From Takakia lepidozioides (Eukaryota; Plantae; Bryophyta), in the NCBI GenBank assembly GCA_030704615.1, contig CM060734.1:53940001-54004000 (forward strand): a DNA stretch of 64,000 nt. The letters are read 5' to 3'. The notes under the pieces are model-generated. The model was not told the origin of the DNA. It saw only the letters and a program-made list of their open reading frames with translations, and did no database searches. Below are positions 1 through 64,000 of the stretch, piece after piece; position 1 is the stretch's first letter, and the number at the start of each line of letters is the position of its first letter. The position numbers were made by a program, and so were the translations under genes.

Positions 1-484
1 ACGCTAAAGAAGAAGATGTCAGGGCCTGATCACAAACTGTCCGAGCTGTAGGGGTGAAAATCACCTGGCGGTTCTCAAATTCAAACAGGTTAGATCAAAA
101 GTAAGAGTGCATGGAACAAGCAATGAAACATGAATGGAGCTAGCTAAGTGAGGGTAGAAGCATGTTGGGGAATCAAGACATACTCTCTGCCAGGAAGAAT
201 ATCAGAGATCAGCATTTCGGAGGGATTGAACGTGACAGCACTTGAAGAGGGTGTTAGATAAGAAGTAAGCAACGTTTTTCTATGAGGCCAACATACCATT
301 CAACGTGGCACAACTCCCAATCATTTGTTTCAGTTGTGAGAACAACTTCGGAGTCAAAATGCACGTACACACCACCTCCTTACAATGCTCTATGTATGGG
401 ATTGTTGGAAGAGGCCATGACTGACCTTTCAAAACGAGTAACAGATCGAACCGGGGATTCATTGCGAAAATACGGAAGTACATT
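1..484 (+). pseudogene. hAT transposase, N-terminal part (DUF659 region), interrupted by an LTR retrotransposon
   Basis: Frame ...YTPPPYNALCMGLLEEA...DSLRKYGST continues across the insertion as LCADGWSSVTNRPLFNIMLVCP at 12489, rebuilding the hAT DGW catalytic motif. Confidence 0.8.
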
Positions 485-1338
485 TGATAACGGCTATGCT
501 ACGAGGGACAGACAACGAGGGTCACAACGGGACATACCGGGTAATGATGGACGTACACTACCTGAGCCACAGGCAGAGACGGCTAAGTACACGGTACTTA
601 GCCAATGGCGGGACAAGGGTACATTACCACGAGAGCAGTAGTGGGTAGTGTAGTAACCGTGAGCCGTGAACCACGATATCACATGGTCACGTTAGCATTG
701 GCTTTAACCAATAGAGGGAGTAGTGGACCGTTTACCACTATGGCTCACGACCACTACAACGAGCCACTTTTTAGCAAACCTTTTAGGTTGTGTAGACAGT
801 TAGGCAAACGGTCATTAACGACCGCAGGCTGTAACGGCTCTTTCGAGCATAGTATAAAAAGACTGCACGCAACTCAAAAGGTGTGCAGTATGAGTATCAG
901 GGATCAGTGTGTACTTCTGTGATGATGTGACGAGCTCTGAAGTAAAGCCATGATATTTGAAGTATCTCTGTGTAGAGTGAATGTGAGATGGAGAGAATGT
1001 GCATTATGAGAGAACGTGAGATGGCGAGAATGTGTATCATCTCAGAATAGTTCTTGTTTTCTCTTGACTACCATCTGCTTGTATGAACCAAGGGGCTTCA
1101 GTCCTTTCGACTAAGATCTTTCATGCTGAAGAGACTGTAGATTGGGCTTAATCAATAGGATTAAGCAGCCTGCAGGGATATGGCTTCATATGACGTTCAT
1201 GGTTTAGCTATCCTTAAAACGATTACTTCGTAATCATTTCTGAAAGCATACCGTCGGACAACCTCTGTTGCATGTCTTAGGAAATGGGCAGTAGTGTTAA
1301 TAGCCTGTTTTGTCTAAGTCATAAACCAGCGGTTAATA
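485..1338 (+). repeat. 5' LTR (TGATAA...TTAATA)
   Basis: Direct repeat of 11631-12483, followed by the PBS. Confidence 0.95.
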
Positions 1339-1340
1339 TT

Positions 1341-1359
1341 TGGCGACCATACTGGGGAC
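1341..1359 (+). promoter_or_regulatory. Primer-binding site TGGCGACCATACTGGGGAC (tRNA-Arg-like)
   Basis: Starts with TGG, 2 nt after the LTR. Resembles the complement of plant tRNA-Arg 3' ends; tRNA identity is inferred. Confidence 0.7.
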
Positions 1360-1958
1360 TAACGGTATGTTGAGTTCAAGAGTACTCAAAGATGGATGGT
1401 TACTCAGTGATTTCTTGAAATCACGACAGAACGAGTCAACAGAAGCAAAGGAATGGAAAACATTCATGAGAAATTTTCATGGTTTACCAAGAGCAATACA
1501 ACAGAAAATCTTTCTGTCAATTGCGAAAGAAGATGACAAATGGGGATTGAAGGGAGGAGTGATCAGTATTACACGAGCACCTTGGGAATGTAGGATTAGA
1601 AGTGAAGAGTGGTTGTCTCGTTTAGCTCTAATGATTACTCTAATCCCAATCAGAAAAGTTTAGTACACTAGTTATATTTTCAGAGAAGGATGTTCAAATT
1701 ATGAATATTGTCACACGATCATAGAAGTAGTGGAGTACTGGATACCCAAAGACTTATTGCAAGTCAGATACACTGAAAAAGACAGATGGTATTATTGTGC
1801 CCATTAAAAAGTTTGGTGATCAATCAGTAAAAAAGAAAATTAAGGGATTCTTGCAAGATAGGATGAATCTTGAAGAAATGGTAGAGACATTATAAATTTT
1901 CTTTACTGACATACCAAAACTGTTTTAAAGGGTACTAAAAAGGAATTCTACATATGAT

Positions 1959-4111
1959 GTGGGAATGAATGAGGAAATTAAAGAAAAAGCTAAACAAGAT
2001 AGAGATGAACGAATAGAGAAATATACTGCAGAAAGGGAGGATTGGTTAAGAGAAGAGTTCCCAGAATTACAGAACTTGAAAATTATTCAAGGTGAGACAT
2101 CAAACAGTGATAAACCAGAAGATCAGGAAATCGGATCGGTGGGAAGTGGGAACACTACACCAGAAGAAGTTGCCAGTAATGTACTTGGTGAATGGTTACC
2201 ACAAGAAAAATGTGAAGGACCTTCTACAGTAACAAGCCCAAATAGAGGTTTTACTGAAATATTAGAAGAAAGATTTGAGAACATTTTGAGTGAAGAAGGT
2301 GAAAGAAGTTAAAGCACTTCTCCAGAAAGGATAACCAGAACTGCACTCAAAGCTTTTAAAGATTCATTAAGCTTAGTAGGGACAGCAGCTGGAAGACGAC
2401 TATCATTGGGACAAGGACCTCCTAGCTTTGAATCACTATTTGGAAGACAAACACCAACATCACCACAGCCAGCAGCAGCGGGACCATCCCAGTTTGGACA
2501 ACCAGTTGCACCGATGGCTTTAGCAACAAGCAAAACCATACCACCATTTCCTTTATATGATGGGAAATCTGATCCAGATATCCATCTTAATCAATTTGAA
2601 AACATGTGCACCATTTACAATGAAGCAACAGACCAAGAGAAGATCCGACTATTTCCTTGTTCAATGGCCCGGAAAGGCATTGAATGGTTGGCGACTTTCC
2701 CAGTTAATCACTTTGCGAATTGGGCGGATATGAGAGCCGCGTTTCAAGAAAGATATAGATCCAACAAATCCACGTCTGAAATCTTCACAGGATTACAGAA
2801 CCTAAGACAGAAAAAAAAAGAATTGGTAGTCGACTACCTGGAGAGAATGAAAACTCTGATCAGGAAACTACCTCAAGCACCAGGGGATGATTTGCAAAAA
2901 TCATGGTTCATCAATGGACTTCGTCCTGAATACGTAACCATGGTTATAGTCATGCCTAACAACACTTTGGCTGAAGCAGTAGGGACTGCAAAGAAGTTGG
3001 AATTGGGATTCCATCAGAGCAAAAGTAAATATTCCAAGGATCTCTTGGAAGAAGAAGACTCTCATGATGAAGAAAAGCCCAAGCAAAAGAAGAAAGAAGT
3101 GATTAACAAAACCACTTTGGATCAGAAGAGGATATCAAGAATTTTAAAGATGAAGGGCCACGAAAGGCAACATGGTGTCACAAATGCGGGACTGCAGGAC
3201 ACCTGGCAACGGAATGCCATATGAAGGACAAATACCGTGATATTTGTCATATGAACAATCATAATACCAGCCATTGTATTTACAACCAACGGGCCAAGAA
3301 GACTGGGTACACACGAGAGGTGGGGGTACACCAAGTCCAAATCCGACAGGGAGGATCGGACGAACCAAGACGATACAACATGGGTAATCGTTATCAGAGG
3401 CCACTAAATGAATATCCACCAAGGGATAGGGAACATCAACCCAGAAACAAAGAAAGCACGAGATGCCACTATTGCAAGAAAGAGGGACACTGGAAACATA
3501 AATGCCAGTTGCGAATCAAGCATGAGGCAGAAGTGGGAAATATGGAAGCCGGACCAAGTGTAGCCGTAAGTATGGTAACCCCTGTAGTGGATACTCTTGC
3601 GGTAACCCGAACTCAGGCCAAGAAACAGAAACCTCCAGATAAGGAGATCGAAGAAGAACGGAAACAATATCCAGAAAGTGCAGCATGGCAGGAGGAAAAG
3701 AGCTTACACCAGGAAGTAAGTAAAACCATAGCTCAAATGCAAGAAGGAACCCATATACCTTCTGGAGAGCCAACTCTAGATAAGCAAATCAGACCAACGG
3801 TGAAGACCATGAATACAACCACGGAAACAGAATTGGCCGAAGTAATCTGCCAGACCAAGACCCAAATTACCATTGGACAATTATTAAAAATTGCTCCACA
3901 CTGCAAGAAAACTTTATTTCGGGCAATCGAGGCATTGACCCCCACACCAAAACAAAAACCAACACCAGAGGTTTACACGATTAAACCCACAACTATACGA
4001 CAAACTCCAGATTACGACGAAGCAGTACCCGTAATACAAGTACGTATTGGCCGGATGATGGTAACGAATGTACTCATCGATGGAGGATCAGGAGTGAATA
4101 TCATGACATAA
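1959..4111 (+). pseudogene. gag: gag (capsid, CCHC knuckles) and start of aspartic protease
   Basis: YDGKSDPDIHLNQFE...F...LRQ gag motif; CHYCKKEGHWKHKC zinc knuckle; VLIDGGSGVNIM protease. Split by a stop and a frameshift. Confidence 0.9.
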
Positions 4112-4114
4112 AAG

Positions 4115-7100
4115 ATGAAGAAGTTATTAGGATTGGGGCATATGGAACCTGCTCCATTCACGGTACAAATGGCTGATCAACGAAAAGTGCAACCATTGGG
4201 AATCATCAAACGACTTGCAATGGAAGTAGCAGGACTGGTATACGAAATATCAGTAACCATTCTCAGAATGGAGGATGTGGCAGAGGGATATTCACTACTA
4301 CTTGGCCGACCATGGTTAACACAAGCCCAATCACACCACGATTGGGGAAATCAGACTCTCACAATCAAAAAGGGAGCAGAACAAGTCACCATCACGACGA
4401 AGCAACGAGGTACCATTCCACAAGAGAAACGACCTTGCATAGTGGAAGAATATGATTGGTCCAGTTGGCTGTCGGATGAAGAAGAAGCCACAATATATGT
4501 AGCACATCCACAGTTGGAACCTATTGGACAACTGGTGGTCAAGCATACCACAACAGTAGGATGTCACATGGTGAACACCCAAGGAGAACCAAATACTTCG
4601 AGAAATGAAGATCCAGAGGAAGAAGCGATGGACACACCTCAACACCCGGCCCGGTTCTATCAAGAAAGGGAAGAAGACATTCAAATAAGTGAAGTACCTG
4701 CCACAATTGCAACCATCGGACAAGAGATTGCAGGATGGACAGTAACGGAAGAAACTCAATTGATTCAAGTGAATCTGGGAACAGTGGAAGAACCACAGAT
4801 AATACGAGTAAGTGCAGGTCTCGAAGAATCATTTCTACAAGAAGCCACATTATTCACTGAATACAAGGATGTATTTGCCTGGAACTACAAGGATTTGAAG
4901 GGGATACCTTCTAACATCTGTCAGCACCGAATTGAATTGGAAGTTGACACAAAACCAATTCGTCAGAACCGTTACAGAATGAACCCCAACTATGCAGCTA
5001 AAGTTTGGGAAGAAATAAAGAAGTTACTGGATGCAGGATTCATATACCCAGTAGAGACACCACAATGGTTATCGCCCATTGTGATGGTACCCAAGAAAAA
5101 TGGAAAACTACGAGTGTATGTGGACTACCGCAAGTTAAACGCATGAACCAAGAAAGATCCTTTTCCACTACCTTTCACTGAAATAGTGTTGGACACAGTG
5201 GCTGGACATGAGATGTACTCATTCATGGATGGGTTTAGTGGGTACAACCAGGTACAGATGGCAGAAGAAGACCAAGAAAAGACCGCATTCATCACTGAAT
5301 GGGGAGCATATGCTTACAAAGTCATGCCATTTGGACTTTGCAATGCACCAGCCACATTTCAACGAGCAGTATCTGAGATATTCAAGAACTATCTCAATGA
5401 TTTTATGCAAGTATTTTTGGATGATTTCAGTGTCTTTGGACAGAAATCCAAACATTTGGCATAGTTAAAACTTTGCCTACAAGCCTGCAGAAACAATGGA
5501 GTAAGTCTCAACCCGGAAAAATGTACATTATGTGTGAATTCAGGATTATTATTGGGACACATTGTGTGCCAACAGGGAATTCTGGTAGATCCAAAGAAAG
5601 TGGAGGTTATCCAAAAAATACCACCACCAGAAAATCCCAAGAAACTCGAGAGATTTCTGGGACAGACGAGCTATTACAAAAGGTACATGGACAAATATGC
5701 TCACAGAGCGGCACCAGTCTATAGACTGCTGAAGCAAGATACCGAATATCGATGGTCTCCAGCTTGCCAAGAATCATTTGATTCACTAAAAAGGGCACTC
5801 ACAGCAGCACCAATTCTGATAAATCCAAGATGGGATTTACCATTTCATGTACACAGTGATGCATCAGGCATTGCTTTGGGAGCGGTTCTAGCTCAGAATC
5901 TGACAGGCACAATAGATTCACCAATCTATTATGCAAGTAGATTGTTGACAACAGCAGAAAAGAACTATAGCACCACAGAAAGGGAAGCATTGGCAATGAT
6001 TTATGCTGTTCAAAAATTTCGACATTATTTACTTAGCAATCGCTTTAAGTTCATTGTTGCTCATCAGGCTCTAGTTCATCTAGCAAATCGACCACTAGCT
6101 AGTAGCAGGGTTGCTCGATGGTTATTACTTCTTCATGAGTATGACTTTGAAGTTGTTCATAAACCAGGGAGATTACATGTTACAACAGATCATCTGTCAA
6201 GGATTACTACAGGAGAACCAGCCACGGGGGTAGAGGATCAACTTCTCGATGCATTTCTGTTTGTTGTTCAACCAGAAGCACCAAATGAAGAGACAGATCC
6301 TATAAATGCTCTGGGAATGTTTCAAGGAGACTATGACCTTCCAGATGCTCTCAAACTCATGGACGACATGGATGAAGAAGAAGATTCATCCGATGAAGAT
6401 GAACCTCTTGATGAAGAGCCAGATCCACAAGAAGAAGATGACAAAGAAAACGAAGAAACAAACAATCAAGAATTGGCCAATATCAGTATTGGAGCTTATA
6501 CAGTCACCAAACAAGAATCAGAAGATATTCAGGATCAAGATCAAGATGGTTGGCAATGGCCAATCAAATACTATCTGAATACAGGGAAATTTCCTGAAGG
6601 TTACACCAAAGATGACAGGAGGAAGCTTTCAATGAAAAGCAAGCCATACACATTAATCAAAGGGATTCTGTACAAAAGAGGAATTGACTCCATAATGAGA
6701 AGATGTGTAAACAAAGACCAAGCCAAAACAGTAATGCAAGAACTACACGAAGGAATTGCAGGTGGACACTTCAGTTCGGACCTGACAGCAAAGAAAATAT
6801 TACTAGCAGGCTACTGGTGGCCTACTATATTTGGAGATACTTATGAACACTGTCAACAGTGTGATGTCTGCCAGAGGATGGGACCAGTGGAACGAACGGG
6901 GAAGGGGACTCTGCACCCAATACTACCAACAGAACCATTTCAGCGCTGGGGGCTAGACTTTGTGGGACCCATTAAACCTCCAGCAAGGTACACACAAAAC
7001 CAATACATCCTCACAGCCACTGACTACACCAAATGGGTAGAGGCCAAGGCACTAAGAGACAACACTGCCAAATCAACAGCCAAATTCTTATATGAAATCA

Positions 7101-8474
7101 TCATCACACGATTTGGTTGCCCACTGGAATTCGTCAGTGATCAGGGATCACATTTCATAAATGATGCCATAAAATGCTTGACGGAGGAGTTCATGATTGT
7201 ACATCACAAGAGTACTGCTTACTATCCTCAAGGAAATGGTCAGGCTGAATCTACCAACAAAATATTATGCACTATCTTAACCAAGATAGTAAATGCCAAT
7301 CGTACAGATTGGGACACCAAATTGAACACAACACTATGGGGTTTAGAAGAACGATGTGGTTTAGGACTCATGAACTCATGAACGATGGGGTTTAGAAGAA
7401 TCCTTACGAGTCAGGGAATATGAATTATTCCATTTGGAAGAAGTTCGAACAGATGCCGCAGATAATATGGCACGAATTCAGGAACAACGAAGGAAAAGAA
7501 TATCCGAAGGGAAAGAGAAATCTTTCCAGGACGGGGACATTGTATTATGGTTACCAAAAATCAAGAAGATCAAACTGGGCGAAAAAATGAAAATGCCATG
7601 GATGGGACCATTTCAAATAAAAAAGGTACATAACAATGGAACTGTTGATTTGCAAACCTTGGAACAAGAATTCATGGGTCGAATTAATATTAACAAGCTA
7701 AAAGGCTACCAGGGAATACATGACAAAGCCCTTATACATGATTTATACGCCAACGAGGAAGATCAAACTGAAGATGAGGAGCGCGAAACTACCAATGCCT
7801 ACTACATTCATCACGACCCGGTGAATCAACATGTACTAAGACAAGTGGCAACACGAATTCAGGGCACCACGACAGCTAGACCACCATTTATCTGGAGGAC
7901 AACATTACCACCCCGTATACCGTATGGTGAACTGTGGCCAGCACAGATGCCCTACAGAACAGTGAACGAATACGAAACGGCCAACGAGTCACTGCTTGTG
8001 TTAAATTCTGAGATGTACGCTCCAGATCACCCCACCGACAGTGGTAATCATACACCACTACCCTTCAATCATAACATAGAGGCGGAACGACGGCGCAATC
8101 CAACGGATTGCCAAAAGACGGCGGACGATAAGGACAAAGCCATTAAACCAAGCTGCAAGTACTGCGCCAACGCCGCCCATCTAAAAACGGACCACATACC
8201 AAAGTGGATGAACATAGCTCAGAGGGATGAACATAAATTGACCGAAACTGGACAATTATCAATGACCATCAGTTTTAAACAAAACAAATCACAAAGAAAA
8301 AACCAACGGAAGAAAATCAAGCACAAAAGGGATGAAGTTTTCTCAAAACCGTTACCTGAGGCTAAATGCTTCTTGGTAAGCCTGGGCCCAACAATTAAAG
8401 CTAACCACACTTTAAACCTAGGCAACCAGCAGGACAAAATTACCTCCACGAGAACCTCGAGAACCTCTAATTAG
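4115..8474 (+). pseudogene. pol: pol: protease C-terminus, reverse transcriptase, RNase H, integrase and long C-terminal extension
   Basis: RVYVDYRKLN, MDGFSGYNQ, MPFGLCNAP and FLDDF (RT); VHSDAS and NYSTTERE (RH); HHCC, GLDFVGP, SDQG and GQAE (INT); WMGPF. In-frame stops near 5146 and 5464. Confidence 0.93.
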
Positions 8475-8642
8475 AGGAGAAACCTACAGAGAGGAACCCC
8501 TAGTTAAACCCAGGAGCGAACTCCTCACCTTCTCTTCCGCAAACTGGAAATTGCTGTATACACAACTTCCAGTGTGCTTCATACTTCTTGTGATACATGA
8601 ATTGGTGCTCAATTCCTTACAGCAACCGCAAGACTAAGAGAA

Positions 8643-11301
8643 ATGGCAGGCACTAAGCGGAAGGCACCAAGTTCTTATGCGCAAGTCAATTTCAAAATCA
8701 GCCCAGCGTTGCGGAAGATTGAGCAGGACACAGAGACACAAGAGACGTTGGACAGTCTTGACCTGCGATACTTCATCACCACGCTGGACTGGAACCTGAA
8801 GCACAACGAGCTATGCAGGGAGTTCTTGGAGAATTACAACACCAACACTCGGAGCACAAATGTCCACGACACGCACATCCTGCTGACAGAGAAGTACTTG
8901 GCGGAAGTATTTCACCTTCCCAGTCTGGACATACCACCGCACAACGGCAAACCTCCAAGGTTTTGTTTGAGAATCTCAACCAAGCAAATCAAGGCTACAC
9001 ATGCGGCCACAACAAAAACCATGGCTTCAGGAAGATAGCCCCAGTACTTAGCACATTGCTTTGCCTCAGGCAAAACCATAGCTACTGTACCAAGGAGCTA
9101 ATCGACCAAGTGTTGATTTGCTTCAATGGGCAAATCGTGAATTGGGCAAGCTTCTTATTGAAGAAATTAACTCAAGAACTGACCACAAAGAAGAAGAAGG
9201 AAGTGACTGTTACCATGGCAACTCCATTGTTACTCCAGATGATTCGACACACTGTACACCTAACGGCCGAAGAGCAAGCGACGTTAGGAATCATGCAACG
9301 GGTAGACACAATGGAGGAAGAAGAAGTGAGACGGCAACATGTCAGGAAGAAGAAGAGGGCGGACTTGCAAAAAGAGCCCGGATCAACGAAGCAACCACAA
9401 GTGCAGCAGCAGAGGACATCATCAACTCGACGGCTGATTCCCCAGTATAGAGAGAAGGGGAGAATCAATAGCCAGAAGGAGGGAACAAACCACAGACCAA
9501 CGAAGCAACACCCATGGAAATTAACCATGGCAACACCGAAGCACAACAAGCAGCACACACAGAGGCCACACAATCAGAGGAGGGAGACATAGTGGCGCAG
9601 CAATAGCAGATAGTGCAACAGGCACCCGATCAGCAGCAACAGCAGATGGTGCAAGAGGCACCGAGTCAGCAGCAGCAAGACATAAATTCCAATTTGGAAT
9701 AACTACTAGCACAACAAGTTTTAGATACAACAGCATGGGACACAGGGTTGGAGGAAGCACCACAAAATGTCATTCTGCAGGCAATACAAACATTGGGGCA
9801 ATTGACAGTTTGTATGGACAGGGCCAAGGATTACATCAGCCCAGAAAACCTGAACATGATCTTAGACCACATCAAAGAGAAGCACCAGAGGGAATTGGCC
9901 ACTGCAAGAACAGTATGTAACCATGAGGTTACAATTGCAGCACTAGAAGATCAAAAGTCGACCTTACTCCACCAATACAACACATTGGCACAACGCAGAG
10001 ATGAGTGGGAGCAAAAGTGGGAAAGACAGAGAGACGAAACACGCCATGTCCAAGCCGACCTCGATGCAGAGCGAGAGAAATCTCGGAAAACAAAGACAGA
10101 GGTGGAAACACTCACAGGGCAGGTGCAAACATTAAAACAGCAGGTGGAGACACTCAAGGGGCAGCTGACGACTGCCAGAGATCAGGGAACCAAGTGGCTC
10201 AATAGCAACACTACACTGCTGAAGCAAAGGGAGAATGCTGAGAGCAGGCTGTTTACCGCCACCACAGAAAGAGACATTGCCATGGGCAATGAACAAGAAT
10301 GGAAGCAGCAGCTGGAGAAGCCGACACTGCAAGCAGAGTTGGATGCAGCAGACGCAGCCTTAGCCAGAGCCTGGTTGAATGAAGGGAGTGAATTGGAGAT
10401 GAAGAAACTCAACAGGGCAATGGTGAGGCAAATGAAGTGCCAATTGGCGAAATTGGTGACAGACATTCATGAGGAGTTCCTGCCACCAATTCCAGAACAA
10501 GAGGAACTCATGGACGAAGAGGATCAAGAGGAGCAAGATCATGAACAAGAGACACCAATACAATCAACAACAACAACACCAACACAAACACCACCAGCAA
10601 CACAACCACCACCAAGCCAACAAACACTGGTACAGGCCACACCAGGGCCATATACTCAAGAGGTAAACCCTGTAACACTACCAAGTGTCCTGGTAGCATC
10701 AACTTCAGTAGCAGTGGATGATTTCCAAATCATGCCATGCAAGTAGGATGGGGAGTGGTTAAAGTATTCAGATGAATACTTTAAAATGATGGTAGTACCA
10801 GCCCAACAAATCCCAGAAATACTGGAAAAGGTTTTCAAAACCTTAACTCCCTGCAAATCATTGGGTCAATTGCATCTGCTCAATCAAACTCTTATTCCTC
10901 TGAGATATAGGATGAGACCACTGGCTAAGGAGGAGACATGGTCAGGGGCAGAATTGGTTGAATTCTGGCGCCAAGCTCCTCTGGAATACAAGGAGCTGGT
11001 AGCTTACATGTGGGCAGTGGGGCAATTGAAGATTAATCCTACCCCAACAGTAACCATTGTGATGGGATGCCCAAGTTTTTATATCGACAGTTACTTGTAC
11101 CGCATGTTCGTGACAATGAGGGGAAGCTGGCAACGCTATGAGAGTATTGAAAAAGATACTCACTGGGAATTACCCAAATTCCAGCCACTAGAGAGAGTCA
11201 CATGCACTTCAGCATATATGAATAGGCCACTTTATGCTGAAGCATGGCGCCAGGCGAAGGACCACTTTTCACCATTGGGGTCCAAGCTGTTAACTGGTTA
11301 A
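8643..11301 (+). pseudogene. Extra 3' ORFs in the env position (Athila-type accessory protein, coiled-coil ORF, unknown ORF)
   Basis: LCREFLENYN...THILLTEKYLAEVFHLP...VNWASFLL resembles the Athila-type extra ORF; 9748-10746 is heptad-rich; all lie between INT and the PPT. Confidence 0.6.
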
Positions 11302-11630
11302 TGGGCAGCAGGGCAACAAAACACATTATTCCCTAGACCAAGGAGGAGCTGCAAATCTACCGCGAAACCTTGACCAACAAAATCGATATGGTACGTGGGG
11401 ACGGGATAGTAGAACACCATGATGAAGAAAGCTGGCCTACTCACGAACCAGAGGAGCAACCAGACAGTGACGATAACAGGAACAAGAAGCTGCCACCATG
11501 ACAATCCTGGGACGCACTTCCTACCTCGTAGATAGGCATGCCACCACCTTACATCCCAAAGAGATACAACAAGTATAGGAACTGACAAAATTGTGCGGAC
11601 ACAATTTCAAAAGAAGGGGGGGGGAATAAA

Positions 11631-12483
11631 TGATAATGGCTATGCTACGAGGGACAGACAACGAGGGTCACAATGGGACATACCGGGTAGTGATGGACGT
11701 ACACTACCTGAGCCACAGGCAGAGATGGCTAAGTACGCGGTACTTAGCCAATGGCGGGACAAGGGTACATTACCACGAGAGCAGTAGTGGGTAGTGTAGT
11801 AACCGTGAGCCGTGAACCACAATATCACATGGTCACGTTAGCATCGGCTTTAACCAATAGAGGGAGTAGTGGACCGTTTACCACTATGGCTCACGACCAC
11901 TACAACGAGCCATTTTTTAACAAGCCTTTTAGGTTGCGTAGGCAGTTAGGCAAACGGTCATTAACGACCGCAGGCTGTAACGGCTCTTTCGAGCATAGTA
12001 TAAAAAGACTGCACGCAACTCAAAGGTGTGCAATATGAGTATCAGGGATCAGTGTGTACTTCTGTGATGATGTGATGAGCTCTGAAGTAAAGCCATGCTA
12101 TTTGAAGTATCTCTGTGTAGAGTGAATGTGAGATGGAGAGAATGTGCATTATGAGAGAACGTGAGATGGTGAGAATGTGTATCATCTCAGAATAGTTCTT
12201 GTTTTCTCTTGACTACCATCTGCTTGTATGAACCAAGAGGCTTCAGTCCTTTCGACTAAGATCTTTTATGCTAAAGAGACTGTAGATTGGGTTTAATCAA
12301 TAGGATTAAGTAGCCTGCAGGGATATGGCTTCATACGACGTTCATGGTTTAGCTATCCTTAAAATGATTACTTCGTAATCGTTTCTGAAAGCATACCGTC
12401 GGACAACCTCTGTTGCATGTCTTAGGAAATGGGCAGTAGTGTTAATAGCCTGTTTTGTCTAAGTCATAAACCAGCGGTTAATA
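11631..12483 (+). repeat. 3' LTR
   Basis: Direct repeat of 485-1338, preceded by PPT AAAAGAAGGGGGGGGGAA. Confidence 0.95.
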
Positions 12484-12488
12484 ACATT

Positions 12489-13760
12489 ATGTGCCGATGG
12501 TTGGAGCTCTGTCACAAACCGACCATTATTCAACATCATGCTCGTATGTCCAGCGGGGGAACAATTTATAGGAGCTATTGACACAACCGGGGAACGAAAT
12601 GATGCACGTTACCAGTTTTTGGTGCTATCGAAAGCCATTGACTTTGTTCGACCGGAGAAAATTGTGCAAATTTGTACGGACAATACCTCGAACATGAGAA
12701 ATATGGCCCAATTACTTTTGGCTCAGTACCCTCACATGTATTATCAAGGATGTTGTGCTCATATCCTCGACCTACTGTTAGAAGATTGGGGAAAAGAGCA
12801 ATGGGTGAAAGACCTTGTGAAGTAGGTCAAGTTTGTTGTGAAGTTCATCCGAAACCACCACATGCCTTTGGCAATATATAGGAGGTACGAACCAAAATAC
12901 AACCTAAAGAATCCAAGGGAAACTCGGTTTGCCACCAACTTCCTGATGGTGGACAGGTTGGTGACTGTGAGGTCCGCGCTCGAGCACACTGTTATTGACC
13001 CACAGTGAGAAGTCCACGTACGGACGTTGCGGGACTCTCGGAAGAACAAGCCACTGAGCAAAAGTCAAAAGGTCAGAAAGACCATTCGATCAGATGATTT
13101 TTGGTCCAAGTGCGAGAATTTTGTGCACATGGTGGAACCAGCCCTTGCTGTGTTACGGGAGTTCGATGGAAAGAAACCAGTTATGGGAAAGACATGGTTG
13201 CTATTGAGGAACTTCAACAACATGTATTTTCAGTGAAAGACCCTCCATTCTCACTAGATGCAGAGTTGGCGAGAAGAGCCGAGGCGGCTTTTGTAAAATG
13301 ATGGAAAATGGCCACTACAGACTTACATGGTGCTGGGGCATTGTTGAATCCATTTCTACTCGACAACAACATGTTGAGAGATGATGTCGATGCGAAAGCG
13401 GGATTGATACGGACACTCATGAAATTGGCCCCTCCAAATCAGGGGGAGAGAGCTATATCGGAGTATCAAAGTTTCTCGGATCGTCGTGACCCTTTCCACA
13501 ACCTTCCGAATCCAAAAGAACTTAACATGCAGCCGCATGAATGGTGGGATTTGATTGGCGCCGGAGCAAGCCCTATCGCAAAGCGCGTTCTTGCTCAAGT
13601 GTGCTCCGTGTCTTCCTGTGAACGTAATTGGAGTAGTGCATAGCATTCATTCGTGCATAGCAAGATTTGGAACAGGTTGCATCCGGATAGGGTCGAGAAA
13701 TTGGTATATGTGTATACCAATTCAGGGCTATTACGGGCTCAAGCGGGGGATGATACTAAG
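12489..13760 (+). pseudogene. hAT transposase, catalytic and dimerisation part
   Basis: DGW, VQICTDN, CCAHILDLLLED, ETRFATNFLM, EWW...G and SSCERNWS motifs; several stops. Confidence 0.9.
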
Positions 13761-14053
13761 TAGTCGCCCGGCCGGGCACCTCGCCTCACCCCCCTCCCGC
13801 TAGGTGACCACCAATACGGTCGCCCTGGGCAACAACTAGTAGAATTACGGGCATCGTCACTTGCTGTATAGGCCTCAGAAGCTGAGTCTTGTCTCAGTAA
13901 CTGGGATGGTACAACTTGTCTCAAATGTGAATGTCCCTTCTCCTATGCAGTAGATGAAAAGTGAGTAGAGGGTCACCTCCGGGTTTGGGTGTTGTGCAAT
14001 GTCTGCATCACTGTGGTCTTACTCTGAATGTTCAAGCAGAAAATAGAATAAAA

Positions 14054-15137
14054 GAGGGGAATGCTAGAGTGTGAGTCTAGCCCCGCGAGCCTAGGAGCCC
14101 GTGAGTCCGTGAGCCTGACGTGAGCCTAGTCCACGTGGCACGAGAATGGGGGAAGATTGTATTTCCGCGGATGAGCTCCAATTACTGTAGAAGAGCCAAG
14201 GCCTGGAACATCATACTTGCCAATGTGCCGCATTATATGAGCCCCTTGCTTGATGAAGATGACCACACATCCAAAAACCCCTGCTTGGATGGCATCTTCA
14301 CAAGGGAATCACATTCCGGTCATGCTTGTTTTGTCATCTACAGAACTGGTGGTGTCTGGTCTAGGTTTCTTGGCTGACCAGGAAGGGCATCTCACATATT
14401 CAGAAAGAGTGAAGATGAATCGGTCTTTGTTGTTCCACATCAGAGTGTTGGACAGCCTCGGAAATCCCAACCCCATGCCTCCTCCGGATTTGGAAGCTCA
14501 GTGGGCTCGACAAGAAACTCTAACCTAGTTTCTCAAATGCCTCTTGACTGATCTGCAATTTGACTCGGCGGAGTGGAGGTGGATGGATAAGAAAAAAACA
14601 CCATTTTTTTCCTACTCTGTCAAGAAAGGTTATGCTCTCATCAACCCCTCGCGCTCATTACTCACTAGTGGGTGTGGCTGCTGCAGGAGTATACTTAAAG
14701 GAACGGTGACCAGAAAAGGTTGGGGCTTGGTGAGAGTGGGCCAGGTAGGATCGCGGCTTGGGGCTCGTCTTCAAGGTGGAGCGCGCTTGGGGCTGGTGGA
14801 GGGTGGGACCAGCTGCGTGAAGTGCTTGGGGTAGGAGTGCTTGGGGTTGACGAAGTAGGGCTGGGGGAATTGGGTCGATCGTCGTGCTTCTAAATGAGAC
14901 TCAATATGTCGTGTTTGCCGTATATTGCCGTGTTTGCCGTGTTTGGAAGTTTTGCCGTATTCACCTCTTCTTCCAGAATATATGCTTCCACAGTAATAGG
15001 ACCCACTCTAAACCCTGTCCTCGGTTATAGGACTTGCTTCTCCCTTCTCTAAACCCTGGGCTCACGCTTAGAGGGCAAAACGTGAGCCGAGCTCCTGGGC
15101 TCATGCGGCTAGGCTCACGCCGTACGTAGCTACGCTC
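14054..15137. mobile_element. Non-autonomous derivative of the SWIM-domain DNA element at 30951-47373; contains a probable LINE fragment (~14180-14660)
   Basis: Both ends match the large element in inverted orientation (GAGGGGAATGCTAGAGTGTGAG..., ...GGCTCACGCCGTACGTAGCTACGCTC). GAGCC-rich subterminal inverted repeats. Confidence 0.75.
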
Positions 15138-16574
15138 CATAGGATGCTTAACACCACCACTTGAGGAGGTTCCTAGCGGAGAATGGTTGTGTCCACGATG
15201 CCTTGGACATAGGTAGTGGGCATAACAATGGTGGAGTTGACAAGTGATCCAAGGTATAGCTGGTGGGAGCTCAACGCCATGGATACTGAATTGAAGATCA
15301 TGGATTGCAAGCAGGTGACTAACGATGGGGCTCTTTTTGCACCCGGCCTCTTGATCCATAGTCTTCAGAACATTGGAACATGTGCAATTGAAAACCAAGC
15401 AATGATCTTATTGAGATCATGGATACTTGTCAGCAATCCGGTGTTAGAGGGAGGTTGATTGCAGCCTAGAGTGTCCATAATGCGACACAATCACGAGTAC
15501 ATGAAATGTCCTTAAGTTGGCGCGAGTTTTGAAAAATTAGATTTTGGACCGTTGGATGAAGTTGATCCAGACCGTCGGCCAAAAGTACCGTGTCAAAAAA
15601 ATATGGGCGGGCTTTTCAAAAATAAATAAATAAATAAAATTTAAATTAAATAAAAAATAACGAAATTCTCAAATCTAATTCATCTATGCCCTCAACCTAT
15701 GGGAAATGCGTGTTTTTTGGGAAGGCAGTTCTTGTAAACCTATGTTTTTCATGTAGTAAAGCTTAATACAAAAATAACTAATTTCTATGCTCTTCAAAAG
15801 TCCCTAACATTTTATGGACTACATATTTTAGTGTAAGATAAGGCATTCTAGATTCCTCAAAATAGGGGTGATCATAACGTGAGTCCTTTTTTATAGTGGC
15901 ATTGAAAATTGACCAAGAACAAAGTACATAATCATCAGATTATGGACTAAAATATTTTAATAAGGACTTTTTAAAAAGTCCTTAACTTTCAATATACTTA
16001 GTATTTTGAAATGAAACTTGAAAGAGTGGGTGAAGCCTCTAGTGCATATTATCTTTGAGTCCTTTATTCGATTGAAGAGTGTGAATGTATATCAGATTCA
16101 GTCTATATACAGGAAAAACTGTGTTGTGACAGCTAAAAATGGACACTGTAGGCTACAACGACCCGAGACCTAATCACTAGCTAGGGGGGCGATTGTGGCA
16201 TAGCTTTCTAGGATTGTGTGCATAGAATGTGTGTTGGACAACGATGTATGTTGTGGCACGATGCTTAGGTGCACGACAGCTGTCATGGTTTTAGTCACGG
16301 TTAACTAGAATTACCTACTTCTAGTTAACTATGTCATTTTGGATATTTGTATTTGTATTTTGTGTGTTGGGACTTCATTTGGTCATATGCCAAGTGAGGT
16401 GTCAAGCCTCACTTGGGATATGGGGATGGTTTTCCCCTTGTGAGGGTTGAGGAGGGCTCATCTTCTTGTAGTTGAGCCTCCATGAGCCTCTCTCACCTCC
16501 ATAGCTCTAGGTATTGAGAGGGAGTGTGGTGAGGGCTTTGTAGGATGGAGGGCACGATGCTTAGGTGCACGACA
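15138..16574 (+). mobile_element. 3' remnant of a PHD/DNMT-type gypsy-like element (PHD end, 3' UTR, PPT, end A, GC, end B, short second end A)
   Basis: CLTPPLEEVPSGEWLCPRC matches the PHD at 37200-37298; CTAGCTAGGGGGGCGAT; CACGACA-GC-TGTCA junction at 16272-16285; 24-nt direct repeat at 16255-16278 and 16551-16574. Confidence 0.8.
15469..16148. mobile_element. Tc1/mariner-like non-autonomous element
   Basis: TA on both sides; short TIR (G/C)AGTGTCCAT; AT-rich; removing it restores continuity of the host 3' UTR. Confidence 0.65.
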
Positions 16575-17300
16575 AAGGACCCATACAACTTTGGATATCA
16601 TGATCGAGAGTTGTGGTTTGAGGGGTACCTGTACTTGGCTGCTCTCTCTTTTGGCTGCATATAGTCTCAGTGTGGCCCAACATGTTGTAGAAAGAATACC
16701 TCACTCCACACAGCTCAGTTTGGTGGCCAGTCCTGTGACACTTTCCACAGGTAATCTGCGCTCCCCCCGCCGGACAGTTGATAGCTATGTGCCCTTCATG
16801 ACCACACTTGTTGCAAGATCTCACTTCTCGAGTCTCCAAACATCTGAATTCTTTCAACCCAATCTTGCACATCTTCACTCACTCTCCCAAAGAATGGCTC
16901 ATCTACCCTCCCAGGGCTCGTCATATTTACAAGTCTGCCTACCTTGTTCTGGCCATTCTTCTAATGAGAAGCAGCATTACCTTCGCACAACAGCAGACAA
17001 TGAGCAGACTAGTTTTGCCCACGATACCACTTCAGTTGTCCATTTCGCAGCATCTCAATACGTCCACCCCAAGTAACTCCTCTGGCCATGGTGTTAACTT
17101 CTTCCCACCTTAGGGAGGAGCCAATAAACAGGGCTTCATTTCCCTTTATTGAGGTAGGAGCCCAAAAGGAACCACCGGTGTGTAGCTCACAGTGCGCCAC
17201 CCAAATGATCCTGGGGTCAAATCCTGCTACATTATTGGGTATGTTCTTCTCCCCCTTCCCTTGGGGGCTGTCCCATCATCTTGCCTTCAGGGCGAGGTTA
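16575..17300 (-). pseudogene. Retrotransposon gag fragment with three CCHC knuckles
   Basis: CNKCGHEGHIAINC, CGKCHRTGHQTELC and a degenerate third knuckle. Confidence 0.7.
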
Positions 17301-18482
17301 ATGTGAAAGAGGTCATTTTCTCCTCTCACTATATATTAAGGGGCCTGATTTGTGAGCTATCGCTCCCGGGTGTTTCCCTTTATTTATTTTTAAAGAAAAG
17401 GAGCCCAAGCACAGAAAAATTGGCCGCTTCCCACCCAGACCTCTTACTACAAAAGTGTTCCCTTTCCATGCTTGGGTTATAACCCCTTACAACCTCAGTG
17501 TTCACCCCCAGCTCCCTGACCATGAAGGCATAGTGTGGAGCTAATAAGACGGTTGGAGATGGCTGAATGGGTTCAATTTTGCAGTTGTATGCAGAATTGG
17601 AGCTTATGTTGTCACAAGATTCAGTATTGCTCTTTAAAACAGGTAGCAGTAAATGGCACATTTAGAAGCCAAAGGTGGTTACCATGGTGGATCGACAGGA
17701 AGCCAAGCAGTTGCGTGCTGAGTTGAAGGCTACTGGAAGATTGCACAATTTTCTCTTATTACTACATTTGAGTGGGACTTGCTGGGTGATGGCTTGCATG
17801 TTTGATGTGGTAGTATCTACATCGAAAGAAGAATGTCACTGCATATGGTAGCTATTGCCTTATTTGCCGCAGGTCTGTGCCCAAACACCCAACTCCCATA
17901 TCGAATTCCAGTTTCCACCCATGAAGTTGTAGCCTGACCATTTACCGTCCTTTCCCATCTCACCTTGAATTGCAAAGCTTTAAGCAGGGTTCTGAAGGCT
18001 TCTTTGGCTGTATACCAAAAGAATGAAACTGAGGAGTCTTGGAAGTTCCATGACCATGAATTTAAGCATCCAGTGCAAGCCACACCACAAGAAACAAACA
18101 AACATGTCCAAATTTAAGATGCTGAACAAACTTGTGCACAAGGCTGCCCCTCTAATCAAGATCATTAAAAATTCATATTCACTTCCATCTTCAAGCTTTG
18201 GAGAAGCTCCACCACCCAAACCCAGAATTAGGACAGCACTCTGATTTCCATCCACTGTCACCAAAGTCAGTCCAATATCGCCCCTCCAGTCAAGTGTAAT
18301 TATGGGCTGACTTCCGACCTATGCCGGGTAGACCCCACTATCATTTCCCCTGGATATGCCACAGGAAATGCACTCAACAGTACATCATGGTCAATACTCT
18401 CAGGAAATGGTGGATGATCTGAGTAGCTACACAGATCAATGAATGAAGCAAACAAATCCCATCTTTCCAACAAAACATCCTT

Positions 18483-21400
18483 TCACCAGTAATCCCCACA
18501 AGAACAAATCCCATCTTCAAAGTGGTGAAAGCGGTTAGCGTCCCGTACAACAATTGCTCGGTCAACAATCTTTGAGATGAATTTGGTGGAGGTGTGGCAG
18601 TCACCACACACTCGAAGATTCTTGATGAGACGCAGAGGCGTCCTAGGGGTTGTGCTGATCAGCCCAAAACCAATGGCCAGCCTCTCACTGTGGTGGCAAA
18701 GAGAGAATTCCTTTTCCTCCTCCCCCACATCATGTAATACAAAGCGCGTGTCAGGCACATACCCCGCCTCCTTCATCTGCCCAGACAATCTTCTCAGCTC
18801 AGCATGGATTTCCTTAATTCTGGGATGCAACTTGTCATCTCCAACGAAGGTGTGCACCCTGTTGCCAACCTCAATGCAGCAGCGACCTGGCTCCTTTCTA
18901 ACCCCTCTGACCTTCATCATTCTTCTCACCTTTGCAGTATCATCCCACCTGCCAGCTGCAGCATAGATGTTTGAGAGCAACACATAAGTCGCGGCATCCT
19001 GTTCATCCCGCTTAAGGATAGATGTTGCCGCACGTTCAGCCATCTCCACATTGCCATGGATTCTGCAGGCACCAAGCAAGGCCTTCCACATCACAACATC
19101 TGGATTGATTGGCATTTTATTAATCAGGTCCACTGCCTCATCCAGTTGTCCCGCACGTCCAAGAAGGTCCACCATGCAGCCAAAGTGCTTTACTGTGGGA
19201 GTGACACCATGATCTTGACTCAGGGAATCAAAGTAACGTCTTCCTTCACTCAGTAGGCCAGCGTGGCTGCATGCAGAGAGAACACATATAAAGGTGATAC
19301 TGTCCGGCTTCAAGCCGTTCTTTTGCATTCCTTCAAATAGTTGCACGACCTCCCTATGAAGACCATGCTGTGCATATCCTGCGATCATCGCGTTCCACGA
19401 CACCACACTTCGTTCAGCCATATTGTCAAATACTCCCTTTGCATCCTCAATGCACCCACATTTCGCATACATGTCCACCAGGGCAGTGTCCAGAATGACA
19501 TTTGGTCCAATTCCAGCTTTGATGATGTCACCATGCACCTCTTTGCCCTTTTCCAGGGCTGCCAGGCTTGCACAAGCATTGCAAATGCACACAAACGTGA
19601 TGTGGTTGGGCTTCACCCCTTCCCCCATCATTTGCTCATACGTCTCCAAAGCCTCCATCCCGCGCCCCTGCTGTGCATAACCTGCAATCATCGCACTCCA
19701 CGACACCACATTTCGTTCAGCCATTGTGTCGAACACTCCCTTTGCATCCTCGATGCACCCACATTTGGCATACATGTCCACGAGGGTATTGTTCAGAATG
19801 ACATCTGGTACAATTCCAGCTTGGGCGATGCAACCATGCACCTCTTTGCCCTTTTCCAGGGCTGCGAGGCTTGCACAAGCACTGCAAACGCACACAAACG
19901 TGATGTGATCGGGCTTCACCCCTTCGCACATCATTTGCTCATAGGTCTCCAAAGCCTCCATCCCGCGCCCCTGCTGTGCATACCCTGCAAGCATTGCGTT
20001 CCACGACACCACATTTCGTTCAGACATATTGTTGAACACTCCCTTCGCATCCTCCATGCTCCCACATTTGGCATACATGTCCACCAGGGCAGTGTTCAGG
20101 ATGACATTTGGTACAATTCCAGCTTTGATGATGTCACCATGCACCTCTTTGCCCTTTTCCAAGGCTGCCAGGCTTGCACAAGCATTGCAAACGCACACAA
20201 ACGTGATGCGGTCGGGCTTCACCCTTTCCTCCATCATTTGCTCATAGGTCTCCAAAGCCTCCATCCCGCGCCCCTGCTGTGCATACCCCGCAATCATCGC
20301 ACTCCACGACACCACATCTCGTTCAGCCATACTGTCGAACACTCCCTTCGCATCCTCGATGCTCCCACATTTGGCATGCATGTCCACCAGGGCAGTGTTC
20401 AGAATGACATCGGGTACAATTCCAGATTTGACGATGTCACCATGGACCTCTTTGCCCTTTTCCAGAGCTGCCAGGCTTGCACAAGCATTGCAAACGCACA
20501 CAAACGTGATGTGGTTGGGCTGCACCCCTTCGCACATCATTTGCTCATAGGTCTCCAAAGCCTCAATCCCGCGCCCTTGCTGTGCATATCCTGCAATCAG
20601 TGCACTCCACGACACCACATCTCGTTCAGCCATACTGTCGAACACTCCCTCCGCATCCTCGATGCACCCACATTTGGCATACATGTCCACCAGGGTATTG
20701 TTCAGAATGACATCGGGTACAATTCCAGATTTGACGATGTCACCATGGACCGCTTTGCCCTTTTCCAGAGCTGCTAGGCTTGCACACGCATTGCAAATGC
20801 ACACAAACGTGATGTGGTTGGGCTTCACCCCTTCCCACATCATTTGCTCATAGGTCTCCAAAGCCTCCATCCCGCGCCCTTGCTGTGCATATCCTGCAAT
20901 CATTGCACTCCACGACACCACATCTCGTTCAGCCATAGTGTCGAACACTCCCTTTGCATCCTCGATGCTCCCACATTTTGCATACATGTCCACCAGGGCA
21001 GTGTTCAGAATGACATCTGGTACAATTCCAGCTTTGATGATGTCACCATGGACCTCTTTCCCCTTTTCCAGGGCTCCCAGGCTTGCACACGCATTGCAAA
21101 CAGAAACAAATGTGATGTGGTTGGGCTTCACCCATTCGCGCATCATTTGCTCATAGGTCTCCAAAGCATTCCTACCACACCCATGCTTGGTGAATCCTGC
21201 CAACATTATATTCCACGTGATCAAAGATCGTTGAGGCATTCTGTTGAACACTTGGTGAGCATCCATGATGCTCCCGCACTTAACATACATGTTGACAAGG
21301 GTGGTGAGTAGAAAAACATTTGGCGTGAATCCACTTTGGATAATGTGAGTGTGCACCTGCTTTCCAGCTTCCAGGCCTTTCATCTTGATGCACTTATGCA

Positions 21401-21722
21401 AGAGACTGACATACGTATCTAAATCTGCTGAAATGCCTCCTTGGTTTAAAGTCTGTAGAGCCTCTTTCAGTCTGCCTGCCTCACAAAGCATCTTCACATT
21501 CCCAGAAGTGCCAGAAGAGGCATTGTGGACTCCCTCTCTTGATCCTCTTCCAGAAGCTGTGGTCATGGTTGAGGTGCCTGATTTTATCAAGTGTGCCGCT
21601 GCAGATGCTGCCTTCAGTTGACCATCTACCCATGCAGGTTTCTTGTAGCTATTGATCCACAGGGAATCATAGGTAATCTTGTGCCTGAAATCTGGCCCTC
21701 TTGGATGAATCTGGACCCACAC
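18483..21722 (-). CDS. PLS-type PPR-E-DYW editing factor, copy 1 (main exon 21710-18483; 6 PLS triplets); upstream PDF exons extend to ~23300
   Basis: P/L/S motifs, E1/E2, PG box, HSE, CxxC and terminal DYW; N-terminal half-PDF IHPRGPDFRHK...LW...PAWV. Confidence 0.95.
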   Translation of the reverse strand: MWVQIHPRGPDFRHKITYDSLWINSYKKPAWVDGQLKAASAAAHLIKSGTSTMTTASGRGSREGVHNASSGTSGNVKMLCEAGRLKEALQTLNQGGISADLDTYVSLLHKCIKMKGLEAGKQVHTHIIQSGFTPNVFLLTTLVNMYVKCGSIMDAHQVFNRMPQRSLITWNIMLAGFTKHGCGRNALETYEQMMREWVKPNHITFVSVCNACASLGALEKGKEVHGDIIKAGIVPDVILNTALVDMYAKCGSIEDAKGVFDTMAERDVVSWSAMIAGYAQQGRGMEALETYEQMMWEGVKPNHITFVCICNACASLAALEKGKAVHGDIVKSGIVPDVILNNTLVDMYAKCGCIEDAEGVFDSMAERDVVSWSALIAGYAQQGRGIEALETYEQMMCEGVQPNHITFVCVCNACASLAALEKGKEVHGDIVKSGIVPDVILNTALVDMHAKCGSIEDAKGVFDSMAERDVVSWSAMIAGYAQQGRGMEALETYEQMMEERVKPDRITFVCVCNACASLAALEKGKEVHGDIIKAGIVPNVILNTALVDMYAKCGSMEDAKGVFNNMSERNVVSWNAMLAGYAQQGRGMEALETYEQMMCEGVKPDHITFVCVCSACASLAALEKGKEVHGCIAQAGIVPDVILNNTLVDMYAKCGCIEDAKGVFDTMAERNVVSWSAMIAGYAQQGRGMEALETYEQMMGEGVKPNHITFVCICNACASLAALEKGKEVHGDIIKAGIGPNVILDTALVDMYAKCGCIEDAKGVFDNMAERSVVSWNAMIAGYAQHGLHREVVQLFEGMQKNGLKPDSITFICVLSACSHAGLLSEGRRYFDSLSQDHGVTPTVKHFGCMVDLLGRAGQLDEAVDLINKMPINPDVVMWKALLGACRIHGNVEMAERAATSILKRDEQDAATYVLLSNIYAAAGRWDDTAKVRRMMKVRGVRKEPGRCCIEVGNRVHTFVGDDKLHPRIKEIHAELRRLSGQMKEAGYVPDTRFVLHDVGEEEKEFSLCHHSERLAIGFGLISTTPRTPLRLIKNLRVCGDCHTSTKFISKIVDRAIVVRDANRFHHFEDGICSCGDYW

Positions 21723-21892
21723 TCTATCCCTGCTCCTTCAGCATTCCATGCCTCTGCACATTCATCCTTGCCTTGCTGCTAGCAGCTGACAATGACAGCC
21801 TAGATTTGTTCTAGGACACCCAACTCAGCTTATCACACTAGTTCCTATGCTGAATTGCATCTGCTACTCTCTGTAATCTAACAGGCATTCAC

Positions 21893-23310
21893 CTTTTGGC
21901 CTCGGTTGTCCCACCATTGACTGGGGTCAGAAAAGTATTCAATCCACAGCTTCTCCTCATCTCTGTTACCTGTTTTTCGACACTTTCCTGCTGTCATATT
22001 GGCAGTATCATGTCAAAGTCACTCCAAACTACATTCACTCAACCAGCTAACTTGCAGAATTCAACATGGAAATTTAGGGCCGGTTCTGATAAGAGGGAAA
22101 AACAGGGTGAAAAGTGTTGAAGAAGGTGCCTTCATTAGCAGTGCCTGATTTTATCAATTGTGCCGCTGCTGCTGCGGCTTCCAGTTGACCATCTACCCAT
22201 GCAGGTTTCTTGTAGCTATCCTTCCACAGGGAATCATAGGTAATCTGGAGCTTGACATCCAGCGCTCTTGGATGAATCTGGACCCACGCTCTATCCCTGC
22301 TCCTTCAGCTATCCATGCCTCTGCACAAATCATGCATACATCCTTGCCTTGCTGCTAGTAACTGACAATGACAGCCTAGGATTCTTCCAGCAAACACCCC
22401 AACCATACTTATCACACTGCTGACTTGCGTCTGCTTCAAACAGGCATTCACCTTTTTGTCTCCATTGTCCCACCATTGACTGGGGTCGGCAAAGTGTTCA
22501 TTCCAAAGCTTCTCCTCATCTCTGTTATCTGTTTTTGGATACTTTCCTGCTGCCACATCGGCAGTAACTTGTCAAACTCACTCCAAACCACCACAGATCC
22601 ACCCAACGACCTTACTTACAGAATTCAATAGGCAAATTCAGGGCCGAGTCTGATGAGGTGGCAAAACAGGCTGAAATAGGTCGAAGAAGAAGGTGCCCTC
22701 ACCACATTGTGCTTGACCTTGTGTCATGACCCATGGAGGATTTGACCGACCATCAACCCAGGACCTCTTGTGTGTGCTGCTTGTGTCTGTAGTCAGGTAG
22801 TGTCGGATTGGTCTGTGAGAACCACCATGGTGCAGCTGAGCAGGCAGAGATTGAAACACGGCCAAGCTGACTCTCCCAAGAATCTTGTAAACATCAGGAA
22901 GAATACCAAATCATGGTACTAACAGGAGCCAAGAGCCCACATTCGCAGGATGGACAAACTTCTTCACATCGTACATTAAGAAAAAGCCACACCTTGTTAT
23001 TGCGGTTGTCCTACCATCGTGAAGGATCTTTATAAAACTCATGCCAGCTCTGCTCCGTGCTGCAATGTAGAGGTTTGTGCTCGAAAATCCGACAGCATCA
23101 ACATTTTGACAAGGTCCTTTACTGAGGGGTGCTAGTGAGCTTTCAACAAAATTCATGCAAGTTGTTTTGGGCTCCATTGGGCTCTACACGATGAGGACCA
23201 ACGAACATGTCCAGACTTACACAGATGCTAACCCAGCTTATGTTTGCAGTCTGGAGATTGTAGAGTAGTCTCTGAGAACGACCAGGGAGGAAGGCGCTGA
23301 GCAGCCAGAG
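21893..23310 (-). other. Upstream small exons of copy 1 encoding OSB-type PDF motifs
   Basis: EEKLW..F.DPSQWWDN..KK^GT exon halves and CAG^IHP...LW...PAWV exon halves. Confidence 0.75.
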
Positions 23311-25165
23311 TCTTTCCCTGGGTCTTGGCGTTTAAGTTTTTCTCACGTTCCAATTAATATGTACCCCAAGTCGTCCAACAAATAAAATCAGCCAAAGCCG
23401 GTGGAATCAACAGGGCTGTCCGAAAGGTGCCTCGCCAAAATGGCAATTGCATGTGGGGCCCATTTGGCGGCTGCATGCAAGCGCTAACCCTGACCAACCT
23501 TCTACAATGTGGTGACGCTGCAATCTGGGAGGGTGGGGGAGTTGGAGGCGTTGGCTTAGCGGAAGGAGTCGGTTAGCAGAAGAGAGTTAGCGAGCCATGA
23601 CCCTGCTGGATAAATCTGACTTGGAGGCTTAAGTTTCCAATGCCACATCTGTTGCCAGGAAATTGAAAATGAAGTTAGGCAGAAAACTTCTTTGAACTTG
23701 TTTCCATTCTGTGACATGGGTGAGGCCATCATGGATGACCTCAAGGGTTTACCCACTCTGGGCACTAGACTGAAATTCAAAGTCAGGGCGAGTAGCCTAC
23801 CTTTTGAACAGCAAACAGACGCAGAGAGGAAAGAGGGATTGTAAGCGTCCGTTGTGTGGGCAACGTGAAGACAATACTGAAGGTCGGGTAAGTCCAAAGC
23901 CATGACCCTGTTGGATAAATCTATCTCAGAGGCTTAAGTTTCCAAAGTCAATGAAGCTAGGAAGAAAAGATCCCTGAACCTGTTTCTAGTCTGTGACATG
24001 AGCAACACGAAGCCTAGTAGAATAAAAAATTAAAAAATTCTCACTCGCATGAAAGTTGTGAGTAGCTTGATGGTTGGATGCATCAGTTGACAATGCTGGG
24101 GTGAGGTGTTCGAACGGTTGTATATATGGCAACTGATTAAGCCACAAATATGTATGTTCTTTTTTCTGGGTCATGTGGGAGGGTCTGAGTCATGTGCATG
24201 ATATAAATGACAGGCCCGAATCATCGAGGATAAAGAGCCCCCCCCCAGTTCCTGCCTCTGTTTCAATGCATGACATTTTTGAGGGTATGACTCATTACTC
24301 TTGACCTTGTCAGCTTTAGGTGGCCCTGAGAATGTCGCCTTTGTATTTTGATCCATTCTGTGACATTAGTGCAAGGAAGGACCAACTTTTTTGTGCCAAG
24401 ATAGATATGTTCTTACTTGTCCAAAACACCCTGTGTGTGATTGCATAGTCTAGCTTCCATGTGAGCTTCAAAAGCTCAGAAATGACAGACTAGTTTAGAA
24501 CATGATTGAAATCAACCACTAAGGTGTAATGAGCACGAGCATGTAGACAGCAACGGCGAACTGTGAATCGTCACTGTGGGCAGAGATTGTAGATGCAGAG
24601 TCGCGAGGACTGCCTACAGTGAAATCTAGGAAGCGTTGATCACAGTAACACCGTTGAACATGGTGTAGCTCAGTGAGGGATGGCAAAGTGCAGGTGCTTG
24701 GACGCGTGGCCTACACGGGATGGTATCTCGCGCAATCATGCACAAATGAACAAGGAGTCACTTAGGGGATGAAGCATGTGTTAAGTGAAAGTCGGGTGTG
24801 GCCGCCCATATCGTTTTCTCTTCCGCTGCAGCGGCATGATACGGTCACATTGGACTGACGGGGTGAGTGGCCCTGTTTAGTTCTCGTGGTGGGAAGTGTA
24901 GAGCCCCCCAGTTTGACCTTATAAGATCAACGTCAAGAACTCTGGGGATTCTCAATTCATCACTAGCCTTCCATCCAAAACACTAGGGTAAGTTGGCCTA
25001 TGACCGAACAGGCGTCTATGACCAATCCTCTATGACTCAACAGTACAGAAATGCACTCAACAGTACATCATGGTCAATACTCTCGGGAAATGGTGGATGA
25101 TCTGAGTAGCTACACAGATCAACCAAAGAAGCAAGACACTCACATCTTTCCAAGAAAACATCCTT

Positions 25166-28102
25166 TCACCAGTAATCCCCACAGGAACAAATCCCATCTT
25201 CAAAGTGGTGAAAGCGGTTAGCGTCCCGTACAACAATTGCTCGGCCAACAATCTTTGAGATGAATTTGGTGGAGGTGTGGCAGTCACCACACACTCGAAG
25301 ATTCTTGATGAGACGCAGAGGCGTCCTAGGGGTCGTGCTGATCAGCCCAAAACCAATGGCCAGCTTCTCACTGTGGAGGCAAAGAGAAAATTCCTTTTCC
25401 TCCTCCCCCACATCATGCAATACAAAGCGCGTGTCAGGCACATACCCCGCCTCCTTCATCTGCCCAGACAATCTTCTCAGCTCAGCATGGATTTCCTTAA
25501 TTCTGGGATGCAACTTGTCATCTCCAACGAAGGTGTGCACCCTGTTGCCAACCTCAATGCAGCAGCGACCTGGCTCCTTTCTAACCCCTCTGACCTTCAT
25601 CATTCTTCTCACCTTTGCAGTATCATCCCACCTGCCAGCTGCAGCATAGATGTTTGAGAGCAACACATAAGTCGCGGCATCCTGTTCATCCCGCTTAAGG
25701 ATAGATGTTGCCGCACGTTCAGCCATCTCCACATTGCCATGGATTCTGCAGGCACCAAGCAAGGCCTTCCACATCACAACATCTGGATTGATTGGCATTT
25801 TATTGATCAGGTCCACTGCCTCATCCAGTTGTCCCGCACGTCCAAGAAGGTCCACCATGCAGCCAAAGTGCTTTACTGTGGGAGTGACACCATGATCTTG
25901 ACTCAGGGAATCAAAGTAACGTCTTCCTTCATTCAGTAGGCCAGCATGGCTGCATGCAGAGAGAACACATATAAAGGTGATACTGTTCGGCTTCAAGCCG
26001 TTCTTTTGCATTCCTTCAAATAGTTGCACGACCTCCCTATGACAACCATGCTGGGCATATCCTGCGATCATCGCATTCCACGACACCACACTTCGTTCAG
26101 CCATATTGTCAAATACTCCCTTTGCATCCTCAATGCACCCACATTTCGCATACATGTCTACCAGGGCAGTGTCCAGAATGACATTTGGTCCAATTCCAGC
26201 TTTGATGATGTCACCATGCACCTCTTTGCCCTTTTCCAGGGCTGCCAGGCTTGCACAAGCATTGCAAACGCACACAAATGTGATGTGGTTGGGCTTCACC
26301 CCTTTCCCCATCATTTGCTCATACGTCTCTAAAGCCTCCATCCCGCGCCCCTGCTGTGCATATCCTGCAATCATCGCACTCCATGACACCACATTTCGTT
26401 CAGCCATATTGTTGAACACTCCCTTCGCATCCTCCATGCTCCCACATTTGGCATACATGTCCACGAGGGTGTTGTTCAGAATCACATCTGGTACAATTCC
26501 AGCTTTGGCGATGCAACCATGCACCTCTTTGCCCTTTTCCAGGGCTGCCAGGCTTGCACATGCACTGCATATGCACACAAACATGATGTGGTCGGGCTTC
26601 ACCCCTTCCCCCATCATTTGCTCATAGGTCTCCAAAGCCTCCATCCCGCGCCCCTGCTGTGCATATCCTGCAATCATCGCACTCCACGACACCACATTTC
26701 GTTCAGCCATATTGTTGAACACTCCCTTCGCATCCTCCATGCTCCCACATTTCGCATACATGTCCACCAGGGCAGTGTTCAGGATGACATTTGGTACAAT
26801 TCCAGCTTTGATAATGTCACCATGCACCTCTTTGCCCTTCTCCAGGGCTGCCAGGCTTGCACAAGCATTGCAAACGCACACAAACGTGATGTGGTTGGGC
26901 TTCACCCCTTCCCCCATCATTTGCTCATAGGTCTCCAAAGCCTCCATCCCGCGCCCCTGCTGTGCATATCCTGCAATCAGTGCACTCCACGACACCACAT
27001 CCCGTTCAGCCATAGTGTCGAACACTCCCTTTGCATCCTCGATGCTCCCACATTTTGCATACATGTCCACCAGGGCAGTGTTCAGAATGACATCGGGTAC
27101 AATTCTAGCTCTGACTATGTCGCCATGGACCTCTTTGCCCTTTTCCAGAGCTGCCAGGCTTGCACACGCATTGCAAATGCACACAAACGTGATGTGGTTG
27201 GGCTTCACCCCTTCACACATCATTTGCTCATAGGTCTCCAAAGACTCCATCCCACGCCCTTGCTGTGCATATCCTGCAATCATTGCACTCCACGACACCA
27301 CATCTCGTTCAGCCATAGTGTCGAACACTCCCTTTGCATCCTCGATGCTCCCACATTTTGCATACATGTCTACCAGGGCAGTGTTCAGAATGACATCTGG
27401 TACAATTCCAGCTTTGACGATGTCACTATAGACCTCTTTCCCCTTTTCCAGGGCTCCCAGGCATGCACACGCATTGCAAACAGAAACAAATGTGATGTGG
27501 TTGGGCTTCACCCCTGCCCCCATCATTTGCTCATACATCTCCAAAGCATTCCTACCACACCCATGCTTGGTGAATCCTGCCAACATTATATTCCACGTGA
27601 TCAAAGATCGTTGAGGCATTCTGTTGAACACTTGGTGAGCATCCATGATGCTCCCGCACTTAACATACATGTTGACAAGGGTGTTGAGTAGAAAAACATT
27701 TGGCGTGAATCCACTTTGGATAATGTGAGTGTGCACCTGCTTTCCAGCTTCCAGGCCTTTCATCTTGATGCACTTATGCAAGAGACTGACATACGTATCT
27801 AAATCTGCTGAAATGCCTCCTTGGTTTAAAGTCTGTAGAGCCTCTTTCAGTCTGCCTGCCTCACAAAGCATCTTCACATTCCCAGAAGTGCCAGAAGAGG
27901 CATTGTGGACTCCCTCTCTTGATCCTCTTCCAGAAGCTGTGGTCATGGTTGAGGTGCCTGATTTTATCAAGTGTGCCGCTGCAGATGCTGCCTTCAGTTG
28001 ACCATCTACCCATGCAGGTTTCTTGTAGCTATTGATCCACAGGGAATCATAGGTAATCTTGTGCTTGAAATCTGGCCCTCTTGGATGAATCTGGACCCAC
28101 AC
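25166..28102 (-). CDS. PLS-type PPR-E-DYW editing factor, copy 2 (5 PLS triplets); upstream exons extend to 30379
   Basis: Same architecture as copy 1; HSEKLA, CGDCH and DYW intact. Confidence 0.95.
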   Translation of the reverse strand: MWVQIHPRGPDFKHKITYDSLWINSYKKPAWVDGQLKAASAAAHLIKSGTSTMTTASGRGSREGVHNASSGTSGNVKMLCEAGRLKEALQTLNQGGISADLDTYVSLLHKCIKMKGLEAGKQVHTHIIQSGFTPNVFLLNTLVNMYVKCGSIMDAHQVFNRMPQRSLITWNIMLAGFTKHGCGRNALEMYEQMMGAGVKPNHITFVSVCNACACLGALEKGKEVYSDIVKAGIVPDVILNTALVDMYAKCGSIEDAKGVFDTMAERDVVSWSAMIAGYAQQGRGMESLETYEQMMCEGVKPNHITFVCICNACASLAALEKGKEVHGDIVRARIVPDVILNTALVDMYAKCGSIEDAKGVFDTMAERDVVSWSALIAGYAQQGRGMEALETYEQMMGEGVKPNHITFVCVCNACASLAALEKGKEVHGDIIKAGIVPNVILNTALVDMYAKCGSMEDAKGVFNNMAERNVVSWSAMIAGYAQQGRGMEALETYEQMMGEGVKPDHIMFVCICSACASLAALEKGKEVHGCIAKAGIVPDVILNNTLVDMYAKCGSMEDAKGVFNNMAERNVVSWSAMIAGYAQQGRGMEALETYEQMMGKGVKPNHITFVCVCNACASLAALEKGKEVHGDIIKAGIGPNVILDTALVDMYAKCGCIEDAKGVFDNMAERSVVSWNAMIAGYAQHGCHREVVQLFEGMQKNGLKPNSITFICVLSACSHAGLLNEGRRYFDSLSQDHGVTPTVKHFGCMVDLLGRAGQLDEAVDLINKMPINPDVVMWKALLGACRIHGNVEMAERAATSILKRDEQDAATYVLLSNIYAAAGRWDDTAKVRRMMKVRGVRKEPGRCCIEVGNRVHTFVGDDKLHPRIKEIHAELRRLSGQMKEAGYVPDTRFVLHDVGEEEKEFSLCLHSEKLAIGFGLISTTPRTPLRLIKNLRVCGDCHTSTKFISKIVGRAIVVRDANRFHHFEDGICSCGDYW

Positions 28103-28274
28103 TCTATCCCTGCTCCTTCAGCATTCCATGCCTCTGCACATTCATCCTTGCCTTGCTGCTAGCAGCTGACAATGACAGCCTAGATTTGTTCTAGGAAACA
28201 CCCAACTCAGCTTATCACACTAGTCCCTATGCTGAATTGCGCCTGCTACTCTCTGTAATCTAACAGGCATTCAC

Positions 28275-30379
28275 CTTTTTGCCTCGGTTGTCCCACCATT
28301 GACTGGGGTCAGAAAAGTATTCATTCCACAGCTTCTCCTCATCTCTGTTACCTGTTTTTCGATACTTTCCTGTTCACATTGGCAGTATCATGTCAAAGTC
28401 ACTCCAAACTATTTTCTTTGTGTGAAGCACATCCGAACCCAAGCTTATCACCGGCTTATGGGTAAGGATTTCAAACCATGCACCCAAAATCTCAACCAGC
28501 AAACTTGCAGAATTCAACATGGAAATTTAGGGCCGGTTCTGATACGAGGGAAAAACAGGGTGAAATGTGTTGAAGAAGGTGCCTTCATTAGCAGTGCCTG
28601 ATTTTATCAATTGTGCCGCTGCTGCTGCGGCTTCCAGTTGACCATCTACCCATGCAGGTTTCTTGTAGCTATCCTTCCACAGGGAATCATTCGTAATCTG
28701 GAGCTTGACATCCGGCCCTCTTGGATGAATCTGGACCCACACTCTATATCTGCTCCTTCAGCTATCCATGCCTCTGCATCAATCATGCATACATCCTTGC
28801 CTTGCTGCTAGCAACTGACAATGACAGCCTAGGATTCTTCCAGCAAACACCCCAACCATACTTATCACACTGCTGACTTGCGTCTGCTTCAAACAGGCAT
28901 TCACCTTTTTGTCTCCATTGTCCCACCATTGACTGGGGTCGGCAAAGTGTTCATTCCAAAGCTTCTCCTCATCTCTGTTATCTGTTTTTGGATACTTTCC
29001 TGCTGCCACATCGGCAGTAACTTGTCAAACTCACTCCAAACCACCACAGATTCACCCAACGAGCTAACTAATTCAATATGCAAATTCAGGGCCGAGTCTG
29101 ATATGAGGGCAAAACAGGCTGAGATAGGTCGAAGAAGAAGGTGCCCTCACCACATTGTCCTTGACCTTGTGTCATGACCCATGGAGGATTTGACCGACCA
29201 TCAACCCAGAAGGACCTCTTGTGTGTGCTGCTTGTATCTGTAGTCAGGTAATGTCGAATTGGTCTGTGAGAACCACCACGGTGCAGCTGAACAGGCAGAG
29301 ATTGAAACACGGCTGCTAAGACCAAGCTGACTCTCTCAAGAACCTTGTAAACATCAGAAATCATGGTACTAACAGGAGCCAAGAGCCCACATTTGCAGGA
29401 TGGACAAACTTCACATCGTACATTAAGAAAAAGCCACACCTTGCGATTGCGGTTGTCCCACCATCGTGAAGGATCTTTATAAAACTCATGCCAGCTCTGC
29501 TCCGTGCTCCAAGGTAGAGGTTTGTGCTCGAAAATCCGACAGCATCAACATTTTGACGAGGTCCTTTACTGAGGGGTGTTAGTGAGCCTTCAAACACATT
29601 CATGCAAGATGTTTTGGGCTCCATTGGGCTCTATACGATGAGGAACAACGAACATGTCCAGACTTACACAGATGCTAACCCAGCTTATGTTTGCAGTCTG
29701 GAGACTGTAGAGGGGTCGAAAACGACCCGGGAGGAAGGCGCTGAGCAGCCAGAGTAGTTTCCAGTGTTGGTCGGTTCTCATTTTTTTCAAAGCTCATGAG
29801 GTTCAGGTTATACAAGTTGACTCATGCACTAATAACCTCTGGTTCCAGGTGAAATATGCACATTGAATGAAGGTTATTTGCAGGTTACGGTTATGAAAAT
29901 TTGAACAATATGTGTGGTCAGGTTATTTGCCGATTCATGAACAAATCATAACCTGCGGTGATATTTCAAGTCGGGTCTTTGTTATAACCAAAATATAACC
30001 TGCCTAACCATAGGATATAATTGAAGTACCCTTAGGTAGGCTGCAGAACCTATCGCTCAGGTTGAATGTGCCATTTCAACTTCAATGTACATAGTGAAAA
30101 TAGGACATCAAAAGAAAACTACTATTTGCCACGAAACCATAGCTACTATAACCGTTTCCATCCACTTAAAAGATATCAGGGTCGGTTCTATGTCTTTGAG
30201 ATGCTATTCACTCACAGGTTGAGGGTGTTTCACCGAGTTGTCCAGTACCGGCGGTGTTCTGCGTCCACGGTTCTCTTTTATGCTCATAACCTCCGGCTGT
30301 AGTTACCCTTACCCGGCAAATAACATGTAATTAACCGGGTGGGTCCCTGATAACTGACCAACACTGGTAGTTTCATCAT
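28275..30379 (-). other. Upstream exons of copy 2 (PDF motifs and transit-peptide-like first exon MMKLLWLLSAFLPGRFRPLYSLQ, split by a hAT MITE)
   Basis: PDF half-exons as in the other copies; ATGATG at 30379-30374 is in frame with KLLWLL once the MITE is removed. Confidence 0.7.
29762..30366. mobile_element. hAT-type MITE
   Basis: TIR CAGTGTTGGTC; 8-bp TSD GTAGTTTC (29754-29761, 30367-30374). Confidence 0.9.
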
Positions 30380-30499
30380 TTACCCTAGGTCTTGGCATTT
30401 AAGTTTGTTTGTTTTTTTCTTTTTTTTCTTTTTTTTGGGGTGAAGGCCCGAGAGAGGACAAAATTTTATTTTCCAAGATCTTTGAGAGGAAGAATCCTG

Positions 30500-30935
30500 T
30501 ACGTGGAGACAAAAAGGTTCCACCTTCCCACAGATGAGAAAAGTGGGAAATCCCTCCAGTCTCCCAAGCCGCCCATTTGTCGGAGCATCTGAGGATGAGG
30601 TCTGAATCCACATTGTAATTAAGGAATAAAGGTTGACTAAGGGCCTCGTCGATAGATGCTGGAGTACGCTGAAGGGTCGAATTTTCAGCCATGCATTCCA
30701 GATTGATCTCCAAGCCAAGGATCCAAGGTCGTATGCTCTATGTGGGGGCCCTTGAACCACCCAGCAAAGCGATGGTGGCTAGGAGCCAAAAGCCGGGATA
30801 TCCTCCAGTATGTGTTGTCTGACTAGCATACTCCAAGGTGAGGCCAGGTGGGTGGGGAGCGCGGGGCATCCACTTTGCTAGCAGAGAGACGATCTGCTTC
30901 ATAGGATCGATAATGCCTAATCCACTGAATTTCTT
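30500..30935 (-). pseudogene. L1-type LINE ORF2 post-RT fragment
   Basis: GLGIIDP motif and W-rich tail (GSLAWRSIWNAW); degraded. Confidence 0.55.
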
Positions 30936-31104
30936 TTTTTTGAGTAATTTGAGCCGATCGTAGCTACGGTGTGAGCCTAGCCTCGTGAGCCCAGGAGCTG
31001 GAGGAGGGAGAAACAGGTCCTATAACTGACGACTGGGTTTAGAAGGAGTCCTATTATCGTGGAAGCACTTACGGCACTTAAAAAAAGCGGTATAGAAAAA
31101 TGGA

Positions 31105-31523
31105 TGCTCATTGTGAAGCTGACTGAGGTTCTGTTATTGAAGAAGAGGTGAAAAAAAAAATGTCGGTGAGTCATCATGAAGCTTATTTAGGGTTTCTTGG
31201 ATGAAGAAGAGGTAAACAAAATTTGGATGCTCATTGTGAAGCTTACTGACGTTTGCAATATTCCATCCATGGTGGATGGATGATGGATGGATGAAATATT
31301 GAAGGAGAGGTTAAAAATAATGCGGATGGTCATCATGAAGCTTATTTAGGCTTTGCTTGTGAAGAAGAGGTGGAAAAAAAAATGAGCTCTTATTGTTAAA
31401 CTTGTTCAGGTTTTTGTCGTTGAAGAAGAGATGGAAAAAAATGAGATGGTCATCATGAAGCTTATTTAGGTTTTTTTTTGTGAAGAAGAGGTGAAAAAAA
31501 AAAAAAACTCTCATTGTGAAACT
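31105..31523 (+). repeat. ~60-bp tandem repeat (TGAAGAAGAGGTGAAAAAAA...), left part
   Basis: Repeated units that resume at 44437. Confidence 0.85.
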
Positions 31524-31889
31524 TGTCGTGTGCATACATATCGCTACACAACTACATCGCTGTCCACAACCACACAACACATGTGCACACCAAACACTAG
31601 TCTATCACTAGTGCACCACTAGTGCAGCCACTAGTCCAACCACTAGGCTGTAACTAGCCACCACTAGTGCAGCCACTAGTCCATCACTAGGCTGCCACTA
31701 GTCAATCATAACCGCCCCCCTAGCTATAAGGTATCTGTTGTGGTGTAGTGACAACAACACCAATTGAGGGTGAAACAAGCAGTTACCCACCACATTTCTA
31801 TGAAGAAAGAGAGGGAGAAATGGAAATCCTAGAGGAACCAGCCACTGTGAGTTTACAAGATGAAGTGGTGACTGGATGGACAATCACAG

Positions 31890-32715
31890 CTGATGAGCTG
31901 TGAGAGTCGGCGGACCAATCGGACTGGGTGGAGCACTTGGACGCAACAGAGTTTTGTTATAATAACACAAAACACTCCGCAACGGGTGTTTCCCCTTTCG
32001 TATTGGTCTATGGAAAAGCACCTCTAGTGCCGACAAGTTGGGCTGCCCAAGACGTTGAGGATCCGGCAGCAGCAGCAGCGGTGTTGGAGGAACGTGAGCA
32101 CTTGTTGAAGCTCGCAAAGTACAACATTGCCAAAGCTAGGAAACGGTATAAACAACAGGCAAATCGGAAACGGAGGGAAATCAAGTTTGAGGCAGGCACG
32201 GAGGTCTGGTTGAACATCAAGAATTTTTGACTATCTCCGGAAGTGAGTCCGAAGTTCGTACCTCCGTATGCAGGACCCTTTCGCATCCGGAAGGTTATGA
32301 ATGGGGATGTGTATGAATTGGAGCTGCCGGCAAAGAACAAGGTGTATCCAGTATTCCACGTCTCCCTTTTGAAGCCTTCCTTCAAAGATGAAACGCGTCC
32401 GAATCGGCATCAAGTGTTGCGTCCACCACCTATGCTGTTAGATCATGAAAATGAACCTGAGTACGAGGTGGAGGCAGTGCTTAAGTCGAGGAGGTTCAAG
32501 AGGAGGCCAACCTCAAGTTGCAGAAAGAATTGGAGGACACCAAGGCTGCCCTGCAGCTAGCAAAGGGGAATCTGATTCGAGAAACGGAGTATCTCGTGAA
32601 ATGGAAGGGCTATCATCATGTGGAGGCATCTTGGGTACGTGCCTCCGAAATGGGGAACGCATTCGAGGCGGTTGCAGCTTTCGAAGGGCGACCTCAAAAG
32701 CGGAAGAAGCGTTGA
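31890..32715 (+). pseudogene. Chromovirus integrase C-terminus with chromodomain
   Basis: EFCYNNTKHSATGVSPF, YAGPFRI, YPVFHVSLLKP, YEVEAVL...EYLVKWKGY...SW. Confidence 0.9.
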
Positions 32716-32749
32716 TGGGGACATCAACCTTGGATCGTGGGGGAGGAAA

Positions 32750-33298
32750 TGCATGCTTAGCCCGGCTTAGCTAGCTCAGGAATCCGATTGCAAAAACTTG
32801 TGTTGTACAAATTTTGTTATAAATGAAATGGTTTCCAAATGTTGCGCCTCCTATTTTGTTTGGAATGGTGATGCATGGTATGGTTGGCTAGTGTGTAGAA
32901 TGCATGCTAGCTTACAAAAGTAGGAGAGGTAAATTGGATTAATCGTGTGTTTGCGTAGTGCCAAAATCGGGTGACTCCCATCCAAGGGGCAAGGAAACTT
33001 GCGCCTTCTTTGGGAGTTCACGTGCTAGTGCGCACCTGGCGCGTGCGCGTACTATAACTGCGCTACCGAGGGGGTTGCCTTGTAGTGCGGGCTAACGTGG
33101 AAGCTACGTGCTTCCGTTCACGTACTATAATTGTGTAGCCTCGGGACGAAGTCGTAGTGCGGCTTCGGCGTGTTCCCGTACCTTAGGCCATCATTCCAAG
33201 GCGGACCCAATTGTAGTGATTGGGGCGCACGGTTGGTTCAAGGTTATCTTCCTAGTCAAAAAAAAGTTCAAGGTGAACCTTTATTCAAGGTAATCCCA
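32750..33298 (+). repeat. Putative chromovirus LTR, with PPT upstream and Met-type PBS-like site downstream
   Basis: GGGGGAGGAAA then TG...CA then TGGCATCATGAGC; single copy, so boundaries are inferred. Confidence 0.55.
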
Positions 33299-34820
33299 AA
33301 AGTGGCATCATGAGCGGTCGCAAGCACTGTTGTTGCACTAAGGCGATTCGATCCTCGGGGAGGATCGTTCCTTGGCTGTGAAGTGGGCCAAGAAGAGTGC
33401 ACTGGGAGGAGCTTGAGAGGCTCCACCCTTGGCCGAGACTTGGAGGAAGTCGGCCGAACTAGCTAGTGGAGAGTAAAGTCAAGTGGGGGTTTGGTTTTTT
33501 GCCATGGGACGCCATGGTACGGAAACAAACTCCTTGATGTGGGACGCCACAACTTGGATGTTCGTTTCTACAAAATGGACAAGTCGATGAGGACATCGAC
33601 TCCCTGTTGGTAGGGGTGTGTGTCGCGGCCCTTTGCCTTGAGGGCAGGGGGTCGGGACACGAGAGGGGCTGCCTTTGTGGTGGGGGCGGTGGCAACAATA
33701 GATGCGGGGGCTGAAGCACCCTTGAGTGCCCAAAGGCACTCGAGGAGGCGGAGGCGCTCACTAGGTGGAGCCCCGCACACCGGGTTGCGGTGGGGGTGGT
33801 TCCTCGAGGGGTGGTGGTAGCTTAGCGGGACTTAGTGGGGGTGGCATAGGACTCACCATGGGGCGGAGACCTTGTGGTGGGAGTCGTGGGGAGTCTTGGG
33901 ACTCATCACGGTCCAATGGGGCCGTGGTGGGTGGGCCAAGACTCACCGCGACTCATCACTGGGAATCGAGGGTCTTCGTGGTGGTTCGCCATAAAAGGAT
34001 GGTGTTGTTTGTGGAACCCCCGCGGATAGTCATAGAAGTATATGTAGGGAGTAGTAACCCCGAGAACGGTGCAAGCCCATTGGTGACCAAAAACTAGTGA
34101 GTAAGCGAACGAGCCGGAAAGCGACCAAGGAGTGGGGAGCTATTCCGGACTGCCATCTACCAAAGGGAATTTCCACTAGGCCCAAATTGGTGGAGGGTCT
34201 GTCGCGGGAAGAAAGCGGGACCGTTATGTCCCGGTGAGCAGCCGAAGCTCCGAGTTGGCCCGGTGGCCAGGTTGGGAGTTAGGCGCACGCATCAAAGCGA
34301 GTAACTATGACTTGAAGGGGAGCTTACCGAAGTGAGGTGCGCAACAGGTCATCACCTCCAACCTCACCACATGAGAAACAAAGATGGTCTGACTGGTCAT
34401 CAACCCAGTCTCACCATCGACAGCATGCTCTAGGGTTGGATTGGCGATCAAGCCCGAGTCAACCATCTATAAAATCAAGCGCCCACACAAAACTAGCATG
34501 GCGCACAATCAAGCATGCAGGTATGGAGGGGATCTAAACATAAGAATGAAAACAACAACTCCCCCACACAAAAAACAACTCCACAATGTCGCTCCTGCAA
34601 CCCAGCCCAAACCCCGAATAACTCTTGCCTCCACCTACGGAAAGGTCTCGGCCTACAGAGAAGGTGGAAAGCTATGAGGAAGGGAAGCTAAAGCAATGCC
34701 TATCCCCAATATGCCCTCATCCCAACACTTTTTTTTTCCTCTCTTCTCTCACTTGCATGACCATGAGAGCATCCTGTAGACACTCCTCAAACCGCCCTTC
34801 ATGAGCTCATAAAATAGCGT

Positions 34821-35357
34821 GTGAGACACGATGACCGTTCACCTTTGGCAGTGGTCAACAAGGTGGGTCAACCACAAGCAGCACTACCTACACTGCTCAG
34901 TTTCCCAGGATCGCATGCTTTCCGAGATAATGGACCTGGCCTCCTGTGGGAGGCTCAGTTGCAGCAATTAGTGGAGCCTAATGTCGACAAGCGAGAGCGG
35001 GCTATGGGTTTTTCCACTGGGACCACGGCGGTGCCTTCTCTTTCTGAGGCATCACGTCGTCAGGTGTTGGGGCAAGCAATGGATCTAAATTGCTTGACCT
35101 GGATTATCAGCTTGGCTATGGCTGAGCAACGAAGAGTGCGGAGTGCACTTCCCTTGACGGTCTCTCTGCCTACCGAGGCGGTACAGGCAGTGAGTGGGGG
35201 CGAGCCGGTGAGGACCATAGGGTGTAGACATCCATGGCACACGTGGGAGGTGCTCGAGGTTCAGAGGGAGTTGGCAACCAAGGCGGCTATGATGGATGAG
35301 GTTGGGGATTCTTCTCGGGTTGAGGAGGTCCTCAAGTATAAGATGATGGGAGGATGA
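34821..35357 (+). pseudogene. C-terminal half of retroelement C5-cytosine methyltransferase (motifs IX-X), inverted relative to the N-terminal half
   Basis: RERAMGF...T...LSEASRRQVLGQAMD. Confidence 0.8.
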
Positions 35358-35576
35358 GGCCTTGTCATTGACTGAGCAGGCAGGGAGTACTGCTCAAGAG
35401 GTTGCGACATAGCAACCACGGGACGCGTCCTCTACCTCTAAGTTTGCTGGACTTAAGGTTGCAGTAACGAAGGGCAATTGGGAGCCTGACATTGGACCTA
35501 TTGTCACTAGAGGAGAGAAACGACGTATACGGCGGTTCCTGAGGCTTACAGGAATTGCTTTGCCTCTCGTGCTACG

Positions 35577-37298
35577 GTGGAGGAGCATGAGAGACATGTT
35601 CAGGTTGTGCATCGACCGGGTTTGGTCAATAGGGATGCGGATGGCTTGAGTCGCAATCCATGCACAAGCCAGCAGGATGACACTGGAGTTCGGTGGCATG
35701 GTGAGACGGACGAGGAGATGGTGTCAGGATGGCATGCATCTGCCTTTTTGTGTATCTTGGCATCGGGAGGTCAGGTTGGACCTACAACAGGGATGACTGT
35801 AGACAGAGTGTCTGAGGACCCTGAGGCTAGTGATGAGCCAGGTGGTGCCAGAGATATACATGAGGATTCGGTTGTGTTGGACTACCTCCGCACTGGAGAC
35901 ATGGCAGCTAGTGTGACTGCCCAGGATTGTTATCAGATCCTACAATGAGCCAAGAGGTTCAAGTGGGAGGTGATACACCTGCTTCGAGTGTGGGAGGATG
36001 GTCGGGTGAGGATTGTGCCTCACCCAACACAGCATGCACGGTTAGTGTGGCATGCCCATGCGGAGTTGGGGCATTTTGGAGTGCGACGCACTGATAGTTT
36101 ACTGCAAGGGCAGTATTGGTGGCGTGGTATGCACACAGAGGTGCAACAGTTCATGGCTAGGTGCATGGTGTGTGACAGGGTGCGTGCTTCATTCAACGCC
36201 CCTACACCATAGTTGCATCATTTACCCATCATGGGATTGGGCTACAGGTGGAGTCTTGACTTCATAGGGCCTTTGCCACTGACGATGCGTCACCACAGAT
36301 ATGTGTTGGTGATGGTGGAGCACTTCTCCAAGTGGATTGAGTTGGTTCCATTGCCTAACAAGGCTAGTGAGGGGGCTGTGTATGCATTCTTGGATCGTGT
36401 GCTTAGACGATTCGGTGCTCCAGCTGAGGTACTCATGGACCAAGGGAGAGAGTTCTTGGGGGAGTTTCAGGCTTTGTGTGACAAAGCCTTGATAGACCAC
36501 CGTACCACTTCTCGGGATCATCCTGAGGCCGAGGGCTTGGCAGAGAGAGTGGTGCAGACGGTGAAGAGGGGTTTGCGCAAGTATGGCTTGCAAAAAAGAC
36601 ACCTAGGAGATTGGGATCTTCAGGTACCTTGGCTAGCCATGGGCTACAGGTTTAGCAAGCAAGCATCACTTGCCTCCTTCTCACCATATTTCCTTCTCTT
36701 TGGCCGAGAGCCAGATTTGTCTACGTCTATTCGCATGGAGGCTGCAGTAGTCCTCAACCTTGATGATCCGGATGTGTGGACACAAGCATGTGCCCAGCGG
36801 GCAGAGTTGTTCAAGAGAGTCATGCCTATGGCTTTTGAGAACCTTGCCATTGCACAGCACCGTGATACGTTGAGGTATGCCACTATACGTGGTGGAGGAT
36901 ATCGTCCTGGGGTTCGGAGGTTTAGCCCTGGTGACTATGTTTATTTGCAGCAGACTGCTCCTACGACTCTGGATGTTACTGCAGGGCGTGTTATTCTGAG
37001 GGTTCGAGAGGTGTTGCCCTCAGGGGTCCTGATCTTGGAGGGTCGGGATGACATGACTTGGAAGGACCATGTGCGTAATTGTGCGCCATGTCACCTTCCC
37101 AATGTCGATGGCAGAGTTGACCCAAACTTGGCAGTGGTACCTGCAGGTTTGAGGTGCATGCTCTGTGGGTCTGCCAAAGGAACAGCCACCATGTTGGTGT
37201 ATGATCGATGCTCAAGGGGTTGGCATATGGGATGCTTGACACCACCTCTTGAGAAGGTTCCTGACGGTGATTGGTTGTGTCCACACTGCTTGGGATAG
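35577..37298 (+). pseudogene. End of RNase H, DDE integrase and C-terminal PHD finger (RT and most of RNase H deleted at ~35575)
   Basis: VVHRPGLVNRDADGLSR; HAELGH...CMVC; SLDFIGP, MDQG and GLAE; CMLC...CSRGWHMGCLTPPL...WLCPHC. Confidence 0.9.
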
Positions 37299-39296
37299 TG
37301 GCAGTGGACATGTCTGGAGGACATGGGAGGCCAAGCTCATAGGAGTCAATACATGAGATCCCAAGCTCAAGTTCACAGGTTGCAAGACGGCGACTAACAA
37401 TGGGGCAACTCTTGCACCCGGCCTCTTGATCTATCGAGTTTGAGTGTAGTAGGGATAGTGGTGGAGAACTTAGTGAGGCTATGGTCACTATCACATCTTG
37501 TGGCTACCTGGACTTAGAGGGACCTAAGCACTAGCTAGGGGGGTGATTGTGTGGACTAGTGACTGCCATAGTGGGCAGCATAGTGGCAGCCTAGTGACTG
37601 ACTAGTTGTAGCCTAGTGGTTGGACTAGTGGTGGACTAGTGATATACTAGTGTGTGGCGTGCACATGTGTTGTGTGGTTTTGGACAGCGATGTAGTTGTG
37701 TAGCGATATGTATGCGCACGACAATGAGAAGCGGTTCAGCTTAGAATGCAGGGATCCATGCATGAGCCTATCCAAAGCGGATAGAGTGCAAAGGCGAACA
37801 GGTTGCAGGTTTGCAATGGATAGAGAGACGGTCAACCTGTATTGAATGGTGGCGTTACATAGCTCAATGCTATGGCAACCAAATTTGGGCTTCTAGTGTG
37901 AAGGGAAGGAGATGCTGGCCACAAGTGGGCGAACTGGTGGTCATCTTCTTCAGCTGCAGGCTGAGTTAAGAAGCTGTTGGAAAGTGGGTTGCGCATGGGA
38001 AGCTAGCGTGTTGTAGGTTGGAGATAATATGATCAGCTCCAGGTATTTCTGCCCGAAACTAGTTGTTGCGGGTAGATGAGGAGCAGCCGAATAGTGGAGC
38101 TGTGAGGGGATGCATCGCAGCCTGTTGGGAGCTTCAGCTCCAAGCTCATGAAGAGGTATGAGTGAAGAGAGGGGGTTGGTCCCTCTTGTGTGCAAATCAG
38201 TGCACTTGTGAAGCATGTGCTTGAGTTGGAAGTTTCAATCTAAAACTCTAGCACTGTAAGGGCTCTTGGAGTGGCAAGAGTGGGGCTGGAAGGGCAGCAA
38301 CTAGGCATCCTAGAGCCAAGGAATGTGCAGTAGAACTGCTGGTACACCAAGGTTGTAAAGGTGTGTATTTTCAGATTTATTTTTGTGAGCTTCATGAAGA
38401 AAATGGAGCTTGTTGGGCAGCATATAGCTTGCTTGTTGAGTTGGGGGTGCTTCTAGTGGGCCGTGAGAGCCCAAGAGAGCATGGCAGCAGGTCTGGTGGC
38501 TTCACTGAAGCCATAGCTCGTTGATAGCAGGTGCAGGAGCAAACCCCAGCTCGGGGAGAGCTCGGGAATGCGTGGGAACACTCGGGAACGCATAGGAACT
38601 CGTGGGGAGTTCCAGGGAATGCAAAGAACAGTGGCCATAGCCGTAGTCGTGGCCGTGATGGGCCATGGGGGCGGTATCACGAGATACCACGAGCCCAGGC
38701 CGTGACTGTTGACCGTGACCATTGACCGTGACCGTGGGAAGCCGTGGCGCAGACATCACGGGTGGGCATGGTGACCAGATCGTGGGAATGGCAGGCTGTA
38801 AAGGCTCGTGGGCGTGGTACCACGGGGTATCACGGGGCAGCCCGTGGCCAGTGAGCGCCTAGGGCGGGCCATGAGGAGTCGTGGCGGTTAGAGCCACGGA
38901 AGGCCGCGAACAGACAGAATGAAAAAAATAAAAAAAACTTTTTTCACTCGTTTCGTGGGACCTTGATGGGGAGGCTGGGCTATGAAGAACAACGGTTTTG
39001 AGCTAGCTGATCCGGCAAAAAAGCTAGAATTGCCTCCCTGTTGCCATTTAACAAAGGGGATTACTTCCCTGCAGGTAATCTTTTGGGGTTTTCAGCCCAG
39101 TTCTTAACTATGGGGGAGACCAGCTTGCAGGTAATTCCTTTGGACAGAATGTTGTTGGGGCCTATATGTACCTCCATTTGCTCCATTTTTTAACCTTCAG
39201 TGGATAGCGTGGTTTCCTAAGGTGGTTCCATTCTGAGGAATGGCTGGTGGACATACGGAGGCACTGGTGGACCCTGTGGAGGCTTGCATGGGGCCT

Positions 39297-39940
39297 TCCC
39301 TGTGTCCAAAATGCTATGCACTGTGAGGTGTGCAGGCCGCTGCACCCCATCAAATGCACGCTTAAGCAGTGCGGGTGACATCAAGTTAGTCCACCATAAC
39401 CGTGGACGATGAGCCCGTAATCCCACTGCAGCTTCATCCAGCAACACTGCTGACCCAAGCCACGACCGGACTTGATGCACACTGGCAATCACCCTGGCCC
39501 GAGAATCGCCCATCAGTGGCACATTCTCCAAGATATATGCTGAAGATATAGCTTGATGAAGCTGCAAGTGGCGCAAAACCCGCACCATCTCCCAAACAGA
39601 CCCGACCTCGAGTCTTGCAATCCATTGTCATGTCTGGCTGATGAATGCCCTTGGCAGGGCCAACGTGCCACTACCAGCTCAATGGAGCCAACCCGCTCCA
39701 AATCCTGCGCCCCCAACATCAAAATGTCTGCTGGCAAGGCCTGCTGATATCCACAAACTGCAGCCACCGGCAACAATTCAGGGTACCGCTGTACCAACTG
39801 AGCAACATGGCGAAGTGAAATGCGTCGTGCAGTCTCATCCCTCTCCACATACAGGTAACGCCGAACTCGTACACCTGCCTCTAACACAGCAGCCAATCTG
39901 GTGCTGATCCCGCCAAACAAGTCCAGAAGACAAATGCCTT
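39297..39940 (-). pseudogene. N-terminal half of retroelement C5-cytosine methyltransferase (motifs I-VIII)
   Basis: LLDLFGGIS (I), YVERD (II), WPCQGHS (IV), ILENVP (VI), RAHRPRLWWTN (VIII); one frameshift. Confidence 0.88.
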
Positions 39941-42836
39941 CATCCGGATACTGCCACACAATAGGTGTGGTGTCCAATGGAGACAACTGAGGTGGTCCTG
40001 GTGTAATCCTCGCACTCTCCTCCTCTCTTGATGGTACAAAAGCCTCCACCCAGGCTTGTTGTACCCGTCGATCAGCAACCCGCTGCAAATCCTTGCTCGT
40101 GCCCCACAATGGAGTCTGAGCAACCATGGCAGGCAACTCTGCCATATCATACATGTCATCATGTTCTCCTGGAGGTATGTCATCCTCTGAATGAGCGTTT
40201 CCCTCAAGCAACTCTCCAGGCCAAGTCACTGCAGCTGTGAATGCTGCTAGTGTCGGCATCTTGCCCCGTTGGGCAACCGCAATTCCTCCTATAAACGTCA
40301 CAGGGAGCTGCACACGCCGGCCCTCCCCTGACTGCCATCCAGGCCTATAAGAAGCTGATTCTTCCCAAAAATCCAGGGTGAAGCCCATGGGATACAACAC
40401 TGCCCCACTAACCAGGACATCGTACGAGACCGCGTCTGTCACAATGGCCTTGGTTCGCATCACTGAGCCATCTGTAGGGTGATCCGGCCGTAATCTGATA
40501 ACCATCTCACGTCGTGTCATGCCCCGAGCCTGCTCCGATCCTCCCAGAGACGTCTATATCTGGAAAGGACAAGGCTCCATATCCGCCTCCGTGAGGCCCA
40601 AGCCTGCAATAGCAGCTCTGCCCAGCATCAATGGTTGAGCTCCCGAGTCCAACAAGACCCGCAGTGGCCGATACCTCTTGCCTGCCGGTCCACTCAAACA
40701 GAAAATGCCATCCTGGTTGTCTAACATGACAACTCTAGGTGTCACCATGGCGCGTTCAATGGCTGGTCTAGCTGGCAGCTCCATCAACCTGGCAGCTGCA
40801 GCTTGCCATGGCGCCGCAGTGGCAGTCTTAACCCTCAAATCCGAGGATCCCTCCGGCACTACACCTCCCATTATCTCCGCAGAAGATGAAGTAACCTCCC
40901 CACTCTCACAGAGTGTAGCTGCCAGCCTGAACACCTCAGCTGGTCTTACCCCCGGCGTCGCAATCATGGTAGCCGAGAACAATGGAGTCTGGTACATAGA
41001 TGTGGCCGCTCCGAGCAACACACTACCTGCCGTAGCCTTGGCAACACTGGGTAGTGGTGCTACCCGTGTAGCTCTCCCCAATGACATAGTAACCTCCGCC
41101 TCGGTAATAGTCGGGCGAGAACTAGGTGCCAAGGATGGCGTCGACACTGTCTCCGCCAGTGTGAATGACTGAGGAAGCCTAGCCTGACGGCTTGCCTCCT
41201 CACGCTGTGGATCCAACTCCACCTCTGCACCTCGTGGCTCAGGAACTCGTGCTGCTCCTCGAGTCATGGCTGCAGCAGACTCCACCTGCACTAGTGGTAG
41301 TGCTGCTCCGCACATGAATCCCATGCCTCCCATATCTCCTCCCTCAGGAGCAGGAGGTGGACCATCCGGCCTTGGAGCCGGTACCACCTGAGCTGTAGCC
41401 ATGGCAGCGAGCCTCTGCTCTAGCTGCTGAAGCCGGTTGGCCATGCCTTGGTCAACACCCTGACCTTCACGTCCTTGGCCATGTTGAGCTTGCCCTTGGC
41501 CTGCACCTCGTGGCTGGCCACCTCGTCTTCTCTGGGCTACTCCACCTTGCCCCCGGCCACCATTGTTCCCTTGGAACTGGCCTGGCGCAACTCAGGATGC
41601 AAACCATAACACTGGGCCTCTCCATGCCCGTGTTTGCCACAATGCCCACACTGCAACTATGCAGGCTGTGCATGTGCCGGCCCTTTGCCTCCCTCTGGAA
41701 TCCTTCTTGACATGGGATCCTCCACATGTCCAGCACACCACATCCGCCCATTGTTGGCCAGCAAATGAAGGGAGAGACCCCTGCATCTGAGGTCCTCTCT
41801 GCCCTTCCCTGAGCTTCACCTAAGCCCCCTTGTTGCCTTGAGCACGTTGAGGTAGTGGTTGGCTAGGAGCACCACTACCCCGTGGTGTCTCCTTAGCAAA
41901 TCCCACCATGACCACTCGTTCCTCCACCATGTTGAGCTCTATTCGCTCTGCCAGCAAAAACACATTTGCTAAGGTGGGTTGGGCCGCTTGTAGGAGAGTT
42001 GCATCCCGCACCCTTCTCCTCAGCTCCTTGTTCAATATCCCATACCAGAATTGGACTGCCTGAGCTTCCGTAACCCCTTGGGTTACATTTATCAAGCGCC
42101 TCATGCGAGTGAAAGCCTCCCTCAAGCTCTCGGTCGGCTTCCGTTGGAACTCTTGCAAGCTCCGCAACTTCTCTGTCTTCACCCCTTGGTAGTTCCCTCT
42201 CAACTCTTCGAAGAACTCCACAACAGGGTTGAAGACAGACACGGGTACTAGTGCTGGCGCGGTAGTGGCTTGGGTGGACGTCGTAGCTACTGTACCACTA
42301 GTCCCACTAGTCCCACTGCTGCTTGCTGAAGTTGCCGTGCAAGGCAGGTGTAGCCACTACCCTCGTGGCTCTAGTGCCCCTAGTGATGGAGACATAGTCG
42401 GGTGACCAATACATCCTCCACTCCTCGATCTCAACCTCATGCCCCCGCCTGAACTCATGGTAATCATCCATAGGCGGCCCCTCAAGGTGCTGAAACAGCC
42501 CCTTCCATGCCATGAAAGGCGTAAATAGTTGTGGATTGTGCATTTGCTGCAAATCACGCCAACTATCAAACTCTTGGAAAAAATCGTCCAACTCGATGGT
42601 GCCCACCGCCCCAGAGTACCTTCGTGGCCCCTTGGTAGCTCCATACATCTCCTCCATTGTGTCCCACAACAATGGCAAGGAAACAACTTGCACCGCCGGT
42701 ATGAGTCCTCCTGATTCACAATCCTAATCAGAATCTTCCGTAGAAGACACAGGAGGTGAAGGTGGCCTAAACCGCACACCTCGTCTCGTGTACCCACTAG
42801 TATCGCTAGTGCTCGAACCGGCACTGTCCCCAGCAA
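39941..42836 (-). pseudogene. gag, zinc knuckles and aspartic protease of the DNMT element
   Basis: YSG...LDDFFQEF, FQRKPTESLREAFTRM, CWTCGGSH, VLLDSGAQP; fragmented. Confidence 0.85.
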
Positions 42837-43371
42837 CTAGTGGTACCTCCGTGTTGACACTCAACCGGTCATGAACATGTCCTTAACCCCATTTCCACAA
42901 GGTAAACCGGGTAGAGAACCTGTTGCGGCTTATGGTTTGGAATACTAAGTTCCTAACATAGCCTACACCTGTACCTGCATCCACCGCAAGCACTCCTATG
43001 GTTGGCTGGTCACAACCTCCAACCTCACCACATGAGAAAACAATGATGGTCTGGCTGGTCATCACCCCAGCCTCACCATCGACAGCATGCTTTAGGACTG
43101 GCCGGTGATCAAATCCGGACCAATCACCTATAAAAACAAGCGCCCACACAAAATTAGCATGGCGCACAGTCAATACACGAGATCCCAAGCTCAAGTTCAC
43201 AGGTTGCAAAACGACGACTAACGATGGGGCAACTCTTGCACCCGACCTCTTGATCTATCGAGTTTGAGTGTAGTAGGGATAGTGGTGGAGGACTTAGTGA
43301 GGCTATGGTCACTATCACATCTTGTGGCTACCTGGACTTAGAGGGACCTAAGCACTAGCTAGGGGGGCGAT

Positions 43372-44049
43372 TGTGTGGACTAGTGACTGCCATAGTGGGC
43401 AGCATAGTGGCAGCCTAATGACTGACTAGTTGTAGCCTAGTGGTTGGACTAGTGGCTGGACTAGTGGTGGACTAATGATATACTAGTGTGTGGCGTGCAC
43501 ATGTGTTGTGTGGTTTTGGACAGTGATGTAGTTGTTGTGCGATATGTATGCGCACGACAGCTGTCAAGTTATTTACCACTAGTGTGAAACTAGCTAGGAA
43601 ATAGCTACCTTTTACATATTGACATTTGGGATTGGCCCAAGTGTCAATCCAGGGGTCAAGGCAGATTTAGGCCCTGGGAGTGGTTATCTTCACGGCAAGC
43701 GCGGGAGGCTCATCTTTCTCGAGTTGAGCTCACCGCGCCTAGCTATGGCGCCGTAGTGTGGATTCCCCATGGCGTGGGGTGCACTTGGCTTGACTTGTAT
43801 TTGAGTGATGAGGTTATATATGCATGAGTTTATGCTTCAGCTTTGTGAGCTCGCATGAGCTTGTGCTTGTATTCTTCTTCTTTATCACTCGAGAAAGATG
43901 AGCCTCCCGCGTTTGCCGTGAAGATAACCACTCCAGGGCCTAAATCTGCCTTGACCCCTGGATTGACACTTGGGCCAATCCCAAATGTCAATATGTAAAA
44001 GCTAGCTATTTCCTAGCTAGTTTCACACTAGTGGTAAAATAACTTGACA
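43372..44049 (+). repeat. Internal end A-GC-end B junction followed by a fold-back of end B
   Basis: 43372-43559 repeats 37548-37723; palindrome GACAGCTGTC at 43556-43565; 43562-43722 is inverted at 43888-44049. Confidence 0.9.
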
Positions 44050-44436
44050 TCATGAAAACACAAGTGCTACAAAAACAACTCGAACCTGACACTCACAGAC
44101 TCGAGCTCATCTTTCTCGAGTGATAAGGAAAGAAAGATACAAGCACACAAGCGCTCTCAGACTCACACACTTGCACATGAAAACATCACTCATATATTAA
44201 GTCGAACCAAGTGCATCCCACGCCATGGGGAATCCACACTACGGCGCCATAGCTAGACGCGGTGAGGCTCAACTCGAGAAAGATGAGCCCACTGTGATCT
44301 GCCGTGAAGATTACAACGCCAGGTGCCCAAACATATATTGGCCCCTGGATTGACACTTGGGTCAACCCCAAATGTCAATATATCAAAACTAACTATTTCC
44401 TAGCTAGTTTCACACTAGTGGTAAAATAACTTGACA

Positions 44437-44920
44437 AACTTGTTCAGGTTTTTGTCGTTGAAGAAGACGTGAAAAAAAATCAAATGGTCATCATGAAGCT
44501 TATTTAGGCTTTGTTTGTGAAGAAGAGGTGAAAAAAAAATGAGCTCTCATTGTGAAACTTGTTCAGGTTTTTGTCATTGAAGAAGAGGTGAAAAAAAATG
44601 AGCTCTCATTGTGAAACTTGTTCAGTTTTTTGTTATTGAAGAAGAGGTGAAAAAAAACTAGATGGTCATCATGAAGCTTATTTGTCTTTGTTTGTGAAGA
44701 AGATGTGAAAAAGCAATGAGCTCTCATTGTGAAACTTGTTCAATTTTTTGTTATTGAAAAAGAGGTGAAAAAAAATCAGATGTCATCATGAAGCTTGTTT
44801 AGGCTTTGCTTTTGAAGAAGAAGTGGAAAAAAAAAATAAGCTTTCATTGTGAGACTTGTCCACGTTTGGCAGCCCCTAAACCCAAAAATGTGAGACTTGT
44901 CCAGGTTTTTGTTATTGAAG
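44437..44920 (+). repeat. ~60-bp tandem repeat, right part
   Basis: Same unit as 31105-31523. Confidence 0.85.
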
Positions 44921-45051
44921 AACTATGTCTATATTGAGTTACAAACAATGTTCATGTTTAGGATGCAGTGTCACTGGCACCACAAACAGAGGATGTTCTA
45001 CAAACAATGCAGCCCTTCTGGACATGGCGAAAAATCACAATATATGCAACA

Positions 45052-46321
45052 CTACTCGTTATTGCCAGTGTCTCGCTGCAAAAGTGTCCTAACCTCACCA
45101 GGACCAAGTGTTGTCTGGTGAATGAATTGGTCTCTTTTGGGATCACAATACATCCTGCGCAAAAAGATGTAGTAAAGATGCTTGCAAGGAACCCATTTCC
45201 CTCTCTTCCCTAGAGCAACCTCATGCATGCACATGAAGTCGGGACATATACAACCTGGAAAGTTGCCCACCGTCACCTGATATGCCATGTCGTGCAAAAC
45301 AGACCCAGAAGTGACCAAAGTATAAACCCGTCCATACCCAGGTGAAAGAATTTCCATAGTTCATGTTACCCGAGCCTGAAGTAGTCTGGCAGATTCCACC
45401 TTCGCATCGTGATCAGGCCCCAAAGCCACACGACGCACTATTTTGCCATTCCTTTTAGTGGGATGTGAAATATCGTCTGGTGGATGCACCATAGCAGCTG
45501 GGCCACCACCAGTCGCCGCCACAGATCGGTGAAGACGAAAGTCGGCGTCCTCTAACTTCCCAATTTCTTGTGATGTTAGGGAGGTTCCCACCCGCACTGG
45601 CCAAATGGTGGGTGGGGAGGCTTAGCAATGCAGGAGTCATGGACGGTACCATTCACACAACAAGCCATATCATCCCGACAGAACCAAAATTTGTGCATCT
45701 TGGATTTCTTCGACATATATGGCCGAATCAAACATGTGAACATCGGAGCTGGGGTACCCGCTGAGCCTTTGGGTATCCTGGACTTACACTTTTCATAACT
45801 GATGGCCCCCTAATGGCCCTCACTGCCATGCAACCAACTCTAGACCTTGGAGTAGTCCACTCGATGTGCCATTCGGAGTCAGCACAAGGTGACTCCTGCA
45901 CTGCCCCCCTGAGGTCCTGCAGGCAATCCGCAATTTCAGGGGTTGGAGTTAGAGGACAGGGCTGGGTAGAAGAGGATGCACCAACAGCCTCTTTGCTATT
46001 GCATGCCAGTGGTTGTAATGGAGACATCTTGGGTACAAAGAAGTTGTCTTTGTCATGGCGATGTGAATCCCCATCTGATCCTGGAGGTGTATTTAGCTTG
46101 CGTTTGCAAGTCCCGAACCTTTCATCTCCTTCCAGATGAGGCACCCTTGATTGGAGAGGCGAGCTCCCTGTGCACGTGTTCACTGCCTTTGCCATCTTCG
46201 TTGGATCCCCAGACCTTGTTGCAGCCCTCAACATCAACTCTGTTGTATCTAGTCCCCTGCCTCCAGAACGTCCCCTGAGGAAATCACGATATCTTGTTTG
46301 CTGGGTTAGAGCTCGTACCAA
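45052..46321 (-). pseudogene. SWIM zinc-finger protein (MEKK1/ZSWIM2-like SWIM at the C-terminus)
   Basis: YQVTVGNFPGCICPDF...CKHLYYIF...FIHQTTL..EV..LL; in-frame stop at 45361 and upstream frameshifts. Confidence 0.75.
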
Positions 46322-46735
46322 ATCATCTGTCGTAGCAATGTACAGATCTCTTCCTGCTTTGCCAGGCGTTGTGAACGGTTTCTGCTAGTTGGTTGCACGA
46401 CGACATGTCGGCAATGTCCTCAAGGGACATGTCCTTCGAAAAGAAAATGAATGAGCGTCATTCATGCAAGCGTGGGCTGTTCTGGCAACAAATAATTAAG
46501 GAAACTGGGCACATAGAAGGGATTGCAGAGGTGAAAGACAACTTACAGTAGTCATGAAAGTTCCCCATTGCCGGTATCTGAAGTGCCAGAAGACCAACTA
46601 GTCTTCCAATTCTTTGAGACCGTCCTGATCAGTAGCCCCTAACGAGAACCACCATGCTCTTAGTGTCTGGTACTTGGTATCAAGTTTAGGGTACCTGCTG
46701 GGTACCCGGGGTCATAATCCGGACCCGCACAACAT

Positions 46736-46940
46736 TGTCGGCGATGATCATCATGAAATCATAATCATGAAGAAATTCTCCGCGGGAGGGTGGGGGGGGG
46801 GGGGGACAAGAAAAAAACAAGATTTCTTTTTTAATTTAAAAAAAAAAATTCCCCACCCCCTTTCCCCCCCGCGGAGAACTGAGTGCGTCAACGCACTCAA
46901 TTTCTTCATGATCATGCTTTCACGATGATCATCGGCGACA
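46736..46940. repeat. ~205-bp fold-back (MITE-like) inverted repeat
   Basis: TGTCGGCGATGATCATCATGAAA...TTTCACGATGATCATCGGCGACA, with inner G-run and C-run arms. Confidence 0.7.
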
Positions 46941-47944
46941 TCTACCCAAATGTCGAGACTTATTTTATTTTATTTTATTTACTTTTATTTTAAAATTCTC
47001 ATGTGCCTGACGCCCGCTTAATTCCCAGCCCTGTTTCTCTCCACGAACATGGCAGTTCGCTAAGGGTTAGGGTTAGGGTTTGGGGTTACGATTTGCAGTG
47101 TTTCCCCGGTTTGCCGTGTTTGTCGTGTTTCCACGGTAATGACGTCAGCTTAATTCCCAGCCTATATCCCTGCATGAACATGACAATTCGCTAAAGGGTT
47201 AGGGTTAGGGTTTGCTGTGTTTGCCGTGTTTCCGCGGAAATGGGTGCTCATCCGTGGAAATACACCCTGCATCTTCTCCCATTCTCGTGCCACGTGGATT
47301 GGGCTCATGTCAGGCTCTTGGGCTCACAGGCTCCTGGGCTCGCGTGGCTAGGCTCACACTCTAGCATTCCCTCTTAACAGTCACATGTCGTTTGCCTTGA
47401 ACGATAGAGGCAGCGGTCCCTGGCATGACAATGGAGCCACCAGATTGTCTTCTTTGACTTTGGAACACATGATACTTTCCAGGAAGAGCTCTCCATTCTA
47501 TGTGTTTTTGTGCAATACGCGGTTTCTGAAACAACATTCTTTGAAGATTTCCCTCCATGTCATATATCTCCTTCTCAACAGAAACACAGCCAATGTCGAG
47601 CTTGAACCTTGCTGCCAGAACATGCTCCTCGACCACAACAAAACCATCATCTTCAGCCGTGGCGTAAAAGGGCAAGGTTCTTCACTGTAGTGAAACTTAG
47701 TGAAGGCCTCCTCATTATAAGAAGTCATGTGGCCAAGATACGAAGGTGAGAACTACAAAAATCATGCGACAACGACAGTCATTCTCCTTCTTGCAGCGTA
47801 GCAATGGCGTTAGCCCAGCCCCGCGAGCCTGGAATCTGAGCCCACGCTCTAGCCCAGAAGCGTGTGCTAAGGCATAATGCAGCCTTGTCCCTGGAATCTG
47901 AGTTGTGACGCTTCCCGTAACATTGTTTTTCTTCAAGAACATAT

Positions 47945-48210
47945 ATAAGCTCTGTGCCAGGAAAATTCTAAGCCGCACAGATCAAATCTGGCCAAAGACA
48001 ACAGCTCTATGGAAACCCTCTAGCGATGGCACAAAAGGAGGTACTGCTATCCTTCTATCCCCTTCCCTAACACAATTCATTCTCAAGGATGAGATCTGGG
48101 ACCCGGGAAGAGTCAATTTTGCTCCCTGCTCTTCCCCAATGATTCCGAACTCACGGGCTTCATTAACATTTACGCATCTAACTCTGCCTCAGACAGATCA
48201 GCTCTTTGGT
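47945..48210 (+). pseudogene. LINE APE endonuclease fragment
   Basis: GTKGGTAILL...DPGR...FINIYASNSASDRSALW. Confidence 0.65.
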
Positions 48211-50059
48211 TCAATTGCTGGAAGGAAGAGGGCCAACTTCCCAGCGGGCCTCCCGTTCGAGCTGGGGTTAGCATGGGCCATGATTCCACTGTTTGAATGC
48301 ATGTGGCTGCGCAGTCTGATTAAGAGAGGGAGGGGTGGGAGAGCAGCCATCCACTGGGCTGTCCACCACCATAAACATAACGTTGTGAGGTTGATAATCT
48401 GATGGGGCTCTGGTTGGGGATCTGATGCCTGGTGGGAGGAGGTAGCCCGACAACGTTGATAACACATAAATTGGGAGTAGTCGGGGCAGCCCATAGAGGA
48501 TTGTGCGGTGTTGTAGGCCTATTATTGAGGTCGCCGCTCCGCATCTGATAGAGAGATGGGGGGTGGTAGAGATTCCACCACCAAGCTGGAGAACATGACA
48601 TGAGTGATGATTAGGATAACAACCCCAGTTTGGAGAAGATTATAGGCCTTGGGTTGGCTCGCGTAGCTGCTGGCCTGGAGGGAGCTGCGCAGGTTGGCCT
48701 TGTAGCGAGCTTGAGAGCTGAAGAGTCTGGTCCGCCGAAGGAAAGGGCAGAGAGCGCTCGGAAAGCATATTTGCTCATGAAACAAAGAGAAAGTAAGTGA
48801 AAGATAGCTTGAAAAAAGCATAAGGAGGAGGCGAGTCTTAATCGCCATAAGAAGAGAGGCAAAGCTGTTGGAGGACTGCTGGCCATTGCAAAAGGTCGCT
48901 TGGTAAGCTATGGCGGGAGATGGAGCTAAAGTCGTAGCGGAGGGTAACTTAGACAAACCATTGAAAAAGGGGGTATAGATAATGAAAAAGGCAAAGAGTT
49001 GCTGAAACCCTATAGATTTAGTTATGACTAAAAATGTAGCAGAAACCGGCGGCGGGAGGGCGAAGCTCCGCCCACCCACGGGTTTAGAATATAGCTGGAG
49101 GAAATGGAGAGCACCCAACATAGTTTCTCACTTCTCATGACCTTGTTGACGAGACGGAGTGTAAAGTGCTCACTTGACGTTTTAATCCAATATTCTTTCG
49201 CCACAACTTCAGTTGTTAATAATTTGCCACATCAATTGTCCCAATGTCAAGTGGCCCTTTTGTTTACGTGAAAGTGGCCCTGAGGTGGGGGTGCTAGGTT
49301 ATGAAGATTTGGAGAACATGATGTGTGGGAATATGGATTGATGGAGGCTCGTTGTGCATTGATGTATGCTAGTGTCGCAATGATTTAGACTGCATGGGGG
49401 ATTTCAAGAAATTTTAAGTAGGAATGTGTGGAAATGAGAGGCTGTGAGTATGTTGAGGCGTTTGAACAATCAGGCAGATACTTGGACGAAGAAGGAGAGC
49501 TGTCTGTGTTGATGCCATAAAACGTTTCTCTCCAAGTCGCCAATTTCTTAGGTAGCGCACAAGATGATTTTCGTTTTCGCTAAGACGATTGTCAAGTTTT
49601 GTGCGCTACCTAAGAAATAGAAACGATTGTCAGTTTTGCAGCCAAAATGCACTAAGCTGGGTCTTCCTCACAATCGAGTTTCCCACATTGCTCAACGCTT
49701 TTTAGGCAAGGATCTCTTTCTGCAAGAAGGCGACATGGGTGTGCATTGGTTTGGAAGAGTGCACACGCCAGGGAATCTCTTGATCACCTAAGTCAGAAGA
49801 GCATACCAGTCGTGGATATTCCCTCGAAGATACCCCCTTATTTCTTCAGTTTTTTGCTGACACACGTGTATAATGTAGCCCTGAAGAAAGCTTTATTTCG
49901 CAAGATTTAACCTCAGTGAGGTATGGCTTCTAGAGATAACGATGATCATAATCATGAAACCGAGGAGCTGGTTGCAGAGGGGTGGAGCACCTTCATAATT
50001 CAGGGAGAAAATTATTCAGCAGACTCGGCTGACTTCTTCATTGTGCTCCATGACTTTGC

Positions 50060-51965
50060 TGCAACGGCATAGTTGATCAAATCAGGCACCTCAACCATGA
50101 CCACAGTTTCTAAAAGAGGATCAAGAGAGGGAGTCCACAATGCTTCTTCTGGCAGTACTTCTCGGCATGTAAAGATGCTTTGTGCTAGGCAGACAGACTC
50201 ACAAAGGCTCTATAGACTTTAAACCAAGGAGGCATTTCAGCAGATTCAGGTACGTATGTCTGTCTCTTACTTAAGTGCATCAAGATAACAACATATAAGT
50301 TAAGTGCGGGAGCATCATGGATGCTCACCAAATGTTCAACATAAACTTGCCTCAACGATCTTTAACACGTGGAATATAATGTTGGCATGATTTACCAAGC
50401 ATTTGTGTGGTAGGAATGCTTTGGAGACCTATGAGCAAATGATGTGCGTAGGGGTGAAGCCCAATCACATCACATTTGTGGTGTGGAAGGCCTTGTTTGG
50501 TGCTGAACGTGCGGCAACGTGGGATGAACAGGATGCCGCGACTTATGTGTTGCTCTCAAACATCTATGCTGTAGCTGGTAGGTGGCCACCATGGGATGAT
50601 AATGCAAAGGTGAGAAGAATGATGAAGGTCAGAGGGGTTAGAAAGAGCAAGGTTGCGGCTGCATTGAGGGGGGCTGAAAATCCATGAGCAGTGAGCATGA
50701 GCGGTGAGCAGATTGCCACACCACTTCCGAATCTGTCTCTAGGTTCGGGGCAAATTCAGAGTAGGTTCGGGTTTAGGGATTCTGATTTTGGATTCAAGGT
50801 ATTGTAGATGTAAAACAAATCCATGACACTAAAGTTATCCGTTAAGTCCAGGGGATGCATGGTGAGTTCGGCCAGTTTGGTCAAAAGACAGGGTGAATAG
50901 GGTGGAAGCGGACCCACAAAGTATAAGCGAGATAAATAGGGGGCCAAACTCAAAATAACAAGACAAACCAGCCCAAACGTGTTTGATCCCGTCTTCCTCC
51001 GCACTGAGACACGTGGATGAGCCTGATGCTGCGGGGCCGCGCTCCATCATATTGACCTTCCAACTGGCACAAGGCCACGCACGTTGTTCATCATTCGTGC
51101 CCAGTTTATCGAGTCGTGCCCATTTTATTGGACTTAACGGATAGGCTCAAACTGCCCACCAAAGCCGCATGTGGAGATGGATCAGAGGGTGAAAGAGGGC
51201 GGGACTTAACGGATAACTTTATTGACCAGAAAAAAAATGAGATTTTTTACTGGTAACTACATTAAGTACTTACTCCAGCGGATATAATCACAAAGTTGAG
51301 ACACGTCAAAGGGCTAACGTTCGGCGCCGAACCCGACTTGACAAGTGCAAATTAGATATTTCATTTATTTATTTATTTTTGGTTTTGAAACGTAGGTGCT
51401 TGACAATGTTGTAGGCTCGGTAGAGATCCGAACCCATCATGTAGCTTCGGGATTTGGTTCGGCACAAGTTCGGCACCAAACCTATCTGCTATGTAGTTTG
51501 GGGATTTGGTTCGGCTCAGGTTCGTTTAAAACGAATATTCCCTTTTGTGAACAATATGCCCACCCTCCATTGAGGTTGGCAACAGGTGCACAGTGCACAC
51601 CTTCGTTGTAGATGAGAAGTTGCATCCCAGAATTAAGGAAATCCATGCTGAGCTGAGAAGATTGTCTGGGCAGATGAAGGAGGCGGGGTATGTGCCTGAC
51701 ACGCGCTTTGTATTGCATGATGTGGGGGAGGAGGAAAAGGAATTTTCTCCTTGCCACCACAGAGAGAAGCTGGCCATTGGTTTTGGGCTGATCAGCACGA
51801 CCCCTAGGACGCCTCTGCGTCTCATCAAGAATCTTCGAGTGTGTGGTGACTGCCACACCTGCACCAAATTCATCTCAAAGTTGTTGGCCGAGCAATTGTT
51901 GTACAGGACGCTAACCGCTTTCACCACTTTGAAGATGGGATTTGTTCTTGTGGGGATTACTGGTG
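50060..51965 (+). pseudogene. Degraded fifth PPR-DYW paralogue (most PPRs deleted, insertion in the PG box, HSE changed to HRE, frameshifts)
   Basis: Clear nucleotide match to the N-terminal linker, first P motif, E motifs and DYW of the intact copies. Confidence 0.9.
50670..51567. mobile_element. hAT-like non-autonomous insertion with a nested 20-bp-TIR element (50830-51221)
   Basis: 8-bp TSD CATTGAGG (50662-50669, 51568-51575); GTTCGG subterminal motifs; inner TIR TAAAGTTATCCGTTAAGTCC. Confidence 0.7.
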
Positions 51966-52284
51966 AAAGGATGTTTTGTTGGAAGATGCAGGTGTCTTGC
52001 TTCATTCATTGATCTGTGTAGCTACTCAGATCATCCAACATTTCCGAGACTATTGACCATGATGTACTGTTGAGTGCATTTGTACTGTTGAGTCATCGAG
52101 GATTGGTCATAGACGCCTGTTCGGTCATAGGCCAACTTATCCTAGTGTTTTGGATGGAAGGCTAGTGATGAATTGAGAATCCCCAGAGTTCTCGACGATG
52201 ATCTTATAAGGTCAAATTGGGGGGCTCTACTCTTCCCACCACGAGAACTAAACAGGGCCACTCACCCTCGTCGTGTAGAGCCCG

Positions 52285-54147
52285 ATGGAGCCCAAAACAA
52301 CTTGCATGAATGTTGCTGAAAGCACACTAGCACCCCTCAGTAAAGGACCTTGTCAATATGTTGCTGCTGTCGGATTTTCGAGCACAAACCTCTACCTTGG
52401 AGCACGGAGCAGAGCCGGCATGAGTTTTTTAAAGATCCTGCACGATGGTGGGACAACCGCAATCGCAATGTGTGGCTTTTTCTTAATGTACGATGTGAAG
52501 AAATTTGTCCATCCTGCAAATGTGGCCTCTTCGCTCCTGTTAGTACCATAATTTGGTTTCTTCCTGATGTTTACAAGGTTCTTCTTGGGAGAGTCAGCTT
52601 GGTCTTAGCAGGCCGTGTTTCAATCTCTGCCTGCTCAGCTGCACCGTGGTGGTTCTCACAGACCAATCCGACATTACCTGACTACAGACACAAGCAGCAC
52701 ACACAAGAGGTCCTTTTGGGTTGATGGTCGGTCAAATCCTCCATGGGTCATGACACAAGGTGAAGGACAATGTGGTGAGGGCACCTTCTTCTTCGACCTA
52801 TTTTTTTTGCCCTCTCATCAGACTCGGCCCTGAATTTGCATATTGAATTCTGTAAGTTAGCTCGTTGGGTGGATCTGTGGTGGTTTGGAGTGACTTTAAC
52901 AAGTTGCTGCCGATGTGGCAGCAGGAAAGTGTCCAAAAACAGATAACACATATGAGGAGAAGCTTTGGAATGCACACTTTTCCGACCCCAGTCAATGGTG
53001 GGACAATGGAGACAAAAAGGTGAATGCCTGTTGGAAGCAGACGCAAGTCAGCATAGGACCTAGTGTGATGAGTATGGTTGGGATGTTTGCTGGAAGAATT
53101 CTAGGCTGTCATTGTCAGTTGCTAGCAGCAAGGCAAGGATGTATGCATGATTTGTGCAGAGGCATGGATAGCTGAAGGAGGAGGGATAGAGTGTGGGTCC
53201 AGATTCATCCAAGAGGGCCAGATTTCAAACTCCAGATTACCTATGATTCCCTGTGGAAGGAAAGCTACAAGAAACCTGCATGGGTAGATGGTCAACTGGA
53301 AGCCGCAGCAGCAGCGGCACAAGTGATAAAATCAGGCACTGCTAATGAAGGCACCTTTTTCAACACATTTCACCCTGTTTTCCCCTCTTATCAGAACTGG
53401 CCCTAAATTTCCATGTTGAATTCTGCAAGTTAGCTGGTTGAGTGAATGTAGTTTGGAGTGACTTTGACATGATACTGCCAATGTGACAACAGGAAAGTAT
53501 CCAGAAACAGGTAACAGAGACGAGGAGAAGCTGTGGAATGAACACTTTTCTGACCCCAGTCAATGGTGGGACAATCAAGGCAAAAAGGTGAATGCCTGTT
53601 GGATTACAGAGAGTAGCAGACACAATTGAGCATAGGAACTAGTGTGATAAGTTGAGTTGGGTGTTTCCTAGAACTGTCATTGTCAGCTGCTAGCAGCAAT
53701 GAATGCATGATTTGTGCAGAGTCATGGATAGCTGAAGGAGCAGGGATAGAGTGTGGGTCCAGATTCATGCAAAAGGGCCAGATTTCAAGCACAAGATTAC
53801 CTATGATTCCCTGTGGAAGGATAGCTACAAAAAACCTGCATGGGTAGATGGTCAACTGGAAGCCGCAGCAGCAGCGGCACAATTGATAAAATCAGGCACT
53901 GCTAGTGAAGGCACCTTCTTCAACACATTTCACCCTGTTTTTCTCTCTTATCAGAACCGGCCCTAAATTTCTATGTTGAATTCTGCAAGTTAGCCGGTTG
54001 AGTGAATGTAGTTTGGAGTGACTTTGACATGATACTTCCAATGTGACAACAGGAAAGTATCGAAAAACAGGTGACAGAGATGAGGAGAAGCTATGGAATG
54101 AATACTTTTCTGACCCCAGTCAATGGTGGGACAACCGATGCAAAAAG
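52285..54147 (+). other. Upstream PDF-motif exons of copy 3 (52285-52469, 52662-52774, 52925-53019, 53203-53350, 53493-53587, 53763-53904, 54053-54147)
   Basis: Phase-compatible exons with GT/AG boundaries (one needs a GC donor); three tandem ~560-bp units. Confidence 0.75.
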
Positions 54148-54328
54148 GTGAATGCCTGTTAGATTACAGAGAGTAGCAGACGCAATTCAGCATAGGAACT
54201 AGTGTGATAAGCTGAGTTTGGTGTTTCCTAGAACAAATCTAGGTTGTGATTGTCAGCTGCTAGCAGCAAGGCAAGGATGAATGCATGATTTGTGCAGAGG
54301 CATGGATAGCTGAAGGAGCAGGGATAGA

Positions 54329-56659
54329 GTGTGGGTCCAGATTCATCCAAAAGGGCCAGATTTCAAGCACAAGATTACCTATGATTCCCTGTGGATCAAT
54401 AGCTACAAGAAACCTGCATGGGTAGATGGTCAACTGAAGGCAGCAGCTGCAGCAGCACAGTTGATAAAATCAGGCACCTCAACCATGAGCACAGCTTCTG
54501 GAAGAGGATCAAGAGAGGGAGTCCACAATGCCTCTTCTAGCACTTCTGGGCATGTGAAGATGCTTTGTGAGGCAGGCAGACTGAAAGAGGCTCTACAGAC
54601 TTTAAACCAAGGAGGCATTTCAGCAGATTCAGATACGTATGTCAGTCTCTTGCATAAGTGCATCAAGATGAAAGGCCTGGAAGCTGGAAAGCAGGTGCAC
54701 ACTCACATTATCCAAAGTGGATTCACGCCAAATGTTTTTCTACTCAACACCCTTGCCAACATGTATGTTAAGTGCGGGAGCATCATGGATGCTCACCAAG
54801 TGTTCAACAGAATGCCTCAACGATCTTTGATCATGTGGAATATAATGATTGCAGGATTCACCAAGCATGGGTGTGGTAGGAATGCTTTGGAGATCTATGA
54901 GCAAATGCGGCGCGAAGGGATGAAGCCCGACCACATCACGTTTGTTTGTGTTTGCAATGCGTGTGCGAGCCTAGGAGCCCTGGAAAAGGGGAAACAGGTC
55001 CATGGTGACATCGTCAAAGCTGGAATTGTACCAGATGTGATTTTGAACAATACCCTTGTGGACATGTATGCCAAATGTGGGTGCATCGAGGATGCAAAGG
55101 GAGTGTTCGACACTATGGCTGAACGAGATGTGGTGTCGTGGAGTGCGATGATTGCAGGATATGCACAGCAAGGGCGCGGGATGGAGGCTTTGGAGACGTA
55201 TGAGCAAATGATGGGGGAAGGGGTGAAGCCCGACCACATAACGTTTGTGGGTGTTTGTAATGCTTGTGCAAGCCTGGCAGCCCTGGGAAAGGGCAAAGAG
55301 GTGCATGGTTGCATCGCCAAAGCTGCAATTGTACCAAATGTCATCCTGAACACTGCCCTGGTGGACATGTATGCGAAATGTGGGAGCATGGAGGATGCGA
55401 AGGGGGTGTTCAACAATATGGCTGAACGAAATGTGGTGTCGTGGAGTGCGATGATTGCAGGATATGCACAGCATGGGCGCGGGATGGAGGCTTTGGAGAC
55501 GTATGAGCAAATGATGGGGGAAGGGGTGAAGCCCAACCACATCACGTTTGTGTGCGTTTGCAGTGCATGTGCAAGCCTGGCAGCCCTGGAAAAGGGCAAA
55601 GAGGTACATGGTTGCATCGCCAAAGCTGGAATTGTACCAGATGTCATTCTGAACACTGCGCTGGTGGACATGTATGCAAAATGTGGGAGCATCGAGGATG
55701 CAAAGGGAGTGTTCGACACTATGGCTGAACGAAATGTGGTGTCATGGAACACGATGATCGCAGGATATGCACAGCATGGTTGTCATAGGGAGGTTGTGCA
55801 ACTATTTGAAGGAATGCAAAAGAACGGATTGAAGCCGGACAGTATCACCTTTATATGTGTTCTCTCTGCATGCAGCCACGCTGGCCTACTGAATGAAGGA
55901 AGACGCTACTTTGATTCCCTGAGTGAAGATCATGGTGTCACTCCGACAGTAAAGCACTTTGGCTGCATGGTGGACCTTCTTGGACGTGCGGGACAACTGG
56001 ATGAGGCAGTGGACCTGATTAATAAAATGCCAATCAATCCAGATGTTGTGATGTGGAAGGCCTTGCTTGGTGCCTGCAGAATCCATGGTAATGTGGAGAT
56101 GGCTGAACGTGCGGCAACATCTATCCTCAAGTGGGATGAACAGGATGCCGGGACTTATGTGTTGCTCTCAAACATCTATGCTGCAGCTGGCAGGTGGGAT
56201 GATACTGCAAAGGTGAGAAGAATGATGAAGGTCAGAGGGGTTAGAAAGGAGCCAGGTCGCTGCTGCATTGAGGTTGGCAACAGGGTGCACACCTTCGTTG
56301 TAGATGACAAGTTGCATCCCAGAATTAAGGAAATCCATTCTGAGCTGAGAAGATTGTCTGGGCAGATGAAGGAGGCGGGGTATGTGCCTGACACGCGCTT
56401 TGTATTGCATGATGTGGGGGAGGAGGAAAAGGAATTTTCTCTTTGCCACCACAGTGAGAAGCTGGCCATTGGTTTTGGGCTGATCAGCACGACCCCTAGG
56501 ACGCCTCTGCGTCTCATCAAGAATCTTCGAGTGTGTGGGGACTGCCACACCTCCACCAAATTCATCTCAAAGATTGTTGGCCGAGCAATTGTTGTACGGG
56601 ACGCTAACCGCTTTCACCACTTTGAAGATGGGATTTGTTCTTGTGGGGATTACTGGTGA
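54329..56659 (+). CDS. PLS-type PPR-E-DYW editing factor, copy 3 (main exon 54341-56659; 3 PLS triplets)
   Basis: PLS motifs, E domain, HSEKLA, CGDCH, DYW. Confidence 0.95.
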   Translation: MWVQIHPKGPDFKHKITYDSLWINSYKKPAWVDGQLKAAAAAAQLIKSGTSTMSTASGRGSREGVHNASSSTSGHVKMLCEAGRLKEALQTLNQGGISADSDTYVSLLHKCIKMKGLEAGKQVHTHIIQSGFTPNVFLLNTLANMYVKCGSIMDAHQVFNRMPQRSLIMWNIMIAGFTKHGCGRNALEIYEQMRREGMKPDHITFVCVCNACASLGALEKGKQVHGDIVKAGIVPDVILNNTLVDMYAKCGCIEDAKGVFDTMAERDVVSWSAMIAGYAQQGRGMEALETYEQMMGEGVKPDHITFVGVCNACASLAALGKGKEVHGCIAKAAIVPNVILNTALVDMYAKCGSMEDAKGVFNNMAERNVVSWSAMIAGYAQHGRGMEALETYEQMMGEGVKPNHITFVCVCSACASLAALEKGKEVHGCIAKAGIVPDVILNTALVDMYAKCGSIEDAKGVFDTMAERNVVSWNTMIAGYAQHGCHREVVQLFEGMQKNGLKPDSITFICVLSACSHAGLLNEGRRYFDSLSEDHGVTPTVKHFGCMVDLLGRAGQLDEAVDLINKMPINPDVVMWKALLGACRIHGNVEMAERAATSILKWDEQDAGTYVLLSNIYAAAGRWDDTAKVRRMMKVRGVRKEPGRCCIEVGNRVHTFVVDDKLHPRIKEIHSELRRLSGQMKEAGYVPDTRFVLHDVGEEEKEFSLCHHSEKLAIGFGLISTTPRTPLRLIKNLRVCGDCHTSTKFISKIVGRAIVVRDANRFHHFEDGICSCGDYW

Positions 56660-59154
56660 AAGGATGTTTTGTTGGAAAGATGTGAGTGTCTTGCTTCATT
56701 CATTGATCTGTGTAGCTACTCAGATCATCCACCATTTCCTGAGAGTATTGACCATGACGTACTGTTGAGTGCATTTCTGTACTGTTGAGTCATAGAGGAT
56801 TGGTCATAGACGCCTGTTCGGTCATAGGCCAACTTACCCTAGTGTTTTGGATGGAAGGCTAGTGATGAATTGAGAATCCCCAGAGTTTGACGTTGATCTT
56901 ATAAGGTCAAATTGGGGGGCTCTACTCTTCCCACCACGAGAACTAAACAGGGCCACTCACCCCATCAGTCCAGTGCGACCGCATCATGCCGCTGCAGGGG
57001 AATAGAAAACGACATGGGCGGCCACACCCGACTTTCACTTAACACATGCTTCATCCCCTATGTGTCTCCCTGTTCTTTTGTGGATGATTGCCCGAGATAC
57101 CATCGCGTGTAGGCCACATGTCCAAGCACCTGCACTTTGCCATCCCTCACTGAGCTACACCATGTTCAACAGTGTTAATCTGATCAATGTTTCCCTATAT
57201 TTCACTGCAGGCAGTCCTCACAACTCTGTATTCTACCAATCTCTGCCCACAGTGACGATTCACAGTTCGTCGTTGCTGTCTAGATGCTCGCACTCATTAC
57301 ACCTTAGTGGTTGATTTCAATCATGTTCTAAACTTTTCTCACAAGGTACAGTGTTCACGCTATGCAATGACTATGCAAAGACAGGTGACACATCGTGTAC
57401 AAATCTACTGTTTCCACTTCTCTCATTGCTTCATAATACATGACCTTCGTACAACCCATGATCTCAGTGGCTGAGTGACCAATCCCGTTACTAATTCTCT
57501 CACACAGTTGACGGTATTTACTGCTGTAGATCTCCACGTTGCGGTCTACAATCTGTTTTGGTCTAAAACAGTCTCAGCGGCACCACCTCGGTTGGTCTCT
57601 AACTGCCCTTCTTTCTCATCATCCACAGCGCTTCAGTCACCGCTCACTCCTTTAGCGCATAAGAACCATCAACTATTTTGAACACGAACTTGCAGTTTTA
57701 TGCCTAGGCGGCTTGATGTATCTCAGCCAGCTGTTCTATTAATTAATAGATCTATGGTTCATGTTTGCAGGTTTTTTTGGGGCCCTGCGTGTGCAGAGCC
57801 CACTAAAATAGGTACTAACCATTGTTGTGTATATGCCAATGGGGGTGGGGTATGTGCAAGGGTATAGGTAAGGGTATGCCAGAACCTGGCTGGTGTGTCA
57901 TGTAGCCTATACCCTGGGTGTGTGTAGAACTTAGGGTTTAGGGTTCCAAACATGCTAGTCACAGTAGCTTGCAGAGCAATACTGCGATTGCAAACAGTAC
58001 TTAGTGGGAATTGTTTCAAGATGGGAGGGGTAGCAGTTATGGTGTTAGGGTGCACCATGTTGTGTTTGCTATGGGAGGGTTTCATTTCCAGCTGGATCGT
58101 TGATGTGGGGAGGTGCAAAAGATTGAGCATATCGGCGCCTGACCATCCCCCTTCCCCCATTTAATAGCTGTTGCCTTCCTACTGTCTTTTTTCTTACACA
58201 ATGGTTATTTCTTCAAATCCTTGTGTAGCTTACAATATATCCCCCTTTTCAAATCTTGGACCATCCTCTAATGGATAGGGCCCATGCAAACTTGGGGGGC
58301 CTTATTCCTATATGCTTACATTACCCCAAAACTTGCATGCAAGGAAACAAGAGTCCCAACCCTTTGCGAGCATCGCACCATGGCTCGCTACAAATCCTTT
58401 TGATGACTGTGCCCTCACAGCCAAAGGAGGAGCAGTAAGTATATCTTCCTCTCATTATTCACTGGAAGCATGAGAAAAAGACCTCACTTTGCTTGAAGGG
58501 GATTTCAGGAGAGTTTTCTCGCTTGTTTGAGATTGGCAGCTCAAGTAGTTACTGAGAACACTCGGAGTCACACCAGTGATAGGGACCTGCTTCGGTGGAC
58601 ACTGGCAGTATCGCTTATTGTTGCATGAAACTAAGCACAGTTGTCTCATACATGCTCCCAAATCTGGTCTCCAACTGTAGCAATTGAGTTCTGAAGTGGG
58701 TGGCCTCTGTCCCCCAACCTTGGACTCCAACATGCACAAACCGATGTTATAGTGTGAGGGAGTCAAGCCGCATCGATCAATAACAACATACCCAAATACC
58801 CTTACAATCACTATATGAACTTTCAAGCAGCCACCATTGGATTGGATCTTGGTGGGTTAAGGCTAGCTTTTGACAGTATTCATGCAAGTTCGTCAAGGGC
58901 TCCATCCAAAGCCACACCACAAGAAACAAACAAATATGTCCAAATCTAAGATGCTGAACAAACTTGTGCACAGGGCTAATCAAGCTCATCAAAATTCGTA
59001 TTCACTTCCATCTTCAAGCTTTGGAGAAGCTCCACCACCCAAACCCACAATGAGGACAGCACTCTGATTTCCATCCACTGTCACCAAAGTCAGTCCAATA
59101 TCACCCCTCCAGTCAAGTGTAATTATGGGCTGACTTCCCACCTATGCCGGGTAG

Positions 59155-59518
59155 TGTTGGAGTGTCAAGGTTATAGCCCTTGCACGGCACTTTGAGAACA
59201 GAACGGGACGGGTAGCTCAGTGGTAGAGCACCCCACCGGAATGGGGGAGGTCCTAGGTTCAATCCCTAGCCCGACCACACGCCAGTGGTTTTCCAACATG
59301 GTATCAGAGCCAAGGTTGGGGCGGTGGTCAGAATGGGTGGGCATTAGCTATAAGGGCTATGCCTTGAGGGGGAGTGTTGGAGTGTCAAGGTTATAGCCCT
59401 TGCACGGCACTTTGAGAACAGAATGGGACGGGTAGCTCAGTGGTAGAGCACCCCACCGGAATGGGGGAGGTCCTAGGTTCAATCCCTAGCCCGACCACAC
59501 GCCAGTGGTTTTCCAACA
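59155..59518 (+). mobile_element. TRIM (364 bp) with tRNA-derived LTRs (Ajax-like)
   Basis: 144-bp LTRs TGTTGGA...TCCAACA (59155-59298, 59375-59518; 1 mismatch); PBS TGGTATCAGAGCC; PPT GAGGGGGAG; absent from the paralogous site at ~18330. Confidence 0.93.
59206..59277 (+). other. tRNA-derived sequence in the 5' LTR (second copy at 59426-59497)
   Basis: A box TAGCTCAGTGG, B box GGTTCAATCC, paired D and T arms; irregular anticodon loop. Confidence 0.85.
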
Positions 59519-59670
59519 GACCCCACTATCATTTCCCGTGGATATGCCACAGGAAATGCACTCAACAGTACATCATGTTCAATACTCTCAGGAAATGGTG
59601 GATGATCTGAGTAGCTACACAGATCAATGAATGAAGCAAGACACCTGCATCTTTCCAACAAAACATCCTT

Positions 59671-62607
59671 TCACCAGTAATCCCCACAGGAACAAATCCC
59701 ATCTTCAAAGTGGTGAAAGCGGTTAGCGTCCCGTACAACAATTGCTCGGCCAACAATCTTTGAGATGAATTTGGTGGAGGTGTGGCAGTCACCACACACT
59801 CGAAGATTCTTGATGAGACGCAGAGGCGTCCCAGGGGTCGTGCTGATCAGCCCAAAACCAATGGCCAGCTTCTCACTGTGGTGGCAAAGAGAAAATTCCT
59901 TTTCCTCCTCCCCCACATCATGCAATACAAAGCGCGTGTCAGGCACATACCCCGCCTCCTTCATCTGCCCAGACAATCTTCTCAGCTCAGAATGGATTTC
60001 CTTAATTCTGGGATGCAACTTGTCATCTACAACGAAGGTGTGCACCCTGTTGCCAACCTCAATGCAGCAGCGACCTGGCTCCTTTCTAACCCCTCTGACC
60101 TTCATCATTCTTCTCACCTTTGCAGTATCATCCCACCTGCCAGCTGCAGCATAGATGTTTGAAAGCAACACATAAGTCCCGGCATCCTGTTCATCCCACT
60201 TGAGGATAGATGTTGCCGCACGTTCAGCCATCTCCACATTGCCATGGATTCTGCAGGCACCAAGCAAGGCCTTCCACATCACAATATCTGGATTGATTGG
60301 CATTTTATTAATCAGGTCCACTGCCTCATCCAGTTGTCCCACACGTCCAAGAAGGTCCACCATGCAGCCAAAGTGCTCTACTGTCGGAGTGACACCATGA
60401 TCGTGACTCAGGGAATCAAAGTAGCGTCTTCCTTCATTCAGTAGGCCAGCGTGGCTGCATGCAGAGAGAACACATATAAAGGTGATACTGTCCGGCTTCA
60501 ATCCGTTCTTTTGCATTCCTTCAAATAGTTGCACGACCTCCCTATGAAGACCATGCTGTGCATATCCTGCGATCATCGCGTTCCACGACACCACATTTCG
60601 TTCAGCCATATTGTCAAACACTCCCTTTGCATCCTCGATGCACCCACATTTGGCATACATGTCCACAAGGGTATTGTTCAGAATCACATCTGGTACAATT
60701 CCAGCTTTGGAGATGCAACCATGCACCTCTTTGCCCTTTTCCAGGGCTGCCAGGCTTGCACACGCACTGCAAACGCACACAAATGTGATGTGGTCGGGCT
60801 TCACCCCTTCCCCCATCATTTGCTCATACATCTCCAAAGCCTCCATCCCGCGCCCCTGCTGTGCATACCCTGCAATCATCGCACTCCACGACACCACATT
60901 TCGTTCAGCCATATTGTTGAACACTCCCTTCGCATCCTCCATGCTCCCACATTTCGCATACATGTCCACCAGGGCAGTGTTCAGGATGACATTTGGTACA
61001 AATGCAGCTTTGGCGATGCAACCATGCACCTCTTTGCCCTTTTCCAGCACTGCCAGGCTTGCACAAGCATTGCAAACAAAAACAAACGTGATGTGGTCGG
61101 GCTTCACCCCTTCCCCCATCATTTGCTCATACGTCTCCAAAGCCTCCATCCCGCGCCCCTGCTGTGCATATCCTGCAATCATCGCACTCCACGACACCAC
61201 ATCTCGTTCAGCCATATTGTTGAACACTCCCTCCGCATCCTCCATGCTCCCACATTTGGCATACATGTCCACGAGGGTATTGTTCAGAATCACATCTGGT
61301 ACAATTCCAGCTTTGGCGATGCAACCATGCACCTCTTTGCCCTTTCCCAGGGTTGCCAGGCTTGCACACGCACTGCAAACGCACACAAACGTGATGTGGT
61401 TGGGCTTCACCCCTTCACGCATCATTTGCTCATACGTCTCCAAAGCCTCCATCCCGCGCCCCTGCTGTGCATACCCTGCAATCATCGCACTCCACGACAC
61501 CACATTTCGTTCAGCCATATTGTCGAACACTCCCTTTGCATGCTCCATGCTCCCACATTTGGCATACATGTCCACCAGGGCAGTGTTTAGAATGACATTT
61601 GGTACAATTCCAGCTCTGACGATGTCGCTATGGACCTCTTTGCCCTTTTCCAGAGTTGCCAGGCTTGCACAAGCATTGCAAATGCACACAAACGTGATGT
61701 GGTTGGGCTTGACCCCTTCACACATCATTTGCTCATACGTCTCCAAAGCCTCCATCCCGCGCCCTTGCTGTGCATATCCTGCAATCATCGCACTCCACGA
61801 CACAACATCTCGTTCAGCCATAGTGTTGAACAGTCCCTCTGCATCCTCGATGCACCCACATTTGGCATACATGTCCACCAGGGCAGTGTTCAGAATGACA
61901 TCTGGTACAATTCCAGCTTTGACGATGTCACCATGGACCTGTTTCCCCTTTTCCAGGGCTCCCAGGCTTGCACACGCATTGCAAACGCACACAAACGTGA
62001 TCTGGTCGGGCTTCACCCCTTCCCCCATCATTTGCTCATAGGTCTCCAAAGCATTCCTACCACACCCATGCTTGGTAAATCCTGCAATCATTATATTCCA
62101 CGTGATCAAAGATCGTTGAGGCATTCTGTTAAACACTTGGTGAGCATCCATGATGCTCCCGCACTTAACATACATGTTGACAAGGGTGTTGAGTAGAAAA
62201 ACATTTGGCGTGAATCCACTTTGGATAATGTGAGTGTGCACCTGCTTTCCAGCTTCCAGGCCTTTCATCTTGATGCACTTATGCAAGAGACTGACATACG
62301 TATCTGAATCTGCTGAAATGCCTCCTTGGTTTAGAGTCTGTAGAGCCTCTTTCAGTCTGCCTGCCTCACAAAGCATCTTCACATGCCCAGAAGTGCCAGA
62401 AGTTGCATTGTGGACTACTTCTCTTGATCCTCTTCCAGAAGCTGTGCTCATGGTTGAGGTGCCTGATTTTATCAACTGTGCCGCTGCAGCTGCTGCCTTC
62501 AGTTGACCATCTACCCATGCAGGTTTCTTGTAGCTATTGATCCACAGGGAATCATAGGTAATCTTGTGCTTGAAATCTGGCCCTTTTGGATGAATCTGGA
62601 CCCACAC
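59671..62607 (-). CDS. PLS-type PPR-E-DYW editing factor, copy 4 (5 PLS triplets)
   Basis: PLS motifs, E domain, HSEKLA, CGDCH, DYW. Confidence 0.95.
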   Translation of the reverse strand: MWVQIHPKGPDFKHKITYDSLWINSYKKPAWVDGQLKAAAAAAQLIKSGTSTMSTASGRGSREVVHNATSGTSGHVKMLCEAGRLKEALQTLNQGGISADSDTYVSLLHKCIKMKGLEAGKQVHTHIIQSGFTPNVFLLNTLVNMYVKCGSIMDAHQVFNRMPQRSLITWNIMIAGFTKHGCGRNALETYEQMMGEGVKPDQITFVCVCNACASLGALEKGKQVHGDIVKAGIVPDVILNTALVDMYAKCGCIEDAEGLFNTMAERDVVSWSAMIAGYAQQGRGMEALETYEQMMCEGVKPNHITFVCICNACASLATLEKGKEVHSDIVRAGIVPNVILNTALVDMYAKCGSMEHAKGVFDNMAERNVVSWSAMIAGYAQQGRGMEALETYEQMMREGVKPNHITFVCVCSACASLATLGKGKEVHGCIAKAGIVPDVILNNTLVDMYAKCGSMEDAEGVFNNMAERDVVSWSAMIAGYAQQGRGMEALETYEQMMGEGVKPDHITFVFVCNACASLAVLEKGKEVHGCIAKAAFVPNVILNTALVDMYAKCGSMEDAKGVFNNMAERNVVSWSAMIAGYAQQGRGMEALEMYEQMMGEGVKPDHITFVCVCSACASLAALEKGKEVHGCISKAGIVPDVILNNTLVDMYAKCGCIEDAKGVFDNMAERNVVSWNAMIAGYAQHGLHREVVQLFEGMQKNGLKPDSITFICVLSACSHAGLLNEGRRYFDSLSHDHGVTPTVEHFGCMVDLLGRVGQLDEAVDLINKMPINPDIVMWKALLGACRIHGNVEMAERAATSILKWDEQDAGTYVLLSNIYAAAGRWDDTAKVRRMMKVRGVRKEPGRCCIEVGNRVHTFVVDDKLHPRIKEIHSELRRLSGQMKEAGYVPDTRFVLHDVGEEEKEFSLCHHSEKLAIGFGLISTTPGTPLRLIKNLRVCGDCHTSTKFISKIVGRAIVVRDANRFHHFEDGICSCGDYW

Positions 62608-62787
62608 TCTATCCCTGCTCCTTCAGCTATCCATGCCTCTGCACAAATCATGCATACATTCTTGCCTAGCTGCTAGCAGCTGACAATGACAGCCTAGATT
62701 TGTTCTAGGAAACACCCAACTCAACTTATCACACTAGTTCCTATGCCAATTGCATCCGCTACTCCCTGTAATCCAACAGGCATTCAC

Positions 62788-64000
62788 CTTCTTGCCTCGA
62801 TTGTCCTACCACTGACTTGGGTCAGAAAAGTGTTCATTCCACAGCTTCTCCTCGCCTCTGTAACCTGTTTCTGGATACTTTCCTGTTGTCACATTGGACA
62901 GTATCATGTCAAAGTCACTCCAAACTACATTCACTCAACCAGCTAACTTGCAGAATTCAACATGAAAATTTAGGGCCGATTCTGATAAGAGGAAAGACAC
63001 GGTGAAATGTGTTGAAGAAGGTGCCTTCATTAGCAGTGCCTGATTTTACCAATTGTGCCGCCGCTGCTGCGCCTTCCAGTTGACCATCTACCCATGCAGG
63101 TTTCTTGTAGCTATTGATCCACCGGGAATCATAGGTAATCTTGTGCTTGAAATCTGGCCCTCTTGGATGAATCTGGACCCACACCCTATCCCTGCTCCTT
63201 CAGCTATCCATGCCCCTGCACAAGTCATGCATACATCCTTGCCTTGCTGCTAGCAACTGACAATGACAGCCTAGAATTCTTCCAGCAAACACCCCACTCA
63301 TACTTATCACACTAGTTCCTATGCTGACTTGCGTCTGCTTCCAACAGGCATTCACGTTTTTGTCTCCATTGTCCCACCATTGACTAGGGTTGGAAAAGTG
63401 TTCATTCCAAAGCTTCTCCTCATCTCTGTTATCTGTTTTTGGATACTTTCCTGCTGCCACATCGGCAGTGACTTGTCAAAGTCACTCCAAACCACCACAG
63501 ATCCACCCACCGAGCTAACTTACAGCATTCAATATGCAAATTCAGGGCCGAGTCTGATGAGAGGGCAAAACAGGCTGAAATAGGTCGAAGAAGAAGGTGC
63601 CCTCACCACATTGTCCTTGACCTTGACCCATGGAGAATTTGACCGACCATCAACCCAAAAGGACCTCTTGTGTGTGCTGCTTGTGTCTGTAGTCAGGTAA
63701 CGTCGGATTGGTCTGTGAGAACCACCACGGTGCAGCTGAGCAGGCAGAGATTGAAACACGGCCTGCTAAGACCAAGCTGACTCTAGAATACCAAATCATG
63801 GTACTAACAGGAGCCAAGAGGCCACATTTGCAGGATGGACAAACTTCTTCACGTGTACATTAAGAAAAAGCCAGACCTTGCGATTGCGGTTGTCCCACCA
63901 TCGTGAAGGATCTTTAAAAAACTCATGCCAGCTCTGCTCCGTGCTCCAAGGTAGAGGTTTGTGCTCGAAAATCCGACAGCATCAACATTTCGACAAGGTC
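62788..64000 (-). other. Upstream PDF-motif exons of copy 4 (run off the window)
   Basis: Same half-exon modules as in the other copies. Confidence 0.75.

Follow-up and report, generated by a model that had tools for sequence, protein, structure and literature searches.

Ty3/gypsy-type retroelements of Takakia lepidozioides and related element families, bounded by a palindrome within their LTR, and a probable route through end-joined cDNA

By the accepted view, retroviruses and LTR retrotransposons integrate from linear cDNA, and LTR circles are mostly seen as dead ends; to our knowledge, only side routes described for foamy virus and HIV-1 speak otherwise. A 64,000-nucleotide stretch of the moss Takakia lepidozioides (GCA_030704615.1, CM060734.1; here called the window) contains two retroelement copies, each of which begins with one segment (B, starting TGTCAAG) and ends with another (A, ending CACGACA), while inside the window the same two segments are joined as CACGACA-GC-TGTCAAG. 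How could an element with a DDE integrase come to lie in a chromosome with its LTR divided between its two ends?

An outer and an inner element, one nested in the other, were delimited by self-comparison of the window and from the sequence itself. The outer copy, embedded in a tandem repeat of about 120 bp, runs on the minus strand from TGTCAAG at 44436 to CACGACA at 31524, flanked on both sides by the target site duplication (TSD) AACT (44437..44440 and 31520..31523). Its 5' segment B occupies 44121..44436 (316 nt, TGTCAAG to TTATCA), and its polypurine tract (PPT) and 3' segment A together occupy 31524..31726. The inner copy starts with TGTCAAG at 44049 on the minus strand, after ATGA (44050..44053), and ends with CACGACA at 37723 on the plus strand, before ATGA (37724..37727); the PPT (37531..37546) and 3' segment A (37547..37723) that form this end are on the plus strand. 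That its two ends are found on different strands is due to the inversion of a block at about 34818-39293, which is recognized from a C5 DNA-methyltransferase gene split by the edges of the block. The two copies are about 82% identical in A and B, and a 4-bp match would arise by chance with a probability of 1/256 per copy. All the motifs and duplications reported in the initial annotation were found in place, including CACGACA-GC-TGTCATG, starting at 16272, in a diverged relative.

The joined A-GC-B at 43371-43887 is part of an inverted block within the 5' part of the inner copy. This block (43168..43887, plus strand) contains 3'UTR, PPT and one whole LTR, with A at ~43371-43559, GC at 43560-43561 and B at 43562-43887. 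The 5' end of the inner copy (43887..44049, minus strand) is B1-163, 97.6% identical to 43562-43724; it stops at the 3' end of the predicted primer described below and is joined exactly there to the reversed B, GC, A, PPT and 3'UTR. This arrangement reads like a primer with its minus strand, and a DNA-level switch at an inverted repeat would look alike. Elsewhere in the window, the 3' end of the diverged relative (15139..16574, plus strand) comprises 3'UTR, PPT (16177), A', GC, part of B' and a second A' that ends at 16574, and can be read as an A-GC-B|A end with a deletion, in which B|A stands for the end of B joined to the start of A. Both window copies are broken, and an intact B|A join is not visible within this window.

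The initial annotation had also read gag, protease, an RNase H end and a DDE integrase in the element, and this is borne out, with gag present as remnants (41595..42836, minus strand; Retrotrans_gag E 7e-4, which falls short of the curated cut-off). The protease region, with an LLDSGA motif, lies at 40068..40832 (minus strand), followed by the N-terminal part of the C5 DNA methyltransferase at 39294..39941 (minus strand; tblastn matches to P0186, P0040 and P0043, themselves PF00145 matches). The C-terminal part was moved by the inversion to 34821..35129 (plus strand); on the related protein P0040 the two parts are contiguous (residues 963-1055, then 1059-1161). An RNase H end, an H2C2 zinc finger, the DDE integrase core (rve E 1e-14, D,D(35)E-type spacing) and a PHD finger are encoded at 35586..37298 (plus strand), with reverse transcriptase (RT) missing upstream and absent from the inner copy by tblastn and domain comparison of the window. 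In the outer copy no gag-pol of the permuted family was found. Close to these copies lie intronless PPR-DYW genes, with repeat units of 303 bp, which would suggest a seed-free land plant. In the intact relative L007 the first long open reading frame (ORF) encodes protease and C5 methyltransferase, and the second RT, RNase H, integrase (rve) and a PHD finger. No Pfam match to a tyrosine recombinase was obtained in the four L007 ORFs of at least 150 aa or in the 13 window ORFs of the element that were scanned.

The bounds of the LTR can be sought from the sites at which reverse transcription is expected to begin and end. A starts directly after a purine tract, and such tracts precede each A at 16177, 37531 and 43355. 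B ends in TTTATCA and, in the window copy, is followed at once by a stretch complementary to B146-164, which we take as a predicted self-priming primer-binding site (PBS; 44105..44120, minus strand), the predicted primer segment lying at ~44273-44291; 19/19 positions pair, G-U allowed, and 0/300 shuffles do as well. In the relatives introduced below, 46/71 rows covering an A start are preceded by a PPT and 17/41 covering a B end precede a PBS-like site. A PBS complement inside B, in different letters, is found in three related families (22/22 in L055, 19/20 in L071, 15/15 in L007), and thus in four families with that of the window. Pairing is weaker in decayed copies, with at least 21/300 shuffles as good in 6/12 of those tested. 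A TATA-like box lies 23-36 nt upstream of the complementary segment in 8/12 copies, though it is absent from the window copy. Judged from sequence, the complementarity between B and the PBS reads as Tf1-type self-priming, a mode that has been predicted for plant Tcn1 elements (Neumann et al. 2019, PMC6317226). With the PPT on one side and the predicted self-priming site on the other, the LTR produced by reverse transcription is A+GC+B, in line with the earlier proposal that A and B make up a single LTR; this places CA-GC-TG in mid-LTR, upstream of the predicted transcription start. Conservation of the CGACA-GC-TGTCA site extends across families with LTRs that differ elsewhere. The RT-defined LTR ends are not conserved across families, and one family starts with ATAC and ends with CAAT.

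The ends of insertions were counted in relatives. Eighty metagenome loci were fetched via an integrase alignment, and 53 of these match A or B of two families (about 63-80% and about 47-54% integrase identity); the counts, which do not stem from the Takakia genome, rest on relatives whose integrases are 47-77% identical. The other 27 loci, without an A or B match, were left out as short, truncated or belonging to other families, and identical flanks were merged before distinct ends were counted. Each of the 36 distinct right ends terminates in A, as PPT-A in 17 cases and as B|A in 19 (17 A-B-A, 2 B-A), and all 12 distinct intact left ends start at B. Six further chains break off, three of them at contig ends; the left ends are 11 found by script plus L078, whose decayed PBS was missed by the search pattern, while L020 and L021 lack a start. 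Ordinary outer LTR ends account for 0/36 right and 0/12 left ends in these relatives, and unique flanking sequence was met by 0/71 A-start rows and 0/41 B-end rows. The arrangement PPT-A-GT-B-PBS at a contig end in L007 was taken as collapsed repeat assembly and left uncounted, L041, which stops at B55, was excluded as an LTR end, and a scan of viral contigs gave one weak locus that was left unused. The relatives thus bear out the claim that insertions begin and end at CA|GC|TG and that the provirus is permuted. The initial annotation had named, as the finding that would speak for rearrangement, a majority of copies with two complete outer LTRs; none was met at these ends. Its description of the element as lacking paired LTRs goes too far: 19/36 right ends carry B|A, and complete copies of that form contain both B and A twice.

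Copies come as B-internal-A or as B-internal-A-GC-B|A, the latter layout being that of L055, L040, L058 and L078. Ten relative copies have both ends on one contig and, with the two window copies, give 12 two-ended copies. The 4-bp TSD is exact in nine of the twelve (in relatives AAGG in L055, ACTA in L014, CCAA in L032, TCCC in L056, TTTA in L058, ATGG in L076 and ACAA in L078), matches at 3 of 4 bases in two (L003 and L040) and shows no match in one, L028. Alga-like loci (L048, L054, L059, L067, L070, L073, L075 and L077) have no second end to compare. We also considered, and rejected, the idea that A and B are separate elements inserted in tandem, as the duplication flanks the B start and the A end as one unit.

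Contigs of public sequencing runs of the same species were compared with two stretches of the window; X1-X4 come from one sample, maybe the source of the window, and X5 and X6 from other studies. Among the matches listed, varied flanks precede TGTCAAG in 34, 16, 15 and 5 contigs of X1, X2, X4 and X5, respectively (agreement 0.61-0.77), and CACGACA is followed either by GC and B or by varied flanks (65 and 17 contigs in X1, agreement 0.43 and 0.40; 3 and 5 contigs in X5). Loose ends before the A start match the B end in X1 (at least 14 contigs, agreement 0.73), X5 and X6, which represent three studies, and joints leading from 43885-43887 back to 43370-43378 occur, among the matches listed, in X1 and X4. 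The X6 depths of the PPT->A (75.1) and B->A (72.3) entries about sum to that of the A body (142.3) and therefore leave little room for ordinary starts, although contig depths are not copy numbers and rare ordinary ends are possible beyond the loose-end matches listed. The same-species contigs agree with the B-start and A-end picture seen in the relatives.

These data bear on the simplest alternative, that the window copies are a rearranged or mis-assembled ordinary two-LTR element with duplications arising by chance. The inner copy is truly rearranged (inversion, inverted LTR block, loss of RT) and chimeras can occur among metagenome contigs of repeats. Against this, the duplications at B start and A end are exact in 9/12 copies, no ordinary end occurs among 36 + 12 distinct ends, the same picture appears in contigs of three studies, and an ordinary two-LTR gypsy element at 485-12483 of the same window assembles normally, with a 5-bp duplication. 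We consider such an origin extremely improbable: the feature is real, clade-wide and no artefact.

Two junctions between A and B have then to be told apart, one that is templated and one that is newly made. Between A and B the spacer is 2 nt long in 28/28 rows (GC 9, AC 10, GT 7, AT 1, TC 1), nearly all being GC or its transition products. The view of the initial annotation that CA-GC-TG is the junction of a circle is thus wrong. The site at 43553..43568 (CACGACA-GC-TGTCAAG, core GACAGCTGTC), conserved in relatives and a predicted target of integrase, is templated and mid-LTR, and the end-to-end join is the separate B|A. In one family 5/13 distinct B|A joins are blunt and 8/13 carry insertions or deletions, two of these with T or TC matching the start of the PBS. 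In the other family 3/6 share one form and the others differ, one having a 21-nt insert that ends in PPT-like bases; large deletions at B|A affect 2/19 joins. A fixed spacer together with varied B|A joins fits end joining of the ends of linear cDNA.

The alternative would be templating of the kind known from PAT and Ngaro elements, in which the B|A join is transcribed and inherited, and the substrate is made by reverse transcription that switches strands from one split repeat to another, no ends being newly joined. The repeat layout is the split-direct-repeat layout (as in the legend to Fig. 4c of PMC5890265), and some joins do recur unchanged, namely the five blunt ones of the first family and the three alike in the other; the joins as a whole are heterogeneous, however, while the GC spacer is fixed. 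A terminal A inherited through RNA should moreover form a lineage of its own, whereas A1 and A2 of one element instead pair in four forks with bootstrap values of at least 87, and the terminal and internal A's show no split into separate lineages. Their identity is 0.908 within and 0.877 between elements (11 loci, two of them one insertion). The pairing is modest, an element's own A1 being the top or tied match for 5/11 A2's; the second family gives no signal (0.942 within, 0.943 between), and gene conversion could mimic the pairing. PPT and PBS-like sites also bracket an ordinary LTR, which argues against templating as well. We regard inheritance of the join as improbable, and end joining as the better account of B|A.

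These Ty3/gypsy-type copies, we propose, begin and end at the LTR-internal palindrome probably because a two-LTR cDNA had been joined end to end and was then reopened there by the element's own integrase. From the layout, the cut position and the duplication, each observed in the copies, we infer the following steps, in which a covalent circle would serve as the substrate. Transcription would start midway through the 5' B and end in the second B, and the 5' end of the RNA would prime on the complementary site just after B, in the manner of Tf1. The product of reverse transcription would be a linear DNA bearing an A-GC-B LTR on either side; the outer ends of these LTRs would not serve as sites for integrase, and end joining would link the B end to the A start. 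A staggered cut by integrase at CA^GC^TG would then give two CA-3' ends with 2-nt 5' overhangs, as in a processed intasome, and the cut ends would be inserted 4 bp apart in the target. Copies of the form B...A would be dead ends; one-LTR circles, cutting at both sites or subsequent recombination between A's could give rise to them. Only B...A-GC-B|A would have the terminal redundancy for another round, so that the lineage would depend on the join.

The order of cutting and joining may be reversed. Integrase could cut the two-LTR linear cDNA at the palindrome within its 5' LTR and insert both resulting ends, leaving host repair to join B to A in the chromosome without a covalent circle. Such a course would give the same B...A-GC-B|A product with its 4-bp duplication and ragged B|A joins, and cutting in both LTRs of a linear molecule would yield B...A directly, the form of 17/36 right ends. 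It needs a chromosome break at each productive insertion, however, and failed repair should leave large B|A deletions more often than in 2/19 joins. A circle with two equal sites should for its part also give B|A-GC-B-PBS...PPT-A; no such copy was seen among the 12 left ends, all six two-ended PPT-A copies starting at B-PBS, so that an unexplained bias is needed, and cutting first leaves this missing third class equally unexplained. Although sequence by itself does not distinguish the two orders, we judge cutting before joining rather unlikely, and proceed with joining before cutting.

How does this compare with known systems? Ginger DNA transposons have a gypsy-type integrase, TG...CA ends and short duplications, and are integrase-only, with no gag or RT. 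Here there are gag, protease and a PPT, with RT in relatives, and the terminal inverted match is only ~5 bp. With canonical Ty3/gypsy elements the present ones share the order gag, PR, RT, RH, DDE integrase (the place of RT taken from L007, as the window has lost it), the PPT and the 4-bp duplication. They differ in having inserted ends that fall within the LTR, in RT-defined ends without a conserved TG...CA, and in showing no pair of complete direct LTRs at the outer edges (0/36 right, 0/12 left). Predicted self-priming, with a PBS complementary to a site within B as judged from sequence, would be shared with the Tcn1/Tf1 chromoviruses (PMC6317226), whereas a PHD finger takes the place of their C-terminal integrase chromodomain. 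The survey of Neumann and colleagues required paired TG/CA LTRs, as described in PMC6317226, and therefore could not have collected permuted elements. PAT and Ngaro elements likewise have split direct repeats, and a circular intermediate is proposed for both (PMC7192593). Here, in contrast to what is described there, no tyrosine recombinase was found, the integrase is of the DDE type, the 4-bp duplications vary in sequence, and the terminal repeat join looks end-joined rather than templated. Integrase cleavage of palindromes in 2-LTR circles has been reported for foamy virus and HIV-1 (PMC1180852, PMC4372172). The likeness would be that a DDE integrase opens a palindrome to processed ends; but in those reports the LTR-LTR junction forms the palindrome and proviruses are ordinary, whereas here the palindrome sits in the middle of the LTR, the provirus has a permuted layout and the route would be an obligatory one.

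The closest published counterpart (de Mendoza et al. 2018, PMC5890265) is KnitGypsy-Dnmt3 of Klebsormidium nitens, which combines Gypsy domains with a C5 methyltransferase in pol. The legend to Fig. 4c of that paper gives it a DIRS-type repeat structure, DIRS being A-coding-B-A-B in the legend to Fig. 1. By this published description it shares with the present elements both the methyltransferase in the polyprotein and the DIRS-like split repeats. Neither a cut site nor a target duplication, and neither a mode of priming nor a mechanism, is given in the text and supplements searched, and the permuted Ty3/gypsy layout has in this sense been noted once in print, in that figure legend, and left unexplained there. 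No named Klebsormidium protein occurs among the 120 protein matches listed, nor among the three for the methyltransferase region. In an integrase tree of 32 rows, a starred group of 18 (99/98) takes in 12/12 permuted rows together with a Coleochaete protein adjoining the window copy, and named chlorophyte proteins fall outside it; the sole outgroup is a long branch, and the root is therefore unsure.

On balance we lean towards a broader reading, in which the integrase attachment site of a whole green-lineage Ty3/gypsy clade has shifted away from the cDNA ends, to a palindrome within U3, and the clade propagates only through end-joined 2-LTR circles that are reopened by integrase at the 5' LTR. 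Such a DDE retroelement would have a circular intermediate as an obligatory step, would have arrived at the DIRS/PAT layout by convergence, would bring along a DNA methyltransferase and a PHD reader of its own, and would escape LTR-finding software. The literature searched gave no description of a circle-reopening route, and a prior one may exist in subscription journals, Repbase reports or theses, which mostly lay outside the search.

Whatever the order of cut and join, a natural lineage appears to depend on the joining of cDNA ends. The site provides a defined 10-bp substrate for asking whether a DDE integrase itself makes a double-strand staggered cut, and the elements offer a model for the origin of split-repeat elements out of ordinary LTR elements. 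Tools that need paired TG...CA LTRs miss or mis-bound this high-copy family in seed-free plants.

A palindrome (GACAGCTGTC or GGCAGCTGCC) lies 60–130 nt past a G-tract in three metagenome loci of alga-like relatives outside the plant group (L048, position 14203; L070, position 3617; L054, about position 2820). Since these relatives carry the palindrome as well, the internal site may also occur in chlorophytes, each locus showing one element end. The two groups of families differ in coding layout, the methyltransferase lying upstream of RT in plant-like families (L007, L055, L032), whereas in alga-like families (L048, L067, L073, L077) it sits after RNase H and ahead of integrase. In the plant-like locus L007 (976–8229), ORF1 and ORF2 share a frame, and one stop, located after the methyltransferase and before RT, divides them; judging from this arrangement, ORF2 could possibly be expressed via read-through or separate initiation.

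Within the window, self-comparison identified the insertion target of the outer element as an A-rich tandem repeat with a unit of ~120 bp (31082–31523 and 44437–44870). The 3' part of this element contains, in antisense, an integrase C-terminal fragment with domain matches to SH3 and chromodomain (31904–32712, + strand), which belongs to a different gypsy family. In the 5' part of the nested inner copy (43168–44049), the reverse of B-GC-A-PPT-3'UTR is attached to B1–163 at the 3' end of the predicted primer, with 6 bp of microhomology at the other breakpoint; this arrangement resembles a relic of minus-strand cDNA with its primer still attached.

An ordinary two-LTR gypsy element (485–12483) provided an internal control within the window. 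Its LTRs (854 bp each, 97% alike) have TG...TA ends, it is flanked by a 5-bp duplication (ACATT), and its primer site appears by eye to be tRNA-type. A decayed coding stretch at 12490–13740 resembles, by a motif judged by eye, a putative hAT-type transposase. An intronless PPR-DYW gene region with 303-bp repeat units is present in the window as four recent copies (18483–21737, 25166–28117, 54314–56659 and 59671–62622), which lie inside segmental duplicates that are 91–94% alike.
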